Positions 1-64,000 of a DNA stretch of 64,000 bases are shown in pieces. Both the position numbers and the translations under genes were made by a program. Location: positions 69,139 to 133,138 of the forward strand of contig VMER01000001.1 of NCBI GenBank assembly GCA_007375645.1, in the 5' to 3' direction. The stretch is from Parcubacteria group bacterium LiPW_15. Its GTDB lineage: Bacteria > Patescibacteriota > Minisyncoccia > UBA6257 > 2-01-FULL-56-20. The notes below the pieces were generated by a model. That model saw only the letters and a program-made list of their open reading frames with translations. It was not told where the DNA came from and did no database searches. How positions within the stretch are numbered: position 1 is the stretch's first letter; every line of letters starts with the position of its first letter.

Positions 1-5
1 CGCTT

Positions 6-623
6 GTGCTTTGCGAGGTGATGAATGCGCCTAAAAAGCCGCTTGTTGTGATCCTGGGCGGAGGAAAGGCGGGGGATAAGCTCGGGGTATTGAAGTTTCT
101 ACGGAACCGCGCAGACAAGTTTTTGTTGGGCGGAGCGCCGGCGAATACACTTTCGATGCTTGAGGGCGTAAAGGTGGGCAAGTCTTTGGTCGAAGGAGAC
201 AAAAAGAGGCTTAAGGCGCTCAAGGCGATCCTTGCGTATCGAAACTTAATTTTACCGATAGATTTCAGGAGAAGCGGCAACTCGATATTCGATATCGGTC
301 CGCACACGGAAGAAATATTCGCGGGAGAGATCAAAAAAGCAAAAACCTTGATTTGGAACGGACCAGTCGGTTATTTTGAGGAAGCGGCTTTTGCAAAAGG
401 ATCTTTAGCGATAGCTCGAGCGGTCAAAAAAAACAATAAATTATTTTCCATAGTCGGCGGAGGAGAAACCGTGGCTTTTCTTAAAAAATATAAAATGACC
501 GGTGCGTTTAGTTTTATTTCTACCGGGGGAGGTGCTATGCTTGATTTCCTGGCGGGTAAAAAACTTCCCGGCATAGTTGCTTTAGAAAAAAATGGCAAGA
601 CAAATCGAACGCAGAAAAAATAG
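6..623 (+). CDS. pgk: phosphoglycerate kinase, C-terminal part (5-prime end lies outside the window)
   Basis: PGK motifs ILGGGKAGDK, WNGPVGYFE, GGGET, STGGGAMLDFLAGKKLPG; ORF open to window start. Confidence 0.85.
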   Translation: MLCEVMNAPKKPLVVILGGGKAGDKLGVLKFLRNRADKFLLGGAPANTLSMLEGVKVGKSLVEGDKKRLKALKAILAYRNLILPIDFRRSGNSIFDIGPHTEEIFAGEIKKAKTLIWNGPVGYFEEAAFAKGSLAIARAVKKNNKLFSIVGGGETVAFLKKYKMTGAFSFISTGGGAMLDFLAGKKLPGIVALEKNGKTNRTQKK

Positions 624-1467
624 GCATCTTCCGACAAAACGGACCGCTGTGTTTTATCACGGCAGTTGCAATGATGGCTTCGGCGGAGCTTGGGCGGCTT
701 GGAAAAAATTCGGCAACAAAGCCGACTACGTTGCTATGTATCGCGGTACTCCGGTGCCGGACATAAAAAACAAAGAAGTATATTTTATCGACTACACTTT
801 GCCGAGAAAGGAGACTGAGCGATTTATTGCGCGAAACAGACGCGTCACCTGCATCGACCACCATATTACCGCAAAAGAGACGGTGATGATAACCGAGGCG
901 CCCAGTTTTTCATTGGACCATTCCGGAGCGGTGCTGGCCTGGAATTATTTCCATCCGCGGGAAAGGGTCCCCTTACTTTTAAAATACATCGAAGATCGCG
1001 ATCTTTGGAGATGGAAAATGCCGAAAGCCAAAGCGATACTTTCAGGAACTAATTTTTCAAACGAAGCAGTTTGGACCTTTAAAGGTTTCAGCAAGCTTGT
1101 GGCTGATTTTGAGAAACCGGCCTATCGCGCTCAGTGCATAAAAGACGGCGAGATAGCCAAGAGCGTAAGCGACGGGTTTATCGAAAAGATCGCAAGCCAG
1201 GCGGTGGGCGTGAAGCTCGCGGGGATAAAAGCGCTCGCGGTAAATGCGCCGGAATTTTTCTCAAGCGGAGTCGGAAACTATCTGGTTGAAAAAACTGGAA
1301 TCCCCTTCGTAATTATTTGGCAGGTTGATGGCAAGATGATCAGGGTCTCTCTGCGTTCCGGCGGCAAGGCTAACGTCGCGAAAATCGCGGAAAAATTCGG
1401 CGGGGGAGGGCATGAACGATCTGCCGGATTTAGGATAAAGAATTTTAAAAAAATCCCCTGGAAATGA
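592..1467 (+). CDS. DHH/DHHA1 family phosphoesterase (NrnA-like)
   Basis: HGSCNDGFGG motif I, CIDHH motif, C-terminal GGGGHERSAGF (DHHA1); overlaps pgk end. Confidence 0.7.
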   Translation: MARQIERRKNRHLPTKRTAVFYHGSCNDGFGGAWAAWKKFGNKADYVAMYRGTPVPDIKNKEVYFIDYTLPRKETERFIARNRRVTCIDHHITAKETVMITEAPSFSLDHSGAVLAWNYFHPRERVPLLLKYIEDRDLWRWKMPKAKAILSGTNFSNEAVWTFKGFSKLVADFEKPAYRAQCIKDGEIAKSVSDGFIEKIASQAVGVKLAGIKALAVNAPEFFSSGVGNYLVEKTGIPFVIIWQVDGKMIRVSLRSGGKANVAKIAEKFGGGGHERSAGFRIKNFKKIPWK

Positions 1468-2084
1468 AAAAACTTAAATTTTACGCATATCTTGTTCCCT
1501 CTAAGGAAAAGCAGGGGATAACCGATAGTTGGCCAGAGTGCGAGCGGCATGTGAAAGGAGTGAATGGGGCGAGATACCGCTCCTTTAATTCCCGGGAAGC
1601 GGCTTCCGAATGGTTGCATTCCGGAGCGGAATATGAAAAAAAGCCAGCGCGTGTCAAAGCCAAACTCTCTCCCGGCGTATATTTTGATGCCGGCACCGGA
1701 AGAGGCGAGGGCGTGGAAATAAGCGTAACAGACGAGAAAGGCGTTAATTTGCTGCCCAAGGTTTTGCCGAGAGCAAAACTTAACCGCTTCGGCAAACATT
1801 TGGTGGCGCATGCCGATGCCACAAACAATTACGGCGAACTTTTGGCGTTGAAGTACGCCCTCCGTTACGCGATAAAAGAGGAAGAAAAAAGTATTTTCGG
1901 CGACAGCAAGTTGGTAATAGACCATTGGTCAAAATATCAGATAAAGAGGAAAGAGGTCGCCCCCAAAACAGTTAAGCTCGCGGAGGAGGTGAGCTCTATG
2001 AGAGAAGAGTTCGAGGCGGATGGAGGAGTAATATCGCGCGTGTCCGGCGCGGACAATCCCGCAGATCTAGGGTTTCATAGGTAA
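1464..2084 (+). CDS. rnhA: RNase H type 1 with N-terminal hybrid-binding (HBD) domain
   Basis: N-term FYAY..G..GARYRSFNSREAASEWL (HBD-like); catalytic YFDAGTGRG, NNYGELLAL, GDSKLVIDHWS, ISGADNPADLGFH. Confidence 0.6.
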   Translation: MKKLKFYAYLVPSKEKQGITDSWPECERHVKGVNGARYRSFNSREAASEWLHSGAEYEKKPARVKAKLSPGVYFDAGTGRGEGVEISVTDEKGVNLLPKVLPRAKLNRFGKHLVAHADATNNYGELLALKYALRYAIKEEEKSIFGDSKLVIDHWSKYQIKRKEVAPKTVKLAEEVSSMREEFEADGGVISRVSGADNPADLGFHR

Positions 2085-2093
2085 CGAAAAGCC

Positions 2094-2119
2094 CCGCCTG
2101 CCTGCCGGCAGGCAGGCGG
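2094..2119. terminator. perfect 26-nt palindromic hairpin ccgcctgcctgccggcaggcaggcgg between convergent rnhA-like gene and rnpB
   Basis: self-complementary; near-identical 20-mer recurs at 50212-50231. Confidence 0.5.
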
Positions 2120-2164
2120 TTTCGCGGCCACCCTTATCTATTTGGAATAATTTTTGAAAATGAA

Positions 2165-2190
2165 AAACCCGGCATTTTAAGCCGGGCCGT
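2165..2190 (-). terminator. intrinsic terminator of RNase P RNA
   Basis: minus strand cccggcttaaaatgccggg followed by TTTTT, directly after rnpB 3-prime end. Confidence 0.55.
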
Positions 2191-2196
2191 TCATAT

Positions 2197-2570
2197 TTTG
2201 TTGTTGGCAATCCGTAAGCCGGATTCTGTCGGGGACGATCATTTCTCTGGGCCATAGATTGCTCTATAGCTCAAGCGGGCACAAATCCGCCAGCTGGCGG
2301 AAGTACGACCCTTGCACCCAGTAAGGATTTTGCCGTTTCACCTCTTTGGTTTCCCAAAAAGCTCGCCAAGCACAAAATAAATTCTATGCTCGGCGCCTTG
2401 ACCCTTTCGAGTTTCGGCGTCTCTGCTCGCACCTCTATCCTTGCGGACGACGGCCGTTAGCCGCTACTTTTTTACCTAGCACACAAAGTGCTGCGGTGGT
2501 GTCCGGACTTTCCTCCCCCTAAGTTGTCTTGCGACGACCGGGAGCGATCGCCTGTATTACCAACTTTAGT
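2197..2570 (-). ncRNA. rnpB: RNase P RNA, bacterial type A
   Basis: minus-strand GGAGGAAAGTCCGGAC (P4 5-prime strand, RC of 2494-2509) and ACAGAATCCGGCTTAC (P4 3-prime strand, RC of 2214-2229); P1 pairing gttggtaat/attgccaac between ends; TGTATAAT extended -10 just upstream. Confidence 0.8.
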
Positions 2571-2623
2571 ATTATACAATAAACCAATAAAAAAGCAAAC
2601 CCCCGCCGAAGCGGGGGATATTG

Positions 2624-3166
2624 CTACTTTTCTGCCAGCTGGGCAGAGATTCTCGGAGGCAGACCGAGGTTTCTTACGGAAACCGAGGTATACCAGTTAC
2701 GCCAGTTAGAGTAATCGTCTTCGATCATCTTTCGGGCGAGGACTTTCTGAAAGTCGCAGTCATAGATCATGTTTTCAAGTTCCGCGTCCTCCGTGTTTTC
2801 CAAAAGATCATACTTTCGGATGTAGGAGCGGAAGGTGGCCATTTGGAATTGGAGACAACCATACGAGTATTGATTGTTGTGGTCCAGGATCTTTATGTGT
2901 TCCCGGCCCTCAGATTCCTTGTGGGCCAGCTTCTGGAGCCAAGAGTCCATGGCGTCGGGGGCGTTTTGGGCGCTTACCTGAGCCGAGGATCGGTCGGACA
3001 CCGCAGACGAAAGCATGGCTACGGGGCTTGTATTGGCAACGGACGCCATGATGGCGCCGGCAGCCAAATTCTTGATTAGCAGTATATTCATGGATTTGCT
3101 TTGCTGAATGGCAGTTAATGGCGAATTGCTCCCAAAGTCCAAAGAAACAAAAAACTCGTCATACAA
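2624..3166 (-). CDS. secreted or membrane-anchored Rpf/transglycosylase-like domain protein (alternative start at 3091)
   Basis: hydrophobic N-terminal segment MNILLIKNLAAGAIMASVA; motif NQYSYGCLQFQMATF resembling Rpf GGLQF..TW; hairpin plus T-tract terminator at 2584-2625. Confidence 0.45.
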   Translation of the reverse strand: MYDEFFVSLDFGSNSPLTAIQQSKSMNILLIKNLAAGAIMASVANTSPVAMLSSAVSDRSSAQVSAQNAPDAMDSWLQKLAHKESEGREHIKILDHNNQYSYGCLQFQMATFRSYIRKYDLLENTEDAELENMIYDCDFQKVLARKMIEDDYSNWRNWYTSVSVRNLGLPPRISAQLAEK

Positions 3167-3308
3167 CGAGTCTTGCCCACTTAACCTGTTATTCAGTTTT
3201 GCTGGGTTAGTTTAGCATGGTGCCGGAAAAAAGTCAAGGTTTCCGGTGCCAAAAACACTGAAAAACCCTTATTTTACAAGGGTTTATAGACCTACTGAAA
3301 CTCGGGTT

Positions 3309-3806
3309 TTAGGACGCTTTTTGATGTTTTGAGGACTCCGGACGAACCCTCTCGGTAACGTCTAATTTTCGTAAAATGTAGAGCGAACCGGACATAATTA
3401 CCGCCGCGACAACCGCAAATTTTATGAGATTTAGGCCCACCAGCGTGCCTATCGCCGCCGCGGCCCAGATCAGGGCGGCGGTAGTAAGTCCTCGGACATG
3501 CTCACCGTTCTTAATGATGATGCCGGCGCCCAGGAATCCGATACCCACGACAATGTTGGATATTACTCTGTCGGGTAGGGTATTTTTTAACTCCTCCACC
3601 GGAAGTTGGGACATAAAAGGAATCATGATGGAAATCATCGTGAAAATTGCCGCTCCGCCGGCCACCATCATGGCGGTACGGATTCCGGCTTCCTTGCCGA
3701 TCACCTCGCGCTCCAAGCCCATAAGAGCTCCAAGCGCCATGGCTATCACCAGCCTCAAAATCAGTTGAGAAAATGTCAGCATGTGTTTATACTCATATAG
3801 TATCAC
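3309..3806 (-). CDS. mgtC: MgtC/SapB family membrane protein
   Basis: LRLVIAMALGALMGLEREVIGKEAGIRTAMMVAGGAAIF typical of MgtC N-terminus; 4-5 TM; start may be Met at 3782. Confidence 0.7.
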   Translation of the reverse strand: MILYEYKHMLTFSQLILRLVIAMALGALMGLEREVIGKEAGIRTAMMVAGGAAIFTMISIMIPFMSQLPVEELKNTLPDRVISNIVVGIGFLGAGIIIKNGEHVRGLTTAALIWAAAAIGTLVGLNLIKFAVVAAVIMSGSLYILRKLDVTERVRPESSKHQKAS

Positions 3807-3815
3807 ATTTTATCA

Positions 3816-5219
3816 ATGAGAACACCGATATCCGAAGTAAAAAACAGCGAAGGAAAGGAACTGGAATTTTCCGGTTGGGTCCATGCCCGACGCGACCACG
3901 GAAAAATTATTTTTATTGACCTAAGAGACCGTTCCGGCCTGGTCCAGGTGGTTTTCACGCCTTCGATTCCCGAAGCTAAAGACTTGCGGTTGGAATATGC
4001 GATTAAAATTACCGGTCTTGTGAAAGCTCGTCCGGCGAGCATGGTTTCCGCCGAGCAGCCTAACGGCGCCTTTGAATTGGAAGCTAAGACTCTGGAAATC
4101 CTGAACGCATCCCTAGCCACCCCAATTTCCGTAGACACCGACGGCATGGAAATAGACGAGGAGGTTCGGATGAAGTACAGATATTTGGATCTTCGCCGAG
4201 AGCGCCTCAAAAATAATCTTTTGGCTCGGAACAAAGTCATTAAATTTGTTCGCGACTTTTTAATCGATAAAAATGAATTTGTGGAGGTGGAAACCCCGAT
4301 ACTTACCAAATCCACTCCGGAAGGAGCGCGGGACTATTTGGTGCCTTCAAGGATCTATCCAGGCAAGTTCTACGCGCTTCCGCAATCTCCCCAGCAGTAT
4401 AAACAACTGTTGATGGTCGCCGGTTTGGAAAAGTATTTTCAGATAGCCAGGTGCTTCAGGGATGAAGACACCCGCGGAGACCGCCAGCCGGAATTTACTC
4501 AATTGGACCTCGAAATGAGTTTCGTAGAGCGGGAAGATGTTATCGCTTTGAACGAAGCGCTGCTTATCGAACTTATAGAAAAACTTTATCCGGAAAAGAA
4601 AATCCAAGAGAAGCCTTTCCCGCGGCTCACCTACAAAGAAGCGACGGAGAAATACGGCATCGATCGGCCGGATTTAAGGACCGACAAAAATGATCCGAAC
4701 TTACTCGCTTTTTGCTGGATAATAGATTTTCCTTTCTTCGAAAAGGTGGATGCTGCGCACTCCGAAGCTTCAGTGAAGGAGTGGACCTTCACACACAATC
4801 CTTTTTCCGCGCCTAAGCCGGAATTTATGGAAGACCTTTTAGCGGAGAAAAATATCGGCGATATTTTAACTACGCAATACGACGTAGTGTTAAATGGCCT
4901 GGAGATCGGCGGCGGAAGCATCAGGAACCATAAGCCCGAGGCACTTAAAGCCGTATTTAAAATAATGGGTTTTGAAGACGCGAGGATCGAATCGAATTTT
5001 GGCCACATGCTTCAAGCGCTTTCTTTCGGCGCTCCGCCGCACGGAGGCATCGCCTGGGGTTTGGACAGGCTTGTTTCGCTTTTACAGAATGAGCCGAATA
5101 TCCGCGAGGTTATCGCTTTTCCGAAGACGGGAGACGGTCGCGATCCGATGATGGACTCACCGTCGACGGTGGATGAGAAGCAGCTAAAAGAGCTCGGTAT
5201 AAAGATAGAAAAGAAATAA
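3816..5219 (+). CDS. aspS: aspartyl-tRNA synthetase, short bacterial form without GAD domain
   Basis: class II motifs FRDEDTRGDRQPEFTQLDLEMSF, GLDRLV; 467 aa. Confidence 0.9.
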   Translation: MRTPISEVKNSEGKELEFSGWVHARRDHGKIIFIDLRDRSGLVQVVFTPSIPEAKDLRLEYAIKITGLVKARPASMVSAEQPNGAFELEAKTLEILNASLATPISVDTDGMEIDEEVRMKYRYLDLRRERLKNNLLARNKVIKFVRDFLIDKNEFVEVETPILTKSTPEGARDYLVPSRIYPGKFYALPQSPQQYKQLLMVAGLEKYFQIARCFRDEDTRGDRQPEFTQLDLEMSFVEREDVIALNEALLIELIEKLYPEKKIQEKPFPRLTYKEATEKYGIDRPDLRTDKNDPNLLAFCWIIDFPFFEKVDAAHSEASVKEWTFTHNPFSAPKPEFMEDLLAEKNIGDILTTQYDVVLNGLEIGGGSIRNHKPEALKAVFKIMGFEDARIESNFGHMLQALSFGAPPHGGIAWGLDRLVSLLQNEPNIREVIAFPKTGDGRDPMMDSPSTVDEKQLKELGIKIEKK

Positions 5220-5224
5220 GCGCC

Positions 5225-5692
5225 ATGGCAGCGAAAAAACAGTTAACCCTCTGTCTCGTCCATCAGCACCCTAAGATACTTTTGGGGATGAAAAAACGCG
5301 GTTTTGGAGCGGGGCGATATAACGGTTTTGGCGGAAAAGTTGAGGAGGGAGAAACCGTGGACGAAGCCGCGAAGCGAGAACTGAAAGAAGAATCAGGTAT
5401 CTCAGTCGATAATTTAGAGAGGGCCGGGATCTTAGATTTTTCCTGGGAGGGTAAAGATGGAATATTAGAGGTCCACATTTTTAAGGCCACAGAATTTAAG
5501 GGTGTCCCCGAAGAAAGCGAGGAAATGGCTCCAGAGTGGTTCGATGTTTCCGATATCCCGTTTGGAACCATGTGGCCGGACGATAAATACTGGATGCCGT
5601 TGTTTCTTGCGGGAAAAAAGTTTTCCGGTAATTTCCATTTCGGCGAAGGAGACGCGATAATCGAATATAATCTAAACGAAATAAATAATTAA
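5225..5692 (+). CDS. NUDIX hydrolase
   Basis: Nudix box GGKVEEGETVDEAAKRELKEESGI. Confidence 0.8.
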   Translation: MAAKKQLTLCLVHQHPKILLGMKKRGFGAGRYNGFGGKVEEGETVDEAAKRELKEESGISVDNLERAGILDFSWEGKDGILEVHIFKATEFKGVPEESEEMAPEWFDVSDIPFGTMWPDDKYWMPLFLAGKKFSGNFHFGEGDAIIEYNLNEINN

Positions 5693-5809
5693 AATTCACC
5701 CTCCACACTTTTTAGATAGGCACTATGTTTTTGGTGGAAATTAAGATAAAGTTATTCAGAAGAAATTTATAAACTATCGTCGATTAATTAAAAAGTTAGG
5801 AGGGTAAAA

Positions 5810-6289
5810 ATGACACACAATAAAGCGGAAAGGACAGTGGTCTTGATAAAACCGGATGCGCTCCAGAGAGCGCTTGTGGGCGAAATTATAAAACGCTTCG
5901 AACAGAAGGGGCTCAAGATCGTTGCCCTGAAGCTCATGGAGCTTGGCGACGCAATTCTCAGCGAACATTACAGCCACCACAAAGAAAAGCCGTTTTTCCC
6001 GAAACTTAAATCATTTATGATGCAGGCTCCGATCGTGGCTATGGTCCTTGAGGGAATTGAGGCTATATCCGTAGTCAGAATGATCGCCGGAAAAACCCAG
6101 GGAAGAGAGGCGGATATGGGAACCATCCGCGGAGATCTTTCCATGTCCACCCAGGCGAACATTGTCCACTCCTCTGATTCAAAAGAAACCGCCGAGGCGG
6201 AAATAAAAAGATTTTTCAAAGAAAATGAGATAATCGATTACGTCCACGGGAACTTTAATTTCGTCTACGCGGAGGAGGAAAGGGAATAG
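5810..6289 (+). CDS. ndk: nucleoside diphosphate kinase
   Basis: RTVVLIKPDA, NIVHSSDS, SD taggaggg upstream. Confidence 0.9.
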   Translation: MTHNKAERTVVLIKPDALQRALVGEIIKRFEQKGLKIVALKLMELGDAILSEHYSHHKEKPFFPKLKSFMMQAPIVAMVLEGIEAISVVRMIAGKTQGREADMGTIRGDLSMSTQANIVHSSDSKETAEAEIKRFFKENEIIDYVHGNFNFVYAEEERE

Positions 6290-6359
6290 GCCTTGTCTGC
6301 GGGAATTTTTTTGTATATAATTTTCGCCGATCATCACAACTCAAAGGAAGGAGGGCAAA

Positions 6360-6641
6360 ATGCCTTTTGTTGCGCAGGAAAAACTTCCCTCTGGCGAAGA
6401 GCTCATCGCGAGAGCGGTGAGCGATCTCGACGATTGTAATGTTCGCGCGGAGGGGCAGTATTCCGTGATCCTGACCCTGAAGGACGGATCCAAATTCCGT
6501 CTCCTTCCCACAAACGACAACTGGGTGCGCCTGGGCAGGGAAAGGGTTTCCCATTTCGTGGAGCGCTCGAACACTCAATACACCTTTTTTGACATGGTTT
6601 TCTTTCCCTCCAACGAGAGAGCCTCCTTCCACCTTCATTAA
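6360..6641 (+). CDS. hypothetical small protein (93 aa)
   Basis: own extended -10 tttttgTATATAAT at about 6316, SD ggaaggaggg 8 nt before ATG, hairpin plus T-tract downstream. Confidence 0.5.
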   Translation: MPFVAQEKLPSGEELIARAVSDLDDCNVRAEGQYSVILTLKDGSKFRLLPTNDNWVRLGRERVSHFVERSNTQYTFFDMVFFPSNERASFHLH

Positions 6642-6698
6642 GAGAGGCAGATGATCCAAGCCCCCATTCCCGCAAGGAACGGGGGATTTTTCTATAAA

Positions 6699-7427
6699 TT
6701 ATTTCTGTTCCGCTTTGGAGAAAGCTTTCACTATCGCGTCCATATCTCCTTCTAGTATTTTCTCAATATTGTGCCATTTCTTTCCGATGCGGTGATCCGT
6801 GATGCGGTCATCCGGGAAGTTATAAGTGCGGATCTTTTCGGAACGGTCTCCGGAACCCACGAGTTCGTGTCTCGAGGCGCCGGCCGCGGCCATTTCTTTT
6901 TGCATTTGTTCGTCCCGCAGTTTGGTGGCTAGAAGGTTTAAGGCTTTTTCGCGGTTCGCGCTCTGCGAACGTTCGGCGCGGGAGAAAACCACAATGCCGC
7001 TAGGTTTATGGAGCATCCGGACTGCAGTTTCAACTTTGTTGACGTTTTGCCCTCCTGGGCCTCCGGCGCGTTGAAAAGTCACCTCCAAGTCTCCCTGGTT
7101 GATATGCACCTCCTTGGCTTCTACTTCTTTTAAAACGATAACCGAGGCGGTAGAGGTGTGAACGCGTCCGCTCTTTTCCGTTTTCGGCACTCTCTGTACC
7201 CGATGCACTCCGGATTCCTGTTTTAATGCGTCATATGCTCCGGCACCGGCAATTTCCGCGACGAAGGATTTATATCCATAGAGCGAGGTTTCGTTGGAGT
7301 CCATTATGTTGAAGGCCCAACCGCGTTTTGCGGCATAGCGCTGATACATTCTGGCGAGATCACCCGCAAAAAGAGAGGCCTCATCGCCTCCGGCTCCAGC
7401 GCGAATTTCTAATATAACCTTATCCAT
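6699..7427 (-). CDS. prfA: class I peptide chain release factor, RF1-type, lacking N-terminal domain 1
   Basis: starts at [13 protein letters not shown] (domain 2); [17 protein letters not shown] (PxT region), GGQ in [26 protein letters not shown]; in-frame stop 3 codons upstream of ATG; no SD. Confidence 0.7.
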
Positions 7428-7472
7428 AGTGAGTTAATTTTAGTCGAAATATATTTTCTGGGCAAACAAAAA

Positions 7473-7498
7473 CCCGGACAGTCCATGGACTGTCCGGG
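7473..7498. terminator. palindromic hairpin cccggacagtccatggactgtccggg plus T-tract; terminator of rpmE
   Basis: perfect 26-nt palindrome; minus strand followed by TTTTTGTTT; copy with one mismatch at 14216-14241. Confidence 0.55.
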
Positions 7499-7508
7499 TT
7501 AGCAACTG

Positions 7509-7757
7509 CTACTTTGCTTTCTTTACGCGAACCTTCTTTGCTTTCGGTTCAGCTGCTTTGGAGCGGCGGGTCTTAAAGCGTTCCAGGCGGCCGGCAACGT
7601 CAAGCATTTTTTCTTCGCCAGTGAAGAATGGGTGACATTTGGAGCAGATTTCCACTTTTATCTCATTCTTGGTGGCGCCGACCGTGAAGGAATTGCCGCA
7701 GGCGCAGAGTACCTTAGCTTTGGGGAAGTATTCGGGATGAATTTCTTTTTTAGCCAT
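7509..7757 (-). CDS. rpmE: 50S ribosomal protein L31
   Basis: [31 protein letters not shown]. Confidence 0.85.
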
Positions 7758-7842
7758 AGTGGAATCAATTATACATAATTTACTTGACCTGGCAAGACTT
7801 TGGGGCATATATTATGAGCGGTTCCCCGAGTGAGGAGGTTCT

Positions 7843-8037
7843 ATGGCCGATTTTCTACTGGTCGATCTGGATCGCGGTGTGGTGGTCGACTTACTTCTGC
7901 CTGCCAACGACATCGAAGCCGCAAAGAGAATGGCTCGGGAAAAGTACGGCGTGCTTCCCAGCCATTTCCATCTCGCCCAACTCGTCCCCGACGACAGCCC
8001 CTCTTCGTTCGACTTCACGAGCGCCAGTCAGTCCTGA
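7843..8037 (+). CDS. hypothetical small protein (64 aa), GC-rich
   Basis: TTGACC-N17-ATATAT promoter at about 7788-7816, SD gaggagg 7 nt before ATG, hairpin ccggcccccaaaggccgg plus T-tract at 8058-8090. Confidence 0.45.
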   Translation: MADFLLVDLDRGVVVDLLLPANDIEAAKRMAREKYGVLPSHFHLAQLVPDDSPSSFDFTSASQS

Positions 8038-8082
8038 TTAAGCGTTCGCTCTTCTCCCCGGCCCCCAAAGGCCGGGTGATTT

Positions 8083-9924
8083 TTATAAAAGCTGCTTTCC
8101 GGCGAATAATTCTTTTGCCGCATTCCAAAACTCAGGGTGATCCTGTTTTTTTAACCAATACCACCACTCTGCGCCCCAGGTGTAAAAGGTGGAGAAACCG
8201 GTTTGGCGGGCGTAAGCGATATTATTTTTGAAATCATCCAGGCTGAAGAAGCTAAGCTGGGTCGGAATATCCACTTCATATATTTGCCTTACCATCCATG
8301 GTTCAAGCCCGAGTTCGCTTATCACAAATTCTTGGTTCGGTTTGCCGACAAGCGCACGGGTTATGTCGCGGCGCAGGGGATACAATTCCGGAGTAATTGG
8401 CCAGGTAATATAGCCGAACAATTTTGTATGAACTTTGCGGTAGAGTGTAGGGCCAAAAATATCCGCGCGTTTTGCGGTGCGATACCAGTCGCCGAATTCT
8501 CCTCCGTCGGTCATATATATTTTCCGTGTCGGATCCAACTCTCGCACCGTGGCTATCTCTTTCTCGATAAGCGCCGCGTTGGAGCCGGGACATTCGCCGA
8601 ACATCAGGAACGGTTCGTTTTCCACCTGCCAGTAAAGAATATTTTTATCTCCGCGATAGCGCTCTACGACTTCTTTTAGATAGGTAATGAGCTCATCATT
8701 CTTTTGCGCGCTTCCGGGATCTATCCAGGACGGGAAATGACATTCCGGCCAGCGAGGAACTTTTTGACCGACCACCAAGACAACGGGCACGCCTGCTTTG
8801 CGGGCTTCATTCATCTGCCAATCCAAATCTTCGAAATCATACTGGTCTTTTTTCGGCTCTATCTCGTCCCAGTAAGCTATCAGGCGTACGGTTTTTGGTT
8901 TTAAGTCGGTCAATATCGCCGTCAGGTTTTCCTGCCAACTTGAGCCGAAGCTTTTGCTCATTTGTTTTGAGAAGGTCACACCCCAGGTTATTTCTTCGGG
9001 ATCGGGAATCGGCTTAGATTCGTAGCTCTTTTGAAGGCCTAGTCCCAAAAGTCCCAAGAGGATCAAAATTGTGGCGATAATTTTGCCGGCAAGAATCCAA
9101 CCGCGGAATTTTTCATTGAGCCATGCCGGTTTAATTTTCGATATGGCAAATGCAATCAGGAATATAAGGACAAAGCGCACTCCGCTTAAGGATTCTACGA
9201 GCGCCGGCTGAGCTTCCAGGGCAATTCCGTAAAAGATCAGGAATGAGCTGGCGCCGGAAAGGGCGCGGTTCAGGAAATAAGAGATGCGATATTTATGGCT
9301 GGTGTCGGCGGAAGAGCTGAATATTCTTCTGCGCAAAGAGGGGATTGCAAGCAGGCAGAGGGCAATAACACCCGTGAAGAACTTCATAGAAACAAAGACA
9401 GTCACAAAGTTCGCGGTGTTGAAGGCCAGCTTTTGAGAGACGTCGGCTAAGCCGATAAAAAGAGAAGCTAAAATAACCCACAGAAATATTTTTTTGAAAT
9501 CTATCTTTTCGGTAAAGAAAAGAAGAAGCCCGCCGGCTACGAGCAGGGCGAAGGCGATCCCTTCGGCGACGTTGAGAGACGAAAAAGAGAAAAAGCCGGA
9601 AATCAAATACGTAGCGATCGGGGCGAAGCCACCAATAATAGCTAAAGTGCTCGAAACCCCTCCTTTCGCAAGCGCCGCGTAATAAGTCGCGAGAGAAACA
9701 AGGAATAGCGCGCCGGCGAGCAACGACAATAAAATCGTCGTCGTAGACGGAACGGCAAACCCGAATGGCGCGAAGAGGAGCCCCACGAAGTTCAAAAGGC
9801 CTATCCAGAAAATGTAGCTTAAGACTTGATCTTTTTTTGGCTTTTGGTCCAAAAGTATCTTGTCTATAACGAGGGATAGTCCCAAGAAGAGCTGGCCTAA
9901 AAGCGCCCAAAATATTCCACTCAT
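8083..9924 (-). CDS. fusion protein: N-terminal DMT/EamA-like 10-TM domain and C-terminal GH-A clan (GH5-like) glycoside hydrolase
   Basis: about 300 aa of hydrophobic helices; C-terminal WQVENEP (acid/base NEP) and ISELGLEPW (nucleophile E) motifs. Confidence 0.6.
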   Translation of the reverse strand: MSGIFWALLGQLFLGLSLVIDKILLDQKPKKDQVLSYIFWIGLLNFVGLLFAPFGFAVPSTTTILLSLLAGALFLVSLATYYAALAKGGVSSTLAIIGGFAPIATYLISGFFSFSSLNVAEGIAFALLVAGGLLLFFTEKIDFKKIFLWVILASLFIGLADVSQKLAFNTANFVTVFVSMKFFTGVIALCLLAIPSLRRRIFSSSADTSHKYRISYFLNRALSGASSFLIFYGIALEAQPALVESLSGVRFVLIFLIAFAISKIKPAWLNEKFRGWILAGKIIATILILLGLLGLGLQKSYESKPIPDPEEITWGVTFSKQMSKSFGSSWQENLTAILTDLKPKTVRLIAYWDEIEPKKDQYDFEDLDWQMNEARKAGVPVVLVVGQKVPRWPECHFPSWIDPGSAQKNDELITYLKEVVERYRGDKNILYWQVENEPFLMFGECPGSNAALIEKEIATVRELDPTRKIYMTDGGEFGDWYRTAKRADIFGPTLYRKVHTKLFGYITWPITPELYPLRRDITRALVGKPNQEFVISELGLEPWMVRQIYEVDIPTQLSFFSLDDFKNNIAYARQTGFSTFYTWGAEWWYWLKKQDHPEFWNAAKELFAGKQLL

Positions 9925-11150
9925 TCCCCTTTAATTATGGATTTATAGATTTCCGCGCTCGGGCGGAGAGTTCTTCTAAGAGTCCTTCTGTCCACCTCTA
10001 CCAATCCGAACTTGGGCCAGAACCCTTTGTCCCATTCGAAGTTGTCCAGAAGAGACCAATGGAAATATCCGCGCACATCCACCCCTTTTTTAATTGCGGA
10101 TTTTACCGCGGTAAGCGATTCGCGGATAAACCAACCGCGATTTGCGTCGTTCATATCCGCCAAGCCGTTTTCGGTTATGTAGATTGGTTTTTCGTGATGG
10201 GCGAACTCTTCCAATATTTTTTCGAGCCCCCTAGGATACAATTCCCAACCCATGTCCGAGATCTTTTCGTTCAAGTTCCGATTCGGGATCAAATTTACCC
10301 GGCTGTGAAAATAATAATTCAATCCGATGAAATCCAGGTCTTTTATAATTCTGTCCAAAAGCCAATTGTTCCAATAGTATTTTGCCTTTGCGGTTAGCCA
10401 GTTATCCCATTTGCTTCCCGCGGATTCGAAATAGGTCGGATCGGTGGAGAAGCCGATGGAGGCACTTTCCGTTTCGGAGCGGATCGCCCGGTGCATTTCC
10501 CGGTGAGCCCGGACAAGATTTTTTAAAACTTTAAAATAAGCGAAAGGATTGTCATTTTGCGGAGGCCAGATTCCGAAAAGATAGGAATTGCGGGCAAATA
10601 TCTCCGGTTCGTTCAGAGTTATCCAGAATTTAACATCGCTTCCGAATTCTTGCGCGAGTTTTCCGGCATAGCGGGCGATATATTTCGAAAAATCTTTGGA
10701 GCGTGCGCCGCCCTCTTCTGCGAGCCAGGCGGGCAGGGTAAAGTGCCAAACGGTGAGGAACGGTTCGAGCTTGCGCTCGCGCATTGCGCTTATCATCGCG
10801 CGATAATGATCCAGCGCTTCAATATCAAATTTTCCTTCCTCCGGTTCGACTCGGGACCACTCTACGGAAAAACGGTAGGCGTTCGTGCCCATCCCTTTGG
10901 CAAGGTCCAAGTCTTCCTCAAATCGATTCCAATAGTCCGCGGCGATTCCAGAAATATAATTCTCCGGATCAAGCGCATCATTTTTTACAAGCGGCCAAGA
11001 GGGAAGCCTCTTGTATTTTTTTGATCCGTGAGCCAAGCGCGACGCATTCAATTTTTCCCACTCCGTCCAATCGTTATGGTTTCCACCTTCAACCTGGTAG
11101 GCGGAAGTGGAAGTGCCGAAATAAAACCCTTTCGGAAACAAATCATCCAT
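9921..11150 (-). CDS. GH1 family beta-glucosidase/beta-galactosidase
   Basis: FPKGFYFGTSTSAYQVEGG, TLNEPEIF, YITENGLAD; 4-nt overlap with upstream fusion gene. Confidence 0.8.
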   Translation of the reverse strand: MDDLFPKGFYFGTSTSAYQVEGGNHNDWTEWEKLNASRLAHGSKKYKRLPSWPLVKNDALDPENYISGIAADYWNRFEEDLDLAKGMGTNAYRFSVEWSRVEPEEGKFDIEALDHYRAMISAMRERKLEPFLTVWHFTLPAWLAEEGGARSKDFSKYIARYAGKLAQEFGSDVKFWITLNEPEIFARNSYLFGIWPPQNDNPFAYFKVLKNLVRAHREMHRAIRSETESASIGFSTDPTYFESAGSKWDNWLTAKAKYYWNNWLLDRIIKDLDFIGLNYYFHSRVNLIPNRNLNEKISDMGWELYPRGLEKILEEFAHHEKPIYITENGLADMNDANRGWFIRESLTAVKSAIKKGVDVRGYFHWSLLDNFEWDKGFWPKFGLVEVDRRTLRRTLRPSAEIYKSIIKGE

Positions 11151-11235
11151 ATATATAGTATAGCGAAACGAAAATCTTTTTTGTCTAAAATTAAAAAGCC
11201 CCGTTTCCGTCGGTTGGCGGAGCGGGGCCCAGTTC

Positions 11236-11454
11236 TCACTGCGAGAGTTTCTCGAGTGGCAGCACGAGATCAAGCTGCTCAACGTAGTGGTTGCTTCCCA
11301 CTACGTTTTCTGTCACCCATCTGTTCGGATCCGTCGGGGCATGCCAGCAAGCCGTGGAAAGATCTCCTACATCTCCCGGATCTTCCGGGACGAGGGTGAC
11401 ACGCATGATGTCCGCTCCGTCGGACTTCGTTTCAAAGCCGATTTTTGCTCTCAT
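11236..11454 (-). CDS. hypothetical small protein (72 aa), GC-rich
   Basis: SD ggaaggagaag 5 nt before ATG, TTGCAA-N17-ATATAC promoter on minus strand, compound hairpin plus T-tract downstream; divergent from rRNA promoter. Confidence 0.45.
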   Translation of the reverse strand: MRAKIGFETKSDGADIMRVTLVPEDPGDVGDLSTACWHAPTDPNRWVTENVVGSNHYVEQLDLVLPLEKLSQ

Positions 11455-11565
11455 TCTCTTCTCCTTCCCATGTTCGGAATAGGCCAAAACTTGCTGCTCG
11501 CAGTATATGTCCGGAAAGCCAGCATTTGCAATACTTTCGGAGCTTCCCGGGCCCCCAGATAAGGG

Positions 11566-11593
11566 TTGACAAACGGTCGTGGATATATATACT
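11566..11593 (+). promoter_or_regulatory. putative sigma-70 promoter of 16S rRNA (TTGACA-N16-TATACT)
   Basis: consensus -35 at 11566-11571, -10 at 11588-11593, about 170 nt upstream of 16S. Confidence 0.45.
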
Positions 11594-11766
11594 TATCTTC
11601 ACGTGCGGACATCGGTCCGTCCGTTTGTTTCTTTGACATGCTAATAGGTAAAGGTTCAATAAAAAAGAGAGTTTTTTAGTTGTTCCAATTGTGTTTTAAA
11701 ATTGCCTCAAAATTTATTTTGAGAGCGAATCTGGGAGAAGCCTTCGGGCTACTCTAAGATTTTTAT

Positions 11767-13300
11767 GAGGATTTGATCCTGGTCCAGGATGAACGCTGGC
11801 GGTGTGGATAAGGCATGCAAGTCGAGCGGAACTAATTTTGAAGAAGTTGAGATTACATCAAGGCGACGGATTTATTAGTTTAGCGGCGAACGAGTTAGTA
11901 ACACCCTAGTCACGTACCCCGAAGTCAGAGATAGTCCGCCGAAAGGCGGGGTAATACCTGATATTGTCGCAAGACGAAAGCCGCAAGGCGCTTCGGGATC
12001 GGCTTAGGTCCGATCAGCTAGTTGGTAAGGTAACGGCTTACCAAGGCTATGACCGGTAGGGGAGGTGAGAGCCTGACCCCCAACGACGAGACTGAGACAC
12101 GGCTCGTACTCCTACGGGAGGCAGCAGTCGAGAATATTCGACAATGGGCGAAAGCCTGATCGAGCGACACCGCGTGCAGGATGAAGGCCTTCGGGTCGTA
12201 AACTGCGGTAACAAGACTGCAACTCAAGTGAGCGTCTTGTGAGAAGAGGTGGGTAACTACGTGCCAGCACCAGCGGTAATACGTAGACCTCAAGCGTTAT
12301 CCGGATTTATTGGGCGTAAAGCGCATGTAGGAGGTTTTGTGCGTCCTTGGTTAAAGCCCACCGCTCAACGGTGGAAGTGCCCGGGATACGGCAGAACTAG
12401 AGGGAGTTAGAGGTGAATGGAACCCACGGTGTAGGGGTGAAATCCGTTGATATCGTGGGGAACACCAAAGGCGAAGGCAGTTCACTGGGACTTTCCTGAC
12501 TCTGAGATGCGAAAGCGTGGGGAGCAAAAAGGATTAGATACCCTTGTAGTCCACGCCCTAAACGATGTCTGTTAGCTGTTTCGAGTATCGACCCTCGGGG
12601 TGGCGTAGCTAACGCGTTAAACAGACCGCCTGGGAAGTACGAGCGCAAGCTTAAAACTCAAAGGAATAGACGGGGACTCGCACAAGCGGTGGAACATGAG
12701 GTTTAATTCGACGGTACGCGAGGAACCTTACCAGGGTTTGAAATTCTAGGTGAAAGCCGATGGAAACATTGGCCCTCTCTCAAGGACGCCTAGTTCAGGT
12801 GCTGCATGGTTGTCGTCAGCTCGTGCCGTGAGGCGTTCCCTTAATTGGGGTAACGAGCGCAACCCCTGCCACGTGTTACAAGTGTCACGTGGAACTGCCC
12901 AGCTCCAAGATCGGGATTTTTAATAATCGTGATTTTAGAGCTGGGAGGAAGGAGGGGATGACGTCAAATCCGCATGGCCCTTTGATACCCTGGGCTACAC
13001 TCATGTTACAATGGTCAAGACAGCGGGCTGCCAAGCCGTAAGGCGGAGCCAATCTCTAAAACTTGACCCCAGTTCGGATTGGGGGCTGCAACTCGCCCCC
13101 ATGAAGCCGGAATCGCTAGTAATCGCGGATCAGCAACGCCGCGGTGAATACGTTCTCGAGTCCTGTACTCACCGCCCGTCACGCCAAGGGAGCCGGTAAT
13201 AGGTGAAGTTCGTTTACGCGAATCAGCCTAGGATCGGTGACATGGGCGAAGTCGTAACAAGGCACGCGTAGCGGAAGCTGTGCGTGAATCAATTAAACTA
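11767..13300 (+). rRNA. rrs: 16S ribosomal RNA (not followed by 23S in this window)
   Basis: TTTGATCCTGG..GATGAACGCTGGCGG at 5-prime end, GTGCCAGCACCAGCGGTAATAC, AAACTCAAAGGAATAGACGG, GTCGTAACAAGG near 3-prime end; exact 3-prime terminus uncertain. Confidence 0.9.
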
Positions 13301-13461
13301 CTTAGTCGAACGTGTCTCGCTTCCGATCGTGAATCGATCGCGGCTGGAAGCGAGACATGAATTGCTGAAGTCCCTCCATAGCTTTATGCGAAGGAGGGCA
13401 GCACGATTGGGACAACTAAAAAGCTCTTTTAATAAATAGCTGATAGGTTAGAATGTAAAGA

Positions 13462-13866
13462 ATGGAAGAAATCCAGAAGAACATATTAATAGTGGAAGAC
13501 GACCCGTTCTTTTCCATGATCCTCAAGGGACGCATGGAGAAACAAGGGTTTGCTGTTCGCCAGGCTTTTGATGGCGAAGTGGCTCTTACCATGGCTAGGG
13601 AGCAGGCGCCGGATCTTATAATCCTGGACCTTATCATCCCGAAGCTTTCGGGTTTTGAGTTTCTGGAAACTATTTTTTCCGACCCTCAGCTTAACCGGGT
13701 TCCGGTCGTAGTGGCCAGCAATCTCGGTCAGGAGAGCGACATAGAAAAAGCGAAGAGACTTGGAGTATTGGACTATTACGTTAAAGTCCGGACTTCGGTG
13801 GATGACCTCGTTAAAATATTAACGAATATCGTGAACCAAGGTCCGCAAGCGGCGAACCCACAATAG
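13462..13866 (+). CDS. single-domain response regulator receiver (CheY-like)
   Basis: ILIVEDDPFF, DLIILDLIIP, PVVVASN. Confidence 0.75.
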   Translation: MEEIQKNILIVEDDPFFSMILKGRMEKQGFAVRQAFDGEVALTMAREQAPDLIILDLIIPKLSGFEFLETIFSDPQLNRVPVVVASNLGQESDIEKAKRLGVLDYYVKVRTSVDDLVKILTNIVNQGPQAANPQ

Positions 13867-13895
13867 TTCGACCCTGCTCACCATAAATAAACAAA

Positions 13896-14198
13896 ATGAT
13901 AAGCGAAGAAATTCTTAAAAAAATAAAACCGGGCGCGAAAGTAAAGGTTTTTGAAGGCACCACTCCTTTCGAAGGTTTGGTTTTGGCCAGGAAGCACGGC
14001 AAAGAAACCGGTGCGACTTTTACCGTCCGGGCTAACGTTGCCGGTGTCGGCGTGGAAAAAGTTTTTCCGATAAACGTTCCAACTATCACCAAAATCGAAG
14101 TTTTGAGTTCGCCCAAAAAAGTGCATCGTTCCAAGCTTTACTTTGTCCGCGGTATGGCCGGACACAGAGTCAGGAAGAAGATCGGCGTATCTGTATAA
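13896..14198 (+). CDS. rplS: 50S ribosomal protein L19
   Basis: KVKVFEGTTPFEGLVLARKHGK..TFTVR..GVEKVFPINVPTI..KLYFVRG. Confidence 0.8.
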   Translation: MISEEILKKIKPGAKVKVFEGTTPFEGLVLARKHGKETGATFTVRANVAGVGVEKVFPINVPTITKIEVLSSPKKVHRSKLYFVRGMAGHRVRKKIGVSV

Positions 14199-14215
14199 CT
14201 ATAAAAAAAGAAATG

Positions 14216-14241
14216 CCCGGACAGTCCATGGACTATCCGGG
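14216..14241. terminator. palindromic hairpin cccggacagtccatggactatccggg plus T-tract; copy of the rpmE terminator
   Basis: one mismatch versus 7473-7498; followed by TTTTTCGTT. Confidence 0.55.
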
Positions 14242-14262
14242 TTTTTCGTTCGGAGTTCCCGA

Positions 14263-14409
14263 TCACTTTTTTTTGGGGAAGACGCGGATGGATGCGGCAA
14301 GAGCAATGATTGCGAGAAGAAAGAGGCCTGGGTCCTTCTCTCCGAACGCCGCATAGATGGCAGCGGCGATGCTTCCGTAGATGAAGGCGATGGCGAGCGT
14401 TTTTCTCAT
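14263..14409 (-). CDS. hypothetical 48-aa hydrophobic peptide MRKTLAIAFIYGSIAAAIYAAFGEKDPGLFLLAIIALAASIRVFPKKK
   Basis: my own translation (below ORF-track size cut-off); SD GGAGGTG 4 nt before ATG; two hydrophobic stretches. Confidence 0.35.
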   Translation of the reverse strand: MRKTLAIAFIYGSIAAAIYAAFGEKDPGLFLLAIIALAASIRVFPKKK

Positions 14410-14510
14410 GGCTCACCTCCTACTGCGCTCAGTCTCTCAAATATTTGAAAATTTTGCAATCATAGGTTAATCTCCGGGGAGCGCGCGTAATCGACTTTGG
14501 GAGGTGGAAA

Positions 14511-14723
14511 TTGAAAGAGAAGGACTACGTCTTGGTTTATAAAGCACGCGGCAAAAGGAAGTGGGGTGGGACCTCATTTTCTACACACAGGAATACCGGG
14601 CGGCAGTTCGCCATTCGAAAAGCAGAAAAAATCTGCGAGGAGAAGGGATATCGTCCGAAACTTCTTTTTCTTGCCAGACCCGAACGTCCATTCACAAGGG
14701 TTTATGAGTGGAAGAGGAGATAG
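14511..14723 (+). CDS. hypothetical basic small protein (70 aa, TTG start)
   Basis: SD gggaggtgg 4-5 nt upstream; strong terminator accggggcccgcgcccggt plus T8 at 14730-14755. Confidence 0.4.
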   Translation: MKEKDYVLVYKARGKRKWGGTSFSTHRNTGRQFAIRKAEKICEEKGYRPKLLFLARPERPFTRVYEWKRR

Positions 14724-14843
14724 TTACCGACCGGGGCCCGCGCCCGGTTTTTTTTGTTGAAATTTACAAAATATTCATTTTTTCGCTGTTTTATATCCGG
14801 CATATGCTATACCTTGAGAGAAATGATATAATTTAGGAAAGAG

Positions 14844-15491
14844 ATGAAGCCGCTTGGAAAAGTAAATCTAAAATGGTCTCCGGATTTTGCTTATGCGTTG
14901 GGCCTTTTGGCGACTGACGGAAATTTATCTCTGGATGGTAGGCACATAGATCTAACTTCTAAAGATAATGAACAACTTGGAAATTTTTTACGGTGCCTAA
15001 AAATAGCTAATAAAATTGGCTCTAAATATTCCGGTTCCGGTAGAAAATATTTTCGAGTACAAATTGGAGACATAAATTTTTACAAATTTCTTCTTAATGT
15101 CGGGTTTATGCCGGCCAAATCCAAAATTATATCTAAATTGGATATTCCGGATAAGTACTTCTTTGATTTTCTCCGCGGCCATTTTGATGGTGATGGAACT
15201 TTTTATTCTTATCGAGATGCGCGCTGGAGGAATAGTTTTATGTTTTACACAGTTTTTGTTTCCGCAAGCATGGCTCATCTAAAATGGCTAAGAAATAAGC
15301 TTTTTGATAACTTAGATATAAGCGGACACATTTCTTCCAGCAAAAATAGAAGCGCGCATGAGCTCAGGTATGCCAAGGCGGAATCATTGAAATTATTACC
15401 GAAGCTGTATTATAATCCATTGGTAATTTGTTTATCCCGAAAGAGAAACAAGGTAGAGGGGGTATTGGCTTCACAGGGTAAAAAATTATGA
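14844..15491 (+). CDS. single-chain LAGLIDADG homing endonuclease, free-standing
   Basis: two LAGLIDADG motifs: LAYALGLLATDGNL and FLRGHFDGDGTF; not inside an rRNA or intron. Confidence 0.8.
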   Translation: MKPLGKVNLKWSPDFAYALGLLATDGNLSLDGRHIDLTSKDNEQLGNFLRCLKIANKIGSKYSGSGRKYFRVQIGDINFYKFLLNVGFMPAKSKIISKLDIPDKYFFDFLRGHFDGDGTFYSYRDARWRNSFMFYTVFVSASMAHLKWLRNKLFDNLDISGHISSSKNRSAHELRYAKAESLKLLPKLYYNPLVICLSRKRNKVEGVLASQGKKL

Positions 15492-15492
15492 G

Positions 15493-17040
15493 TTATATGC
15501 GCGGGTGGCGAAACTGGCAGACGCACATCCTTGAGATGGATGCGCCCGCAAGGGCTTGCAGGTTCAACTCCTGTCCCGCGCACAAGTTGTCAAAAGTAGG
15601 GTTTTCAGCCATTTTTGCGATTATCGAAAATGGTTTTTTGTATTGATATTCCTGCACATTCTGGCTTTTGATAGAAAGGTTCCAAAGTAAATTTTGAGCA
15701 ATAATTCTTCTTTGCTCTGGAGAAGATTCCAAATATTGTTTTTCCTTTTTATTGCTTGATAAAAACAGCTCTTTTGTCGGTTCCAAAGTACTTCCGGGTT
15801 GTCGGTAGTCTGCGCCAAGTTGCTTAAGTTGGGATTCTAGTTCGACTCTCTTGTTGCCTAATTCAAGCAGTTTTTGCCTATAGACGGCTTCGGGCGTTAC
15901 TCCGTCGATAAAACTATCAACCAAGCGAGATTGTTTATCCTGAAGCGATATAAGTTGTTTTTCGATAGATTCCTGAATTGGTTCCATAGACTGACCTTGC
16001 CCGGCAAGTTTCTCTTTTGCGGCTTGATACATAACCTCAATAAGATCTTCACTCAATTGAAGTTTTCTGAGAGCCTCGGCAACAAAGGCATCAAGAGTTT
16101 CTGAGCGCATATACTTCTTATGCTCCACACAATTTCCTCTGCCATTTGTGCAGTAGTAATAATCATGTCCCTTTTTATGGGTGGCAGTTAATGCACAACC
16201 ACAATTGGCACAAGAAAATATTCCTCGCAAATGAAAAAACAATCCTTTGGGTCGCGTTGCCCTAAGTCGCCCGATAAAAACATCTGAGGCACGATCAAAT
16301 AACTCTTTGGAAATTAATGGTTCATGTTTGCCAGGATAATACTTTCCATCCTTTACCATCATTCCGTAATAAAATGGGTTCTTTAGAATCTTTTGAATGC
16401 GCGAGCGATGAACTTTGTTACCCCTACCGCTTCTAAGACCCTGTTTATAAAACAAATCAGTTATGTCTTCTAGGCTATAGTTTCCGGTGGCATAAGTTTC
16501 AAACATCTTTTTTACATACGGAGCCAAGATAGGGTCGTGGAATATGGTTTTGTCCGCTTTATTATTCTTATACCCAAATGGAGCCATTTGAGGCCATCCG
16601 CCGGCTTCAAGCTTTGCTTTGTTACCACGCTTAACGTTCTTAGAGAGGTCATCAATATACTTTTGAGCCATACCAAATTCTAAATACATGAGGATAGAGT
16701 TTTCATCATCTCGCCGGTAAGACTGCGCCGGAGTAATAATCTCTAAGTCATTCTGTTTAATAGCCCATATAAGACCGCCACCATCAATAGGATTCCTAGA
16801 GAGACGATCGAGCTTCCAGCAGACAATGCCTCGAATCTTCTTTTTAGTTACATAATCAAGCATCTGCCCAAATATTGGGCGGCCGGGTGCTTTCGCAGAT
16901 TGAGACTCAGTAAATATTTTTTCAATTTCTAATCCTCGGCGAGCGGCAAATTCTTCAAGCTCTTTTACTTGAGCAGGGATAGATAGAATTTGTCGACCCT
17001 CGTCTTCGGTGCTTTTCCGGCAATAGATAATATATTTCAT
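15493..17040 (-). CDS. large serine recombinase (integrase)
   Basis: N-terminal resolvase domain IYCRKSTEDEGRQ..SIPAQ, recombinase domain, Cys cluster CANCGC..C..C, C-terminal coiled coil; 515 aa. Confidence 0.85.
   Translation of the reverse strand: MKYIIYCRKSTEDEGRQILSIPAQVKELEEFAARRGLEIEKIFTESQSAKAPGRPIFGQMLDYVTKKKIRGIVCWKLDRLSRNPIDGGGLIWAIKQNDLEIITPAQSYRRDDENSILMYLEFGMAQKYIDDLSKNVKRGNKAKLEAGGWPQMAPFGYKNNKADKTIFHDPILAPYVKKMFETYATGNYSLEDITDLFYKQGLRSGRGNKVHRSRIQKILKNPFYYGMMVKDGKYYPGKHEPLISKELFDRASDVFIGRLRATRPKGLFFHLRGIFSCANCGCALTATHKKGHDYYYCTNGRGNCVEHKKYMRSETLDAFVAEALRKLQLSEDLIEVMYQAAKEKLAGQGQSMEPIQESIEKQLISLQDKQSRLVDSFIDGVTPEAVYRQKLLELGNKRVELESQLKQLGADYRQPGSTLEPTKELFLSSNKKEKQYLESSPEQRRIIAQNLLWNLSIKSQNVQEYQYKKPFSIIAKMAENPTFDNLCAGQELNLQALAGASISRMCVCQFRHPRI
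15499..15582 (+). tRNA. tRNA-Leu (anticodon GAG), class II with long variable arm
   Basis: hand-folded: acceptor GCGCGGG/CCCGCGC, D-stem GCG/CGC, anticodon stem CATCC/GGATG with loop TTGAGAT, long variable arm, T-arm GCAGG-TTCAACT-CCTGT, discriminator A. Confidence 0.85.
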
Positions 17041-17792
17041 TGTTTTTGTGGTTCGTATCCTTGAATATATGTTTTCTTTGTAACTTGTCCCAGAAACTGG
17101 TGTTCTCGGCTAAACTCTCTGGCGGGTTTTTTAACAGAATAGCGTTCGGCTAAATAATCCGCAAACTTGTTCCGAATAATCAGATCGGCTGGGAAGCCAC
17201 GTGAGATCCTTAAAAGTCTCATAGCATTAAACATAACTTGGTTTTTGGACTTGGTTACATATTTGCTAATGTAATATGCCAACTTTCCAGAACCGTCAGT
17301 TTTTGTCGCATCCACATAACCCTCTCCCCAAATGCCAGCGAGGATTCTCGTTTTACGTTCGTCACCGATGGAAACAGTCCGTCCACCTTGGCGCGTATCA
17401 CCAAGAGACAACGGCACGTTAAAAATAAGACCATGGAAATGTATTCTTCCTCTTGGGGAGAGTTCGGGAACAAAGAGAGATTCCGCTTTAGGATATTTAG
17501 ATCGCAACCGCACCTGGAAGACGCGAAGTGAATCGTTTGCATATGAGGCATCTGAGGCGTCGCCTTTAAAGGTGAGAGTAACCAACAACGGAGTCCCAAA
17601 TTCTGCAAGGCCAGCAAACACGCGCCGCACACATATTTGTCGAGTCCGCCGAGCATTATCGGGTCGCCTAGCTCCGAATAAAACATGCCTTTTTCTGGGA
17701 GAGTATAAATGTATTTTGGGCGGTTCTTTTTCAAACCATGTGATTTCTGTGAGTTTCCCATTATTTCTAAAGATTGTAGGCATATTTAACAA
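17037..17792 (-). CDS. rolling-circle replication initiator, HUH endonuclease (Rep_1/phiX-A-like)
   Basis: motif I LLVTLTF, motif II RIHFHGLIF (HUH), motif III YYISKYVTKSK (Y-x-x-K-Y-x-x-K); 4-nt overlap with recombinase gene. Confidence 0.7.
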   Translation of the reverse strand: MLNMPTIFRNNGKLTEITWFEKEPPKIHLYSPRKRHVLFGARRPDNARRTRQICVRRVFAGLAEFGTPLLVTLTFKGDASDASYANDSLRVFQVRLRSKYPKAESLFVPELSPRGRIHFHGLIFNVPLSLGDTRQGGRTVSIGDERKTRILAGIWGEGYVDATKTDGSGKLAYYISKYVTKSKNQVMFNAMRLLRISRGFPADLIIRNKFADYLAERYSVKKPAREFSREHQFLGQVTKKTYIQGYEPQKQ

Positions 17793-18068
17793 CTATGAGG
17801 GTATATCAAGTCAGGCGAGGGAATCCCTCCCGCCTTCGGCGGTCGGGATTCCCTCGCGGACTCGGAAGGAAGGGGATAGAAGGCCAAAAAAAAGTCAACC
17901 AGGTCATCCAGGTATTCAAGAGCTTGATCACGGGAAAGAACTAGGTTGTAGTCCCGCTTAAAGATTCTGGTTATCTCGACAATTAGTGGTTCGCTATACT
18001 GCGTCATAAAAAAATAGGCTTTTTCGGAAGCCTATTCTTTTGAGCCGTGATTCACTTTCGTTCGCCGG

Positions 18069-18650
18069 TTAAAGTAGCCTATAAACTGACTTACCTCGCC
18101 ATTCTAGAAGCATGAGACCCGGAGCTTCGTCCTGAAATTTATCGTTAATTGCCCGAACAGTGTCTGAGATTGATTTTCTTGCCTTTTCCTTTTCGCCCGC
18201 TTCCTTACCCACGACTTCTTCATAAAGAACATCCCAGCTTATCGGTGTATTTATTTTCTGGCCGAACATAAATTTAAGAAGATACGCTTGGCGACTATCT
18301 GGTTCAATCTTAATTTCCTTCCCGCCGTAAAAGAGAATTGTCTGGTTCACATCGTAACTAACGCCGTAAACCTTTTCGTTTTTAAGCTCTCCCTTTTTGA
18401 ACTTCTCAAACCTGTCTTTGTCGATATCAAACATATACAACACATCTTCCAAAGCACCCTTTTCATTACTAGTCGGAACATCGGCAGTGTCGAAAAGGCC
18501 AATTATGCCCAAGCCCTTAAGTTCGTAAAGTAGGGCTTCCATATTTTTCGAACGACCCTCTAGAATGCTTACATTCTTGCGGTTCGGGAAATGAATCAAA
18601 AAATTATTGATTTTGCCTATCAGCTCTTGCATTTCGCCACTCATGTTCAT
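18069..18650 (-). CDS. hypothetical protein with C-terminal OmpR/PhoB-type winged-helix
   Basis: C-terminal SISDTVRAINDKF..LLEWRGKSVYRL resembles trans_reg_C. Confidence 0.4.
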   Translation of the reverse strand: MNMSGEMQELIGKINNFLIHFPNRKNVSILEGRSKNMEALLYELKGLGIIGLFDTADVPTSNEKGALEDVLYMFDIDKDRFEKFKKGELKNEKVYGVSYDVNQTILFYGGKEIKIEPDSRQAYLLKFMFGQKINTPISWDVLYEEVVGKEAGEKEKARKSISDTVRAINDKFQDEAPGLMLLEWRGKSVYRLL

Positions 18651-18802
18651 GTTGAAAAAATAGCGGATTTATTGGATAATTTCAATACAACTGAATAACG
18701 GCCTAAACCGCTTAGCGATAGGTGGCATGGTCAAAAAACTTTCGAGGGCATCAAGCTCCTAGTCAGAGCACCCTCGAAAGTCATACCCCGAAAGGAGTAT
18801 GG

Positions 18803-19333
18803 GTGTCGCAAGACATCGCTGGCTGGGAGCTTTATGTTTCTGGCCAAATAAAATACTACATGGACGCAAAGTTTATAAAACATTTAATAAAGGGAAAAAT
18901 CGCCGAGATTATTTTTGAGCAAATGTTTCGTGAATCAGGGAAATATACAATTCTTCATTCCGGCTACGAATACACCCTGCCCGAGCTGGCTCAATATCAG
19001 CATCTTACGGAAGTGAAGGCCGTAATAGAAAATATCAAAAATGCGCCGGATTTCGTATTAATATCACAAGACAAAAAGGAAGTTCACTTGGTGGAGGTCA
19101 AATATCGCGACCCTAGAAGGCCGGAAGACTTGAAAGAAATAGTCGGAAAAACCTTAGAGATTTGGAATCCATCTTGGCTGTTTGTTGCATCACCTGACGG
19201 ATTTTTCTTTGAACCCTGCAACACAGTTTTAAGAAATAACGGGAATATTGAACGAATGTATGCAAGGTGGGTTGACCCTAAAATCCAGGAAGAATACCTC
19301 AAGCTGCTCAACCAATTTGAGCTGAAAGGATAG
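18803..19333 (+). CDS. PD-(D/E)xK-fold nuclease-like protein (start uncertain, ORF opens at 18722)
   Basis: APDFVLI ... VHLVEVKYR (D ... ExK); SD aaaggag 5 nt before in-frame GTG at 18803. Confidence 0.45.
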   Translation: MSQDIAGWELYVSGQIKYYMDAKFIKHLIKGKIAEIIFEQMFRESGKYTILHSGYEYTLPELAQYQHLTEVKAVIENIKNAPDFVLISQDKKEVHLVEVKYRDPRRPEDLKEIVGKTLEIWNPSWLFVASPDGFFFEPCNTVLRNNGNIERMYARWVDPKIQEEYLKLLNQFELKG

Positions 19334-19391
19334 CAATATTGTTGTGCTGACTTAATTTGCCTAGTTGAAAAGCGAGGGGTAGTATTTGGTT

Positions 19392-21011
19392 ATGAGAATT
19401 TCGAAAATAAAAATTACAAACTTTAGGTCTATAAAAGAAGCCGAAATATTACCTACGGGTTTTAACGTTTTTGTTGGTCAGAATAATCACGGGAAAACCA
19501 ATTTTTTTGAAGCCATAGACTGGTTTTTTACTGGGCCCAAAAAAGGAGAAGGTTTGGAAAAAATAAGATTTGGAAGATCTGGCGATGCAGAAATAGCAGT
19601 AGAAATAGAATTTACCGAAGCCCTGGATGGTGCCGAGAAAATGAAAAACGAAGGGAATAAAACAAAGATAAAACAAGCTCTCGGTGAGAACGATACAGTT
19701 TCGGTTCGGCGAAGTAGCTTGGATCCGAAAAAGCGTACCATTTCAATTGGAGGAGTAGAGTTAGAAAAAGCACCAACTGGATTCGATAATGCCTTGAATG
19801 ATTTTTTGCCAACCTTTCAATACGTCAGCACACAAATAAATCCACTTGATGTTGCCAAGTATGGCAAAAACACACCCATTGCAAATATGCTGTCCGGTGT
19901 GTTGTCGGCCATTCTCGAAAAAGATCCAACATACGCAGCTTTTAAAGAACAATTCGATAAGCTATTTACTGCTCCGGGGTCTTTAGTTCGCGTTGAATTA
20001 AACGAACTTAGTAAGCAAGTAAAGGTATATCTCGAAAAACAATTTCCAGATTGTCTGGAAGTAGCCTTTGAGGTATCACAACCAGTTTTTGAGGACTTAC
20101 TTAAAAATTTTGAAACCTCAATAGATGATGGGGTTTATACTAGCGCAGATGAAAAAGGAGACGGGATGCAAAGGGCCTTGATGCTTGCAATCATCCAAAC
20201 CTACGCAGATTTTAGGAGAGAAAACGAGGAAACTAGCAAATTCTTTCTTTTCTTTATTGACGAAGGAGAACTCCACTTGCATCCCACCGCGCAGAGAAAA
20301 CTTAAAAATGCCCTGCTAGAACTGTCTCGAGGTGGTGACCAAATCTTTTTAAACACCCATTCGTCAGTTTTGATTTCTGACGAAACCGAGGGGCAAACGA
20401 TATTCAAAGTTGAAAAAATTAAAAGCGAAACGAGCATTGTTCCCGTAAAGGAAGACGAGAAGCGCTACATAGTATATGAACTGCTTGGCGGTAGTCCAGC
20501 GGATCTTCTTTTGCCCAGAAATTTTCTCATAGTTGAAGGTAAAAGTGAATATGAATTTTTATCTCGTGTGATTGCAAGATTTTATGTGGATAAACCTAAG
20601 GTTCAGATTATTTATGCCGAAGGCAACCATGAGAGACAGCGACAAACAATGGAAGGAATAAATAAGGTTTATGTGCCGCTTTTTGCAAATCCGGTATACA
20701 GAGATAAGCTAATTATCCTTTGCGATACCCCAAGCGCAGAGGCGGCAACGAGCTTTGAAACTTTTAAAAGTACATACCCAGCCCTGACTTCAAACGGACA
20801 ACTTATTGTTAACCCTCTGCCCAGCCTGGAGGAATACTATCCATCTCCTTGGAAAAAAACAGATGTCGAGGTTAAAGCTATGGACGCAGACAAAAATGCG
20901 AAACTATTGCTGGCCAGAGAGGTTGGAAGTGGCATAACTCAGGCACAATTTGAAACGGATATGCCAATTGTCTTCCAAGCTCTCCAAGATTGTTGGTCGA
21001 AGGCCTACTAA
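19392..21011 (+). CDS. OLD-family ATP-dependent nuclease (ABC ATPase fused to Toprim)
   Basis: Walker A GQNNHGKTN, Walker B FFLFFIDEGELHLHP, H-loop FLNTHS, C-terminal Toprim-like LIVEGKSEYEF. Confidence 0.7.
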   Translation: MRISKIKITNFRSIKEAEILPTGFNVFVGQNNHGKTNFFEAIDWFFTGPKKGEGLEKIRFGRSGDAEIAVEIEFTEALDGAEKMKNEGNKTKIKQALGENDTVSVRRSSLDPKKRTISIGGVELEKAPTGFDNALNDFLPTFQYVSTQINPLDVAKYGKNTPIANMLSGVLSAILEKDPTYAAFKEQFDKLFTAPGSLVRVELNELSKQVKVYLEKQFPDCLEVAFEVSQPVFEDLLKNFETSIDDGVYTSADEKGDGMQRALMLAIIQTYADFRRENEETSKFFLFFIDEGELHLHPTAQRKLKNALLELSRGGDQIFLNTHSSVLISDETEGQTIFKVEKIKSETSIVPVKEDEKRYIVYELLGGSPADLLLPRNFLIVEGKSEYEFLSRVIARFYVDKPKVQIIYAEGNHERQRQTMEGINKVYVPLFANPVYRDKLIILCDTPSAEAATSFETFKSTYPALTSNGQLIVNPLPSLEEYYPSPWKKTDVEVKAMDADKNAKLLLAREVGSGITQAQFETDMPIVFQALQDCWSKAY

Positions 21012-21027
21012 TCTAAAGTTTCTAATT

Positions 21028-21357
21028 ATGAGAATAAAAGATCTATTTAAATCAACCGGCATTTCGCAATCATTCGGAGGCGTAGCTCCTCGATTGGATA
21101 AAAATAATTGTCGGGTTGAAAATAAGACCAAAAATGAAGACTCGGTGCTACTTCGTTTAAAAAGGATGTCAGACGGAGAGGAGGGAAATGCATATTTGAG
21201 GGTTCAAGAACAATTTTCAAGCATAACCCCGCAATTGCTTGGTTGGGCTTTTAATAGCAATAAAATTATTGGGCTTTCTCTAAACGAGCTGGACGACTTT
21301 GAAACAGGCCTTGAAATAGAAAATTTACAAGGACGACTTCGATTAATTACTGATTAA
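21028..21357 (+). CDS. hypothetical protein
   Basis: ORF only; no SD. Confidence 0.3.
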   Translation: MRIKDLFKSTGISQSFGGVAPRLDKNNCRVENKTKNEDSVLLRLKRMSDGEEGNAYLRVQEQFSSITPQLLGWAFNSNKIIGLSLNELDDFETGLEIENLQGRLRLITD

Positions 21358-21393
21358 AAAGGTTCCAACATCGTTCCATTCCGTGCAAAATAT
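21356..21393. repeat. R1: degenerate copy of tRNA-Leu 3-prime half (aaaaaggttccaacatcgttccattccgtgcaaaatat)
   Basis: about 85% identical to R2 over 40 nt. Confidence 0.55.
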
Positions 21394-21394
21394 T

Positions 21395-21886
21395 ATGATA
21401 CTACTTATTTTAACCTCAATACTCAAAGCAATAATTGCCTGGTTTATTATCACTTATGTCGGGACCAATCTCATTGGTTTTATTGGGAGGGGTCTTTGGG
21501 AAGAAAGATTGGATGTGAATAAATTAGATCTCTCTGATAATCCTATAAAGGATCTTGCAAAGAAAGAAATTAAAAGATGGAACAACTCTGGCGACATAAT
21601 AACCGGGTTATCATTTTTGGCTACAATAGGAATTTGTTATTACTTGTACAGTTATTGGGGAACTCTATTTTTGATTGCCATCATTATAACAATGGCAAGC
21701 AGGGCACCAGATCTTTATTGGGAGGTTCGCGTCCTTCCAAAACAATTAGGCATACCATATCCAGTTCCAAAAGATTTAATTCGGAAAGCAATAAAAGAAG
21801 ATAAAAACAAATCTTTATTTAAAACCCTACTAGGGCTTTCGAGTTTCGCAACGTTCGTAATTCTTTTTATAGCATTCTTTATTTAA
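21395..21886 (+). CDS. hypothetical 4-TM membrane protein bracketed by R1 and R2
   Basis: hydrophobic helices; ATG at 21395 after GTG-extended ORF from 21383. Confidence 0.45.
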   Translation: MILLILTSILKAIIAWFIITYVGTNLIGFIGRGLWEERLDVNKLDLSDNPIKDLAKKEIKRWNNSGDIITGLSFLATIGICYYLYSYWGTLFLIAIIITMASRAPDLYWEVRVLPKQLGIPYPVPKDLIRKAIKEDKNKSLFKTLLGLSSFATFVILFIAFFI

Positions 21887-21916
21887 TAAACTTGGTAGAA
21901 TTGATTAAACTGGCTC

Positions 21917-21955
21917 AAAAAGGTTCCAACATCGTCCCATCCCGCGCACAAAATA
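21917..21955. repeat. R2: attR-like degenerate copy of tRNA-Leu T-arm/acceptor 3-prime half (aaaaaggttccaacatcgtcccatcccgcgcacaaaata)
   Basis: aligns to tRNA 15561-15587; exact cccgcgcacaa. Confidence 0.55.
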
Positions 21956-22110
21956 AAAATACTACCCTCGCGGTAGTGTTTTTGTTTTCGTGTGTTGGAA
22001 GAAGAGGATTTGAACAAGGAGGAGGGGTCGGGAGGAAGCGTGGCGTCCTCCCGTGTCGGAGATTATTCTCGCCCCAAGAAGATTCCGCGTATAAGTTGTA
22101 TAATTAAAAT

Positions 22111-22581
22111 ATGAATAAAAATGGATTTGCTCCGATCGTTGTTGTCCTCTTGGTTGCCGTAGTCTTGGTTGCAGGCGGTATCGTGTATCAAGCCGGCAAA
22201 AATTCAAATCCCTCAAATGATCCAAGCGTGGAATCTGGCGCTCCGTTTATTGCCGTTATTTCGCCAAACGGAGGAGAAAAGTGGGCAGTCGGTGAAACGG
22301 TAAAGATCTCTTGGACAAGCAGTAACGATATAAAATTCGTAAATATCCGATTAAATATCTTAGGAAATCCCGATAGCCAGCACTTCAGCGCCTCCATCGC
22401 CTCCGACATTCCAAACACCGGTAACTATGAGTGGACGGTCAAAAAACTTTACGCCGAGGTTCTTGGCGTCACCGATCTGCCGATATCCGACAAGTATTCG
22501 ATTAGCGTGGAGGCCGCCGGAAATATTCATGATAGCAGTGACTCGACGTTCAGTATCGTTTCTTCGGTAAAATCAACTTAA
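22111..22581 (+). CDS. membrane-anchored or secreted protein with Ig-like beta-rich domain
   Basis: N-terminal TM FAPIVVVLLVAVVLVAGGIV; TTGTATAAT promoter upstream. Confidence 0.5.
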   Translation: MNKNGFAPIVVVLLVAVVLVAGGIVYQAGKNSNPSNDPSVESGAPFIAVISPNGGEKWAVGETVKISWTSSNDIKFVNIRLNILGNPDSQHFSASIASDIPNTGNYEWTVKKLYAEVLGVTDLPISDKYSISVEAAGNIHDSSDSTFSIVSSVKST

Positions 22582-22593
22582 ATTTTATAAAAA

Positions 22594-22941
22594 ATGGACA
22601 ACAAAATGGTTGAGTCAACAATGGTCACGACGGCGTTCGAGCTCGAGAATTATCAAATCGTAAATAATCTGGGAGTCGCGAAGGGGATAGTTGTTCGTTC
22701 CAGGTCCATCTTCGGATCTATTGGTGCAAGCCTACAGACAATAGTTGGCGGCAATATTTCTCTTTTCACAAAGCTTTGCGAAAAAACTCGCGCCGATGCG
22801 TTCGATCTAATGTTGGAGCATGCGGCAGATATGGGTGCTAACGCGGTTATCGGCGCCCGTTACGACGCGACGGAAATCATGGGAGGCGTGACCGAGGTTT
22901 TGGCCTATGGAACCGCGGTTGTGGTAGAACCAAAAAAATAA
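22594..22941 (+). CDS. YbjQ/UPF0145 (DUF74) family protein
   Basis: [22 protein letters not shown]....R..A......[16 protein letters not shown]...[16 protein letters not shown]. Confidence 0.75.
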
Positions 22942-23005
22942 ACGGTCAGACCTGCCAAGTATTAAAATCTTAAGACAAAAAAAGCCGGGCGTTACCCGGC
23001 GCGGC

Positions 23006-23209
23006 CTAGAAGATTTCGATGTGGACTTCTGCTAAGTACCTTTTGGACTTTCTTTTCCCTTCGAGTTTATCGAGTTGTTGCTGAACTTTTTCGAGTTGGT
23101 TTGCGAGATGAATGCCGGAGAAAGAGCCCCGTTTCGGAAGCTTTAGAAAAGCTTTCCAGATCTCGTCCCTTTTCTTCCGCAGTCTCAGGACTCTTTTGCT
23201 TGCGGTCAT
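23006..23209 (-). CDS. hypothetical small basic protein (67 aa), second gene of the operon
   Basis: SD aggag 7 nt before ATG, 9-nt gap to upstream gene; hairpin gccgggcgttacccggc plus T7 downstream. Confidence 0.4.
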   Translation of the reverse strand: MTASKRVLRLRKKRDEIWKAFLKLPKRGSFSGIHLANQLEKVQQQLDKLEGKRKSKRYLAEVHIEIF

Positions 23210-23218
23210 ACTGTTCTC

Positions 23219-23467
23219 CTACGTCGCGAATCTTCCGCTACCATAGTCGTCCTCGGGAGTCGTTAGCGCGCTTCTCGGGACGTCCAGGGGACCGAGCGAA
23301 ACGTTGTCGGGAATACCTTCTCCCGCGAGTTTCGCGGAAGCCCGCACGCCTTGCTCGACCGACTCTCGGATCATCTGTGCGAGTTCGACCTCGCTCATTT
23401 TGAGCCTGATCGGCGGACGATCGGTTCCATCACCGGCGATCACTTCATAACTGCGTTGTTTCAACAC
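23219..23467 (-). CDS. hypothetical small protein (82 aa, GTG start), first gene of a two-gene GC-rich operon
   Basis: SD gaaggggg 6 nt before GTG. Confidence 0.4.
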   Translation of the reverse strand: MLKQRSYEVIAGDGTDRPPIRLKMSEVELAQMIRESVEQGVRASAKLAGEGIPDNVSLGPLDVPRSALTTPEDDYGSGRFAT

Positions 23468-23583
23468 GGCAACCCCCTTCGTCGAACTTATTTCCTTATA
23501 TTCTGATTGCGGTTGTATGTCAAAAATGCCGGGAATCTCAACTCTGCCCAGAGGAATCTCTTTGTTGTGTTATAATAATTAAC

Positions 23584-24645
23584 ATGATGGGCAAAAAGAT
23601 CGCTAGGGTCCTCTCCGGTGTAGTTTTTTTTGTGTATTGGGGTTGGGCGTCCGTTTCTGCCCTCGGATCATTTAGGCGCGGAGATCCGTTCACCTGGGAA
23701 CATTTTGCGACATTGTTGATCCCCGAGATAATACTTGCCCTGATCTTCTTTTATCTCTTATGGCCCGGAAAAGACTCTCCCAACGTTTCAACTAAATTTT
23801 TAAGTGTTTTCAGCATTTTGATCCTCGCTGTTCTTTGGATTGTAGGCCCTCTTCAGTCCTACTTTACTTTGAACCTCGATAACAGAGGGATAAGTTTTTC
23901 AGCATTTCTATATTCTTTCGAGGTCATGCTTTTCGGCGGCCTATTCACTTATGTTGTCCTGCGTTATTTAAGACGAGTAAGGATATTTTTGAAGGATTAC
24001 AGTTCCAATATAGAAGCAATAACCCGTGAGAGGGCGGAGAAGTTTTCCGAGTTTCTTTCCGGTTTTCCGCTGAAGGTTGCGCGAATCGGGTTCCTCTTTG
24101 TTTTCGGAGGTTTTCTGATTTCCGCGCCGCAATTGATCTTTTGGGGTTGGACGACAACCGAGGTCGCCGTTAAAAGCATTTTTATAGGGCTGGCAATAGC
24201 GCCCGTAATGGCTTTGCTTATGTATATTCTCGCACGCCGTTTTTTGAGTGGAGTATTCGAGATACTGTATTCCTTCGGCGACGTTTCACACCCTAAGCTC
24301 GTGCTGTCCATTGAAGGAAAAATATTGATGCTCGGTTCCTGCGTTATGCTCATGGCTATTTCTCTTCTGTTCCCTTTGATTTGGAATTTTGTCGAAGAAA
24401 ACATTAGCTTACAGATGTTTTTGCTGGGCTGCGGGATAACGCTTTTGGAATTGCTATCGATTTTCTATGTTTCGGTTAAGGCCTTTGCCTACGATATTAC
24501 GAATTCTTTGGATGTTCTGAAAAAAGGACTTGAAATTCTTCAAACCGGCGAAAAAAGGTATCGCATAAATATGAGAACCGGAGATGAGCTCGAAGAAGTC
24601 ATCGGTGAGTTCAATAAAATTCCCGGGACGATCGACAAAAGGTAG
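23584..24645 (+). CDS. multi-pass membrane protein ending in a HAMP domain, no output domain
   Basis: about 8 TM helices; C-terminal AYDITNSLDVLKKGLEILQTGEKRYRINMRTGDELEEVIGEFNKI. Confidence 0.5.
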   Translation: MMGKKIARVLSGVVFFVYWGWASVSALGSFRRGDPFTWEHFATLLIPEIILALIFFYLLWPGKDSPNVSTKFLSVFSILILAVLWIVGPLQSYFTLNLDNRGISFSAFLYSFEVMLFGGLFTYVVLRYLRRVRIFLKDYSSNIEAITRERAEKFSEFLSGFPLKVARIGFLFVFGGFLISAPQLIFWGWTTTEVAVKSIFIGLAIAPVMALLMYILARRFLSGVFEILYSFGDVSHPKLVLSIEGKILMLGSCVMLMAISLLFPLIWNFVEENISLQMFLLGCGITLLELLSIFYVSVKAFAYDITNSLDVLKKGLEILQTGEKRYRINMRTGDELEEVIGEFNKIPGTIDKR

Positions 24646-24677
24646 AATGTTTCTCGCGAACGTGTTATGATCGTTTT

Positions 24678-25016
24678 ATGAGTAATCTGGAAGAGGGCGC
24701 AAAAACCGAGCGGGGGGCCGAACACATCCCTTCGCGGGAAGAGATTCTGGGGCAAATCGGAAAGCGGTCCAAGCGAGCGGAATTCCTGCGTGAGTTTAAA
24801 GACGAGGATGGGATAAACTTTTTGGAGGCCCGTGAACCGGGAGAAAAAACCGGCGAGTCTATACTCTACGTATATATACGGGCAGGAAGGTTCGAGAATA
24901 GCCTTTCGAAAACCACAACCCTTCAGAAGGTATTCATCGAGGAGAATGGTGATTGTCGTGGCGGGGAAACTATCGCCGATTACGATAACGCCACAGGTGA
25001 GTGGGTGGAGGAGTAG
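24678..25016 (+). CDS. hypothetical acidic protein
   Basis: ORF only. Confidence 0.3.
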   Translation: MSNLEEGAKTERGAEHIPSREEILGQIGKRSKRAEFLREFKDEDGINFLEAREPGEKTGESILYVYIRAGRFENSLSKTTTLQKVFIEENGDCRGGETIADYDNATGEWVEE

Positions 25017-25153
25017 GCACGGGTTTTGCTACACCCCCACACCCAAGAAATGGCTCTTTCGAATTCATCAGCGGCTTAGAAATTAATATTCAGCAATAAA
25101 GCCACACACAGCCTCGGAATTGTTTTTTTTAGGTGTGGGGGTAAAATTAACTT

Positions 25154-25768
25154 ATGAATAAAAAATTCTCTAAAGGAGAGGCAATTAAGTTCGGTTGGGA
25201 GGGGATGAAGAAAAACTTCTGGCTTTTTGCCGGAGTTATGATCATACTCTTGGTCCTTTCTTCGATTTCGTCATCGGGTAATGCTAATGCGAAAACCTTC
25301 TCGCTTTGGGGGGCTGTCATTACTCTCCTGGTTGCCGTGATCGACACCATAATTCAAATGGGAATCATCCGGGCGACCCTGAAGGTAGTGGACGGAGCGA
25401 AACCGACAATAGACGATATTTTCGCGGAGAGAAAACTTTTCTGGAGGTATCTCGGTTGCACGATACTCTATGGACTCATAGTTTTGGGCGGTTTGATCCT
25501 GCTGGTCGTCCCGGGAATAATCTGGGCGATAAAGTACCAGTTTGCGAGATATCTTATAATTGATAAGAAAATGGGAATAATGGATTCCTTGAGGCGCAGC
25601 GGAGAAATCACCATGGGTCAGAAGGGTCAGCTGTTTCTGTTCTGTCTCCTCATGCTGGGCGTAACTATTTTGGGAGCTTTGGCCTTGGGTATCGGGCTTT
25701 TTGCCGCCATCCCCACAGTTATGATCGCCGGCGCGTTCGTCTATCGAAAGCTTTCCGTAGCCGTTTAA
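25154..25768 (+). CDS. hypothetical membrane protein
   Basis: 4-5 hydrophobic helices. Confidence 0.5.
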   Translation: MNKKFSKGEAIKFGWEGMKKNFWLFAGVMIILLVLSSISSSGNANAKTFSLWGAVITLLVAVIDTIIQMGIIRATLKVVDGAKPTIDDIFAERKLFWRYLGCTILYGLIVLGGLILLVVPGIIWAIKYQFARYLIIDKKMGIMDSLRRSGEITMGQKGQLFLFCLLMLGVTILGALALGIGLFAAIPTVMIAGAFVYRKLSVAV

Positions 25769-25778
25769 GCGGTTTACC

Positions 25779-26459
25779 ATGACTCTGTTTTTGGGAAAAC
25801 TTTTTGCGAGCGATTGGTTTTGGAGTCTCGGAGATATTTTCCTGGGAATAGTTTTGTTTTCGGCGATAGGACTATATGCCTACCGGGAGTCTTCCGACGC
25901 GTCAAACCTCGGTAGGCGTTATGTATTGATCGCCAAACTTATAATCTGGGCTAGGATCTTATATTCCGGGTTCATAACTTGTGCGCAATACCTTGTCTGG
26001 AGCCAAAGCGAAGTAAGCCGTATTTTTTTGACTTTGCCCGCCGACGCGAGATCGCTTCCAATGTACGGATTTTTGGCGCCGATCTTCAAATGGAGCGGAG
26101 GATACTTCACCCTCTATTCCTTTTTGCATTTCTGGCTGCCAACGCTCATTTCGATAGCGATCGGCTATATCTTTCTCGTGTTCTTAAGGTTGCTTCGGAA
26201 GCACAAAGATAGATTCTTTGAAAGCGGGGAGGTGGAACTCGGATGGGTCCTCGCGCTTATCGTCGGATATCCGAATTTTATAATTTTTCTGCCGCTCGTG
26301 TTTTTCCTGATAATTCCGATATCCATCGTGCGTATGGCGGTTTTAAAACAGCATCTTACAACCATCGGATATCCAATGATACTTTCGGCAATATTTGCGG
26401 TTATCTTGGGGACGCAGATAATGGACGTATTGGGCTGGGGCGCGCTTAAGCTATGGTAA
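25779..26459 (+). CDS. hypothetical polytopic membrane protein
   Basis: 6 or more hydrophobic helices. Confidence 0.5.
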   Translation: MTLFLGKLFASDWFWSLGDIFLGIVLFSAIGLYAYRESSDASNLGRRYVLIAKLIIWARILYSGFITCAQYLVWSQSEVSRIFLTLPADARSLPMYGFLAPIFKWSGGYFTLYSFLHFWLPTLISIAIGYIFLVFLRLLRKHKDRFFESGEVELGWVLALIVGYPNFIIFLPLVFFLIIPISIVRMAVLKQHLTTIGYPMILSAIFAVILGTQIMDVLGWGALKLW

Positions 26460-27061
26460 AAAAAGAACTTGTTGTCGGTATTGATGAGGTGGGACGAGGT
26501 TGCCTTGCCGGCCCCGTCGTGGTTTGCGCGGCCCTAACCATGCGCGGAAAGAGATTTTCGAACAAGAACCTCGGAATACTCAAGGATTCTAAAAAGATAC
26601 CGGTGCGTTTGCGGGAGGAATGGTTTTTGCATCTTAAAAAAATCGAAGTAATTTTCGCAATTTCCAGGGTTTCGCCGGCGGTAATAGACAGAGTGAATAT
26701 AAGTCGGGCTGCGAATATCGCCGCCGAACGCGCCTTAAAAAAGCTTCTTCTCTTAGCCGGCCTTCAAGAGGGGGATATAGACGTTTTTTTGGATGGCGGA
26801 CTTTACCTGGGGTCTAAGGAAAAGTCATTATCCCGGGCCGCAACCGTCATAAAAGGGGACGAAAAAATAAAAGTCATAGCCGCGGCCTCGATCGCCGCCA
26901 AGGTTACGAGGGATCGATTTATGGTCAGACTTTCCAAGAAATATCCCGGCTATGGGCTTGAGGTTCACAAAGGCTATGGAACCAAAGCCCATATTCGGGC
27001 GATAAAAAGACAGGGTTTGAGCGATGCCCACCGCCGAAGCTTTACCAAGAAAATAATTTGA
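26453..27061 (+). CDS. rnhB: ribonuclease HII
   Basis: VVGIDEVGRGCLAGPVVVCA, SIAAASIAAK. Confidence 0.85.
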   Translation: MVKKELVVGIDEVGRGCLAGPVVVCAALTMRGKRFSNKNLGILKDSKKIPVRLREEWFLHLKKIEVIFAISRVSPAVIDRVNISRAANIAAERALKKLLLLAGLQEGDIDVFLDGGLYLGSKEKSLSRAATVIKGDEKIKVIAAASIAAKVTRDRFMVRLSKKYPGYGLEVHKGYGTKAHIRAIKRQGLSDAHRRSFTKKII

Positions 27062-27104
27062 CCAAAGCTAAAAAATCCCATATCCTAAAGGAAAGATAAC
27101 TCAC

Positions 27105-27257
27105 ATGGGTGGAGTACCAATAAAACATCATACAAAAGGCAAGGTTGGAAGGCGGCGTTCGCATTTGGCCATGAAGAAGCAGAAGCTTATGGTTTGCAAG
27201 CACTGCGGAGCTCCGAAAATGGCTCATCGCGCCTGCCCTGAGTGCGGCAAAATGTAA
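27105..27257 (+). CDS. rpmF: 50S ribosomal protein L32 (50 aa; not in ORF track)
   Basis: my translation MGGVPIKHHTKGKVGRRRSHLAMKKQKLMVCKHCGAPKMAHRACPECGKM; L32 pattern R(R)SH ... C.HCG..K.AHR.C..CG. Confidence 0.7.
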   Translation: MGGVPIKHHTKGKVGRRRSHLAMKKQKLMVCKHCGAPKMAHRACPECGKM

Positions 27258-27268
27258 CTTTAGCTTAA

Positions 27269-27724
27269 ATGGCTACCCGGCACCTTGTTAGAACCGTTGT
27301 CCTGCAGTCCCTCTACGAATGGGATTTTTATGACCGCAAAAACGATATTACTAAGGTTCTCGAAAGAAATTTAGCCGAGTTTGCTCCGGGCATAGACGAG
27401 CCGGAATTTGCCTGGAAGATACTTAAGGGGATTGCCGAACACATAAAGGACATTGATGCCCGCATAGTTAAGACCGCACCCGAATGGCCGCTTCCGAAGA
27501 TCGCGGTTATTGACCGCAATATTCTGCGTATCGGCCTCTACGAACTTTTATACGCGGATAAAAACGAAGTTCCGCCAAAAGTGGCGATAAACGAGGCAAT
27601 CGAGATGGCCAAGAATTATGGAGGGCCGAACTCCAGCCGGTTCATAAATGGAGTTTTGGGAACAGTTTTCCGCGAGGAATACCCGGAGGAAGCCGCCAAA
27701 AGAGAAGCGCCGAAGAACCAATAA
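27269..27724 (+). CDS. nusB: transcription antitermination factor NusB
   Basis: R...[32 protein letters not shown]...S..FINGVLG. Confidence 0.85.
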
Positions 27725-27726
27725 TA

Positions 27727-28416
27727 ATGAAAGACGTAAGTGTTTTAGAAAAAAATATCGATGTAATTTTCAAAGATAGGGATGTTTTGAATGAGGCTTT
27801 GACCCATCGCTCCTATCTCAACGAAAATCCGAAGTGGCTTTTGCCGCACAACGAGCGGCTGGAGTTTTTGGGCGATGCGGTTTTGGAACTCGCCGTAACC
27901 GAAGCGCTTTATAAAAAATTTCCGTCTTCGCCGGAAGGGGATCTGACGGTTTATCGCGCGGCTCTCGTGAACTATCAAACCTTGGCTTCGGTGGCTTCCG
28001 GTTTCTCGCTCGACGATTTCATTCTAATGTCCCGCGGAGAAAAGATGGATAATTCCAAGGCCAAGGAAGTAATTCTCGCAAATGCCATCGAGGCGCTTAT
28101 CGGCGCGATATATTTGGATCAGGGTTACGAGGCGGCGGAAAGATTTATAAGCGAAAAAGTTCTCGTAAAACTTCCGGACATTTTAAAGAGCAAAAGCTAT
28201 AAGGATCCGAAGAGCGAATTGCAGGAAATAGTCCAGGATAAGTTTAGGGTAACCCCGAGTTATAAGGTTCTTGAAGAATCCGGTCCTGCGCACAAACGGG
28301 AATTCAAAGTCGGTGTTTATTTCAAGGATGAAACTCCGGAGGCTGAAGGCAACGGGACTTCCAAGCAGGAAGCGGAAGCGGAAGCCGCCAAGAACGCATT
28401 AAAGAAATTGCAGTGA
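27727..28416 (+). CDS. rnc: ribonuclease III
   Basis: HRSY..ENPKW..NERLEFLGDAVLELAV; C-terminal dsRBD; 2-nt gap to nusB. Confidence 0.9.
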   Translation: MKDVSVLEKNIDVIFKDRDVLNEALTHRSYLNENPKWLLPHNERLEFLGDAVLELAVTEALYKKFPSSPEGDLTVYRAALVNYQTLASVASGFSLDDFILMSRGEKMDNSKAKEVILANAIEALIGAIYLDQGYEAAERFISEKVLVKLPDILKSKSYKDPKSELQEIVQDKFRVTPSYKVLEESGPAHKREFKVGVYFKDETPEAEGNGTSKQEAEAEAAKNALKKLQ

Positions 28417-28500
28417 GTGGCGGGTGGTCGGTAGTGAGTAGAAAAATGCGAGAATACAAGAATTTACTTACTATAAACTACTTACGACAAACTATTCACA

Positions 28501-30711
28501 ATGCCTCACTTACTAAAGAAATTAGAACTTAACGGATTTAAATCTTTTGCAGCGAAGACTGTTTTGGATTTTCCGGCCGGCATCACGGCCATCGTGGGTC
28601 CGAACGGTTCGGGAAAATCCAACGTCATAGACGCCATCCGCTGGCTTCTGGGGGAGCGGGAGGCGAAATCTCTCCGCGGAGCAAAATCCGAAGACCTTAT
28701 TTTCGCCGGCACCGAAAAGCGGCCCAGGATGGGTCTGGGGCAAGCAAGCCTCTATTTCGAAAATCTTCATCTCATGCGGCCGCGTTCCACATCGGAAGAG
28801 CAGGAGGGCGGTATTTGGAATTCCGGACTCACGGAAGTGACCGTCTCGAGGCAGGTAAGCCGCGACGGGAACAACCAATATTTTTTGAATAAAAGCGAAG
28901 TTCGTCTTAAAGACATCATCGATTTTTTTGCGCAGGCGAGGCTTGGCAGTAAGGGACTTACGGTCATAACCCAAGGCAACAGCGACCTTTTTATCCGTGT
29001 CTCTCCCCGCGAGCGGAGGGAGATGATAGAAGAAATGCTAGGGTTAAGGGAATATCAAATAAAGAAGACCGACGCGGAGCGGCGGCTTAGAAATTCGGAA
29101 ATAAATTTGGAGAAAGTTAACGCCCTGATCGAAGAGATACTGCCGCATCTGCGTTCTTTAAAGCGCCAAACCGGAAAATGGGAAAAGCGGGGGAGTTTGG
29201 AAGAAGAATTGAAGACGCTTGAGAGCGGCTTTTTCGGCTCTAGGCTCAAAGAATTGGAAAAAGACTTGGGGAAAACAGATGAAGAGTTGAAGTCTCGCGC
29301 CGCAACACAGAAGGAGCTGAATCAGGCTATGGAATCGGCGGAAAAGAGGCTGAAAGACCTTGAGAACAATCAGCCCGGGGAGAGGCAGGCGATACAGGAA
29401 ATTAAAGCGAGAACGGCTTCGCTTCTTGAGAAGCGCTCAATGCTCCAAAAAGACTTGGGCCGTTTGGAAGCACAGATTGAAATAACCGCGCAAACGGCGC
29501 CTCAAAATATTGCGGTTCCGCACGAAAAACTTTTGTCTCTTACGAAAAAGATCCGTGAAGAACTGGCCAAGGTAATGGATCAAGACGAGTCCACCTTGAG
29601 GCGCGTCGTCAAGAATCTTCTTTCCGAGATAGAAGATGTTTTCGTCGCCGTGGAGAAAAAAGTTTCGGTGCCGAACCCCAAAGATCACTTTGCCGACAAA
29701 CTCACAAAACTCCAAAAGGAGCTAAAAGATCTGGAGAGTGAAATGATCGCTCTCAAAAACGAAGAAAAACGATTGGAGAGCGGACAGGAAACCTTCTACG
29801 AACATTTTAAAAAAGAGATGCACGCTTCCCGCGAAGCCCGCGAGAAGGCGGAAAAGTGGTCTGCGGATACGAGAGGATTGGAAATAAACAAGGAGCGGCT
29901 CACGATGCGCCTAGAAGAACTTCACCGGCAGATATCCCAGATCGGCAGGCACGCCTCCGAATTTAAGGAATACGCCGGGGCGATCCATCATGAAGCCGAG
30001 CTTTCCGAAATGGAGCATCGGATGTTCAGGTTGCGAGGAGAGCTTGCATCAATCGGCGAAGTAGATGAGGCAATTTTGAAAGAAGCTTCGGAAACCGAGG
30101 AGCGCTATGAATTTTTAGGCAAGGAGTCCAAAGACCTCATGTCCGCCAAGGATGACCTCAAAAAACTCATCAAAGACCTAAATGAAAAAATAAAAAACGA
30201 TTTTCACAAAGCTTTGGTGCATATTAATGAGGAGTTTCAGAAATTCTTTGAACTTATGTTCGACGGAGGCAGAGCCAAACTTATAGTTGTTAAAAAAGAA
30301 AAAAGGATTTTGCCCGTGGAGGGCGAGGAGGGAGAAGCAGGCGAAGCTCAACCGGAAGAGGAAGAAGAGCAAGAAGAGGGAATAGAGGTCAATTTGAGCT
30401 TGCCCAAAAAACGCATTAACTCCTTGGAGATGCTTTCCGGGGGCGAACGAAGTTTGGTGGGTATTGCCGCAATTTTCGCTCTGATTTCAGTTTCTCCGCC
30501 GCCATTTCTGGTTTTGGACGAGATAGACGCCCCGCTCGACGAACGGAATGCCAGAAGGTTCTCGGAAATGCTCAAGGAGTTTTCCAAAGAGACCCAGTTT
30601 ATCGTGGTAACCCACAACCGGGCGACTATGGAGGCGGCCAATGTGCTCTATGGCGTTACTTTGGACGCAGACGGAACTTCGAAGGTGCTGTCGATGAAGT
30701 TGGAAAAGTAA
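28501..30711 (+). CDS. smc: SMC-like chromosome segregation ATPase (short form, 736 aa)
   Basis: N-terminal LELNGFKSF..GPNGSGKSN, coiled coil, C-terminal LSGGERSLVGIA..FLVLDEIDAPLDERN. Confidence 0.75.
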   Translation: MPHLLKKLELNGFKSFAAKTVLDFPAGITAIVGPNGSGKSNVIDAIRWLLGEREAKSLRGAKSEDLIFAGTEKRPRMGLGQASLYFENLHLMRPRSTSEEQEGGIWNSGLTEVTVSRQVSRDGNNQYFLNKSEVRLKDIIDFFAQARLGSKGLTVITQGNSDLFIRVSPRERREMIEEMLGLREYQIKKTDAERRLRNSEINLEKVNALIEEILPHLRSLKRQTGKWEKRGSLEEELKTLESGFFGSRLKELEKDLGKTDEELKSRAATQKELNQAMESAEKRLKDLENNQPGERQAIQEIKARTASLLEKRSMLQKDLGRLEAQIEITAQTAPQNIAVPHEKLLSLTKKIREELAKVMDQDESTLRRVVKNLLSEIEDVFVAVEKKVSVPNPKDHFADKLTKLQKELKDLESEMIALKNEEKRLESGQETFYEHFKKEMHASREAREKAEKWSADTRGLEINKERLTMRLEELHRQISQIGRHASEFKEYAGAIHHEAELSEMEHRMFRLRGELASIGEVDEAILKEASETEERYEFLGKESKDLMSAKDDLKKLIKDLNEKIKNDFHKALVHINEEFQKFFELMFDGGRAKLIVVKKEKRILPVEGEEGEAGEAQPEEEEEQEEGIEVNLSLPKKRINSLEMLSGGERSLVGIAAIFALISVSPPPFLVLDEIDAPLDERNARRFSEMLKEFSKETQFIVVTHNRATMEAANVLYGVTLDADGTSKVLSMKLEK

Positions 30712-30767
30712 TTTATTAAAAAGCCGCGATGGTTAGTCGCGGACCTCTTTCAAGGATTTCGATCGGT

Positions 30768-31076
30768 TCAGGCGGTGAGCAAGGCCAGTTCCTTTTCGAG
30801 GCGCTCCCGTTCGTCGCGCAGCAGGAGTCTCCTTCTAGCGAGAGACTCCTTGGCCATCGGGATGAACAAGTTGAGGTCAAAGCGCGCACTCATCAGTAGG
30901 GCAAAATCGTCCATGACTTCGCCTATGATCGCGTGTTCTTTGGCCATTCTCTCGGCCTCTTTGAGGATCGCGAACTCTTGCGTGATGCCTTCGAGGCAGA
31001 AGTTGATGTTCGCTATTTTCTCCTTGAGAGGGAGCACCTTCCGCTTGAGGCGCCATTCCTTCCATGTTTTGAACAT
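30768..31076 (-). CDS. hypothetical protein (102 aa)
   Basis: SD aaaggag 8 nt before ATG at 31076. Confidence 0.4.
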   Translation of the reverse strand: MFKTWKEWRLKRKVLPLKEKIANINFCLEGITQEFAILKEAERMAKEHAIIGEVMDDFALLMSARFDLNLFIPMAKESLARRRLLLRDERERLEKELALLTA

Positions 31077-31210
31077 CGGCAGGCTCCTTTCTGGCAGGAT
31101 TATATTGCCGGACATGTCGGTATGTCAACCGATATTTCTCGGAACTTATTAGATTTGACGCCGCTCTTGACGTGTATGCTATACTCAAAATACAAAATCA
31201 AAACTAATAA

Positions 31211-31448
31211 AATGGCGAACATAAAAGTGTATTCCGCTCCGTGGTGCGTGTATTGCAAAATGGTCAAGGCGTTTTTGGAAGAGAACAAGATCCAATACAG
31301 GGAAGTCGATATAGAAAAAGATGACAAGGCGAGGGAAGAGATGGTTGCGAAGACCGGCAGTCTTTCTATTCCCGTGACAGACATAGACGGGGAGATCATT
31401 ATCGGTTTCGATAAGCCTGCGATTAAAAAAGCCTTAAACTTGAAATAA
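31211..31448 (+). CDS. glutaredoxin/NrdH-like redoxin (79 aa)
   Basis: KVYSAPWCVYCKMVKAFL (CxxC), cis-Pro IPVT; TGcTATACT extended -10 upstream. Confidence 0.7.
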
Positions 31449-31486
31449 TCAGAGCCCCGGCCCCGCGCCGGGGTTTTCCGATCCCT

Positions 31487-31933
31487 ATGCATATCCGAAT
31501 AAGCAACAAAATAGGATTTACCGCGAAAATTTTCGGTGTGGCCTGGACTCTGAATCTTTTGTGGGAGTTTGCGCAAAAGCCGCTCTATCTTGTCGGTAAT
31601 TTTCCACCTTTTATTTGGGAGTGGATAAGAGCCACGACCTGGGATGCGGCATTCATTGTCGTTCTTTATCTTATGCTCGCGATTTTGCACAACGATTTTT
31701 ATTGGCTAAGGCGAAAAAATATTTGGGACTTAGGTTTTATATTTTTGATCGGCTTCACGGTTATAACTTTTATGGAACAACAAGCGTTAGGAGCGGGCGG
31801 ACTGTTCTATTCTTCGGCCATGCCCATTGTTCCGATCTTAAAAATAGGACTTACGCCGTTTTTGCAATTACCGCTTTTGGCGTTTTTGACTTATTGGTTC
31901 GCGCGTTTCAGTTTCTCAAAATATTTCGAATAA
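31487..31933 (+). CDS. hypothetical membrane protein
   Basis: 4 hydrophobic helices. Confidence 0.45.
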   Translation: MHIRISNKIGFTAKIFGVAWTLNLLWEFAQKPLYLVGNFPPFIWEWIRATTWDAAFIVVLYLMLAILHNDFYWLRRKNIWDLGFIFLIGFTVITFMEQQALGAGGLFYSSAMPIVPILKIGLTPFLQLPLLAFLTYWFARFSFSKYFE

Positions 31934-31942
31934 ACTGTTTTT

Positions 31943-31970
31943 AGTCGTATATCATATATGATATACGACT
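31943..31970 (+). terminator. perfect 28-bp palindrome agtcgtatatcatatatgatatacgact followed by T-rich tract
   Basis: 14-bp arms, no loop; directly after stop of 31487-31933 gene. Confidence 0.5.
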
Positions 31971-32067
31971 ATTTTGCGTTTTAAGATAAAAAAAGAGCCG
32001 CAGGCTTGGCTCGACCTTTCGGTCGAACGGTGCCTTTGGCTCAGTGGCGAACGAGAGACGGTCGATC

Positions 32068-32550
32068 TCAGGGGTTGAGGTCTCCATTCTCGAGCTCGCC
32101 GTCGTAGTCTTCGGGGAAATAGTCGGAGAGGAACCCGTCGGCGCGGGACATCTCGCGCCACTCCTCGGACCTTGCGACCGCCGCCGAGTCGTTCTGGAAA
32201 GCCAGCTTTCTCTCCTCGAGATAGGCTAGCGCTTCCTCCTCCGACTCCGTGAGGAGTACTCCGTGGTCGGGGTGGGTCAGATCGTTGATGAAGAAACCCT
32301 TCTCCACGAGGCGCTGTGTTTCGAAGGGATGTCCGGCGTAGCTGCCGCGCTGGAAGGCCGGAGAGTCTGCGTTCAGGAAGACCTTGGGGCTCGGCTCTCC
32401 GCAGAGAATGTGCTCCGTGTCGATTCTGGAGATGACGAACGGCCCCTCAACTCCCGTGGGTTTGCCGTAGAGTGACGTCACACACCAGAAGCCGCCCCCA
32501 GGTTTCAGGGTGTTGAGAAACTCTGTAGTGGATAAAATGACTCTTGTCAT
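32068..32550 (-). CDS. hypothetical protein (160 aa), GC-rich
   Basis: SD aaggagaaggg before ATG. Confidence 0.45.
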   Translation of the reverse strand: MTRVILSTTEFLNTLKPGGGFWCVTSLYGKPTGVEGPFVISRIDTEHILCGEPSPKVFLNADSPAFQRGSYAGHPFETQRLVEKGFFINDLTHPDHGVLLTESEEEALAYLEERKLAFQNDSAAVARSEEWREMSRADGFLSDYFPEDYDGELENGDLNP

Positions 32551-32593
32551 TACCCTTCTCCTTCTTTCTCAAATCTAGTTACGAGATGGGGGA

Positions 32594-33019
32594 CTAGGGA
32601 GTCGCGAGGCCGAACTTCATCCGCTCCTCGGCGAGGAGAAGATGAGCCTCTCGTTTCGCCTGACGCGTGAGAGGCACCGTCTTATTCGCGACGCAGTAGA
32701 GAATGATAGTGCCCTCGCGGGCGACGACGGCTTCGGTGATGAATACGTCGCCGTCGACATATCCGACGACGTAGGCCTCCTGTACCACTTCACCCCTCGC
32801 ATCGTAGAAGCGCGTGAGGCTTCGTACGCGGGAGGGATGAAGGGGCCAGTCGGCTCTCGAGCGGGTGATGCGGATGAGACCATCCGCGGTTACGCTCCTC
32901 ATCTTAACCACTTCGCCGAAACCTGCCCTCTCGCCCACTTTGTAGACGAGGAGGCAGGAACACACGATCGTTGAGATGGCGAGGACTACCACGAGAAACG
33001 TGGCCAACTTCTTGGGCAT
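32594..33019 (-). CDS. hypothetical N-terminally membrane-anchored protein (141 aa), GC-rich
   Basis: SD ggagaaggagaaaagg before ATG; TM FLVVVLAISTIVCSCLLV. Confidence 0.45.
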   Translation of the reverse strand: MPKKLATFLVVVLAISTIVCSCLLVYKVGERAGFGEVVKMRSVTADGLIRITRSRADWPLHPSRVRSLTRFYDARGEVVQEAYVVGYVDGDVFITEAVVAREGTIILYCVANKTVPLTRQAKREAHLLLAEERMKFGLATP

Positions 33020-33227
33020 TTCCTTTTCTCCTTCTCCGTTTCAGTTCCGGGACAAAGGGGGAAATTCGGTATTGCCCCCATAATTCCGGAACCGAAATAT
33101 GTTCAAAAGTCTGCGGAGATTGTATCATACAAATAACTATTTGTCAAACTAGAATGCCTACGTTTTGCGGAGTCAACTGATTTTTAATTGGTTTGTTCGT
33201 ATGGCTTTTTTAGCTTAAAATTAGGGA

Positions 33228-34187
33228 ATGGAACGAGCCATACGAACCTCAAACAAACAGTTCGCTTACAAGCCGGAAGTAGTTAACAAAAAGAACCTCA
33301 AAAAGAAATCCGGATTTATCGTCACCGGGATGGGCGGTTCGGCTCTTTCCGCCGGACTCTTAAAAAACACGTTCCCGAATTTGGACATAATTGTTCATCG
33401 TAATTACGGACTTCCGAATATCCCACTTAAAGAATTAAAGAACCATCTGTTTATCGCCAGTTCCTATTCGGGTAACACCGAAGAGGTGATAGATTCGCTT
33501 TCGGCGGCAAGAAAGGCGAAGCTTGCCGTGGCAGTGGTCGCGACCGGCGGAAAACTTTTAAAAATAGCGATAGATAATAAATTGCCGTATGTGCAGCTGC
33601 CGGACGAAAATATCCAGCCGCGCATGGCCTTGGGGCTTTCCGCAAAAGCGCTTTTGAAAATTATGGGCAAAGAAGCGGAACTTAAAAAAATATCCGCGCT
33701 TGAGACGCTTGATCCAGGCAAGTTTGAAGCCGCTGGCAGAACTCTCGCCGGGAAACTTTTCGGAAGGATTCCGGTCATTTACGCATCCGACAAAAATGGT
33801 TCTCTGGCCTACACCTGGAAGATAAAATTTAACGAGACCGCAAAGATCCCGGCGTTTTACGATGTGCTCCCGGAATTGAACCATAACGAGATGACCGGTT
33901 TCGGCGGCGAAGGCGAGGCCAGGAAAATTTCCGAAAAATTCTTCTTTTTGTTCCTTAAAGAGAAGAAGGATGATCCGCGCATCAGGCGCAGAATGGAAGT
34001 GCTCGAAGATATTTTGAGAGGTTTAGGTTTTAGCTTTGAGGTTATAGACACTGATGGGAAAAATGACGCGGAGAAAGTATTTTCTTCTCTAATGCTCGCG
34101 GACTGGACCTCTTACTATCTGGCTTATAAGTACGGAGCCGATCCGGAGGCGGTTCCTTTGGTCGAGAAATTTAAAAAGCTTTTGTAA
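33228..34187 (+). CDS. pgi: bifunctional phosphoglucose/phosphomannose isomerase (SIS domain)
   Basis: IVTGMGGSALSAG, ASSYSGNTEE. Confidence 0.7.
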   Translation: MERAIRTSNKQFAYKPEVVNKKNLKKKSGFIVTGMGGSALSAGLLKNTFPNLDIIVHRNYGLPNIPLKELKNHLFIASSYSGNTEEVIDSLSAARKAKLAVAVVATGGKLLKIAIDNKLPYVQLPDENIQPRMALGLSAKALLKIMGKEAELKKISALETLDPGKFEAAGRTLAGKLFGRIPVIYASDKNGSLAYTWKIKFNETAKIPAFYDVLPELNHNEMTGFGGEGEARKISEKFFFLFLKEKKDDPRIRRRMEVLEDILRGLGFSFEVIDTDGKNDAEKVFSSLMLADWTSYYLAYKYGADPEAVPLVEKFKKLL

Positions 34188-34190
34188 AAC

Positions 34191-35036
34191 ATGTATCTCG
34201 TATTTGACATCGGCGGCTCCAAAACCCGCCTCGGAATTTCCGAAGATAAACAAACTCTGTTCGGGGAACCGAAAGTGATAGACACGCCAAAAGTTTTTGA
34301 AGACGGAATAAAGCTCATTAGCCAAACTGTCGGCGAGATGCTTGCCGGAAAAAAGCTTATAGCGGCCGCGGGCGGGGTGGCCGGAGTTTTGGACAAGACG
34401 AAATCCGAACTTGCGCGGGCTCCTCATCTTGAAGGCTGGGCCTGGAAACCGCTTAAGGAAAGCCTGGAAACGGCACTAAACTGCCCCATAAAGCTCGAAA
34501 ACGATTCGGCGGTTGTGGGTTTAGGCGAGGCGCACGAGGGAAAGGGGAAGGGGCAAAGAATAGTGGCTTATCTTACTGTTTCTACCGGTGTCGGCGGGGC
34601 GAGGATAACCAATGGGAAAATTGATGAGACTTCGCTTGGTTTCGAACCGGGACATCAAATAATAGACCCGAATGGTTTAACTTGTCTGGCTTGCGGGGTC
34701 AAAGGACACCTGGAGGCCTACGTCTCCGGCTACCAAATTGGCATAACCTACAAAATGCCGGCGTATGAAATAGCGGATGCGAATGTCTGGGAAGAACTTT
34801 CCAAATACTTGGCGATCGGGGTCAATAATGTCCTGGTCCATTGGTCGCCGGATATTGTGGTCGTGGGCGGCAGCATGATGAAGCAAGTCGGCATTCCGAT
34901 AGAGAGGGTGCGCGCGCATTTGAAAGAAATGCTAAAAATATTTCCGACCATTCCGCCAATAGAGCTCGCGACCTTGGGCGACCTGGGCGGTCTCTACGGC
35001 GGCCTTGCCCTGCATCGAGAAAATACAAATTTATAA
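34191..35036 (+). CDS. glk: ROK-family glucokinase
   Basis: FDIGGSKTR, ENDSAVVGLGE, zinc motif CLACGVKGHLEAYVSG. Confidence 0.8.
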   Translation: MYLVFDIGGSKTRLGISEDKQTLFGEPKVIDTPKVFEDGIKLISQTVGEMLAGKKLIAAAGGVAGVLDKTKSELARAPHLEGWAWKPLKESLETALNCPIKLENDSAVVGLGEAHEGKGKGQRIVAYLTVSTGVGGARITNGKIDETSLGFEPGHQIIDPNGLTCLACGVKGHLEAYVSGYQIGITYKMPAYEIADANVWEELSKYLAIGVNNVLVHWSPDIVVVGGSMMKQVGIPIERVRAHLKEMLKIFPTIPPIELATLGDLGGLYGGLALHRENTNL

Positions 35037-35039
35037 ATT

Positions 35040-35804
35040 ATGTCCGAATACTATAATCCGAATCGCACCAAAAACGTTTTCAATCCCGAGTCAAAAGAAG
35101 CATTCAGAGTCAGCCGTTCGAAAATAGATCTGTTTTTGAACTGTCCTCGCTGTTTTTATTTGGACAGGCGCATGGGCGTGGGCCAGCCGCCGGGATATCC
35201 GTTCTCACTGAACTCCGCGGTAGATAAATTGCTCAAAAAAGAATTTGATTCGCATCGCGCGAAAGGAACCCCGCATCCTTTGATGGAACATTACGGAGTC
35301 GATGCCGTGCCGTTTGTGCATCCCAAAATGGATGAATGGCGCGATTCCTTAAAGCGAGGAATAACCTACACCGATCCGGAGACGAATTTAACCATCACCG
35401 GAGGCGTGGACGATGTTTGGGTGACTCCAAAAGGCGAACTGATAATCGTGGACTATAAAGCTACTTCTAAGACCGGAGAAGTTAATTTGGATGCGGATTG
35501 GCAGATAGGCTACAAACGGCAGATGGAAGTTTATCAATGGCTATTCAGAAAGAACGGATTTGAAGTATCGGATACAGGATATTTTGTTTACTGTAATGGC
35601 GACGCGGACAAAGAAGCTTTTGACGCGAAATTGGAATTCACCATAAAACTGATCCCGTACGAAGGAAATCCGTCTTGGGTGGAGGGAGCTGTGCGTCAGA
35701 TAAAAAAGACTTTAATGAGCGCGGAGTTGCCGCCGCCGGGAGACGATTGTGATTATTGCAAATACAGGAAGGCGGTCTCGGAGGTCCTCGGGCTCGGTAA
35801 ATAA
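35040..35804 (+). CDS. PD-(D/E)xK nuclease with four-Cys cluster (Cas4/RecB-like fold), not in a CRISPR context
   Basis: CPRC near N-terminus, GGVDDVWV..LIIVDYKAT (D ... D-x-K), C-terminal CDYC. Confidence 0.55.
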   Translation: MSEYYNPNRTKNVFNPESKEAFRVSRSKIDLFLNCPRCFYLDRRMGVGQPPGYPFSLNSAVDKLLKKEFDSHRAKGTPHPLMEHYGVDAVPFVHPKMDEWRDSLKRGITYTDPETNLTITGGVDDVWVTPKGELIIVDYKATSKTGEVNLDADWQIGYKRQMEVYQWLFRKNGFEVSDTGYFVYCNGDADKEAFDAKLEFTIKLIPYEGNPSWVEGAVRQIKKTLMSAELPPPGDDCDYCKYRKAVSEVLGLGK

Positions 35805-36139
35805 TGCTAACCATAAGAAGACAAAGGCAACTTCATTGGACCTCGCATGCGCGGAGCAAGATGCTTTTTTATCGCCTGAGTGAGGGAAGGATAAAAAGAG
35901 TTCTGAATGCCCCGGAGCGCATTGAGACGGGCATTGCGCCCGAGACCGTAGCCATGATGCAGACCCAGCGCGGACCCAAGAATTCCCATGAGATATGGGT
36001 AATGGTCGCGGACGATAAGGTTCGGAGAAAGGTTGTAAGCGCTTGGAGATATCCGGGCAAAACCAAACCCGGCGAAAAGCTTCCGGAGGAGATTTTAAAG
36101 GAGTTTCGTTCGGGATTGGCTATAATTAAAGAAAGATGA
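35804..36139 (+). CDS. hypothetical protein (111 aa)
   Basis: start overlaps upstream stop (ATGA). Confidence 0.4.
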   Translation: MLTIRRQRQLHWTSHARSKMLFYRLSEGRIKRVLNAPERIETGIAPETVAMMQTQRGPKNSHEIWVMVADDKVRRKVVSAWRYPGKTKPGEKLPEEILKEFRSGLAIIKER

Positions 36140-36660
36140 GAACTGTATTTGTTGTTATACTTATTGTGATAGCCGCGGGATTTTTATTTGTATACGCGCG
36201 GCCGCAAACTCAAATGGAATTAAAAAGCTTCAGTTTCGATAAAAACGGAGTAATGCCGTCCCGGTTAAGTTGCGATGGAGGGAATTTAAGTCCGCATCTA
36301 ACGATAAGCGGAGTTTCGGCGGCGGCCAAAAGTTTGGCGCTTATTGTTGACGACCCCGATGCGACGCGGGGCGGAACGTTCACGCATTGGATAATTTGGA
36401 ATATTCCGGCCGGCACGACCGATATGCTGGAGGGCCAATATCCGCAGGGAGCGATCCAGGGCAGAAATGATTTCGGCAGTTCAAGCTACGGAGGTCCTTG
36501 TCCGCCAAGCGGCGTTACGCATAGTTACCATTTCAAACTGTATGCGTTGGACGCGCTTCTCTCTTTATCAACCGATTCCACGGTTCAGGACCTGGAGCCG
36601 GAGATAGAAAAACACTTAATCGAAAAAGCCGAACTCGTTGGAACTTATAGCAGACCTTAA
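36136..36660 (+). CDS. YbhB/YbcL-type PEBP family protein
   Basis: LIVDDPDA..GTFTHWIIWNIP, YGGPCPPSGVTHSYHFKLYALD. Confidence 0.75.
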   Translation: MRTVFVVILIVIAAGFLFVYARPQTQMELKSFSFDKNGVMPSRLSCDGGNLSPHLTISGVSAAAKSLALIVDDPDATRGGTFTHWIIWNIPAGTTDMLEGQYPQGAIQGRNDFGSSSYGGPCPPSGVTHSYHFKLYALDALLSLSTDSTVQDLEPEIEKHLIEKAELVGTYSRP

Positions 36661-37014
36661 ATGCGAATATTTATCGGAACAATTTTACTGCGGCTCGGGA
36701 TCGCGTTCGCCCTGCTTTATCCCGCAGTGATGTCGTTCGTGAATCCCGATAAATGGACGGCGCTTCTGCCTCCGGTCCTGACTGCGCTTATAGCCCCCAA
36801 AAATTTGCTGATGATCCTTGCGGGATATAATTTACTTTTTGCAATTTTAATCTTAGTAAAACCGGATCCGGGTTGGGCGATCTGCGGCATTTTGTTTGTA
36901 ACCTTTATCGCGTTGGCTGTTTTAGGCTATCGCGATCTGGATCTGGTATATCAAAATATTTCTGTGGGCCTGGCGACGCTAGCTCTCGGGCTTTTCGGAA
37001 AAACGAGGGGTTGA
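36661..37014 (+). CDS. hypothetical small membrane protein
   Basis: 4 hydrophobic helices. Confidence 0.45.
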   Translation: MRIFIGTILLRLGIAFALLYPAVMSFVNPDKWTALLPPVLTALIAPKNLLMILAGYNLLFAILILVKPDPGWAICGILFVTFIALAVLGYRDLDLVYQNISVGLATLALGLFGKTRG

Positions 37015-37075
37015 TTTCGAATTGATTAAAGGCTAATCTCTGCATAGTATCGGAGTGTCTTTTGGAGGTGGCGTG

Positions 37076-37366
37076 ATGCCGTGGAATGTGAATTTTGAAC
37101 TCAGGGAAGAAGACAAGAAACATCTGGAACGATTTGCGGGTAAGCTCGGACTGGATTGGCGCGGCGTGACCATGATGGGGCTGGCCCTCGCAGAGGTGAT
37201 CCAGGAAAAAGTGGTTGAGCAGAGGCAGGCGATTTGTCTCAAGGGCGAGGCCTACGGACCGCTTGAAGGCATCATGATCCACCCCTGGTCTTCCGAGGAT
37301 GAATCGGCAAAGCCTCTCGCTAAGGTATTGGCCTATCGGCCGAAAACGCAGAAGAGGGCTCCGTGA
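37076..37366 (+). CDS. hypothetical protein (96 aa)
   Basis: SD tggaggtgg 5 nt before ATG. Confidence 0.4.
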   Translation: MPWNVNFELREEDKKHLERFAGKLGLDWRGVTMMGLALAEVIQEKVVEQRQAICLKGEAYGPLEGIMIHPWSSEDESAKPLAKVLAYRPKTQKRAP

Positions 37367-37409
37367 GGGGCCCTTTTTAAAATCGAAAAATTCTGTTAAA
37401 GTTCTACCG

Positions 37410-38405
37410 ATGAAACTTTCCATCGGAATCGTGGGTATGCCGAATGTCGGCAAGTCCACTTTATTCAAAAACTTAACCAAATCCGAAGTTCACATCGCGA
37501 ACTATCCATTTGCGACCATTGATCCGAACGTGGGCGTGGTAACCGTTCCAGACGAACGGCTCGCAACGCTTGCGAATTTAAGTAAATCAAAAAAAATAAT
37601 TCCGGCGGTAGTAGAGTTTTATGATATCGCCGGGCTCGTCAAAGGCGCTTCGCAAGGGGAAGGATTGGGAAATCAATTCTTAACCCACATCCGCGATACT
37701 CAGGCGATAGCCGTGGTTCTTCGTATATTCAAAAATCCGGAAATCATTCACGTGGAAGGGGCGCCCGATCCATTAAGAGATCTGGAGATAATAAACAGCG
37801 AACTCGCGCTCAAAGATCTGGATACCATTGAAAAACGGCTTAAAAAGCTGGAAGGCGAAGCGCGCGCGGGCGACAAGATCGCCATTAAAGCTTTGGAGAC
37901 CATAAATAAGGTAAAAGCCGTTCTTGAGAAAGGGGGATTGGCGCTTGAGTTCAGGGATGAACCGATAGTCAAAGAACTGACCCTTTTAACCGCCAAGCGG
38001 CAGGTTTATTTATTGAACGGCGAGGAATCGGAAATCCCACCGGGACTCTTGGAAAAAATTAAAGAAGTGGGAGCGGATTATGTGGTGGCCGATCTTTCCA
38101 AAGAGGCGGCTGTCCCTCAGCTCATCAAAAAAGCTTACGAGATACTGGACCTTATAAGTTTTCTAACGACCGGAGAAGACGAGACTCGCGCTTGGACCAT
38201 TGTGCGCGGGGAAAAAGCCCCGCAGGCAGCCGGCGCAATTCATACCGATTTTGAAAATAACTTCATTCGCGCAGAAGTGGTTTCTTCCGAGGATCTGATA
38301 AAATGCGGCGGGTGGAACCAGGCCAAACAAAAAGGTTTGGTTCGCCTGGAAGGTAAAGAATACGTTGTTCGTGACGGCGACGTGATGGTGATAAGGCACG
38401 GATAG
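37410..38405 (+). CDS. ychF: ribosome-binding ATPase YchF (Obg-family GTPase)
   Basis: MKLSIGIVGMPNVGKSTLF, DIAGLVKGAS, C-terminal TGS-like domain. Confidence 0.85.
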   Translation: MKLSIGIVGMPNVGKSTLFKNLTKSEVHIANYPFATIDPNVGVVTVPDERLATLANLSKSKKIIPAVVEFYDIAGLVKGASQGEGLGNQFLTHIRDTQAIAVVLRIFKNPEIIHVEGAPDPLRDLEIINSELALKDLDTIEKRLKKLEGEARAGDKIAIKALETINKVKAVLEKGGLALEFRDEPIVKELTLLTAKRQVYLLNGEESEIPPGLLEKIKEVGADYVVADLSKEAAVPQLIKKAYEILDLISFLTTGEDETRAWTIVRGEKAPQAAGAIHTDFENNFIRAEVVSSEDLIKCGGWNQAKQKGLVRLEGKEYVVRDGDVMVIRHG

Positions 38406-38406
38406 A

Positions 38407-38435
38407 TTGACGGAATATCATTTGAGTCTTATAAT
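38407..38435 (+). promoter_or_regulatory. putative sigma-70 promoter TTGACG-N17-TATAAT
   Basis: consensus hexamers about 40 nt before the 38477 gene. Confidence 0.45.
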
Positions 38436-38476
38436 TTTTCCCAGCACTGTAAATCTCTTACCTCAGGAGGAAAAGC

Positions 38477-38710
38477 ATGCCGGAAAAGGTGTGGGCTTAT
38501 TGCAAAGGGTGTGAGAAGAACCGCGATTTCCATTTCGCGTACGATCACGTCTCAAACATCGAAGATGTGGTGAAGCGTGGAGCAACTCCTCGGAAGATGC
38601 GCATCTTCCGCTGCCCTCAGTGTCTTGAGGAGTGCGATGAAGGATCGGTTCCCAAGCCGAAGCTCGAAGCCTTGGATAGGATCAAGGCCCGACAGCTCAG
38701 GGCGACGTAG
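38477..38710 (+). CDS. small zinc-ribbon protein (2x CxxC), GC-rich
   Basis: CKGC..CPQC; SD caggagg 8 nt upstream. Confidence 0.5.
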   Translation: MPEKVWAYCKGCEKNRDFHFAYDHVSNIEDVVKRGATPRKMRIFRCPQCLEECDEGSVPKPKLEALDRIKARQLRAT

Positions 38711-38740
38711 ATCTATCTACCGAAAGGAGCGCCAACGAAC

Positions 38741-38953
38741 GTGACCAATCAGATCCTCGGACATTGCGAGCGATGCCACTGCGACAAGTTCTTCGTCAGG
38801 GCTCAGCAAGCAGACGGGAATCTCGAAGAAGAAACCACCTTGGAGTGCCCGACCTGCGAGGTGAGGTACTTTTCGGATGAGCTTCCTGCGCCGAAAAATA
38901 CTCGTCTCCCCAGAGAACCGACCAAGAAGTTAAAGGAGATGAGGTTTTGCTGA
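38741..38953 (+). CDS. small zinc-ribbon protein (2x CxxC, GTG start), paralog-like
   Basis: CERCHC..CPTC; terminator ggccgcccgaaagggcggcc plus T-tract at 38961-38993. Confidence 0.45.
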   Translation: MTNQILGHCERCHCDKFFVRAQQADGNLEEETTLECPTCEVRYFSDELPAPKNTRLPREPTKKLKEMRFC

Positions 38954-39134
38954 CCGCAACAAGGCCGCCCGAAAGGGCGGCCCAATCTATTTTAATTTCG
39001 TGCGGAGAGCGCGCCTTCTAGGGTTTCATCATCCCGCACCAAACGAGCATTGCGGCCGGGGCTAACCGCCGGGCCGTTCTAAAACAGATGCTCGTTTGGT
39101 GACGGGACAGGTCCGCTTCACCTCAATATTTTAT

Positions 39135-39740
39135 CTAACTTCTTCCTTCTAATGCCCCCTCAAGAGTCTCATCATCTGCGAATTCTATCTCACCGCCCGT
39201 GGGGAGACCACGTCCGAGTCTGGTTATTTTTTTAGAAAAGCCATCCAACTCTTTTCGCAATATTCCCGCGTTCCAATCGCCAACACTTGTCGGGTTAAAG
39301 CCCAGAATTATTTCCTCCGCTTGTCCGCCAAATTCTTTTTGGATAAATGATTTTAAACTTTGGAGCCGAAGTTTTTGAATGTCATCCAATATTCCGGTTT
39401 TGGGTATCACGCCCAGAACCAGATATCGCCCGGAATATTTTTTTGTCTGTTCGATGGAAATCAGATCAGTTTCTTTTTCCACGATCATTATCATTTTTTG
39501 ATTTCTTTCCTTGTCGGCACATACGTCACAAAGGTCTCCGGGATTCTCGTGGATAAAGAAACACCGCGCGCAAACTTTTATATTCTTAAGCTTGTCCAAA
39601 TTATCTGCCAGGTTGGCAACGGATTGTTTTCCTTTGTCTACCAAATGAAAAGCTAATCGGGTGGCTTGCCTCGGTCCGATAGATGGCAGATCGGAAAGCT
39701 CGTCAATGAAGGCTTTTAACGATTGGGGAATTCTTATCAT
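39135..39740 (-). CDS. recR: recombination protein RecR
   Basis: LPSIGPRQATRLAFHL, C..C...C..C zinc finger, Toprim. Confidence 0.85.
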   Translation of the reverse strand: MIRIPQSLKAFIDELSDLPSIGPRQATRLAFHLVDKGKQSVANLADNLDKLKNIKVCARCFFIHENPGDLCDVCADKERNQKMIMIVEKETDLISIEQTKKYSGRYLVLGVIPKTGILDDIQKLRLQSLKSFIQKEFGGQAEEIILGFNPTSVGDWNAGILRKELDGFSKKITRLGRGLPTGGEIEFADDETLEGALEGRS

Positions 39741-39741
39741 A

Positions 39742-41157
39742 TTAGAATATGTCCGGCGGCAGTTCGCGATGAGTGTCTATGCTCTTGAAGGTCGCGAAGT
39801 CCTGGTCAAATCTGAGTTGAAGGCTGCCGATAGGACCGTTCCTGTGTTTGGCCACATGGATGGTCGCGATGCCTTGTTCTTCGGGAAGAACATCCTGGCC
39901 TCCGCGGTCTTTGCGGGATATAAACATAACTACGTCCGCATCTTGCTCGATAGAGCCGGAGTCTCTAAGATCGGAAAGTTTAGGGCCGCCTCCGTAATCA
40001 CGTTTATCTATGTCGCGGGAAAGCTGTGAGAGCGCTAAAACGGGCGTTTTTAGCTCCCTAGCCAAAGCTTTAAGTCCGCGGGAGATCTCAGTTATCTGCT
40101 GGACGGTATTATCCGAATTGGTACGGGGAGTAATAAGCTGGAGATAATCCACCACGATGAGGCCAAGCCCGTGTTCCACTTGAAGTCTTCTTGCCATGGA
40201 ACGCATCTGGAGGATATTCATAGAAGGAGTGTCTTCAATATAGATGTGAGCCTCGGAAAGGCGATCCAGAGAACTTTGGATCATTTGGAACTCCACATCG
40301 TCGCGAATTTTTCCGGTGCGAATTTCCCAAAGCGGAACCTGAGATTCAGCGGAGATTATGCGATCGATAACCTGTTCCCGGGACATTTCAAGCGAAAAGA
40401 AGCCAACCGGTATTTTTGCGACGAGTGCCGCGTGCCGCATGATGTCCAAAGCCATAGAAGTTTTACCGAGAGACGGTCTGGCTCCCAAAATTATAAGATC
40501 CGATTTCTGGAGGCCGGACAAAATATTATCCAGCTTCGGAAAGCCGGTCGGGACTCCGCGCATGCCCTCGCCTCCGGCGTGAAGTTTTTCGATGCGCTCG
40601 TAGGCGCCTTTTAGTTCATCCTTTATATGGACAAAGTTTTTGGTGAGCGAACTTTGAGAAATGTTCAATATTCTCTGTTCAATAGAATCCAAGAGGGATT
40701 CCACATCCTCTCCCGGATCAAAAGCGCTTTCCGTAATTTCCGCCGAAGTTTTAATAAGGTCGCGCAAAACTTTTTTCTCTTTAACGATCTGAGCGTAATG
40801 ATCTGCGTGCGCCGCAGTTGTGACCAGGTTGGTTAGTTCCGCGAGATAGCCTGAGCCGCCCACATCTTTTAATCTTCCCGACTCCTTAAGCGCATTTGCG
40901 ACTGTCGCGATGTCTATCGGCTGATGCTTAATATAGAGCTCAATGATAGCCTTAAATATTTCTTCGTGCGCGGGACTATAAAAATCATGTTCCTCCAATA
41001 CATCCGCAATTTTATGGATCGCGTTCTTGTCTATAAGAATACTCCCCAAAACAGTTTGTTCGGCTTCTATGTTTTGAGGAGGTATTTTGAGCGTCGGTTT
41101 TTTCGTTTGCATATCAGTCACGGACCCAGATGAAGGGTCCTTGGGGGGTATCTTCAA
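39742..41157 (-). CDS. dnaB: replicative DNA helicase DnaB (start possibly Met at 41112)
   Basis: NIEAEQTVLGSIL, GARPSLGKTSMALDI, IVVDYLQLI. Confidence 0.9.
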   Translation of the reverse strand: MKIPPKDPSSGSVTDMQTKKPTLKIPPQNIEAEQTVLGSILIDKNAIHKIADVLEEHDFYSPAHEEIFKAIIELYIKHQPIDIATVANALKESGRLKDVGGSGYLAELTNLVTTAAHADHYAQIVKEKKVLRDLIKTSAEITESAFDPGEDVESLLDSIEQRILNISQSSLTKNFVHIKDELKGAYERIEKLHAGGEGMRGVPTGFPKLDNILSGLQKSDLIILGARPSLGKTSMALDIMRHAALVAKIPVGFFSLEMSREQVIDRIISAESQVPLWEIRTGKIRDDVEFQMIQSSLDRLSEAHIYIEDTPSMNILQMRSMARRLQVEHGLGLIVVDYLQLITPRTNSDNTVQQITEISRGLKALARELKTPVLALSQLSRDIDKRDYGGGPKLSDLRDSGSIEQDADVVMFISRKDRGGQDVLPEEQGIATIHVAKHRNGPIGSLQLRFDQDFATFKSIDTHRELPPDIF

Positions 41158-42481
41158 TTGTGTATCCTAACGCATAAGCTTTATCCCTCAAAGCGTCGGA
41201 CTGGATAAACTGTTTAGAACTTCTGTATTTGTCCCGCTTGCGCGCCAAAAGCCTTATTTTAAAAGGGATCCGCGGGGAGGGAAGATCAATGCCAACGGAG
41301 CCGAAAGCGGCAACCAGAGCCGTTTTAAGGCTTTTCCCGGACTTCTTCGAAAGACCATAAATCTTTGGCGCTACTATATTCATGGTTTCAAAGACGGCAG
41401 CCAGGGCATTTGGAGTATTCAGGTCATCGTCCATGGCTTCTTCGAATTTTGCTTTAAATTCTTCGGCATAGTTTCCGCCATCCTCGCCGCGGGCGAGTTC
41501 CAGCTTCCTTACGAAGGCGCCGATGTCGGAGAGGTTCTTTTTGGCGATGGCGATAAGGTTTTCCGTGTAATCAAGAGGGGAGCGATAGTGATGCATAAAA
41601 ACCATCATTCTAAAAAGTTCCGGCGGATTATCTTTTAAAAACGCATGTATGGTCACGAAATTTCCGAGGCTCTTGCTCATCTTTTGACCGTCCACGGTCA
41701 AAAAACCTGCATGTATCCAATGTTTAACAAAAGGTTTTAATCCGGAAGCGGATTCCTGCTGGGCTATTTCCGCTTCGTGGTGCGGGAATTTTAAATCTAG
41801 AGCGCCTCCATGAATGTCGTATTGAGGTCCGAAGAAATGTTCGGTGATAGCGGTATCTTCAATGTGCCAGCCGGGGCGGCCGAAGCCGAGTTCCGTGTTC
41901 CAACCGGGTTCGTCGGTAGAGGAAAGCTTCCAAAGGGAAAAATCTCCGCGATTTCTTTTTTTGTCGCTTGTGTCTATGCGGGTTACGGCGTCCTCCGCCT
42001 GTTCCACGGTGCGGCGGGAGAGCTTTCCGTATTCCGGAAAAGTCTTGAGATCGAAATAATATCCGTCGTCTTCGATTAGATACGCGTTTCCCTTCGCTAT
42101 CAAAGTTTTGACCTGACTTACGATCTCCGCGATATAATCGGTAGCTTTCGCGTACATGTCTACAGAATCTACTCCAAGCGAGCGCATATTTTCGAGATAC
42201 GCTTTTTCAAACTTTCTGGAAATCAGATTCCAGCCGACACTATCTTCTTTGGCTCTTAAAATTATTTTGTCGTCTATGTCGGTGATATTTTGGAGATACG
42301 TAAGCTTGTAGCCTTGGCTTCGGAGATATCTCGCGAAGATATCAAAAAAAAGAAAGGTTCGGGCGTTGCCGATGTGCGGATAATCGTAAACAGTCGGTCC
42401 GCAGACAAAAAGTTTGAGCGGGCGATTGTCCGATTTCTCCAGCGTTTCCTTCGCGCCGCTTAAGGTGTTGAAAAGCTTCAT
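41114..42481 (-). CDS. cysS: cysteinyl-tRNA synthetase
   Basis: CGPTVYDYPHIGNART (HIGH), KMSKSLGN. Confidence 0.9.
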   Translation of the reverse strand: MKLFNTLSGAKETLEKSDNRPLKLFVCGPTVYDYPHIGNARTFLFFDIFARYLRSQGYKLTYLQNITDIDDKIILRAKEDSVGWNLISRKFEKAYLENMRSLGVDSVDMYAKATDYIAEIVSQVKTLIAKGNAYLIEDDGYYFDLKTFPEYGKLSRRTVEQAEDAVTRIDTSDKKRNRGDFSLWKLSSTDEPGWNTELGFGRPGWHIEDTAITEHFFGPQYDIHGGALDLKFPHHEAEIAQQESASGLKPFVKHWIHAGFLTVDGQKMSKSLGNFVTIHAFLKDNPPELFRMMVFMHHYRSPLDYTENLIAIAKKNLSDIGAFVRKLELARGEDGGNYAEEFKAKFEEAMDDDLNTPNALAAVFETMNIVAPKIYGLSKKSGKSLKTALVAAFGSVGIDLPSPRIPFKIRLLARKRDKYRSSKQFIQSDALRDKAYALGYTIEDTPQGPFIWVRD

Positions 42482-43366
42482 TTATAGTAGCCTCCGATTC
42501 TTGAAATAGTTATACAGCACTATCATTCCGACGACAACCAGGCCGACCACTATTTCAAAGCCGTTTTTCATTTCCCGGAACGGATTGTCTATCACATTCA
42601 TATCTACCAGAGCCACAAACAGCACGAAGGGGAAGGTCATGAACGACATTATCGTGAAAGTTTTCATTGCGTCGTTGATGCGCAAATTCAAAAGCTGATT
42701 ATTGGTATCTTCGTAATCCGTGACCGCGCTGCGATAGTCTTCTATGAGATCCAATATCTTTATATGGTCGCCCAAGAGTGCGTCCATATACGGCCGGTTG
42801 GACTCTTCGTCTCCGAAGAACTTGGCGTTGGATATCAGCGAGCGAATGATCGGGCTTTGATGGCGGGAGATTATTCGATATTCGGAGATGTCGCGCTTAA
42901 GCCGTGAAACGGTCTGAAGAACGGTCCTTTCTTTATTTTTGAAAAGCATGGGCCCTACCGCTTCAACTTTTTCCCGAATATGGCGGAGCTGTCTGTCCTG
43001 ATAGTTTAAAAGCGAAGAGAGTATGCGGTAGGTGAGGTCAAAGGAGCTCGAGAAGGCGGGGAAGTCTTCTTTTACGGATTTAAGAGGTTCCACGTCCTCA
43101 TAGTGGACGGTTACAACCGTATCTTTGGTGATTATGAAGTCTATCTCGCTTCGCGTAGAAGTCTGTTCTTTGGGGTCAAAGACGGGGAAGTAGTAAATAA
43201 GATAAAGATAATTCCCATATACCTCAACTTTTGACCTTGCCGAGGGGTTTTCGAGTTCCTTTACGATAACCTCATGCAGCCGGAATTTTCTTCGAAGGTC
43301 GTCAAGATTTTTCTTAGTCGGTCTTATGAGATCTATCCAGGTAATTTCTCCGAAAGTGCGTTCCAT
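42482..43366 (-). CDS. CorA-like divalent cation transporter (putative)
   Basis: cytoplasmic domain plus two C-terminal TM helices with DMNVIDNPF where CorA has GMN. Confidence 0.5.
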   Translation of the reverse strand: MERTFGEITWIDLIRPTKKNLDDLRRKFRLHEVIVKELENPSARSKVEVYGNYLYLIYYFPVFDPKEQTSTRSEIDFIITKDTVVTVHYEDVEPLKSVKEDFPAFSSSFDLTYRILSSLLNYQDRQLRHIREKVEAVGPMLFKNKERTVLQTVSRLKRDISEYRIISRHQSPIIRSLISNAKFFGDEESNRPYMDALLGDHIKILDLIEDYRSAVTDYEDTNNQLLNLRINDAMKTFTIMSFMTFPFVLFVALVDMNVIDNPFREMKNGFEIVVGLVVVGMIVLYNYFKNRRLL

Positions 43367-43464
43367 TGATATTGATTATAACATTTTAAACACTTCGATA
43401 CTTTTAAAATTCCAAAAATTATAAAAATAGCCCTCGTCTTTTGGGGACGAGGGCAGGGTGCCGG

Positions 43465-43647
43465 TTACTTCGACGCGGGTTCGGCAGTCTCGGTCGCGGT
43501 TGCCGGAGCCTTCGGATCCGAAGCGTTCTTCGCGGGATTGAGCGCGAGCCACGCGGCGAAGCCGAGGACCAGGATTCCGGCCAAAAGACCAAGGACGAGG
43601 TGGGACGAGGCCTTCTTTTTTTCGGTGACGGACTCGAACACAGGCAT
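43465..43647 (-). CDS. hypothetical small membrane protein (60 aa)
   Basis: single TM; AGGAG directly abuts ATG, so spacing is poor. Confidence 0.25.
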   Translation of the reverse strand: MPVFESVTEKKKASSHLVLGLLAGILVLGFAAWLALNPAKNASDPKAPATATETAEPASK

Positions 43648-43716
43648 CTCCTTTTTCCTTCGTTGCGTTTCGTTGCAAAGGGTTAAGGTCGGAGAAGTAG
43701 CGGGGTGGAAATCGTA

Positions 43717-44220
43717 CTACTGCACGTACCAACCACCGTCTGGAGGCGAAGTATCGTTACTCACCGCTTCGTTGGCGAGCCCATACGACTTGAAGACGAT
43801 GGTGACTTTCTCGCCTTCGCGCCGCGGACCGGAAGTCGAGGTTATCGCGCCGACGACATCGGGAAGTCCGAGTATCGGCGGGTCCAGGCGGACCGTAACC
43901 AAGAGAACTCCGGCCCCCATGAGCGTAGCGGCGGAGTGGGTCGAGACAATCACGCCCGTTTGCGGGCCGAGGGACCGAACTTCGAGTCGCGGAACCTCGA
44001 AAACCTTGACCGCCAAGTTCTCATTCCGCCGCGTGTCGCGCGTCTTCCGATCTTCCCTCTGCGCGATGAGCGATGCGGCGAAGATGAAAAACGCAGAAAG
44101 GATCACCATGAACGGGACAATCTTCTTCGTCGGACGACAGAAGAGGACGCGGACGATGGCAACGCACAGCGAGGTGACGCCAAGGAAGGTAAAGATCAGC
44201 GAAATGTTCGAAGGCGACAT
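43717..44220 (-). CDS. hypothetical membrane-anchored protein (167 aa) in a GC-rich patch
   Basis: SD aaggat 5 nt before ATG; two N-terminal TM helices. Confidence 0.4.
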   Translation of the reverse strand: MSPSNISLIFTFLGVTSLCVAIVRVLFCRPTKKIVPFMVILSAFFIFAASLIAQREDRKTRDTRRNENLAVKVFEVPRLEVRSLGPQTGVIVSTHSAATLMGAGVLLVTVRLDPPILGLPDVVGAITSTSGPRREGEKVTIVFKSYGLANEAVSNDTSPPDGGWYVQ

Positions 44221-44537
44221 TTTATCCTTCTTTCTCGCGCAAGACGCGCGCAGATGTTTTCAAGGTTCGTTTAGGAACGCCCACATTATGTCGAATATCT
44301 AAAAAAAGTCAATTAGATTTTCCCGCCGCGTAGAAATCTAGCATCTGAGGGGATTGCCGGAGGTTCCGCGGGTGAGGCGTTTGTATTTTCCCTGTGGAGT
44401 TTTCCCGTATGGCGGGAGTCCTCGGAGTCCGATGAGCCAGGTCTTCGCAGGAATGCGAAGTCATCGGACGAGAGACAGCGAGCAGTTTTCGCCGGGGAAA
44501 CCGAATCGCGGTCCCGCCATACGGGAAAACGTAGCCA

Positions 44538-44574
44538 TTGGCAGTCTTGACACGAGATTGCCAATGACTAGAAT
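44538..44574 (+). promoter_or_regulatory. CIRCE-like operator (TTGGCAGTC-N9-GATTGCCAA) overlapping TTGACA-N16-TAGAAT promoter of hrcA-grpE-dnaK
   Basis: inverted repeat 8/9 with 9-nt spacer, matching CIRCE TTAGCACTC-N9-GAGTGCTAA architecture; -35 lies inside the spacer. Confidence 0.6.
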
Positions 44575-44582
44575 AGGTATAT

Positions 44583-45299
44583 ATGAGAGACCGGAGCGCA
44601 GAAATACTTTTGGCCGCAATAAAGGAGCACATTCATTCCGGAGAACCCATAAGCTCCGGAGATCTTTACGGCCGTTATGATTTTGGCATCAAGCCGGCGA
44701 TGATCCGCATGGAACTTTTGGATCTCACAGATCAGGGTTTTTTGGAGCAGCCCTATCATTCCGCAGGCCGGGTTCCAACCGACCGGGGTTATAAATTCTT
44801 TGCGCAGGAAATGTTAAATGAGGCTCCTGCCGACCCGCACTCCGAAATCTGGGAGACAATGCTTGCGAAGCATAATTGGAATGATTTTTTGGAGAATTTT
44901 TCAAAGACCATGGGTATGGCGGGAGTTTTGGTAGACGAAACTTTGCGCAATATCCATCGCGGAGGATTGAGATATCTCTTTGAGAATCTTGATCCAGCCG
45001 AGGACCAGGGAGAACTCGCGCAAGTCGTCGAAGATTTTGAGGATATCGGTTCGCATCTGCCGAAAGCCATTGATATGTTCGGAGAGGATTTCTGCGAGGT
45101 TCTTGTCGGGAGAAATCCGCTGACCTACAGCGACCGCCTTTCTGTGATGGCGGCGGACTACGATGTGGGCGGTCGAAAAGTATTTTTCTTCGCCATCGGT
45201 CCCAAACGAATGGATTACGAAAAAACCGCTAAAGCTTTGAAAGGTCTCAAAGAGAAAAGCACAAAGAAAAAAGCAATTAAAAAACATGGATCAAAATAA
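44583..45299 (+). CDS. hrcA: heat-inducible transcription repressor HrcA
   Basis: N-terminal wHTH (RSAEILLAAIKEHIHSGEPISSGDL); first gene of grpE-dnaK operon. Confidence 0.8.
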   Translation: MRDRSAEILLAAIKEHIHSGEPISSGDLYGRYDFGIKPAMIRMELLDLTDQGFLEQPYHSAGRVPTDRGYKFFAQEMLNEAPADPHSEIWETMLAKHNWNDFLENFSKTMGMAGVLVDETLRNIHRGGLRYLFENLDPAEDQGELAQVVEDFEDIGSHLPKAIDMFGEDFCEVLVGRNPLTYSDRLSVMAADYDVGGRKVFFFAIGPKRMDYEKTAKALKGLKEKSTKKKAIKKHGSK

Positions 45300-45834
45300 G
45301 CCTAAGGTGGACCCGAAAGATGAGCTCGAAGCCCCATCCGGGGAGATGCTCCTCGAAGAAGTAGACGAAGCAACGGATTTGAAAAAGAAGTTGGAAGACG
45401 TGGAGGCGAGGGCGGCGGAATACCTTGCCGGCTGGCAAAGAGCGAAAGCGGATTTCTCGAACTATAAGAAAGATGAGAGCCGGCGTTTCGAGGAACTCGC
45501 CAAGTACGGTTTCGCGGATCTCATGAGGGAATTCGTAAGCGTTCTGGATAGTTTTGACCTCGCAATAACAGCCCTTGAGAAGAATGGTCCGGTGGAGAAG
45601 GGAGTTTATATGATCCGGTCGCAGATAGAGGACCTTTTGGAAAAACGAGGACTTCAAAAACTCGAAGTGGAAGTCGGTTCGGATTTTGATCCCAGGGTCG
45701 CGGAAGCGGTAGCCGAAACGGAATCGGAAAAAATGCCCGGGAAGATCGTGGAAATAATCGAACCCGGATACAAACTGTTCGAAAAAATAATCAGACCAGC
45801 GCGAGTCATCGTTGGTAAAATAATCAATAAATAA
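45286..45834 (+). CDS. grpE: nucleotide exchange factor GrpE
   Basis: coiled-coil N-terminus, [20 protein letters not shown]; overlaps hrcA by 14 nt. Confidence 0.85.
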
Positions 45835-45836
45835 AT

Positions 45837-47723
45837 ATGGCAAAAATAATCGGTATTGATCTGGGGACTACAAATTCTGCGGTCGCGGTGACCGAGGGAG
45901 GCGAACCGAAGGTATTGGAATCGAGCGAGGGCGTGAGGACCACCCCGTCTATTTCGGCGATGAGCAAGAGCAACGAAAGGCTCGTTGGAATTCTCGCTAA
46001 GCGCCAGGCGATAACCAACCCCAAGAACACTATTTTTTCGGTTAAGCGCCTTATCGGAAGGAAATTCGACGATCCGGAAGTCCAGCGCGATAAAGCCTGG
46101 TTATCCTATGATCTTCGAGCCTCCGCTTCAGGTGGCGTGGAAGTGAAAATGGGAGAGACCTGGTATTCTCCGGAAGAAATTTCCGCCTTCATTTTGGGCA
46201 AGCTTAAAGCTGACGCTGAAGCAAAGCTCGGAGAAAAAATTGAGGAAGCGGTCATAACTGTGCCGGCCTACTTCGACGACTCTCAAAGGCAGGCGACCAA
46301 GAACGCCGGAGAGATTGCGGGACTTAAAGTGAGGAGAATAATTAACGAACCGACCGCGGCCGCACTGGCTTACGGATTGAACAAACAGAAGAGCGAAAAA
46401 ATAGTTGTCTACGATTTTGGCGGAGGAACCTTCGACATTTCCGTTTTGGAAGTCGGGGATGACACCGTGGAAGTAAAATCCACCGGAGGCGACACGCACT
46501 TGGGCGGAGATGATTTTGACAAGCTCATTCAGGAATATCTGGTCGCCGAATACAAGAAACAGGAGGGGATAGATATCTCGAAAGACGCTCTGGCGCTGCA
46601 GCGTTTGAAGGAGGCGGCGGAACGTGCCAAGCATGAACTCTCGACCGCAACGGAAACCGAGATAAACCTTCCGTATATTTCTTCCGACGCGAACGGTCCA
46701 AAGCACTTCCTGATAAAGATGACCCGGGCGAAGCTCGAATCTTTGGTTAAAGATCTTATCGACCATTCCGTTCTGCTCACCAGAGAAACGGTCACTTCGG
46801 CTGCGCCCAAAGGCGCCGGCTTTAAACTTGAAGAAATAAATGAAGTTATTTTGGTCGGAGGTCAGACTCGCATGCCGGCTATCCAAGAAGCGGTCAAAAA
46901 GCTTTTCGGCAAAGATCCTCATCAGGGAATCAATCCGGATGAAGTTGTGGCCATCGGTGCCGCGGTGCAGGCCGGAATTTTACAGGGCGACGTCAAAGAT
47001 ATTTTGCTCTTGGATGTTACCCCCCTGAGCCTTTCTATCGAGACCATGGGAGGTGTCGCAACGGCAATGATCCAAAAGAATACCACCGTGCCGACTTCCA
47101 AATCGCAGATATTCTCGACTGCTGCGGACAATCAGACTTCCGTGGAGGTTCATGTAACCCAAGGAGAACGGCCGATGGCGGCGGATAACAAAACCCTCGC
47201 GCGTTTCATTTTGGACGGCATTCCGCCGTCACCGCGCGGAGTTCCGCAGATCGAAGTAAGTTTTGATATTGATGCGAACGGCATCCTGCACGTGAAAGCC
47301 GTGGATAAGGCGAGCGGTAAGAGCCAGTCGGTAAAAATCGAGGCTTCCACAAATCTCTCGAAAGATGAAATTGAGAAATTCAAACAGGACGCCGCGAAGT
47401 TTGCCGCCGAAGACACGAAGAAGAAGGAGCTTATTGAAGTCAGGAATCAAGCGGAATCTATTTCATATCTTACGGAGAAGTCCTTGAAGGACGCCGGAGA
47501 TAAAATAAGCGAGGATGTTAAAGCGTCGATAACCGAGAAGCTCGAGAACTTGAAAAAGCTTAAAGACAGCGAAGATGTTGAAGCGATCAAATCCGCTTCC
47601 GACGCGCTTTCCTCGGAAATTCAAAAAATAGGCCAATCCGGCTATAATAATAAAGATGGAGGAAACGGAGAAAATCAGCCCGGCCCAGATGCGGGGCAAG
47701 GACCTTCTGAGCCAGCTTCCTAA
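45837..47723 (+). CDS. dnaK: chaperone DnaK (Hsp70)
   Basis: [29 protein letters not shown]. Confidence 0.95.
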
Positions 47724-48678
47724 GGCTCCTTTAATAACCGCGCCGAAGAATCTTGTTAAGTCCATTATCTTGGATGCGGTGATTGTGATCCTCGCGGTAG
47801 TTTCCGGAATTTTTTTCGCTTCGTATTTGGCCGGCCTAAAGACCCTTGTCTGGCCGCTTGTTTCCGTCGGCGTGTTTATGGCCTTTTCGGTTCTGGGCAC
47901 TTTGCTTACCAATGATCTCTGGCATCGATTGTTGGTAATTGTCCTCGCGTCGTTGGGCTTTCTTGTGTCCTTCCTGGGAGCTCCTTTGAATCTCTTGGGC
48001 GCCTCCCTCGCGGTCATGATAATTCTCTTAGTCTGGGGAGAATATTTGAGCCGAGAGGATGCGGCAAATAGCGTGGAGATAAGATTCTTTCGCGTGACCA
48101 AACGGCCCTTAAGTAAAATGCTGACCGCGATCGCGATCGTCGCAATAATCCTTTACGTTCCGACCTGGAACAAGAAAACTATATTTATCTCCCAGTCCAC
48201 GTTTGATTCCATTTACAGTTGGTCCTCAAAGTTCGCGCAAGGATTATATCCGGAATATAAGTTGGATTCGGATCTTGGAACATTCGCGAGAAGCGTGGCC
48301 AAGAGCCAGCTCGAGCGCAACATGAATTTTTCGCTTTTGCCGACCGCCATAAAAGAAAAGACCCTTAACGACCTCGGAGGCCAGATAGTCGGAAATTTAA
48401 GTAAGTTTTTCGGATTTACTTTGGACGCGAAAAACACTTTCGGAGATGCGATCTACGCGTTCATCAATAAGTCCCTCGCGGATCTTAAGGGCAAATTCGG
48501 GGCAACGTTCATAACCGTTTGGGCTATCGCCGTGTTCTTGTTCGTGCGGGGTGTCGCCACGCTTTTCGGATATCTGGTTTCTTTCCTATCGTTCCTCATC
48601 TATCACGCGCTGATCGCATTTCAGGTGATCCGTGTTAGAACGGAGAACAAGCCGCATGAGATAGTGGAATTCTTTTAA
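47689..48678 (+). CDS. hypothetical membrane protein between dnaK and dnaJ (start uncertain, ORF opens at 47656)
   Basis: 6 or more hydrophobic helices; overlaps dnaK 3-prime end. Confidence 0.45.
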
Positions 48679-48711
48679 TCGCAAAACGCGCTATATGTAT
48701 CGGGGAACATA

Positions 48712-49809
48712 ATGAATAAAGACTATTATAAAACTTTAGGAGTTGATAAAAACGCCTCAGCAGAAGAAATAAAAAAAGCCTTTCGAAAACTCGCCCATCA
48801 ACACCATCCGGACAAGGAGCACGGCGATGAGGCGAAGTTCAAGGAAATAAACGAGGCGTATCAGGTTCTAAGCGATAAAAACAAAAGAGAGTATTACGAC
48901 CGTTTCGGCACTGAGCCGGGAGCGGGTTTCGGCCAGGCTGGCGGCAATCCATTCGCCGGATTCGGTTTCGGCGGACAAAATATGGGAGGTTTTGATTTTA
49001 ACGGAGCGGACTTCGGCGACCTAGGTGATATTTTCGAATCTCTTTTCGGCGGAATGGGCGGAGGGCAAAGACAAAAGAGAAAAACTTATCGGCACGGTTC
49101 CGATCTCCAAACTGCTATCGAACTGAATTTGGAAGACGCTTTTTATGGCGCCGTAAAGGAGATAAGGATTAAAACGGCAGTTACGTGCGATGCCTGCAGG
49201 GGCAAGGGCGGAGACCCGGCGGAGGGCATGGCCGCGTGTTCAACCTGTAACGGCCGGGGGGAGGTGAATGAAGAGAGGCGCACCATTTTCGGAAGTTTTT
49301 CTCAGGTGAAAATCTGTCCCGCCTGCCAAGGATATGGAGAGATGCCCAAAAAGATATGCTCGGTCTGTAGGGGTGTCGGCCGAGTTTCGGGCGAAAGAAA
49401 AATATCTTTAGAGATCTTACCTGGAATTTCAGACGGACAGATGGTTCAAGTGAAGGGCGCGGGGGAGGCCGGAGAAAGGGGAAATCCGGCAGGCGAGCTT
49501 TACGTAAAAATAAAAATAAAACCACATCACGTTTTCGAAAGAAGCGGAGATGATCTGGTGATAAAAAAGGAGGTAAAAATTTCGGATATTCTGCTCGGAA
49601 AAGAAATCGAACTTCCAACCATTGAAGGGAAACTCATAAAAACGGAGATAGAACCCGGCACGGATCTGAAATCAAATATTCGCATAAAAGGAGAGGGCAT
49701 GCCCCGTTTCGGTCGGTCCGGCAGGGGAGATATACTTTTGAATCTTATTTTGAAAGCTCCGAAGAAACCCGGAGGAAAGCTGAGGGAGGCGTTGGAGGAT
49801 TTGGATTAA
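48712..49809 (+). CDS. dnaJ: chaperone DnaJ
   Basis: J domain HHPDK, G/F region, four CxxCxGxG repeats. Confidence 0.9.
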
Positions 49810-50162
49810 ATACTTCCCTTGTGCGGAGATTGATCACCACTACCGATCCATCTGGTTTCTTCTAGATTTCCACTTGCGTCATATAGATATTCTTCTATTC
49901 CTTCCGGTTCATCGCCTTCGGGATTCTGCGCTGGTCCATTAGCCCAAATTTTCCTTAGGAGGCGCCCTTCAACATCCCGTTCGTATGTGACTTGTTCGTA
50001 CTGATCGCCGTTCTCATCTTTCCAAACCTCTGTGGCCAGCAATCTTCCTTGGGGCCACCCTAGGTAGCCCTCTGCGTGGGTACCTATTAACTTTCCCTGA
50101 AGGAAAATAGGACGTTCTTCGATCACTATTCTTTCTTTGGTTTTCGGCAGTTTTTCGCTCAT
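49806..50162 (-). CDS. hypothetical protein with MORN/YwqK-like repeats (start uncertain, ORF opens at 50240)
   Basis: repeated G.W..W..G pattern; convergent 4-nt overlap with dnaJ. Confidence 0.35.
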
Positions 50163-50211
50163 TGGTAATTTATTATGGAACGGTGCCTCCACAAAGCGCA
50201 AGCGCTCAAGG

Positions 50212-50231
50212 CCTGCCTGCCGGTAGGCAGG
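50212..50231. repeat. palindrome cctgcctgccggtaggcagg, copy of the 2094-2119 hairpin
   Basis: 19/20 identical to the core of 2098-2117. Confidence 0.5.
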
Positions 50232-50385
50232 GAATCTCACGCGCTCATTTTATTCGCTTCTCACAACCCTCGGTTTTTTGAGTGATTTCTCTCGGAAGTA
50301 CCCGGGATTACGCATCTCTAAGTCGCTATCGCTCCAAGAGCTGCGAGAACTACACTCCGACCCCTTCCACTGTTCGATTCCCTAG

Positions 50386-50420
50386 AAACAAGAAAAACAA
50401 AACACCCGAGAAATTCGGGT
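50386..50420 (-). terminator. intrinsic terminator downstream of tRNA-Lys
   Basis: minus strand acccgaatttctcgggt followed by gttttgtttttcttgttt. Confidence 0.45.
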
Positions 50421-50432
50421 ATTTTGTTTTTG

Positions 50433-50503
50433 TGCCCCCACAAGGAATCGAACCTTGATCAATTGCTTAAAAGGCAACTGCTTTACCACTAAGCTATGGG
50501 GGC
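50433..50503 (-). tRNA. tRNA-Lys (anticodon TTT)
   Basis: RC folds: acceptor GCCCCCA/TGGGGGC, D-arm GCTTAGTGGTAAAGC, anticodon loop CTTTTAA, T-arm AAGGTTCGATTCCTT, discriminator A; CCA not encoded. Confidence 0.8.
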
Positions 50504-50599
50504 CTATTCTTCGCCCAATTATATCGACTTCGAAAGGCGGACAATATCGAGATAAATACTACAACAATCAGGACGTCTAGTAAATACTAAAAAACGGGG

Positions 50600-50944
50600 T
50601 CAGATGACCCCGTACCTCCGTTTGGCTTCGCGTCTCCGCTCGAACTCTTCAAAAGGGACGACCGTTCTTCGCGAGACGAGTGTCGGTTTCTCATCCGGCT
50701 CTCCATCTCGGTTTTTCCCTGCGCTTTCCACTACGGTGCGAATCGCATAGAGATTGAGAGCCACAAGCAATCCAACCCCGATCACGAACGAGACGACACC
50801 GAGTGTGGTAGGAAGACGTTTTGCGGAGTATAGGAGAAAACAAGCGGAAAAGATGAAGACGATAGAAGCTTTTCCGGCGAAAGGCGATCTTCGATATCGG
50901 CGGACGAAGGTCTTCCAGCCCAGTTTTGCACGCGATAGATACAC
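50600..50944 (-). CDS. hypothetical small membrane protein (114 aa)
   Basis: SD ggggaggag 8 nt before ATG; two TM helices. Confidence 0.45.
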   Translation of the reverse strand: MYLSRAKLGWKTFVRRYRRSPFAGKASIVFIFSACFLLYSAKRLPTTLGVVSFVIGVGLLVALNLYAIRTVVESAGKNRDGEPDEKPTLVSRRTVVPFEEFERRREAKRRYGVI

Positions 50945-51030
50945 GTTCTCCTCCCCATATCAATCAGGCTGGGATCATATTGCGTCCGTTCCTCAAACAA
51001 AGCAAGCTTCGGGCCGGGCGGTTCACATTT

Positions 51031-51059
51031 TTGACGAAGCGGCCCGTATTTGTTAATCT
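51031..51059 (+). promoter_or_regulatory. putative sigma-70 promoter TTGACG-N17-TAATCT for secD (leaderless or near-leaderless)
   Basis: -10 ends about 9 nt before ATG at 51068; no SD. Confidence 0.4.
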
Positions 51060-51067
51060 GTTTTTCA

Positions 51068-52315
51068 ATGCGTAAATATTCTGGATTCTTTTTAACACTC
51101 ATTGTTCTGGTCGCTATAGTTTCCGCTTTCTTCGCATATCCGAAGGGATTTGGGGCCAAGAATATACCCTGGAGATTGGGCTTGGATCTGGTCGGCGGAA
51201 GCCATCTGGTCTATGAAGTCGATCTTTCGGGTGTTACCTCCGGCGACAGGGATTCCGTTTTGAACGGTCTAAGAGATGTAATTGAACGCAGAGTTAACCT
51301 TTTCGGCGTCAGCGAGCCGCAGGTGAATATCAGCAAGTCCGGGGAAAAGTCCGAACTCATTGTTGAGCTTGCCGGCATCAAAGACGTAAGCCAGGCGATA
51401 AAGGAAATCGGGACTACTCCGATGTTGGATTTTCGCGAAGTCGAAGGAGAGGGGACCAGCACTCAATTCATCCGGACCAATCTTACCGGCCGTTATATAA
51501 GCGGCGCGGAATTGACGTTTGATCCGAACACCAATGCTCCGCAGGTGTCCATGACCTTCAATGAAGAGGGAGGGAAAATTTTTGAAGAGATGACCGGCGC
51601 GAATGTCGGCAAGACCATTGCTATTTTCCTGGACGACCAACTTATCGAGGCGCCTGTGGTCCAACAGAAGATTTCCGGAGGAAAGGCGCAAATAACAGGC
51701 CGCTTTACCGTTGAATCGGCGAGGCTCTTAGTAGAACGTTTTAACGCCGGAGCTTTGCCCGCGCCGATAAGTCTCGTGAACCAGCAGACCGTGAGCCCCG
51801 CCTTGGGAGGAAACTTCCTGAACAAAGCCATTTTCGCCGGCTTAGTCGGAACGCTTCTCATAATCCTCTTCATGCTCATTTACTACCGCGGCTTGGGATT
51901 TTTCGCGGCTGCCGCGCTCCTTATATACATCGCTATCACCTTGGGTATCTTTAAACTCATCGGCGTAACGATGTCTCTTGCGGGACTTGCCGGTTTCATT
52001 ATTACTATCGGCATGGCTGTGGACGCGAACATCTTGGTCTTCGAACGCATCAAAGAAGAACTCAAGAAGGGCCTGTCTAAAGCCGCCGCGGTGCACGAAG
52101 GCTTCCGCCACGCCTGGCCGTCCATTAAAGACTCCAATACTTCCACTATAATTACGGCGGTCATTCTTTACTTCCTGACCACGAGCTTCGTTAAGGGCTT
52201 TGCGCTTACGCTCTTGATCGGTGTGGCCGTTTCCATGTTCAGCGCCATAACTACCACCAGGCTTCTTCTTCAGGTATTCGTCGAAAACCGCAAACCAAAA
52301 CAGACCAATGCTTAA
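51068..52315 (+). CDS. secD: protein translocase subunit SecD (ORF opens at TTG 51050)
   Basis: LGLDLVGGSHLVYEVD, C-terminal 6-TM domain. Confidence 0.85.
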   Translation: MRKYSGFFLTLIVLVAIVSAFFAYPKGFGAKNIPWRLGLDLVGGSHLVYEVDLSGVTSGDRDSVLNGLRDVIERRVNLFGVSEPQVNISKSGEKSELIVELAGIKDVSQAIKEIGTTPMLDFREVEGEGTSTQFIRTNLTGRYISGAELTFDPNTNAPQVSMTFNEEGGKIFEEMTGANVGKTIAIFLDDQLIEAPVVQQKISGGKAQITGRFTVESARLLVERFNAGALPAPISLVNQQTVSPALGGNFLNKAIFAGLVGTLLIILFMLIYYRGLGFFAAAALLIYIAITLGIFKLIGVTMSLAGLAGFIITIGMAVDANILVFERIKEELKKGLSKAAAVHEGFRHAWPSIKDSNTSTIITAVILYFLTTSFVKGFALTLLIGVAVSMFSAITTTRLLLQVFVENRKPKQTNA

Positions 52316-53207
52316 CGTTAACGTAATCGGCAAAAGAAAAATTTATCTCTCCATCTCCGGCGTTTTGGTGGGAGCGGCCATTTTGGCCATAATCGTTTTT
52401 GGTTTCCGAGAGGGGATCGATTTCACCGGCGGAACGCTTTGGCAGTTCAAGGCGCCGAATGTCGCAATAGAAGATGTTTCCAAATCGTTCGTGGAGGATC
52501 TGAAGATAAATGACGCGAAACTTACATATGACGCTACCGCGGGAATGTTTTTCGCGCGGCTCAAGGACGTGACGGAAGTGGAGCACCAAGATTTTATCAA
52601 AACTCTTTCCGCCAAATATGACGGTTTTGAGGAATTGAGTTTTTCTTCCATCGGGCCCTCGGTTGGCGCGGATCTTCGCCAAAAATCTATTCTGGCGTTA
52701 GCTTTGGTGCTTTTGGGAATCTCGCTTTATATTGCTTTTGCTTTCCGCAAAGTTTATCAACCGATCAGCTCGTTTAAATACGGCATAACTACTCTTATCT
52801 CTTTGCTTCACGATGTGGCGATCCCTGCCGGGCTTTTGGCCATCCTTGGGTATTACGGCACCGTGGAAATCGATACGAACTTTATCGTCGCTCTTTTGGT
52901 GGTCATGGGTTTTTCCGTGCACGACACCATCGTGGTTTTCGATCGTATCCGCGAAAATCTTTTGCTCTATAGGACCAAGAAAGAATTCGGCGAGATAATC
53001 AACGATAGCGTAAACCAAACTTTGGCCCGCTCCATTAACACCTCTCTGACCCTTATCTTGGTGCTTCTGGCGCTCTTGTTCCTCGGCCCCGCGAACCTTC
53101 ACTATTTCGTTCTCACCCTGCTTGTCGGCGTGACCGTAGGTATCTATTCCTCCATCTTCGTGGCTTCGCCTTTGCTTTACGTTTGGCATAAGTTTGCCTC
53201 CAGATAG
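52308..53207 (+). CDS. secF: protein translocase subunit SecF
   Basis: GIDFTGGT, 6 TM, overlaps secD by 8 nt. Confidence 0.85.
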   Translation: MLNVNVIGKRKIYLSISGVLVGAAILAIIVFGFREGIDFTGGTLWQFKAPNVAIEDVSKSFVEDLKINDAKLTYDATAGMFFARLKDVTEVEHQDFIKTLSAKYDGFEELSFSSIGPSVGADLRQKSILALALVLLGISLYIAFAFRKVYQPISSFKYGITTLISLLHDVAIPAGLLAILGYYGTVEIDTNFIVALLVVMGFSVHDTIVVFDRIRENLLLYRTKKEFGEIINDSVNQTLARSINTSLTLILVLLALLFLGPANLHYFVLTLLVGVTVGIYSSIFVASPLLYVWHKFASR

Positions 53208-53285
53208 GACGACGTTTGCTCTTGGGTTTTAAGGGCCTTGACATCCCTAGGTCTAAAAGGTTATAATTCTGCCATAACTAAAAAC

Positions 53286-54311
53286 ATGCAGATATCAAAG
53301 ATTTACACCACCCTAGTCAAGGACCTTTCCGACCGGCAAATTGAAGTAATTGCTGGCCGTTTTGGGCTTAAGAATGGAACTCCGGAGACCCTTGAGGCCA
53401 TCGGAGGGCGTTTTGGCGTTACCCGCGAACGGGTTCGCCAGATAGAAGCTTCCGCATTGTCGCTCATGGCTTCCAAATATGAGACCATTCCGGCTTGTGT
53501 TTCGGCCATGGAAAAAGGCAAGAAATATTTGAAAACTATGGGAGGCGTGGCCAAACAGGAAAACCTGGTCAAGCTTCTTTCTAAGGATATTGAAGGTTTG
53601 ACCGAAAATTATTTGAGCCTCCTTTTGTCCATTTCCGATTCCTTTAACTCTTACAACGAGGATAACGAATTCTGGCCCTTCTACTATTTGGATAAAAATG
53701 GTTTGAAAGACGCGGTGAAGCTCATCGCTTCCTGGGGCAGTGTTTTGAATCAAAAGAAAGGAGAAGTCCTTTCCGGCGGTTACGAAACCAATTTGAAGAA
53801 ATTCTTGAAAGAGAAGAATCTTTCCGCGGAATATCTCGAAAATTGCTTGAGCATTTCGAAAGCCATCCATTCTAATCCTTACGGCGATAAGGGCCTCGTG
53901 GCCTGGCCGGAGATCCGTCCGAAAACTATTCGCGACAGGATATACTTGGCGCTCAAGAAAAAGGGTGAGCCTCAGCATTTTGCGGAAATCGCCAATTTGG
54001 TGAACCAGGCGAAATTCGATAAGAGAATTGCCTTGGCTTCCACCGTTCACAATGAACTTATCAAAGACTCCCGCTTTGTCCTCGTCGGACGCGGTATTTA
54101 TGCTCTCTCCGAACACGGTTTTGAGCCCGGTACCGCCAAAGATGTTATCAAGACCATTCTCGCGAAAGCAGGCCCCCTTAAGTCCAAGGAAATCGTTTCC
54201 GCGGTTCAGGAAAAGCGCTTCTTCAAGTACAACACTATTCTGGTGAATCTTCAGAACAAAGAACTCTTCGAGCGTTTGGGTGACGGCACTTACAAGGTCC
54301 GCGAAGCGTAA
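53286..54311 (+). CDS. protein with N-terminal sigma-70 region-4 HTH followed by about 270 aa of unknown function
   Basis: [23 protein letters not shown] (region 4.2 signature); TTGACA-N17-TATAAT at 53258-53286 places the start at Met 53286, not 53238. Confidence 0.5.
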
Positions 54312-54347
54312 GACTTTTCAAGTTCTATTTGTGCTAAAATTAAGTAG

Positions 54348-55610
54348 ATGAGTTTTAATTTCGTATTCCAAAGTATTTTGGACTTTTTCGCTTTATATTG
54401 GTGGATAATCGTTCCAATAATCTTTTTGCCCCTTTATAGCTCAACCGCGCTCTTTGTAACCCACGAAAAGAGGAAACGCGAGAATAAGTGGGTAATTTTG
54501 GATATTAAAATTTCCAGGGAGACCAAGAAAACCCCGCAGGCGATGGAGCAGATACTCGAAACAATGAACGGCTGGGGGACTTTGCCCTCGAGGAAACCAA
54601 CGGAATGGGCGTCGCTTGAACTTATAAGCATCGGCGGCGAGATCCATTTTATGATCCGCATACTTGAGAAATACAAGAATCTTTTAGAATCCACGTTTTT
54701 CTCCTTTTATCAGGACGTAGACATAAAAGAAGTGGATGATTATATGGATCATGTGCCTTCGAACACGGCCCAGCTTTACGCGCGGGATCTGAATGTCTGG
54801 GGCACGGAACTTATCCTCGGAAAAGAAGGCGCGTACCCGATAAAATCCTATAAAGAGTTTACGAGCGGCGGCGAGGGCAAAGAATTCGACCCGATGTCCG
54901 TGTTCACGGAAATAATGGGCCGGCTTTTGCCGGACGAATTCTTGGGAGTCCAGATGATCCTTATGCCCATAAGCACGAAAAGCGTTCGGGAGAAATACAA
55001 GCCGCTTCTTGAAAAATTGAAGGCAAAGCCCAAGGAGGGCGAGACCTTGGATACCACCACCCTGAAACTGACTTTGGGAACCGACGCGAAAAAAGTAAAA
55101 GTAGTTGAGGAAAATTTGTCCAAGCCTTTTTTCAACACGCTCATCCGAGCGATATATGTTGCGCCCCGATCTTCTTTCCGCGAGAAATACGCGAAGCAGG
55201 GGATAGTGAGCTCCTTCAATCAATACGCGTCTCCGGATCTGAATTCATTCAAGAAAAATTCGCAAACCGAGATCGGCGATGTGCTTCCGAATCCGGACAA
55301 ACTTTTTGCTCTCTTTCCAAAAAGCCGGGATGAAGCCAGGAAGGAGCGGATATTGCACACCTACCGGCATCGGGACGTTCCTCCGGTAAGCGCCATGGGC
55401 AAACTTATAAGCTCGATGTTTTTTCATACAAATAATGCTTCGAGATTTGTGGAACTGTCCACGGAATCTTTGGCCACCGTTTTCCATCTGCCGACCACTG
55501 TGGTTTTGACGGCGCCGTTCATGCAGAGAGTCGAAAGCAGGAAGGTCGGTCCGCCTCAAGGGCTCGCGATATTCGGCGGGAACGAAGATCTGGAAATATT
55601 CGAAACATGA
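54348..55610 (+). CDS. hypothetical protein with N-terminal TM (420 aa)
   Basis: first gene of a three-gene operon with 4-nt overlaps. Confidence 0.45.
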   Translation: MSFNFVFQSILDFFALYWWIIVPIIFLPLYSSTALFVTHEKRKRENKWVILDIKISRETKKTPQAMEQILETMNGWGTLPSRKPTEWASLELISIGGEIHFMIRILEKYKNLLESTFFSFYQDVDIKEVDDYMDHVPSNTAQLYARDLNVWGTELILGKEGAYPIKSYKEFTSGGEGKEFDPMSVFTEIMGRLLPDEFLGVQMILMPISTKSVREKYKPLLEKLKAKPKEGETLDTTTLKLTLGTDAKKVKVVEENLSKPFFNTLIRAIYVAPRSSFREKYAKQGIVSSFNQYASPDLNSFKKNSQTEIGDVLPNPDKLFALFPKSRDEARKERILHTYRHRDVPPVSAMGKLISSMFFHTNNASRFVELSTESLATVFHLPTTVVLTAPFMQRVESRKVGPPQGLAIFGGNEDLEIFET

Positions 55611-56113
55611 ACCTAGATTTTTCAAATCTCACCTTGCCTCAGATATTCGAATACATCCGCATCGGGATAATCATTTTTGATTTTCTGTTGGTCGCGGCGA
55701 CTATTCATATATTCATGAAAGCGATAAAGATAAGGCCTCGGTTCAGGGCCGATATTAACCGGGCGCCGGTCTTAACCATCCGCAAAGAGGAATTGCTCGA
55801 AAAATGGAACGCGATAATGGAAAAATACACCGACGGCAAACCGGACAATCTGAAGATCGCGGTTATCCAGGGCGACGCCATGATCGACGGCATTCTTAAA
55901 AACGCCGGTCTCAAAGGCGAGCATATGGCCGATCGTTTGGATAATATCGAGCCGGGCGAGCTCAAGAGTTTCGAAGACCTTTGGCGTTCGCACAAGATCC
56001 GCAACAACATCGTTCACAACGAAGCCTTCGTGCTTAACAAGCAGATCGCGGAAACGGCTATCAAAGGTTACGAAAAGTTTTTAAAAGAGCTGGGGGTCTT
56101 AACTTCACAATAA
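55607..56113 (+). CDS. hypothetical protein with single N-terminal TM (168 aa)
   Basis: ATGA overlap with upstream gene. Confidence 0.45.
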   Translation: MNLDFSNLTLPQIFEYIRIGIIIFDFLLVAATIHIFMKAIKIRPRFRADINRAPVLTIRKEELLEKWNAIMEKYTDGKPDNLKIAVIQGDAMIDGILKNAGLKGEHMADRLDNIEPGELKSFEDLWRSHKIRNNIVHNEAFVLNKQIAETAIKGYEKFLKELGVLTSQ

Positions 56114-56114
56114 A

Positions 56115-57656
56115 ATGGCAAAAGAAAAAAAAGACGTAGTATTTTTCGCGAAAACGGACTTCCGGGACGCCGACCGAATTTTCGGTATTAAGCGCGCCGA
56201 CCGGAGACAGCATATGTATGTGATAGGAAAGACGGGAACCGGTAAAACCACTTTGCTTCGCAACATGGTCATTCAAGACATCGCGAACGGCGAGGGTCTT
56301 TGCGTGGTGGACCCGCACGGAGAGTTCGTCGAAGATCTTTTGAAAATGATCCCGAAAGACAGATTGGACGATGTGGTCTACTTTAACCCGGGCGACCCCG
56401 ATTTTCATGTCGGCTTTAATCCTTTGGAGATAAGCGACCCGAGGTATAAGCATCTTGTGGCTTCCGGACTGATGGCCATCTTTACCAAGATCTGGGCTGG
56501 CGTTTGGTCGCCTAGAATGGAATATATTTTGAACAACTGCGTCTTGGGCCTTTTGGATACTCCGGGGACAACTCTCTTGGGAATACCGAGGCTTCTGGTG
56601 GACAAGGAATTCAGGCAAAAAGTAGTCGCGAATATTCAGGATCCGGTGGTCAAAGCTTTCTGGTCCACGGAATACGAAGCCTGGAAAGACCAATATCGAA
56701 ACGAGGCCATTGCCCCTATCCAAAACAAAGTAGGACAATTTTTGTCCGTTACTTTGGTCAGGAATATTGTCGGACAGCAAAAGAGCACCGTGGATTTCTT
56801 CGAGATAATGAACAGCGGAAAGATCCTCTTGGTTAACGTGTCTAAGGGCAGGATCGGAGAAGATAACTCCGCGCTTTTGGGCGCGATGGTTATCACCAAG
56901 ATACAGCTCTCCGCGATGGATCGCATCCGTGTTCCCGAAGAAGAGCGCGTGGACTTCTACTTATATGTCGACGAATTTCAAAACTTCGCGACCGATTCTT
57001 TCGCCAATATCCTTTCCGAGGCGCGCAAATACCGTCTTTGTCTTACCATGGCGCATCAATACATCGGCCAGCTGGTGACGGATGTTTCCACAAAAGTTCG
57101 GGATGCTATTTTCGGTAACGTGGGAACCCAAATGATCATGAGAGTCGGTGCGGCTGATGCGGATTTTCTGGCCAAGGAATTGGAGCCGGAATTCGGCGCG
57201 CAGGACATGGTGAATCTTCCGAATCGCAGAATATATCTAAAGCTTATGGTGGACGGCGTGACTTCCCGTTCGTTTTCCGCCGCCACTTTGCCTCCGATAA
57301 AAACTCAATTTGAAGCTGCTGCGGAAGAAGACGTTATTAAAACCTCAAGGAAACGTTATGCCCGGCCTCGTTACGCGGTAGAGGAAGAGATAAGCGAGTG
57401 GAGCGAGGTTATGGGAGGCCCCCGAGGCGGGTCGCCAGCGCCGAGACAGGAAGCTCCTAGGCAAATGATTCCTTCCGAAGAACGAAGAGAAGCCCCGACT
57501 CAAACAATTTCCTTGAAAGAACTTGAAGGCAAAGAAACTTTCCCGTCCAAAGAAAAGGAACGGAAACCGGTTGAACCGTCGGATATTGATTCGGTAAGAA
57601 AAATGATAAGCGATGCAATGTCCGCTCCGAAAGACGAAGACGAAAATGAAAAATAA
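56115..57656 (+). CDS. P-loop ATPase of TraD/TrwB/VirD4-like (type IV coupling protein or HerA-like) family
   Basis: Walker A VIGKTGTGKTTLL, Walker B LYVDEFQNF, acidic C-terminal tail. Confidence 0.45.
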   Translation: MAKEKKDVVFFAKTDFRDADRIFGIKRADRRQHMYVIGKTGTGKTTLLRNMVIQDIANGEGLCVVDPHGEFVEDLLKMIPKDRLDDVVYFNPGDPDFHVGFNPLEISDPRYKHLVASGLMAIFTKIWAGVWSPRMEYILNNCVLGLLDTPGTTLLGIPRLLVDKEFRQKVVANIQDPVVKAFWSTEYEAWKDQYRNEAIAPIQNKVGQFLSVTLVRNIVGQQKSTVDFFEIMNSGKILLVNVSKGRIGEDNSALLGAMVITKIQLSAMDRIRVPEEERVDFYLYVDEFQNFATDSFANILSEARKYRLCLTMAHQYIGQLVTDVSTKVRDAIFGNVGTQMIMRVGAADADFLAKELEPEFGAQDMVNLPNRRIYLKLMVDGVTSRSFSAATLPPIKTQFEAAAEEDVIKTSRKRYARPRYAVEEEISEWSEVMGGPRGGSPAPRQEAPRQMIPSEERREAPTQTISLKELEGKETFPSKEKERKPVEPSDIDSVRKMISDAMSAPKDEDENEK

Positions 57657-58281
57657 GCTCGAGGTAGTTATTCTAACTGCCTTTCCGAAGATATTCGATT
57701 CTTATTTGAACGAGTCGCTTTTTAAGCGCGCTATTGCCAAAAAGATATTGAAATTTAAGATAGTGAACTTGCGTGATTTCGCGACCGGTAAACACAAGAA
57801 AATCGACGATCGGCCGTTCGGCGGGGGACCGGGAATGGTCTTGATGGTAGAGCCGATAACCAAGGCGCTTAAATCGCTAGGCGCGAAAAATAAAACCAGA
57901 ACTATTTTGTTTTCCACCCGGGGTAAAAAGTTAGATGCGGCGATGGCGAAGCGACTTTCCAAATATGACCGGCTTATCCTAATTTCGGGCCGCTACGAGG
58001 GCGTGGACGAACGAGTGGCGGAAGCGTTGGCGGACGAAGAAGTGTCTATCGGAGATTTTGTGCTTTCGGGAGGCGAACTTCCCGCCTTGGTGCTTTCCGA
58101 ATCTGTCGCGCGATTCCTACCCGGATTCTTGGGCAAACTCGAATCGCTCGAGGAACTTAAAGGTTCATATCCCGTTTATACTCGTCCCGAGGAGTTCAAG
58201 CTCGGGAAAAAGAAGCTAAAAGTCCCGCAGGTCCTGCTTTCGGGAGATCATAAAAAGATCGAGGAGTGGAGAAGAAAATAA
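57646..58281 (+). CDS. trmD: tRNA (guanine37-N1)-methyltransferase TrmD
   Basis: VVILTAFPKIF, DDRPFGGGPGMV, SIGDFVLSGGE. Confidence 0.85.
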   Translation: MKNKLEVVILTAFPKIFDSYLNESLFKRAIAKKILKFKIVNLRDFATGKHKKIDDRPFGGGPGMVLMVEPITKALKSLGAKNKTRTILFSTRGKKLDAAMAKRLSKYDRLILISGRYEGVDERVAEALADEEVSIGDFVLSGGELPALVLSESVARFLPGFLGKLESLEELKGSYPVYTRPEEFKLGKKKLKVPQVLLSGDHKKIEEWRRK

Positions 58282-58359
58282 AGGAAGGGTATCATAACGG
58301 CAAAAGAACGATTATATTTATTGTGATGGATAAACACCGAAAAATGATGCCTACCCACA

Positions 58360-59577
58360 ATGATTAGAATCACTAACATCAAAATCGAAAATTTTCGTTC
58401 CTGTATAAGTACCACGATTGCCTTACGCAAGGATTTGACAACTTTGATAGGTATCAACGGAGCTGGGAAGAGCAATATTCTAACCGGCATTCAACTACTG
58501 AGGTCGGCGGTGGCGACAAGTAGAAATAGATTTATTCATAAAGGCATTAGAGAGTCTCTTTCTCAAACTAACATCAGGTTAGATATAGACATCGACAACA
58601 AAAAATATATTCTGAAGGCAAATATCTACTACGATACAGATGAAGAAAATATAGACGAAATTGATTCCGTTGAAATTTTTATCAAAAAAGCAGGCTCTAC
58701 TCGGACTTGGGCCCCAATAAACGGACGCTCGTTAGATCTTATCCAACGATATAAATATCTACATAGAGTCCCGGAGAACTACATTCACTATTACAGTGAT
58801 TTTAATGCCGAGGATAAATTAAACATTAGAATATTGGAATACTTAGCAAGCATAAGTTATTACGGCGCAACTCAATTTTCGGATCCAACACAATCTCCAG
58901 TATCAATAGAGCTCGAAGACTCCAAACCTTCCTTGAGGACATATAGAACGGGGATGCCGCATAATAAATTTATTTTTGATTTATTTATTAGCTGGAAAAA
59001 AAAGAAAAAAGAATTTAATAGATTTATTAATATAGTCAACAAAAATGGAATTGGTTTAATCAGCGATATCAAATTTGCTGAGTTTAACTTACCCAATAGC
59101 ACCTATGGGGTTAAACCAGGGGGGAAGATTAGAAAGGAGGTCAAAAGTAAAAATATTATAATTCCCTCAGTCATTCTTGACGGCTTGTCGTTATCCCCGA
59201 ATCAACTTTCAGAGGGAACATTCAAAACGCTAGCGTTAATATTTTATATACTCAATGATCAAAGCGAACTTCTTTTAATTGAAGAGCCGGAAGTTTGTGT
59301 GCATCACGGTTTACTAAATAGCATAATTGAATTAATTAAAATCCAGTCAAAGCAGAAACAAATAGTTGTCAGCACCCATTCAGACTACGTCTTGGACAAA
59401 ATTAATCCAGAGAACGTTATAATCGTTAGGCGCAATAAAAAGGATGGTACAACTGCCAAGGCGTTGACCAAAACCCTTTCAAAGAACGACTTCGCGGTCT
59501 TGAAGGAATATTTAAACACCTCCGGAAACCTGGGTGAATATTGGAAGGAAGGGGGATTCGAAAATGAGCCAGATTAA
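58360..59577 (+). CDS. ABC-type (AAA_21/OLD-N-like) ATPase, AT-rich
   Basis: IKIENFRS..LIGINGAGKSN (Walker A), LLLIEEPEVCVHH (Walker B/D-loop), VVSTHS (H-loop). Confidence 0.7.
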   Translation: MIRITNIKIENFRSCISTTIALRKDLTTLIGINGAGKSNILTGIQLLRSAVATSRNRFIHKGIRESLSQTNIRLDIDIDNKKYILKANIYYDTDEENIDEIDSVEIFIKKAGSTRTWAPINGRSLDLIQRYKYLHRVPENYIHYYSDFNAEDKLNIRILEYLASISYYGATQFSDPTQSPVSIELEDSKPSLRTYRTGMPHNKFIFDLFISWKKKKKEFNRFINIVNKNGIGLISDIKFAEFNLPNSTYGVKPGGKIRKEVKSKNIIIPSVILDGLSLSPNQLSEGTFKTLALIFYILNDQSELLLIEEPEVCVHHGLLNSIIELIKIQSKQKQIVVSTHSDYVLDKINPENVIIVRRNKKDGTTAKALTKTLSKNDFAVLKEYLNTSGNLGEYWKEGGFENEPD

Positions 59578-60142
59578 GCGCATCGGCATAATTGCCGAAG
59601 ATGAGAGCGATTTTGAATCATCGAAAATTCTTATAAGGCGGTTAACTAAAAAAAAGAATTTAGATTTTAGAAAAAGTCTCGCAAACGGTTGTGGCAGGTT
59701 AAAGAGGAAGGCACCTACTTTTGCGGTTGATTTAAAAAATAGAGGTTGTGATTTGCTAATTCTCATGCATGACTTGGACAAGAATAATCTTGAAAAATTA
59801 AGGACGGAACTTGGAAAATTATTGCGCGGGAATCCTTTTCCAAAATATTTTGTTTGTATTCCAATCGAAGAAATTGAAGCATGGTTTTTAAGTGATCCGG
59901 CTACCATTAAAAAAGTTTTTAAGCTTAAACGCACTCCGAAAGTTGGCGACGAACCAGAGAGTATTGATTCTCCGAAAGAGAAATTAGGAGAATATGTTTA
60001 TTCATGCTCGGGTAATGAAAAAAAATATATTAATACGCACCATAATGCGCAGCTTGCATCGCAAGTCTCGCTAGATTTAATCAGAAAGAAGTGTGGGGCT
60101 TTCAATGAGTTGTGTAATTTTATTCTGACCCAAAAATATTAA
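59564..60142 (+). CDS. small Toprim-like (RloB/DUF4276-like by motif) partner protein, translationally coupled to the ATPase
   Basis: IGIIAEDESDFE (E-x-x-S-D Toprim glutamate motif) and LLILMHDLD (DxD); SD ggaaggaaggggg; 14-nt overlap with ATPase stop. Confidence 0.5.
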   Translation: MSQIKRIGIIAEDESDFESSKILIRRLTKKKNLDFRKSLANGCGRLKRKAPTFAVDLKNRGCDLLILMHDLDKNNLEKLRTELGKLLRGNPFPKYFVCIPIEEIEAWFLSDPATIKKVFKLKRTPKVGDEPESIDSPKEKLGEYVYSCSGNEKKYINTHHNAQLASQVSLDLIRKKCGAFNELCNFILTQKY

Positions 60143-60167
60143 AAACCCGTTTATTTCTTGGAAAAGT

Positions 60168-60196
60168 TTGACATCGCCCGCGCGGATTGATAATCT
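60168..60196 (+). promoter_or_regulatory. putative sigma-70 promoter TTGACA-N17-TAATCT driving the GC-rich island
   Basis: about 35 nt before ATG 60230. Confidence 0.45.
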
Positions 60197-60229
60197 GCGG
60201 CCAGTATCGATTGAAAGGGGAGACAGGCA

Positions 60230-60496
60230 ATGAGCCACAAGAATCCGACCGGTTGTTGGGTGTACAAAGGAAGCTACTCCGTGCTTCTCGCGGACGAGGC
60301 GGGCACCAATCATCTACCGCCAGGAGCGGTGTTGAGCGGTAGGACTGTGCGTGTTCAGGATGGATCGGTCGCTCAGTCGATGGGCGGCATCAACCTCTAT
60401 GCCGAGGGAATCTCTTTCGGCTGGGGCTACAAGGGCCTCAAAGAGATCCGCGATGGCAGAGGCAAGCTCCTCTGGCAGAACAAAGACTATCGCTGA
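60230..60496 (+). CDS. hypothetical protein (88 aa), GC-rich
   Basis: SD aaaggggag. Confidence 0.45.
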   Translation: MSHKNPTGCWVYKGSYSVLLADEAGTNHLPPGAVLSGRTVRVQDGSVAQSMGGINLYAEGISFGWGYKGLKEIRDGRGKLLWQNKDYR

Positions 60497-60537
60497 ACAG
60501 ATTTCTGAATCGGCGGAACAGAGAAGGGAGAAGTTAC

Positions 60538-60765
60538 ATGTCCGAGAAATTCTCTGCGGGAAGCAATGTGCGTCTCTACGAAGGGCCAGCTTTCCACCGG
60601 GTCCGACCCATGGTTTCCCCGCTCGTGCACGGAGAGACGTACGTGGTGGCGGAGACCATGGTGAGTACATGCTCCGGGGGACAGGAGGGACAACTCGTTC
60701 GTGTCCATCTGCCCAACGGCTGTAGGTCCAACTGGATCGAAGCGACCTGGCTCTGCCAGGCTTAG
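60538..60765 (+). CDS. small SH3b-like domain protein (75 aa), GC-rich
   Basis: SNVRLYEGPAFHRVRP..GETYVVAE..W..V.LPNGCRSNWIEATWL resembles bacterial SH3_3; SD gggagaag. Confidence 0.4.
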   Translation: MSEKFSAGSNVRLYEGPAFHRVRPMVSPLVHGETYVVAETMVSTCSGGQEGQLVRVHLPNGCRSNWIEATWLCQA

Positions 60766-60778
60766 ATCAGCTCTCTCA

Positions 60779-60858
60779 GGGCCTTCCGGGAAACCGGACG
60801 GCCTTTTTCATTTCAAAATTATAGCTTTTCATAATATACAAAATAACGGAGAAAATAT
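60779..60858 (+). repeat. DR-A: terminator hairpin ggccttccgggaaaccggacggcc plus T-tract and about 55 nt homologous to DR-B
   Basis: about 70% identity to 62297-62378 over 80 nt. Confidence 0.55.
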
Positions 60859-60859
60859 C

Positions 60860-60888
60860 TTGACGTTCGGCATAAAAAGTGCTACTAT
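60860..60888 (+). promoter_or_regulatory. putative sigma-70 promoter TTGACG-N17-TACTAT
   Basis: precedes 60952 gene. Confidence 0.45.
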
Positions 60889-60951
60889 CCTCGCATTAAG
60901 CAGCACCTTTAAACGGCACCTATGCCATAAAATAGGGGAAAGGAGGAGTCC

Positions 60952-61524
60952 ATGCTTCTCTCGGTTCTCGCCGCGTTGTTCCAAGTGTCCGCTTACGTGG
61001 CATATTTCGCTCAGGTGAGCGCCGGCGGATCAATTCCGAACCCGGCTTCCTGGAGCGTGTGGGCGCTTCTTTCCATCCTGAATGCCCTGACGTTCTGGAG
61101 GGCTTCGAAGGATGCGCTCGCAACAGCGCAGTTCTTCACCGGATCAGTCGCCTGTGTCATGGTTTGGACTTACTCGCTCATGACGGGGAAGTTCGTTCCG
61201 TTGGACACAAAAGCGTGGCTCGTTCTCATCTTCTGCTTCGTGGCTTGTGCGATCTGGTATGTGAAGCGAAGCGCGATTTACGCCAATCTCGTGATTGCCG
61301 GCATCTTCACCGTTTCATCGGTGCCGACTTTCGTGGGCGTGTGGCGAAACAGCCATGTGGAACAGCCGCTTGCGTGGATGTTCTGGACAACCGCATTTGC
61401 GGTTACCACGATCAACGTGCTTCGGCGAACCGATCGAACAAAACCGCGCTGGTGGTTCATCATGGCTATGCCGATCTATGGCCTCGTCTTCCACGGCCTG
61501 ATCGCCATCTGCGCTGCACGATAA
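60952..61524 (+). CDS. hypothetical 6-TM membrane protein, GC-rich
   Basis: SD aaaggaggag. Confidence 0.5.
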   Translation: MLLSVLAALFQVSAYVAYFAQVSAGGSIPNPASWSVWALLSILNALTFWRASKDALATAQFFTGSVACVMVWTYSLMTGKFVPLDTKAWLVLIFCFVACAIWYVKRSAIYANLVIAGIFTVSSVPTFVGVWRNSHVEQPLAWMFWTTAFAVTTINVLRRTDRTKPRWWFIMAMPIYGLVFHGLIAICAAR

Positions 61525-61537
61525 GAAGGGAGGATGT

Positions 61538-61885
61538 ATGTTCACAGCAAAGCGTTATCCGGAGGGAAAGTTCCCTCCCAAACGAGGCTCCAGAAGTATC
61601 TGGCACGTTCATTGCATGACAGGCGCCATCCAGGTCTTGAGGGACCTCGAGTTCCTGAAGGCTCTGGAGGACAATCCGCGTGACAGTGCCAAGATCCTTT
61701 TCGACGACGAATCCGAGGCGCTCGTCTCTCCCGGAGACGAACTTTGGGAGGAGCTCTTGAAGTTCGTCGCGGGGGGTTTCAAAATCGCGGTTTTCCCGTT
61801 CATTTTCAAGGCGAGGTACGTTCCCTGGACGGGCGCCCCGACCGACGCGAAGGAATTCGACGCCATTGAAATCAGGAAATCCTAA
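61538..61885 (+). CDS. hypothetical protein (115 aa), GC-rich
   Basis: SD aagggagga. Confidence 0.45.
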   Translation: MFTAKRYPEGKFPPKRGSRSIWHVHCMTGAIQVLRDLEFLKALEDNPRDSAKILFDDESEALVSPGDELWEELLKFVAGGFKIAVFPFIFKARYVPWTGAPTDAKEFDAIEIRKS

Positions 61886-61911
61886 CCAACCGAACAAGGA
61901 GAGGAGAGTAT

Positions 61912-62271
61912 ATGCCGCTCGTTACCATCCACCACAAGTTCGGTGTCCCTCAGGAGGACATCATCTGGAGCCTGGCCAAGGAATTGCCGGAAATCGTCGC
62001 CGAGGCCCTGAATGTGAAGGGAAAACCCGAGGCGCATCTCGACCCGGGCGATGTGGAGGTTCGGATCTCGAGGCTCGGCGAGCACGACGTGAACACGCGC
62101 GACGTCGAGATCATCGTCACTGCGAACTTCTACCTCGAGCGCATGGCGAACCTCGAGGAACGCGAGGAGATGATCCTGAACGCCGTCCGCGACTTTTTCG
62201 CTGACTACGATTTCAACGTCTCCGGTTACGTCTGGATCGACCTCAAGCTCGCCGCATTCGGCGCGCTGTAA
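61912..62271 (+). CDS. tautomerase-superfamily-like protein (Pro1 after Met), GC-rich
   Basis: MPLVTIHHKFGVPQEDIIWSLAKELPEIVAEAL resembles N-terminal beta-alpha-beta of 4-OT/MIF-like tautomerases; SD aaggagaggagag. Confidence 0.4.
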   Translation: MPLVTIHHKFGVPQEDIIWSLAKELPEIVAEALNVKGKPEAHLDPGDVEVRISRLGEHDVNTRDVEIIVTANFYLERMANLEEREEMILNAVRDFFADYDFNVSGYVWIDLKLAAFGAL

Positions 62272-62296
62272 CAAGACAGACGCAGCAGTTCTTCAT

Positions 62297-62378
62297 GGCC
62301 GTTCGGGAAACCGAGCGGCCTTTTTCTTTTGTAAAATTAGAACTTGTTATACTTTTATACATAATGGCGGCGGAAATA
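62297..62378 (+). repeat. DR-B: terminator hairpin ggccgttcgggaaaccgagcggcc plus T-tract and about 55 nt homologous to DR-A; overlaps comEC promoter region
   Basis: see DR-A. Confidence 0.55.
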
Positions 62379-63749
62379 GTTTTTTCGCTTTTCTCGGGAT
62401 TTATCTTAGGCGTTGTCGCGAGCGGTTCGGGAGTTAACATCTATACCGGCATTGTCGGATTTTTTATCGTAATCGCCGCCAGCTTTTTCTTGAGGCGAAA
62501 TCTTACAAAATACTTCGCCGTAGCTCTAGCCGCGTTTCTTTTGGGCTTCTTTTATTTTGTTTTATATGGGAAATTAGCCAGTGCGAAATATCCTAGTTTT
62601 GGAGTGAAAATCGCTATGGAGGTTATTGTCACGGGAGAAACGAGGATAAGCGGGACAGTTCAGCGGACAAAAGCCAAGCTGCTGCCACCATACGGCGGGG
62701 CGATAGATCTGGTTTCAAACGAAGGAATCCTTTTGGAATATGGCGACAGGATAAAATTTGAAGCCGCGCTTAACCCGGATAAGTATTCCACTCGTCCGGC
62801 GGCGAGAGTATACGCCCCGGAAATTGTTTCCAAAAATAACGGTTCGGGGCTCAAGCAATCGCTTCTGGGACTAAAAACAAATCTGCTCAAATCTCTCAAA
62901 GAAAATCTATCACCGCCCTCGGCCGCGCTCATGGGCGGACTTCTCTTGGGCGATAGGAATAGCTTTTCCGCGGACTTTAAAACCGCGATGAAGGGGAGCG
63001 GGACGACCCACCTGGTCGCGCTTTCGGGGTTCAATATAACGATCCTTGTAAACGCCATAGCGCTGGCCCTTGGCTCATTTTTGTCCCGCAAAATGCGCTT
63101 CGCGCTTTCGATAATGATCATCATCCTTTTTATCGTAATGGTCGGGGCGGAAGCGTCGGTCGTTCGGGCGGGGATTATGGGCGCGCTTCTCTTAATTTCC
63201 CAAGAGAGCGGAAGAATATATTCGCCGAGAAACGCAATAGCTTTTGCCGGATTTGCGATGACCGCTTGGGATCCGAATAACGTTTTCGATATCGGATTTA
63301 TCCTTTCTTTTGTGAGCCTAATGGGAATCGTATATATTCTGCCGGCCGTTAAAAACACATTTTTGCCGGGGAAAAATCCGAAAGGAATCGAGGAAGCGGC
63401 GCTTATGACCGTTTCCGCCCAGGCGGCGGTGTTGCCGATAGCCATAAAAACCTTCGGCGGGTTTTCTTTAACCGCGATAATTTCCAATTCGCTTATCACC
63501 GGTTTTGTTCCATACGCGATGCTTTCCGGATTTTTGGTTGCTGTCGCCGATTTCTTTTCGGCCGCCCTCTCATTTTTCTTCGGTTTTTTCGCCGAGATAG
63601 GTATGAAATATTTTATCTTTATAATCGAATTCTTCTCGCGGGTTCGTCTGCCCTTCGGAGATTTCCTAAACATTCCTTACGCCGCGGCAATTTATTACAT
63701 ATGTCTTATAATTTTTGTATATGCAGGGATTACCAAAGTTAAGCAATAG
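62364..63749 (+). CDS. comEC: ComEC/Rec2 competence channel, membrane domain only (ORF opens at 62295 inside the terminator)
   Basis: many TM helices, HLVALSGFNITIL (ComEC signature); stop at 63747-63749. Confidence 0.8.
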   Translation: MAAEIVFSLFSGFILGVVASGSGVNIYTGIVGFFIVIAASFFLRRNLTKYFAVALAAFLLGFFYFVLYGKLASAKYPSFGVKIAMEVIVTGETRISGTVQRTKAKLLPPYGGAIDLVSNEGILLEYGDRIKFEAALNPDKYSTRPAARVYAPEIVSKNNGSGLKQSLLGLKTNLLKSLKENLSPPSAALMGGLLLGDRNSFSADFKTAMKGSGTTHLVALSGFNITILVNAIALALGSFLSRKMRFALSIMIIILFIVMVGAEASVVRAGIMGALLLISQESGRIYSPRNAIAFAGFAMTAWDPNNVFDIGFILSFVSLMGIVYILPAVKNTFLPGKNPKGIEEAALMTVSAQAAVLPIAIKTFGGFSLTAIISNSLITGFVPYAMLSGFLVAVADFFSAALSFFFGFFAEIGMKYFIFIIEFFSRVRLPFGDFLNIPYAAAIYYICLIIFVYAGITKVKQ

Positions 63750-64000
63750 AACATTCGTTTTTGCCGCGGTCCTGTTGTTAGGACTTTGTTTTTTCGCGCG
63801 GGCAAATCTCAAGGCTTCCGGGCCTGCCACAGGGTTTTATTTTTTGGACGTAGGGCAGGGAGATTCCGAACTTGCGATTGCCGAAAACGGAGCGAAGATT
63901 CTAACCGACGCGGGGCAGGGTTCCCGGGTGGTGGGTGCGCTCGGAAAAATCCTGGGTTCCGCCGACAAATATATAGATCTGGTTTTAATTTCTCATCCGC
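63721..64000 (+). CDS. metallo-beta-lactamase-fold domain ORF (ComEC C-terminal domain homolog), partial, different frame
   Basis: my translation from ATG 63721: MAGLPKLSNRTFVFAAVLLLGLCFFA..GFYFLDVGQGDSELAIAENGAKILTDAG..IDLVLISHP; overlaps comEC by 29 nt in another frame. Confidence 0.5.
   Translation, partial: MQGLPKLSNRTFVFAAVLLLGLCFFARANLKASGPATGFYFLDVGQGDSELAIAENGAKILTDAGQGSRVVGALGKILGSADKYIDLVLISHP

Follow-up and report, generated by a model that had tools for sequence, protein, structure and literature searches.

An AT-rich ATPase-DUF4276 gene pair between trmD and comEC of a CPR bacterium: a candidate anti-phage cassette of the HEC-01 type

What is the AT-rich pair of genes that lies directly downstream of trmD in LiPW_15, a Liptonbacteria-like CPR bacterium, and is it a defence system? 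The question was raised by a preliminary description of the window (the entire 64,000-nucleotide stretch of DNA that was analysed), in which an ABC-type ATPase of 405 residues, translationally coupled to a Toprim-like partner of 192 residues, was put forward as a split, candidate anti-phage module. The annotation of the LiPW_15 MAG is less forthcoming, naming the products, here called A and B, 'ATPase' and 'Uncharacterized protein', respectively. Both genes, their 14-nt overlap, the Shine-Dalgarno-like sequence preceding gene B and all the protein motifs originally quoted are indeed present in the sequence (Table 1).

Table 1. Features of the trmD-comEC region, in window coordinates, and content of the corresponding region in sister strains (L082-L086)
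Feature	Position	Strand	Remarks
trmD	57646..58281	+	left flank; Pfam tRNA_m1G_MT, 2e-48
Weak sigma-70-like site TGGAGA-17-TATCAT	58267..58295	+	consensus scan; spans the trmD stop codon
Strain-variable region trmD-comEC	58285..62339	+	4.05 kb; AT-rich A-B cassette plus GC-rich five-ORF block
A-B cassette	58285..60161	+	1.88 kb; blastn breakpoints against L082-L086 plus edge inspection
Gene A	58360..59577	+	ATG start, 405 aa; ABC-type ATPase, AAA_15/AAA_21, PADLOC HEC-01A-like
Shine-Dalgarno-like GGAAGGAAGGGGG of gene B	59543..59555	+	8 nt before the ATG of B; from sequence
Gene B	59564..60142	+	ATG start, 192 aa; DUF4276 protein, predicted Toprim fold
Promoter-like TTGACA-N17-TAATCT	60168..60196	+	starts the GC-rich block at the right cassette edge; conserved in L082
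comEC	62364..63749	+	right flank; Pfam Competence, 2.8e-44
trmD-comEC content, this window			A-B cassette plus GC-rich block
trmD-comEC content, L083/L084			empty; spacer of 170-195 bp
trmD-comEC content, L085/L086			179-aa ORF, pP_pnuc_1 nuclease, metallophosphoesterase, two small ORFs
trmD-comEC content, L082			255-aa ORF, the metallophosphoesterase, small ORFs

The overlap arises since the TAA stop codon of A occupies positions 59575-59577, downstream of the B start. An alternative GTG start at 59534 would yield a B protein of 202 residues, but the 192-residue version is favoured because most homologs begin at the position corresponding to the sequence MS(K/Q)(I/V)K. The Shine-Dalgarno-like sequence of gene B is contained within the codons of the conserved WKEGGF tail of protein A. 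Chance open reading frames can be ruled out, since A and B each have hundreds of homologs, with identities reaching 59-61%, and their catalytic residues are invariant. The cassette comprises these two genes only, with a leader of around 78 nt and a trailer of 19 nt. The sigma-70-like site at its left edge matches the consensus at 9 of 12 positions, no better than the expectation from shuffled sequence; to judge from sequence, it is a possible promoter for the cassette, with read-through from trmD equally possible. No strong terminator was seen in a scan of the sequence 3' of B.

The composition of the pair, estimated by eye at 35-38% GC in the preliminary description, was measured at 0.362 for positions 58360-60142 (1783 nt), compared to a window mean of 0.474 (sd 0.034). 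This is the minimum among 1245 windows of equal length. GC3 values follow the same trend: the flanking genes lie at 0.52-0.62, whereas A has 0.39 and B has 0.33. The gene immediately upstream was confirmed as TrmD by Pfam.

Protein A matches the Pfam families AAA_21 (1.5e-21) and AAA_15 (5.9e-19), and also SMC_N. Its motifs include a Walker A (G31-S38, within GINGAGKSN at residues 31-39), a Q-loop (Q172), an LSEG signature (283-286), a Walker B of sequence IEEPE (307-311, within LLLIEEPEVCVHH at residues 304-316) and an H-loop (H340, within VVSTHS at residues 336-341). In an alignment of 36 homologs, G31, G36, K37, Q172, LSEG, the OLD-style Walker B and H340 are all invariant, as is the C-terminal tail, GNLGEYWKEGGFE. 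The top four PADLOC matches are without exception to HEC-01A models (1e-28 to 1e-26; score 98 bits), with Old, AbiLi, AriA, PtuA, GajA and mad3 models scoring lower, and homologs bear the JGI name 'predicted ATP-dependent endonuclease of OLD family'. There are, in addition, weak NCBIfam matches to RecF, RecN and Rad50. When an AF2 model of A (pLDDT 85) was compared to solved structures, the closest folds were Rad50 heads and PtuA ATPases, the latter from Septu and retron systems.

Protein B belongs to DUF4276 (PF14103), the sole Pfam family reported for it at E <= 1, with a score of 66.6 bits against a gathering cut-off of 30.2; residues 12-186 align with profile positions 2-190 of 192. AAA_21 for A and DUF4276 for B, both among the families that the preliminary description listed for checking, are thus matched, the latter at full length and above the gathering score. 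Among PADLOC families matched by B, 17 of the 20 are HEC-01B models (best 1.2e-13; score 49 bits), one of which, PDLC04196, spans residues 6-185. A search of all PDB chains with the B family profile produced just a spurious match to a designed protein (E 0.31), so that B has no solved relative by sequence, and structural comparison was based on a predicted model (pLDDT 93.5, pTM 0.88).

In that model, the predicted secondary structure runs strand 6-11, helix 14-28, strand 34-39, helix 43-59, strand 64-68, helix 76-87, strand 94-98, and the four-strand beta-alpha core is followed by a C-terminal helical region. The Toprim signature consists of a Glu at strand 1, a Gly after strand 2 and a DxD after strand 3, in a four-strand beta-alpha core (PMC6755086). 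Residues E12, G42 and D70xD72 of B, lying just past strands 1, 2 and 3, respectively, reproduce this signature on the predicted core. E12 and D16 lie in the IIAEDESDFE motif (residues 9-18) and D70xD72 in LLILMHDLD (residues 64-72); the full set of invariant residues is E12, D16, G42, D70xD72, E103xE105 and K138. A Foldseek comparison of the model with the PDB placed first the Toprim region at the C-terminus of OLD from Burkholderia pseudomallei (PDB code 6nk8; probability 1.0, TM 0.52, E 2e-3), bearing out the suggested similarity to the Toprim fold. This structural evidence is of moderate strength. The same conclusion for DUF4276, that it is a new Toprim member, has been reached independently (PMC12065111).

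The parallel with OLD may extend to the active site. In the Burkholderia enzyme (BpOLD), E404 and T506/E508 are metal-B ligands and K562 is catalytic (PMC6755086); D16, E103xE105 and K138 of B occur in an order which parallels them. We infer from this parallel that B could possess a complete two-metal site, and the metal-binding site of HEC-01B has been described as OLD-like (Payne et al. 2024, bioRxiv 10.1101/2024.01.29.577857).

How, then, does the pair relate to known systems? HEC-01 is a candidate system of PADLOC-DB v2 (Payne et al. 2024, bioRxiv 10.1101/2024.01.29.577857) and, as assigned here from the best PADLOC model matches independently of PADLOC's own coverage thresholds, it is the closest described relative for both proteins. 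Like A-B, it consists of an ABC ATPase and a small Toprim protein encoded by adjoining genes on one strand. Its founding copies were defined inside Hma (helicase/methylase/ATPase) systems (Payne et al. 2024, bioRxiv 10.1101/2024.01.29.577857), whereas the present copy stands alone, and in a CPR genome. Given the moderate scores of 98 and 49 bits, A-B is best regarded as belonging to a distant subfamily. Two published phage tests of HEC-01 disagree: the first gave no protection (Payne et al. 2024, bioRxiv 10.1101/2024.01.29.577857), while in the second one representative gave E. coli B protection from one or more of the phages T7, T5 and T4.

An AAA_15/21 ATPase similarly accompanies a DUF4276 protein as MAD3-MAD4 of the MADS system, where mad3 and mad4 are genetically required for defence (Maestri et al.). 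Nevertheless, A and B score only 67.1 and 14.2 bits against the MAD3 and MAD4 NCBIfam models, compared to cut-offs of 420 and 160, respectively. A scan of neighbouring families found none of MAD1, 2, 5, 6, 7 or 8, the neighbours being TrmD, small ORFs lacking family matches and ComEC, and identification as MADS was rejected. The OLD proteins of classes 1-2 (P2 Old, BpOLD, TsOLD) share with A the IEEPE Walker B, and their Toprim region shares with B the Glu, an acidic residue four positions later, the DxD, a second acidic pair and the Lys. However, OLD proteins (classes 1-3) carry ATPase and Toprim in one polypeptide where A-B has two, the C-terminal region of OLD is far larger than B, and B has no match to Toprim_Old (PF20469) at E <= 1.

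The resemblance to PARIS, AbiL or RloAB proposed in the preliminary description did not survive comparison of the partner proteins. AbiL (AbiLi/AbiLii) and RloA/RloB are, like A-B, two-gene combinations of an ATPase and a Toprim-like partner, and A matches an AbiLi model at 1.4e-23, but AbiLii and RloB are DUF4435 and RloB (PF13707) proteins, and B is neither: it matches no AriB, AbiLii or RloB model in PADLOC and neither DUF4435 nor PF13707 in Pfam. AriB of PARIS is likewise a DUF4435 protein, of around 300 residues compared to the 192 of B; AriA models match A at 5e-23 and 2e-20, more weakly than those of HEC-01A, and AriA is absent from the top 50 structural matches of A. PARIS and AbiL/RloAB were rejected on the family of their partner proteins. 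Gabija and Septu were also rejected, there being neither a GajB UvrD-like helicase nor a PtuB HNH partner next to the pair. The fold of PtuA does resemble that of A (8eea, 9e90), and PtuA and GajA models match its sequence, but the Toprim of Gabija is fused within GajA while that of A-B is a separate protein. The neighbour family scan found no type I R-M genes near A-B, and no methyltransferase or restriction gene adjoining it, as had been stated at the outset. By membership, A-B falls in Pfam DUF4276, the Toprim superfamily and PADLOC HEC-01.

The surroundings of the cassette were compared to those in sister strains, in which TrmD is 90-95% identical. Gene order is kept on either side: SecDF, further upstream, then sigma factor, DUF8128, VirD4-like ATPase and TrmD on the left and, on the right, ComEC followed by a Lactamase_B-fold protein, an amidohydrolase and FtsW. 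(The mechanical ORF of trmD begins at 57613 and its true start is likely to be Met12 at 57646; that of comEC begins at 62295 with Met24 the probable true start, ComEC of the sister strains having 461 residues.) By blastn, nucleotide homology to all the sister strains breaks off at 58271-58284 and is picked up again at 62334-62340. Between these points, the sister strains have either an empty site or different cargo (Table 1), including in L085/L086 a nuclease with a weak PADLOC Aga_Nuclease match. Since the flanks are kept while the content varies, A-B can be considered a mobile cassette in a strain-variable hotspot. Its right edge is set by the sequence from 60162 onwards, common to L082 which there lacks A-B; together with the homology breakpoints, this delimits the cassette as given in Table 1. 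Neither direct or inverted repeats nor an integrase or transposase were found at its edges. A-B is best explained as an intact, horizontally acquired two-gene cassette.

Downstream of it lie five small GC-rich ORFs (60230-62271) on the same strand as A-B. Neither these nor two ORFs upstream gave informative matches in Pfam, PADLOC or NCBIfam. A 43-nt repeat occurs in this GC-rich block at 60776 and 62293 and resembles a pair of terminators. Near-identical hairpins with GNRA loops end two gene blocks at trmD-comEC and are seen nowhere else in the 64 kb.

The conservation of the pair was assessed by scanning one genome per species for relatives of B, which yielded 143 relatives, of which 80 loci were kept. 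At every one of the 80, the gene immediately preceding the B relative, on the same strand, encodes an A-like ATPase, and the two proteins are encoded by separate ORFs, in accord with the co-occurrence suggested earlier. Over 73 loci the two genes overlap or abut, with junctions that vary from -27 to +17 nt, the commonest value being -8. The hosts represent around 15 phyla, with Bacteroidota (24) and Pseudomonadota (15) foremost; Cyanobacteriota, Desulfobacterota, Acidobacteriota, Planctomycetota, Verrucomicrobiota and Myxococcota are among the others, and four of the genomes are CPR. Identity to A and B reaches only 54-61% in their nearest homologs, those with names being Bacteroidota, and is 38-45% in the CPR copies. 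The identity between two A proteins is correlated with that between their B partners (Mantel r 0.79, a value reached in 0 of 999 permutations; 60 complete pairs), and in all 60 of these pairs every catalytic residue of both proteins is invariant. The AT-richness is also general, the cassette being AT-richer than its flanks at 72 of 73 loci by a mean of 10.5 points.

No conserved third gene accompanies the pair: the 146 immediate neighbours at the 80 related loci fall into 153 Pfam families, none found at more than four loci; among them are housekeeping genes and small numbers of integrases, transposases and defence genes. When 1.84 billion cluster representatives were searched with a profile, 2428 DUF4276 clusters were obtained, nearly all of around 190 residues. 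A single distant relative of the cassette was found among IMG/VR viral contigs, and the cassette is therefore not typically phage-borne. That the pair is conserved and co-evolves, that its catalytic residues do not vary and that it is systematically AT-rich add comparative support for A-B as an autonomous, selected and mobile unit.

Taken with the family assignments, these data suggest that A-B is probably a split OLD-type, ATP-gated Toprim nuclease acting in defence or abortive infection, a working mode like those of OLD, PARIS and Gabija. Translational coupling would lead to A and B being made in fixed proportion, and the two proteins would form a complex, the split nuclease. Within it, A would dimerise on ATP, sense infection and gate B, in which E12, D70 and D72 would bind metal A and D16, E103 and E105 metal B, with K138 as the presumed catalytic lysine. 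B would then cut nucleic acid, and either invading DNA would be destroyed or abortive infection would ensue. DNA is a somewhat likelier substrate than tRNA by analogy with MADS, whose methylase could be deleted only jointly with mad2 or mad3 (Maestri et al.): this would place the source of toxicity in the ATPase arm, and in a DNA-methylation context. Weighing against the proposed mechanism are the negative outcome of the first HEC-01 test and structural evidence of moderate strength.

Several other explanations deserve consideration. The pair might be a selfish, toxin-antitoxin-like addiction module in which B is a nuclease toxin restrained by A, persisting because cells that lose it die and bringing no net gain in resistance to phage. 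In its favour, the Pfam description of AAA_21 mentions a putative AbiEii toxin (type IV TA system), the AT-rich cassette is compact and turns up in contexts that are unrelated, and one of the HEC-01 tests showed no defence. Set against this, the other test was positive, the ATPase of MADS is needed for toxicity rather than neutralisation and, at the present locus, a clean empty site in one sister strain and other cargo in others imply that loss or replacement is tolerated. We consider pure addiction unlikely, although TA behaviour and abortive-infection defence are compatible with each other. The same sister strains bear on whether A-B could be part of a larger system requiring the five GC-rich genes or other neighbours, as might be supposed from the single strand and single variable region that they share and from the want of a strong terminator after B. 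Not only is the composition of the two blocks opposite (GC 0.36 against 0.56), but L082 carries the GC-rich block without A-B, that block starts with a conserved promoter-like site and no third gene is conserved across the 80 related loci, making a larger system very improbable.

A housekeeping role in DNA repair or chromosome maintenance, either as a RecF/RecR-like or Rad50-like ATPase with a Toprim protein or as a Cran1-like OLD ATPase of the cell cycle, might be read into the Rad50 heads as closest folds to A and into its weak matches to RecF, RecN and Rad50. RecR, moreover, is a Toprim protein. An archaeal OLD-family ATPase is also reported to have a non-defence role in the cell cycle (PMC12796447). 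Yet TIGR00611 (RecF) scores 34.8 bits on A against a cut-off of 172, leading to rejection of RecF/RecR, and the cassette is missing from sister strains despite their 90-95% identity in TrmD; foreign composition, patchy distribution and unrelated neighbours further render a housekeeping pair highly unlikely. Finally, the composition, unadjusted to the host, and the weakness of the upstream promoter-like site could betray a recently transferred remnant, unexpressed or non-functional in its CPR host. This too has very little probability, since both ORFs are full length compared to homologs, all catalytic residues are intact, and the Shine-Dalgarno sequence and the overlap are preserved. The split nuclease acting in defence is thus retained as the preferred interpretation, and the original suggestion of a split ABC-ATPase and Toprim candidate defence module is upheld by the AAA_21/AAA_15 and DUF4276 families, the HEC-01A and HEC-01B matches, the OLD Toprim fold match and the conservation of the pair at 80 of 80 loci; none of the three outcomes that the preliminary description named as refuting it was observed.

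The locus does not reveal a new mechanism, and A-B is not a new kind of system, since the architecture of ATPase plus DUF4276 and the Toprim nature of DUF4276 are already published. Of the suggestion that it may be uncharacterised in its lineage, the novelty of lineage and setting holds good, while the kind was already catalogued as HEC-01, with relatives in MAD3-MAD4. Four points are new in this analysis: that the host belongs to the CPR, that the hotspot is located exactly and has an empty-site allele, that the cassette is systematically AT-rich across phyla and that its residues parallel the two-metal site of OLD one by one. One may speculate further that the trmD-comEC junction is a dedicated site of cassette exchange, where short blocks are swapped without an integrase, and that the stand-alone pair there is a distinct split-OLD subfamily with a trigger or substrate unlike those of PARIS/OLD, possibly acting on DNA which enters a DNA-scavenging organism through the neighbouring ComEC uptake channel; this is a long shot.

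A-B is a well-supported member of the HEC-01-type family, a known but still poorly understood candidate anti-phage family for which, its two phage tests being in conflict, comparative support is useful. CPR bacteria (Patescibacteria) have small genomes, and few recognised defence systems are generally credited to them. The locus provides a clean natural comparison between otherwise syntenic strains in which the site is empty, holds A-B or holds other cargo, and so shows that candidate defence cassettes are indeed exchanged among such bacteria at a hotspot of fixed location.

The cassette encoding the ATPase and the DUF4276 protein exceeds its host in AT content at 72 of the 73 loci, most extremely in Hymenobacter psychrotolerans, where its GC content is 0.317 compared to 0.629 (locus L013). 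This points to frequent acquisition from donors of low GC content, or else to selection favouring an AT-rich sequence. The C-terminal tail of the ATPase (A), GNLGEYWKEGGFE, comprising residues 389-401 (window ~59524-59562), is nearly invariant among homologs, and the codons of this same tail form the Shine-Dalgarno sequence of gene B, which encodes the DUF4276/Toprim protein. The tail is thus doubly constrained, as a peptide and as a ribosome-binding site; it is also a candidate A-B or A-A interface.

The cassette, the lowest-GC stretch of the window, is directly followed by the highest (60200-62290; GC 0.557, GC3 0.70-0.84), in which five small ORFs are found. Comparison of these with Pfam, PADLOC and NCBIfam gave nothing informative, the sole match being to one NCBIfam entry and far below threshold. 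Most of this GC-rich block (60162-61910) is also present in sister strain L082, at 78-83% identity, and is absent from the sister-strain loci L083-L086, while the ORF at 61912-62271 is found in the window alone.

The variable region between trmD and comEC additionally contains both copies of a 43-nt direct repeat (81% identical) that occurs nowhere else in the 64 kb. Each comprises a GGCC..CGG-GAAA-CCG..GGCC hairpin and, after it, a T-run, resembling an intrinsic terminator. The variable region of L082 has two further copies (at 11230 and 13257); L083 and L085 yielded none. The repeats may be terminators of the usual kind, or they may mark cassette boundaries. The mechanical ComEC ORF begins at 62295, inside one such terminator-like hairpin. 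Since homology to the sister strains, whose ComEC is 461 aa long, starts at ~62334-62340, Met24 (at ~62364) is the probable true start.

Upstream of trmD lies a gene trio conserved in CPR. The mechanical trmD ORF (from 57613) overlaps the 3' end of the trio's type IV coupling ATPase gene, and trmD itself probably starts at 57646. Elsewhere in the window, the 16S rRNA gene is complete and a 23S rRNA match is lacking throughout the 64 kb, suggesting that the rRNA genes are unlinked.

Coordinates of features in the window and at the trmD-comEC site of sister strains
Feature	Position	Strand	Description
RNase P RNA	2200-2563		class A
16S rRNA	11761-13299		complete
LOOT RNA	18700-18817		90.9 bits
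Trio gene	within 54348-57656		420-aa protein; DUF8128 in sister strains
Trio gene	within 54348-57656		168-aa ORF, without matches
Trio gene	within 54348-57656		513-aa TrwB/VirD4-like type IV coupling ATPase (TrwB_AAD_bind 7e-18)
Five small ORFs	within 60200-62290	+	88, 75, 190, 115, 119 aa
43-nt repeat	60776-60818		3' of ORF 60538-60765
43-nt repeat	62293-62335		3' of ORF 61912-62271
L085 cargo	8679-11684		179-aa ORF; 265-aa pP_pnuc_1 (PF18165) protein; 258-aa metallophosphoesterase
L082 cargo	8674-10246		255-aa ORF; same metallophosphoesterase as L085

At the trmD-comEC site, sister strains L085 and L082 carry other cargo. The pP_pnuc_1 protein of L085 weakly matches the PADLOC Aga_Nuclease model, and the 255-aa ORF of L082 has no family matches. 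These cargo genes may be uncharacterised defence candidates.

What the first reader, a model, noticed from the sequence alone, without database searches (positions are those of the whole stretch)
60160..62380. GC-rich five-gene island with its own consensus promoters and two homologous 80-bp terminator modules
From about 60180 the GC content jumps to roughly 57-60%, against about 47% for core genes. Five plus-strand genes each have a strong SD. They encode two small beta-rich proteins (one SH3b-like), a 6-TM protein, an unknown protein and a tautomerase-like protein with Pro1. Two near-consensus promoters (TTGACA-N17-TAATCT at 60168 and TTGACG-N17-TACTAT at 60860) drive two units. Each unit ends in a GNRA-loop hairpin followed by a T-tract (60779-60808 and 62297-62330). 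The 80 nt that contain each terminator are clearly homologous at about 70% identity. Genes 3 to 5 are therefore a cassette flanked by imperfect direct repeats and inserted just upstream of comEC. It lies next to the AT-rich defence-like pair, so the trmD-comEC interval is a compositional mosaic typical of a variable accessory hotspot.
Basis: partly seen in the sequence, partly recalled or inferred. Interest (0 to 1): 0.65.

Follow-up and report, generated by a model that had tools for sequence, protein, structure and literature searches.

The report
Shuffled GC-rich mini-operons upstream of comEC
Between two housekeeping genes of an uncultured ultra-small (Parcubacteria) bacterium lies a variable slot filled with small, unusually GC-rich, self-contained gene units that related genomes carry in different combinations and orders, or lack entirely. 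This is an ordinary kind of accessory-gene hotspot with some unusual features.

Summary
Window 60160-62380 (Parcubacteria bacterium LiPW_15) carries five + strand genes with GC 55.5-60% and GC3 70-84%, against a window mean GC of 47%. They form two promoter-to-terminator units, and both end in related GNRA-loop hairpin terminators.

Five relatives show that the trmD-comEC gap is a hotspot. One genome has it empty. The others carry the units (g1,g2 / g3,g4,g5 / a third unit absent here) in different combinations and in a different order, with single genes gained or lost inside units. The five genes do not travel as a set.

g3 is not a recent insert. It already sits upstream of comEC in an outgroup and is still GC-rich there.

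g1-g4 are under purifying selection. g5 belongs to an unannotated family of at least 350 clusters with a conserved Pro1.

No integrase, phage or plasmid signal was found.

Best reading: an array of autonomous, moron-like transcription units, reshuffled by recombination at their similar terminator/promoter joints. That mechanism is inferred. Why the units stay GC-rich is unexplained.

The parts
57613..58281 (+). trmD, the conserved left flank of the hotspot
   Evidence: Pfam tRNA_m1G_MT, E = 2e-48. Syntenic in L001, L009 and L029.
58360..59577 (+). AT-rich AAA ATPase, the HEC-01A-like defence-candidate component
   Evidence: Pfam AAA_21/AAA_15. PADLOC HEC-01A, E = 1e-28. GC 36.5%. Relatives carry other genes in its place.
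59564..60142 (+). AT-rich DUF4276 protein, the HEC-01B-like partner
   Evidence: Pfam DUF4276, E = 5e-18. PADLOC HEC-01B, E = 1e-13.
60168..60196 (+). Promoter of unit U1: TTGACA-N17-TAATCT with a TG extension
   Evidence: Read from the sequence. Conserved in L001 at 7977 and in L039. Homology with L001 begins at window 60162. Function is inferred.
60230..60496 (+). g1, 88 aa, GC-rich, no known family
   Evidence: GC3 70%. Orthologues in L001 (72%) and L039 (86%). dN/dS 0.20. No Pfam, NCBIfam, PHROG or PADLOC hit.
60538..60765 (+). g2, 75 aa, GC-rich, no known family
   Evidence: GC3 71%. Orthologue in L001 (70%), dN/dS 0.18. Absent from L015 and L039, where the terminator follows g1 directly.
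60776..60870 (+). Joint module 1: hairpin 60780-60803 (GAAA loop), T-run, AT-rich spacer
   Evidence: The hairpin is orthologous to that in L015/L039. The stretch from the T-run onward matches the region after a different hairpin in L001 and L029.
60860..60888 (+). Promoter of unit U2: TTGACG-N17-TACTAT with TG
   Evidence: Promoter scan. Conserved in L001, L006 and L015.
60889..60951 (+). Conserved leader of g3
   Evidence: The 100 nt upstream of g3 are 90% (L001), 96% (L015) and 78% (L006) identical, far above synonymous sites. No Rfam hit. No stable fold, z = -0.5.
60952..61524 (+). g3, 190 aa multi-pass membrane protein of a Parcubacteria-wide uncharacterised family
   Evidence: 19 homologues and 10 metagenome loci. 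42 invariant columns. Seven hydrophobic segments. dN/dS 0.09. No Pfam or PDB match by profile.
61538..61885 (+). g4, 115 aa, no known family, fast-evolving
   Evidence: Orthologues in L001 and L039 at about 70%. dN/dS 0.17-0.33. Absent from L006.
61912..62271 (+). g5, 119 aa, a Pro1 protein with a tautomerase-superfamily fold
   Evidence: 350 cluster representatives at E <= 1e-3. M1-P2 nearly invariant, R77 invariant. AF2 pLDDT 96.6. Foldseek top hits are MIF, CHMI, cis-CaaD, MSAD and fused 4-OT. Absent from L001. 62% identical in L039.
62293..62363 (+). Joint module 2: hairpin 62297-62320 (GAAA loop), T-run, spacer up to the comEC start
   Evidence: Homology with the empty site in L009 resumes at window 62340.
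62364..63749 (+). comEC membrane domain, the conserved right flank
   Evidence: Pfam Competence, E = 2e-44. 81-84% aa identity to L001, L009 and L029, and 65% to L006.

Best explanation
The trmD-comEC gap of this Parcubacteria (Paceibacterota) lineage is an accessory-gene hotspot with two layers. Next to trmD sits an interchangeable AT-rich defence-type islet, here a HEC-01-like pair. Next to comEC sits an array of autonomous, moron-like transcription units.

Each unit has a sigma-70-type promoter, one to three small GC-rich genes with strong ribosome-binding sites, and a hairpin/T-run terminator. The window holds U1 (g1, g2) and U2 (g3, g4, g5). These are real, selected genes of unknown role: two small proteins, a conserved multi-pass membrane protein, a fast-evolving small protein, and a Pro1 enzyme-like protein of the tautomerase superfamily.

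Units, and single genes inside units, are gained, lost and re-ordered among relatives. The inferred mechanism is recombination at the short, mutually similar terminator-spacer-promoter joints. This could be unequal crossing-over or deletion between joints, or re-integration of looped-out or imported DNA through a joint. No dedicated recombinase would be needed.

What is shown: composition, gene reality, unit architecture, terminator homology with compensatory changes, presence/absence and order variation, and breakpoints lying at joints.

What is inferred: promoter and terminator activity, recombination at the joints as the cause of the rearrangements, and an origin of the GC-rich genes in a gene pool shared with GC-richer Paceibacterota.
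For: - Architecture and composition.
- Fillings of the same slot in the relatives:
  - L009: empty. trmD, 194 nt containing a palindrome, then comEC.
  - L029: 179 aa + pP_pnuc_1 + Metallophos | Ux (gB, gC) | comEC.
  - L001: 255 aa + Metallophos | U1 (g1, g2, gA) | Ux (gB, gC) | U2 (g3, g4) | comEC.
  - L039/L040/L015: Metallophos | U1 (g1 only) | U2 (g3, g4, g5') | a Ux-type unit with a new 107-aa gene | comEC. Here U2 and Ux are in the opposite order to L001.
  - L006 (outgroup): MFS | g3 | comEC.
- Breakpoints lie at joints:
  - The U1 indel between L001 and L029 is bounded by the two -35 TTGACA boxes.
  - Homology of the window to L001 starts at 60162, just upstream of the U1 -35.
  - Window module 1 combines the GNRA hairpin with the T-run/spacer that follows a different hairpin in L001 and L029.
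- The terminator hairpin is kept by compensatory changes. Across five copies, 98% of cells are paired and 2 of 10 pairs change on both sides.
- The genes are real: dN/dS is 0.09-0.33, and g5 has a large family.
- All unit genes are GC-rich in every relative (GC3 0.57-0.77), while core genes are at 0.42-0.58.
- GC-rich Paceibacterota exist in which a g3 homologue has native composition. L002-L004 are 62-63% GC.
- Literature: most detected gene transfers into Patescibacteria come from other Patescibacteria (PMC12455944).
- Independent assemblies from different samples share the arrangement, so it is not a chimeric assembly.
Against: - No recombination event was observed. The role of the joints is read from six static arrangements.
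- The joints are short. Outside the hairpin their similarity is only marginally above AT-rich background: score 27 against a best-elsewhere score of 26.
- Hairpins of this exact design arise independently. Seven unrelated phage contigs in IMG/VR carry one.
- Synonymous divergence does not discriminate vertical inheritance with losses from exchange between lineages. Island dS against L001 is 0.61-0.89, lower than core dS of 1.06-1.9. But core dS between L001 and L029 itself ranges from 0.62 to 1.44.
- The persistent GC richness of g3 over dS of about 1.7 is not explained by simple import from a GC-rich donor.
- The functions of g1-g4 are unknown.
Confidence: 0.62

Rival explanations
1. A single, recent horizontally acquired island from a high-GC donor was inserted as one piece (or U2 as one cassette) upstream of comEC. 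Its GC excess is an unameliorated donor signature.
For: The GC and GC3 contrast is strong. Direct repeats flank g3-g5. An empty site exists in L009. High-GC Paceibacterota carrying a g3 homologue exist.
Against: - g1-g4 are present in L001, about as diverged as the core genes.
- g3 is next to comEC in the outgroup L006, with dS 1.66 against 1.73 for comEC, and still has GC3 65%.
- g2, g4 and g5 vary independently.
- The closest g3 homologue in a high-GC genome is only 55% identical.
Confidence: 0.08
2. Ordinary differential gene loss in a decaying intergenic region. The ancestor carried all units, lineages lost different pieces by random deletions, and the similar terminators are merely old duplicates or convergent designs with no role. 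GC richness reflects selection on these genes (codon use or mRNA).
For: - The U1 and U2 distribution fits two losses on the comEC tree.
- Hairpins of this design arise convergently.
- The similarity of the 3' part of the module is marginal.
- GC3 stays high over deep divergence, as expected under selection.
Against: - Loss alone cannot give a different unit order (U1-Ux-U2 in L001 against U1-U2-Ux' in L039).
- A new gene replaces gB/gC behind the same promoter in L039, with a gB remnant left.
- g5 differs by 38% where g3 differs by 8%.
- g3 homologues sit in unrelated contexts elsewhere.
- Ribosomal-protein and other core genes of the window do not share the high GC3.
Confidence: 0.2
3. An integron-like or other site-specific cassette system. 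The hairpins would be recombination sites (attC-like) recognised by a recombinase encoded elsewhere.
For: The array consists of small unrelated ORFs, each block ending in an imperfectly conserved hairpin, stacked at one site next to a fixed gene, with variable order.
Against: - No integrase or other recombinase was found among the called genes of the stretches examined around the hotspot (up to about 8 kb upstream and 9 kb downstream) in any of five genomes.
- The units carry their own promoters.
- The hairpins are fully paired GNRA stem-loops followed by a T-run, which makes them intrinsic terminators. They show no bulged bases and no R/L box pattern.
- One unit uses a different hairpin.
- The hairpin occurs only at this locus in the window and in the fetched loci.
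Confidence: 0.05
4. A remnant of a prophage, plasmid or other mobile element.
For: The units resemble phage morons (promoter-gene-terminator with deviant composition). A defence islet and a TraG-like gene lie nearby.
Against: - No PHROG family matches any unit protein.
- tblastn finds no match in 50,697 phage or 72,556 plasmid records.
- No g3 relative is present in IMG/VR.
- The TraG-DUF8128 block is conserved core synteny in all relatives, including the empty-site genome.
Confidence: 0.03

Closest known systems
Phage 'morons'. [quoted passage not shown] The concept comes from Hendrix, Juhala and colleagues (own knowledge).
   Same: The units are autonomous promoter-gene(s)-terminator blocks. 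They are present or absent between conserved neighbours in related genomes, their base composition is deviant, and their acquisition mechanism is unknown.
   Different: They sit in a cellular chromosome with no phage signal. Several are stacked in one slot and permuted. They are GC-richer, not AT-richer, than the host. The units hold 1-3 genes. The deviant composition is old rather than recent.
Chromosomal HGT hotspots, 'genomic islets' and defence islands between conserved core genes (own knowledge of the hotspot literature). Genomic islands have been reported in Patescibacteria (PMC12455944).
   Same: Flanks are conserved (trmD, comEC). Content varies among close relatives and an empty site exists. 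A defence-type pair (HEC-01-like) is interchangeable with other nuclease/phosphoesterase genes. Transfers are mostly within the phylum.
   Different: There is no integrase, tRNA or IS element. The second layer consists of uniformly GC-rich genes of unknown families. The rearrangement unit is the transcription unit.
Integron gene-cassette arrays
   Same: Small unrelated ORFs are stacked at one site, each block ends in a related imperfect hairpin, and order is variable.
   Different: There is no IntI/attI. The cassettes have promoters. The hairpins are terminators rather than attC sites. See the membership test.
Tautomerase superfamily, fused two-subdomain members (MIF, CHMI, cis-CaaD, MSAD, fused 4-OT) (PMC5818174). 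This comparison is for g5 only.
   Same: [quoted passage not shown] Pro1 is nearly invariant. A conserved Arg sits at the start of the second subdomain's helix, the region where cis-CaaD has Arg-70/Arg-73 and Linker 2 has Arg-71.
   Different: No Pfam tautomerase-clan model and no PDB sequence matches the family. Structural similarity is moderate (TM 0.5-0.68). Substrate and activity are unknown.

Membership tests
Integron cassette array | A tyrosine-recombinase integrase (IntI) with attI adjacent to the array | tested here: not met
   The genes around the slot are DUF8128, TraG-like, trmD, defence-type genes, comEC, Lactamase_B and Amidohydro. No recombinase was seen in the window region or in L001, L006, L009 or L029. 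The rest of the genome was not searched.
Integron cassette array | attC sites: imperfect palindromes with R''/L''-L'/R' boxes and extrahelical bases, on promoterless cassettes | tested here: not met
   The stems are fully paired 10-12 bp with GAAA loops followed by a T-run. Each unit has its own -35/-10.
Moron-like autonomous unit | A promoter upstream and a factor-independent terminator downstream of the extra gene(s) | tested here: met
   Met by sequence only. The promoter boxes are conserved across relatives. Activity was not measured.
Moron-like autonomous unit | Present or absent between the same neighbours in related genomes, with deviant base composition | tested here: met
Moron-like autonomous unit | Resides in a phage or prophage genome | tested here: not met
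   No PHROG, phage-record or IMG/VR relatives. So it works like a moron but is not a phage moron.
Chromosomal accessory-gene hotspot / genomic islet | Conserved core flanks with different gene content in close relatives, including an empty site | tested here: met
   Six arrangements: window, L001, L029, L039/L040/L015, L006, and L009 (empty).
Intrinsic (Rho-independent) terminator | A GC-rich stem-loop directly followed by a U-tract, at the end of a transcription unit | tested here: met
   with compensatory changes in 2 of 10 pairs. Termination in vivo is not testable here.
Dispersed repeat element (REP/MITE-like) | Many copies scattered through the genome | tested here: not met
   Only two copies in 64 kb, both in the slot. 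In the 31 loci fetched at that point, copies occur only in the same slot. The remaining approximately 418 kb of the genome was not available.
Tautomerase superfamily (g5) | A beta-alpha-beta fold, here two fused subdomains | tested here: met
   AF2 with 51 sequences gives pLDDT 96.6 and strand/helix order b-a-b-b-a-b. Among the top 50 Foldseek PDB hits, all natural proteins are TSF members; the remaining 5 chains are computationally designed cage/nanoparticle proteins of unchecked origin. E is about 1e-4 and TM 0.45-0.68. A single-sequence model (pLDDT 72.7) had instead matched PII-like folds and is superseded.
Tautomerase superfamily (g5) | An N-terminal proline (Pro1) after Met removal | tested here: met
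   M1 and P2 are each present in at least 90% of the 51 family members aligned. The defining role of Pro-1 is described in PMC5818174.
Tautomerase superfamily (g5) | Sequence membership in a recognised subgroup or Pfam clan model | tested here: not met
   No tautomerase-clan Pfam hit in any of 51 members at E <= 0.1. No PDB hit by profile.
Tautomerase superfamily (g5) | Pro1-dependent catalytic activity | not testable with these tools
   This needs an enzyme assay and a P1A mutant.
HEC-01 defence candidate (neighbouring pair) | Adjacent AAA ATPase (HEC-01A) and DUF4276 (HEC-01B) genes | tested here: met
   PADLOC models match at E = 1e-28 and 1e-13, and Pfam gives AAA_21/AAA_15 and DUF4276. 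Defence activity is untested.
PQ-loop / SemiSWEET-like transporter (g3) | Sequence or profile similarity to PQ-loop repeats | tested here: inconclusive
   No PQ-loop or MtN3 hit in 19 members. hhalign against a neighbouring PQ-loop protein from L020 was not significant.

The most novel reading that the evidence does not exclude
Parcubacteria of this clade maintain a recombinase-free gene-cassette system. A shared pool of uniformly GC-rich genes of unknown families, packaged as promoter-to-terminator units, is exchanged between genomes and stacked in any order at a few fixed intergenic slots. The slot next to comEC is one; at least two further GC-rich units lie elsewhere in the same 64 kb. Exchange would run through the short homologous terminator/promoter joints. 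The GC richness would be actively maintained, either by selection on these units or by biased gene conversion at recombining joints, rather than being a fading donor signature.
Probability: 0.15. Interest if true: 0.65.

Novelty: new variant of a known kind. Interest (0 to 1): 0.42.

Why it matters
Candidate Phyla Radiation bacteria have tiny genomes, and about half of their genes have no assigned function. How they acquire and trade accessory genes is poorly known.

This locus gives a clean natural series of six arrangements, including an empty site. It shows that the unit of exchange is a self-contained transcription unit, with no mobile-element machinery in sight. It also shows that the accessory genes are GC-richer than the core and stay so over deep divergence, which is the reverse of the usual rule.

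The locus also flags two sizeable protein families without annotation that could be tested directly. One is a Pro1 tautomerase-superfamily clade of at least 350 clusters at 50% identity. The other is a conserved multi-pass membrane protein found across Paceibacterota.

If the joints really mediate cassette exchange, this would be a simple, recombinase-independent analogue of integron or moron dynamics in cellular genomes.

Tried and rejected
1. Exact-sequence contig look-ups for g5 and g3 returned nothing, although the proteins are in the collection. This was not informative.
2. A concatenated g1+g2+g4 query for the word-indexed homologue search returned no hit, not even the proteins themselves. 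This was a technical failure of the trick, not evidence that they are orphans, and it used the last search of that kind. So the wider distribution of g1, g2 and g4 is unknown beyond L001, L015 and L039.
3. The word-indexed search made g5 look like a single-genome orphan. The exhaustive HMMER search overturned this.
4. The single-sequence AF2 model of g5 matched PII-like ferredoxin folds. This was rejected after the alignment-based model.
5. Riboswitch idea for the conserved g3 leader: no Rfam hit even at E <= 10 and no stable fold. More distant g3 homologues have short, unrelated leaders.
6. PQ-loop/SWEET idea for g3: unsupported by sequence.
7. The hairpin as a mobile or phage-borne element: the IMG/VR matches are unrelated terminators in high-GC phages with no flank homology.
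8. Using lower island dS as proof of exchange between lineages: abandoned because core dS is itself very heterogeneous.
9. An attC-like inverted repeat (AGTTCT...AGAACT) around module 2 is not conserved in module 1 or in L001.
11. A literature search for the genome name (LiPW) gave nothing relevant.

Full report
**Source and observation**

The window comes from 'Parcubacteria group bacterium LiPW_15'. The contig is 481,644 bp and g1-g5 are LiPW15_142 to LiPW15_146.

The five + strand ORFs are:
- g1: 60230-60496, 88 aa
- g2: 60538-60765, 75 aa
- g3: 60952-61524, 190 aa
- g4: 61538-61885, 115 aa
- g5: 61912-62271, 119 aa

Each is preceded by a GGAG/GGAGG-type ribosome-binding site.

Their GC content is 55.5-60.1% and their GC3 is 70-84%. 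The window mean GC is 47.4%. trmD has GC3 56%, comEC 53%, and the AT-rich pair upstream has GC 36%. Across 86 non-overlapping ORFs of the window, GC3 averages 0.53 +/- 0.09. The island is the highest-GC 2.15 kb stretch of the 64 kb.

**Promoters and terminators**

- The promoter TTGACG-N17-TACTAT with a TG extension (60860-60888) is picked up by the scan.
- The promoter at 60168-60196 has a perfect -35 but a -10 (TAATCT) that matches only 3 of 6 positions. It is conserved in relatives.
- Both units end in a 10-bp GC-rich stem with a GAAA loop and a T-run. The stems are at 60780-60803 and 62297-62320, with energies of -19.9 and -21.7 kcal/mol and z-scores of -3.6 and -4.9.

**Homology of the two terminator modules**

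The two ~100-nt modules align with 81% mean column identity. The local alignment score is 69 against 14.5 +/- 2.3 for shuffles. The exact 30-nt consensus occurs nowhere else in the window.

Two caveats apply. Most of the signal is the hairpin and T-run, and the AT-rich 3' part is only marginally above background. Hairpins of exactly this design also occur in seven unrelated high-GC phage contigs with no flank similarity. The hairpin alone is therefore not proof of common descent.

Across five copies of the hairpin (window x2, L001 x2, L015), 98% of cells pair, and two of ten pairs change on both sides (GC/AU/UA and CG/UA). This fits selection on the RNA stem.

**Are these real genes?**

- g1-g4 have orthologues in an independent assembly, L001, at 70-89% aa identity. 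dN/dS is 0.09-0.33. They also have orthologues in L039, L040 and L015.
- None of the five proteins matches Pfam, NCBIfam, PHROGs or PADLOC.
- None has a tblastn match in 50,697 phage or 72,556 plasmid records.

*g3*
- It belongs to a well-conserved family: 19 homologues at 41-89% identity and 42 invariant columns.
- The family was found only in Paceibacterota-type or unclassified contigs, with no relatives in IMG/VR.
- It has seven hydrophobic segments.
- It has no Pfam or PDB relative even by profile.

*g5*
- It looked like an orphan in the word-indexed search. The exhaustive HMMER search then found 350 cluster representatives at E <= 1e-3 and 74 at <= 1e-10. Nearly all are 115-125 aa.
- In a 51-sequence alignment, M1-P2 is nearly invariant and R77 is invariant, with the motif AN-x-YPER-xx-NL-x-ER.
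- An AlphaFold2 model built with that alignment has pLDDT 96.6 and two beta-alpha-beta subdomains.
- Among its top 50 PDB matches, all natural proteins are tautomerase-superfamily members: MIF, CHMI, cis-CaaD/Cg10062, MSAD and fused 4-OT. The remaining 5 chains are computationally designed cage or nanoparticle proteins. TM scores are 0.45-0.68 and E is about 1e-4.
- The superfamily is defined by this fold and by the catalytic N-terminal proline (PMC5818174).
By sequence, however, the family lies outside every Pfam tautomerase model and every solved structure.
- An earlier single-sequence model (pLDDT 72.7) had matched PII-like folds and is superseded.

**The slot in relatives**

By comEC protein identity, L001 and L029 are closest to each other (0.88). 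L009 is at 0.84-0.85 to these and to the window. The window is at 0.81-0.84. L006 is an outgroup at 0.65. All share the DUF8128-TraG-trmD ... comEC-Lactamase_B-Amidohydro synteny where the contig reaches that far.

The gap holds:
- **L009:** nothing. There are 194 nt containing a palindrome, CTTGGTCTCCATATGGAGACCAAG. Homology to the window resumes at window 62340. That palindrome is absent from the window.
- **L029:** 179 aa + pP_pnuc_1 + Metallophos (AT-rich), then one GC-rich unit Ux (gB 79 aa, gC 154 aa), the palindrome, and comEC.
- **L001:** 255 aa + Metallophos, then U1 (g1, g2 plus an extra gene gA), a GNRA-hairpin joint carrying TTGACA-N16-TATAAT, Ux (gB, gC) ending in a different hairpin, then U2 (g3, g4, no g5), a GNRA hairpin, and comEC.
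- **L039/L040/L015:** Metallophos, U1 with g1 only (the terminator follows g1 directly), U2 (g3 92%, g4 70%, and a g5 homologue only 62% identical). Next comes a Ux-type promoter driving a different 107-aa gene with a remnant of gB, the Ux-type terminator, the palindrome, and comEC. Here U2 precedes Ux, whereas in L001 Ux precedes U2.
- **L006:** a GC-rich 77-aa gene, an MFS transporter, g3 (71%) with the same promoter and leader, 236 nt, and comEC.

The suggested test 'do the five genes co-occur as a set' is therefore answered: they do not. g3 homologues also occur alone in unrelated contexts, next to the rpsI operon, next to efp, and elsewhere. g5 homologues occur without any of the others.

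**Where the differences begin and end**

- The U1 indel between L001 and L029 is bounded on both sides by a -35 TTGACA box: GCGAAAAAGTTTGACA|... and ...GAAATATTGACA|....
- Homology between the window and L001 starts at 60162, a few bases before the U1 -35, although the defence genes to the left are unrelated.
- Window module 1 joins the GNRA hairpin seen in L015/L039 to the T-run/spacer TTTTTCATTTCAAAATTAT. In L029 and L001 that spacer follows the other hairpin.
- The spacers of several joints resemble the comEC-proximal sequence of the empty site (...ACTTGGTATACTTT...ATAATGGCGGCGG). That similarity is weak when tested alone.

These observations are what one expects if rearrangements happen by recombination between the short, similar terminator-spacer-promoter joints. 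This is an inference from static arrangements, not a demonstrated mechanism.

**Age and composition**

- g3 against L006 has dS 1.66, like comEC at 1.73. Yet g3 keeps GC3 of about 65-70% in the window, L001, L006 and L039, next to core genes at 42-57%.
- In ten further metagenome loci, g3 homologues are 1-16 GC points richer than their surroundings in nine cases and level (53.6% against 53.6%) in one.
- In a 62-63% GC Paceibacterota genome the homologue has native composition.
- All other unit genes (gA-gD, and a 274-aa gene inserted between secF and the sigma factor gene in L001 only) are GC-rich too.
- The same window contains two more GC-rich units with the same anatomy, at 32000-33150 and 43400-44320.

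So high GC is a stable property of this accessory gene pool, not the mark of one recent import.

Island dS against L001 (0.61-0.89) is lower than that of the flanking core genes (1.06-1.9). That could mean later exchange between lineages. But core dS between L001 and L029 itself ranges from 0.62 to 1.44, so I do not rely on it.

Published work on aquifer Patescibacteria reports that most detectable transfers are between Patescibacteria and are not recent (PMC12455944). That is compatible with a within-phylum gene pool.

**Rivals**

- *Single recent island from a GC-rich donor.* The age of g3 and the independent behaviour of the genes contradict this.
- *Plain differential loss.* It explains presence/absence. 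It does not explain the different unit order, the replacement of gB/gC behind the same promoter, or the 62%/92% contrast between g5 and g3.
- *Integron-like system.* It fails on its defining features. There is no integrase in any of the five neighbourhoods, the units have promoters, and the hairpins are terminators.
- *Phage or plasmid origin.* It has no support.

The closest known analogue in how it works is the phage 'moron': an autonomous promoter-gene-terminator block of deviant composition inserted between conserved neighbours (PMC4378225). Here the blocks sit in a cellular chromosome, stacked and permuted in a hotspot. As a class, it is a chromosomal accessory-gene hotspot with a defence islet. 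The neighbouring pair matches PADLOC HEC-01A/B.

**Verdict**

The 'inserted three-gene cassette' reading is too simple, and the functions remain unknown apart from a fold-level assignment for g5.

Nothing here is categorically new. The unusual points are the uniform and persistent GC richness of the accessory units (the reverse of the usual AT bias), the permutation of whole transcription units without any visible recombinase, and two unannotated protein families. These make it moderately interesting.

Noticed in passing
window 32000-33150 (- strand): A second GC-rich mini-operon with the same anatomy. It has a TTGACA-N17-TACAAT promoter near 33146, two ORFs (32594-33019 of 141 aa and 32068-32550 of 160 aa) with GC about 60% and GC3 75-76% and strong SDs, a hairpin/T-run terminator near 32000-32020, and AT-rich flanks. 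There is no PHROG hit and no similarity to the trmD-comEC units.
   Followed up: partly
window 43400-44320 (- strand): A third GC-rich unit. It has a TTGACT-N17-CATAAT promoter near 44310, ORFs 43717-44220 (167 aa) and 43465-43647 (60 aa), both apparently membrane proteins, and the terminator CCCTCGTC...GACGAGGG + T-run near 43430-43460. A milder case lies at 38477-38953 (two small ORFs, GC3 0.66).
   Followed up: partly
window 60860-60951; L001 9900-10000; L006 1657-1756; L015 190-290: The promoter and approximately 60-nt leader of g3 are far more conserved (78-96% identity) than synonymous sites of the adjacent genes. This includes the small hairpin GGCACCTATGCC followed by ATAAAATAGGGG just before the SD. 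There is no Rfam match and no stable predicted fold. It is possibly a protein-binding or sRNA-binding regulatory leader. It is absent from more distant g3 homologues.
   Followed up: partly
window 58360-60142: The AT-rich pair (GC 36%) matches the PADLOC candidate defence system HEC-01 (AAA ATPase + DUF4276). In relatives, the same position next to trmD holds other genes: a 255-aa protein + Metallophos, or 179 aa + pP_pnuc_1 + Metallophos.
   Followed up: partly
window 14844-21886: A large AT-rich stretch (GC 34-42%) that spans tRNA-Leu(GAG) at 15499-15583 and contains a LOOT RNA match at 18700-18817 (90.9 bits). It looks like an integrated element or another accessory island. A 49-nt direct repeat (84%) lies at 21356-21404 and 21917-21965.
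   Followed up: no
window 7464-7500 and 14207-14243: Two copies (89%) of a 37-nt element containing a perfect palindrome, CCCGGACAGTCCATGGACTGTCCGGG. This is another pair of related terminator-like hairpins at distant sites.
   Followed up: no
window 11761-13299: A full-length 16S rRNA gene with no 23S or 5S match anywhere in the 64 kb, so the rRNA genes appear unlinked. RNase P RNA is at 2200-2563 (- strand).
   Followed up: no
L001 247-1071: A GC-rich (58%, GC3 69%) 274-aa gene of unknown family, with its own terminator, sits between secF and the sigma-70 factor gene in L001. It is absent at the same junction in the window (53207/53238) and in L009. This is another slot where a GC-rich unit comes and goes.
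   Followed up: partly
L026 3900-6364: In a groundwater CPR-type contig, a g5 homologue (44% identity) heads a GC-rich block (GC3 0.61-0.77) that also contains a 172-aa unknown, pyrF and pyrE. The surrounding genes have GC3 0.42-0.57. Compositional mosaicism in these genomes is therefore not limited to genes of unknown families.
   Followed up: no
L018 2868-3155, L008 1945-2352, L020 5083-5373: In three distant genomes the g3 homologue is immediately followed by a small membrane protein. In L020 this is a PQ-loop protein (Pfam E = 3.6e-5), and the L018 and L008 proteins are related to each other. This hints that g3 works in small-molecule transport, but no sequence link between g3 and the PQ-loop family was found.
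   Followed up: partly
window 62340-62366: The annotated comEC ATG (62364) overlaps a -10-like CATAAT. The conserved TTGKTATAC...ATAATGGCGGCGG sequence is kept in all relatives, including the empty site. The true comEC promoter and start (possibly leaderless) are unclear.
   Followed up: no
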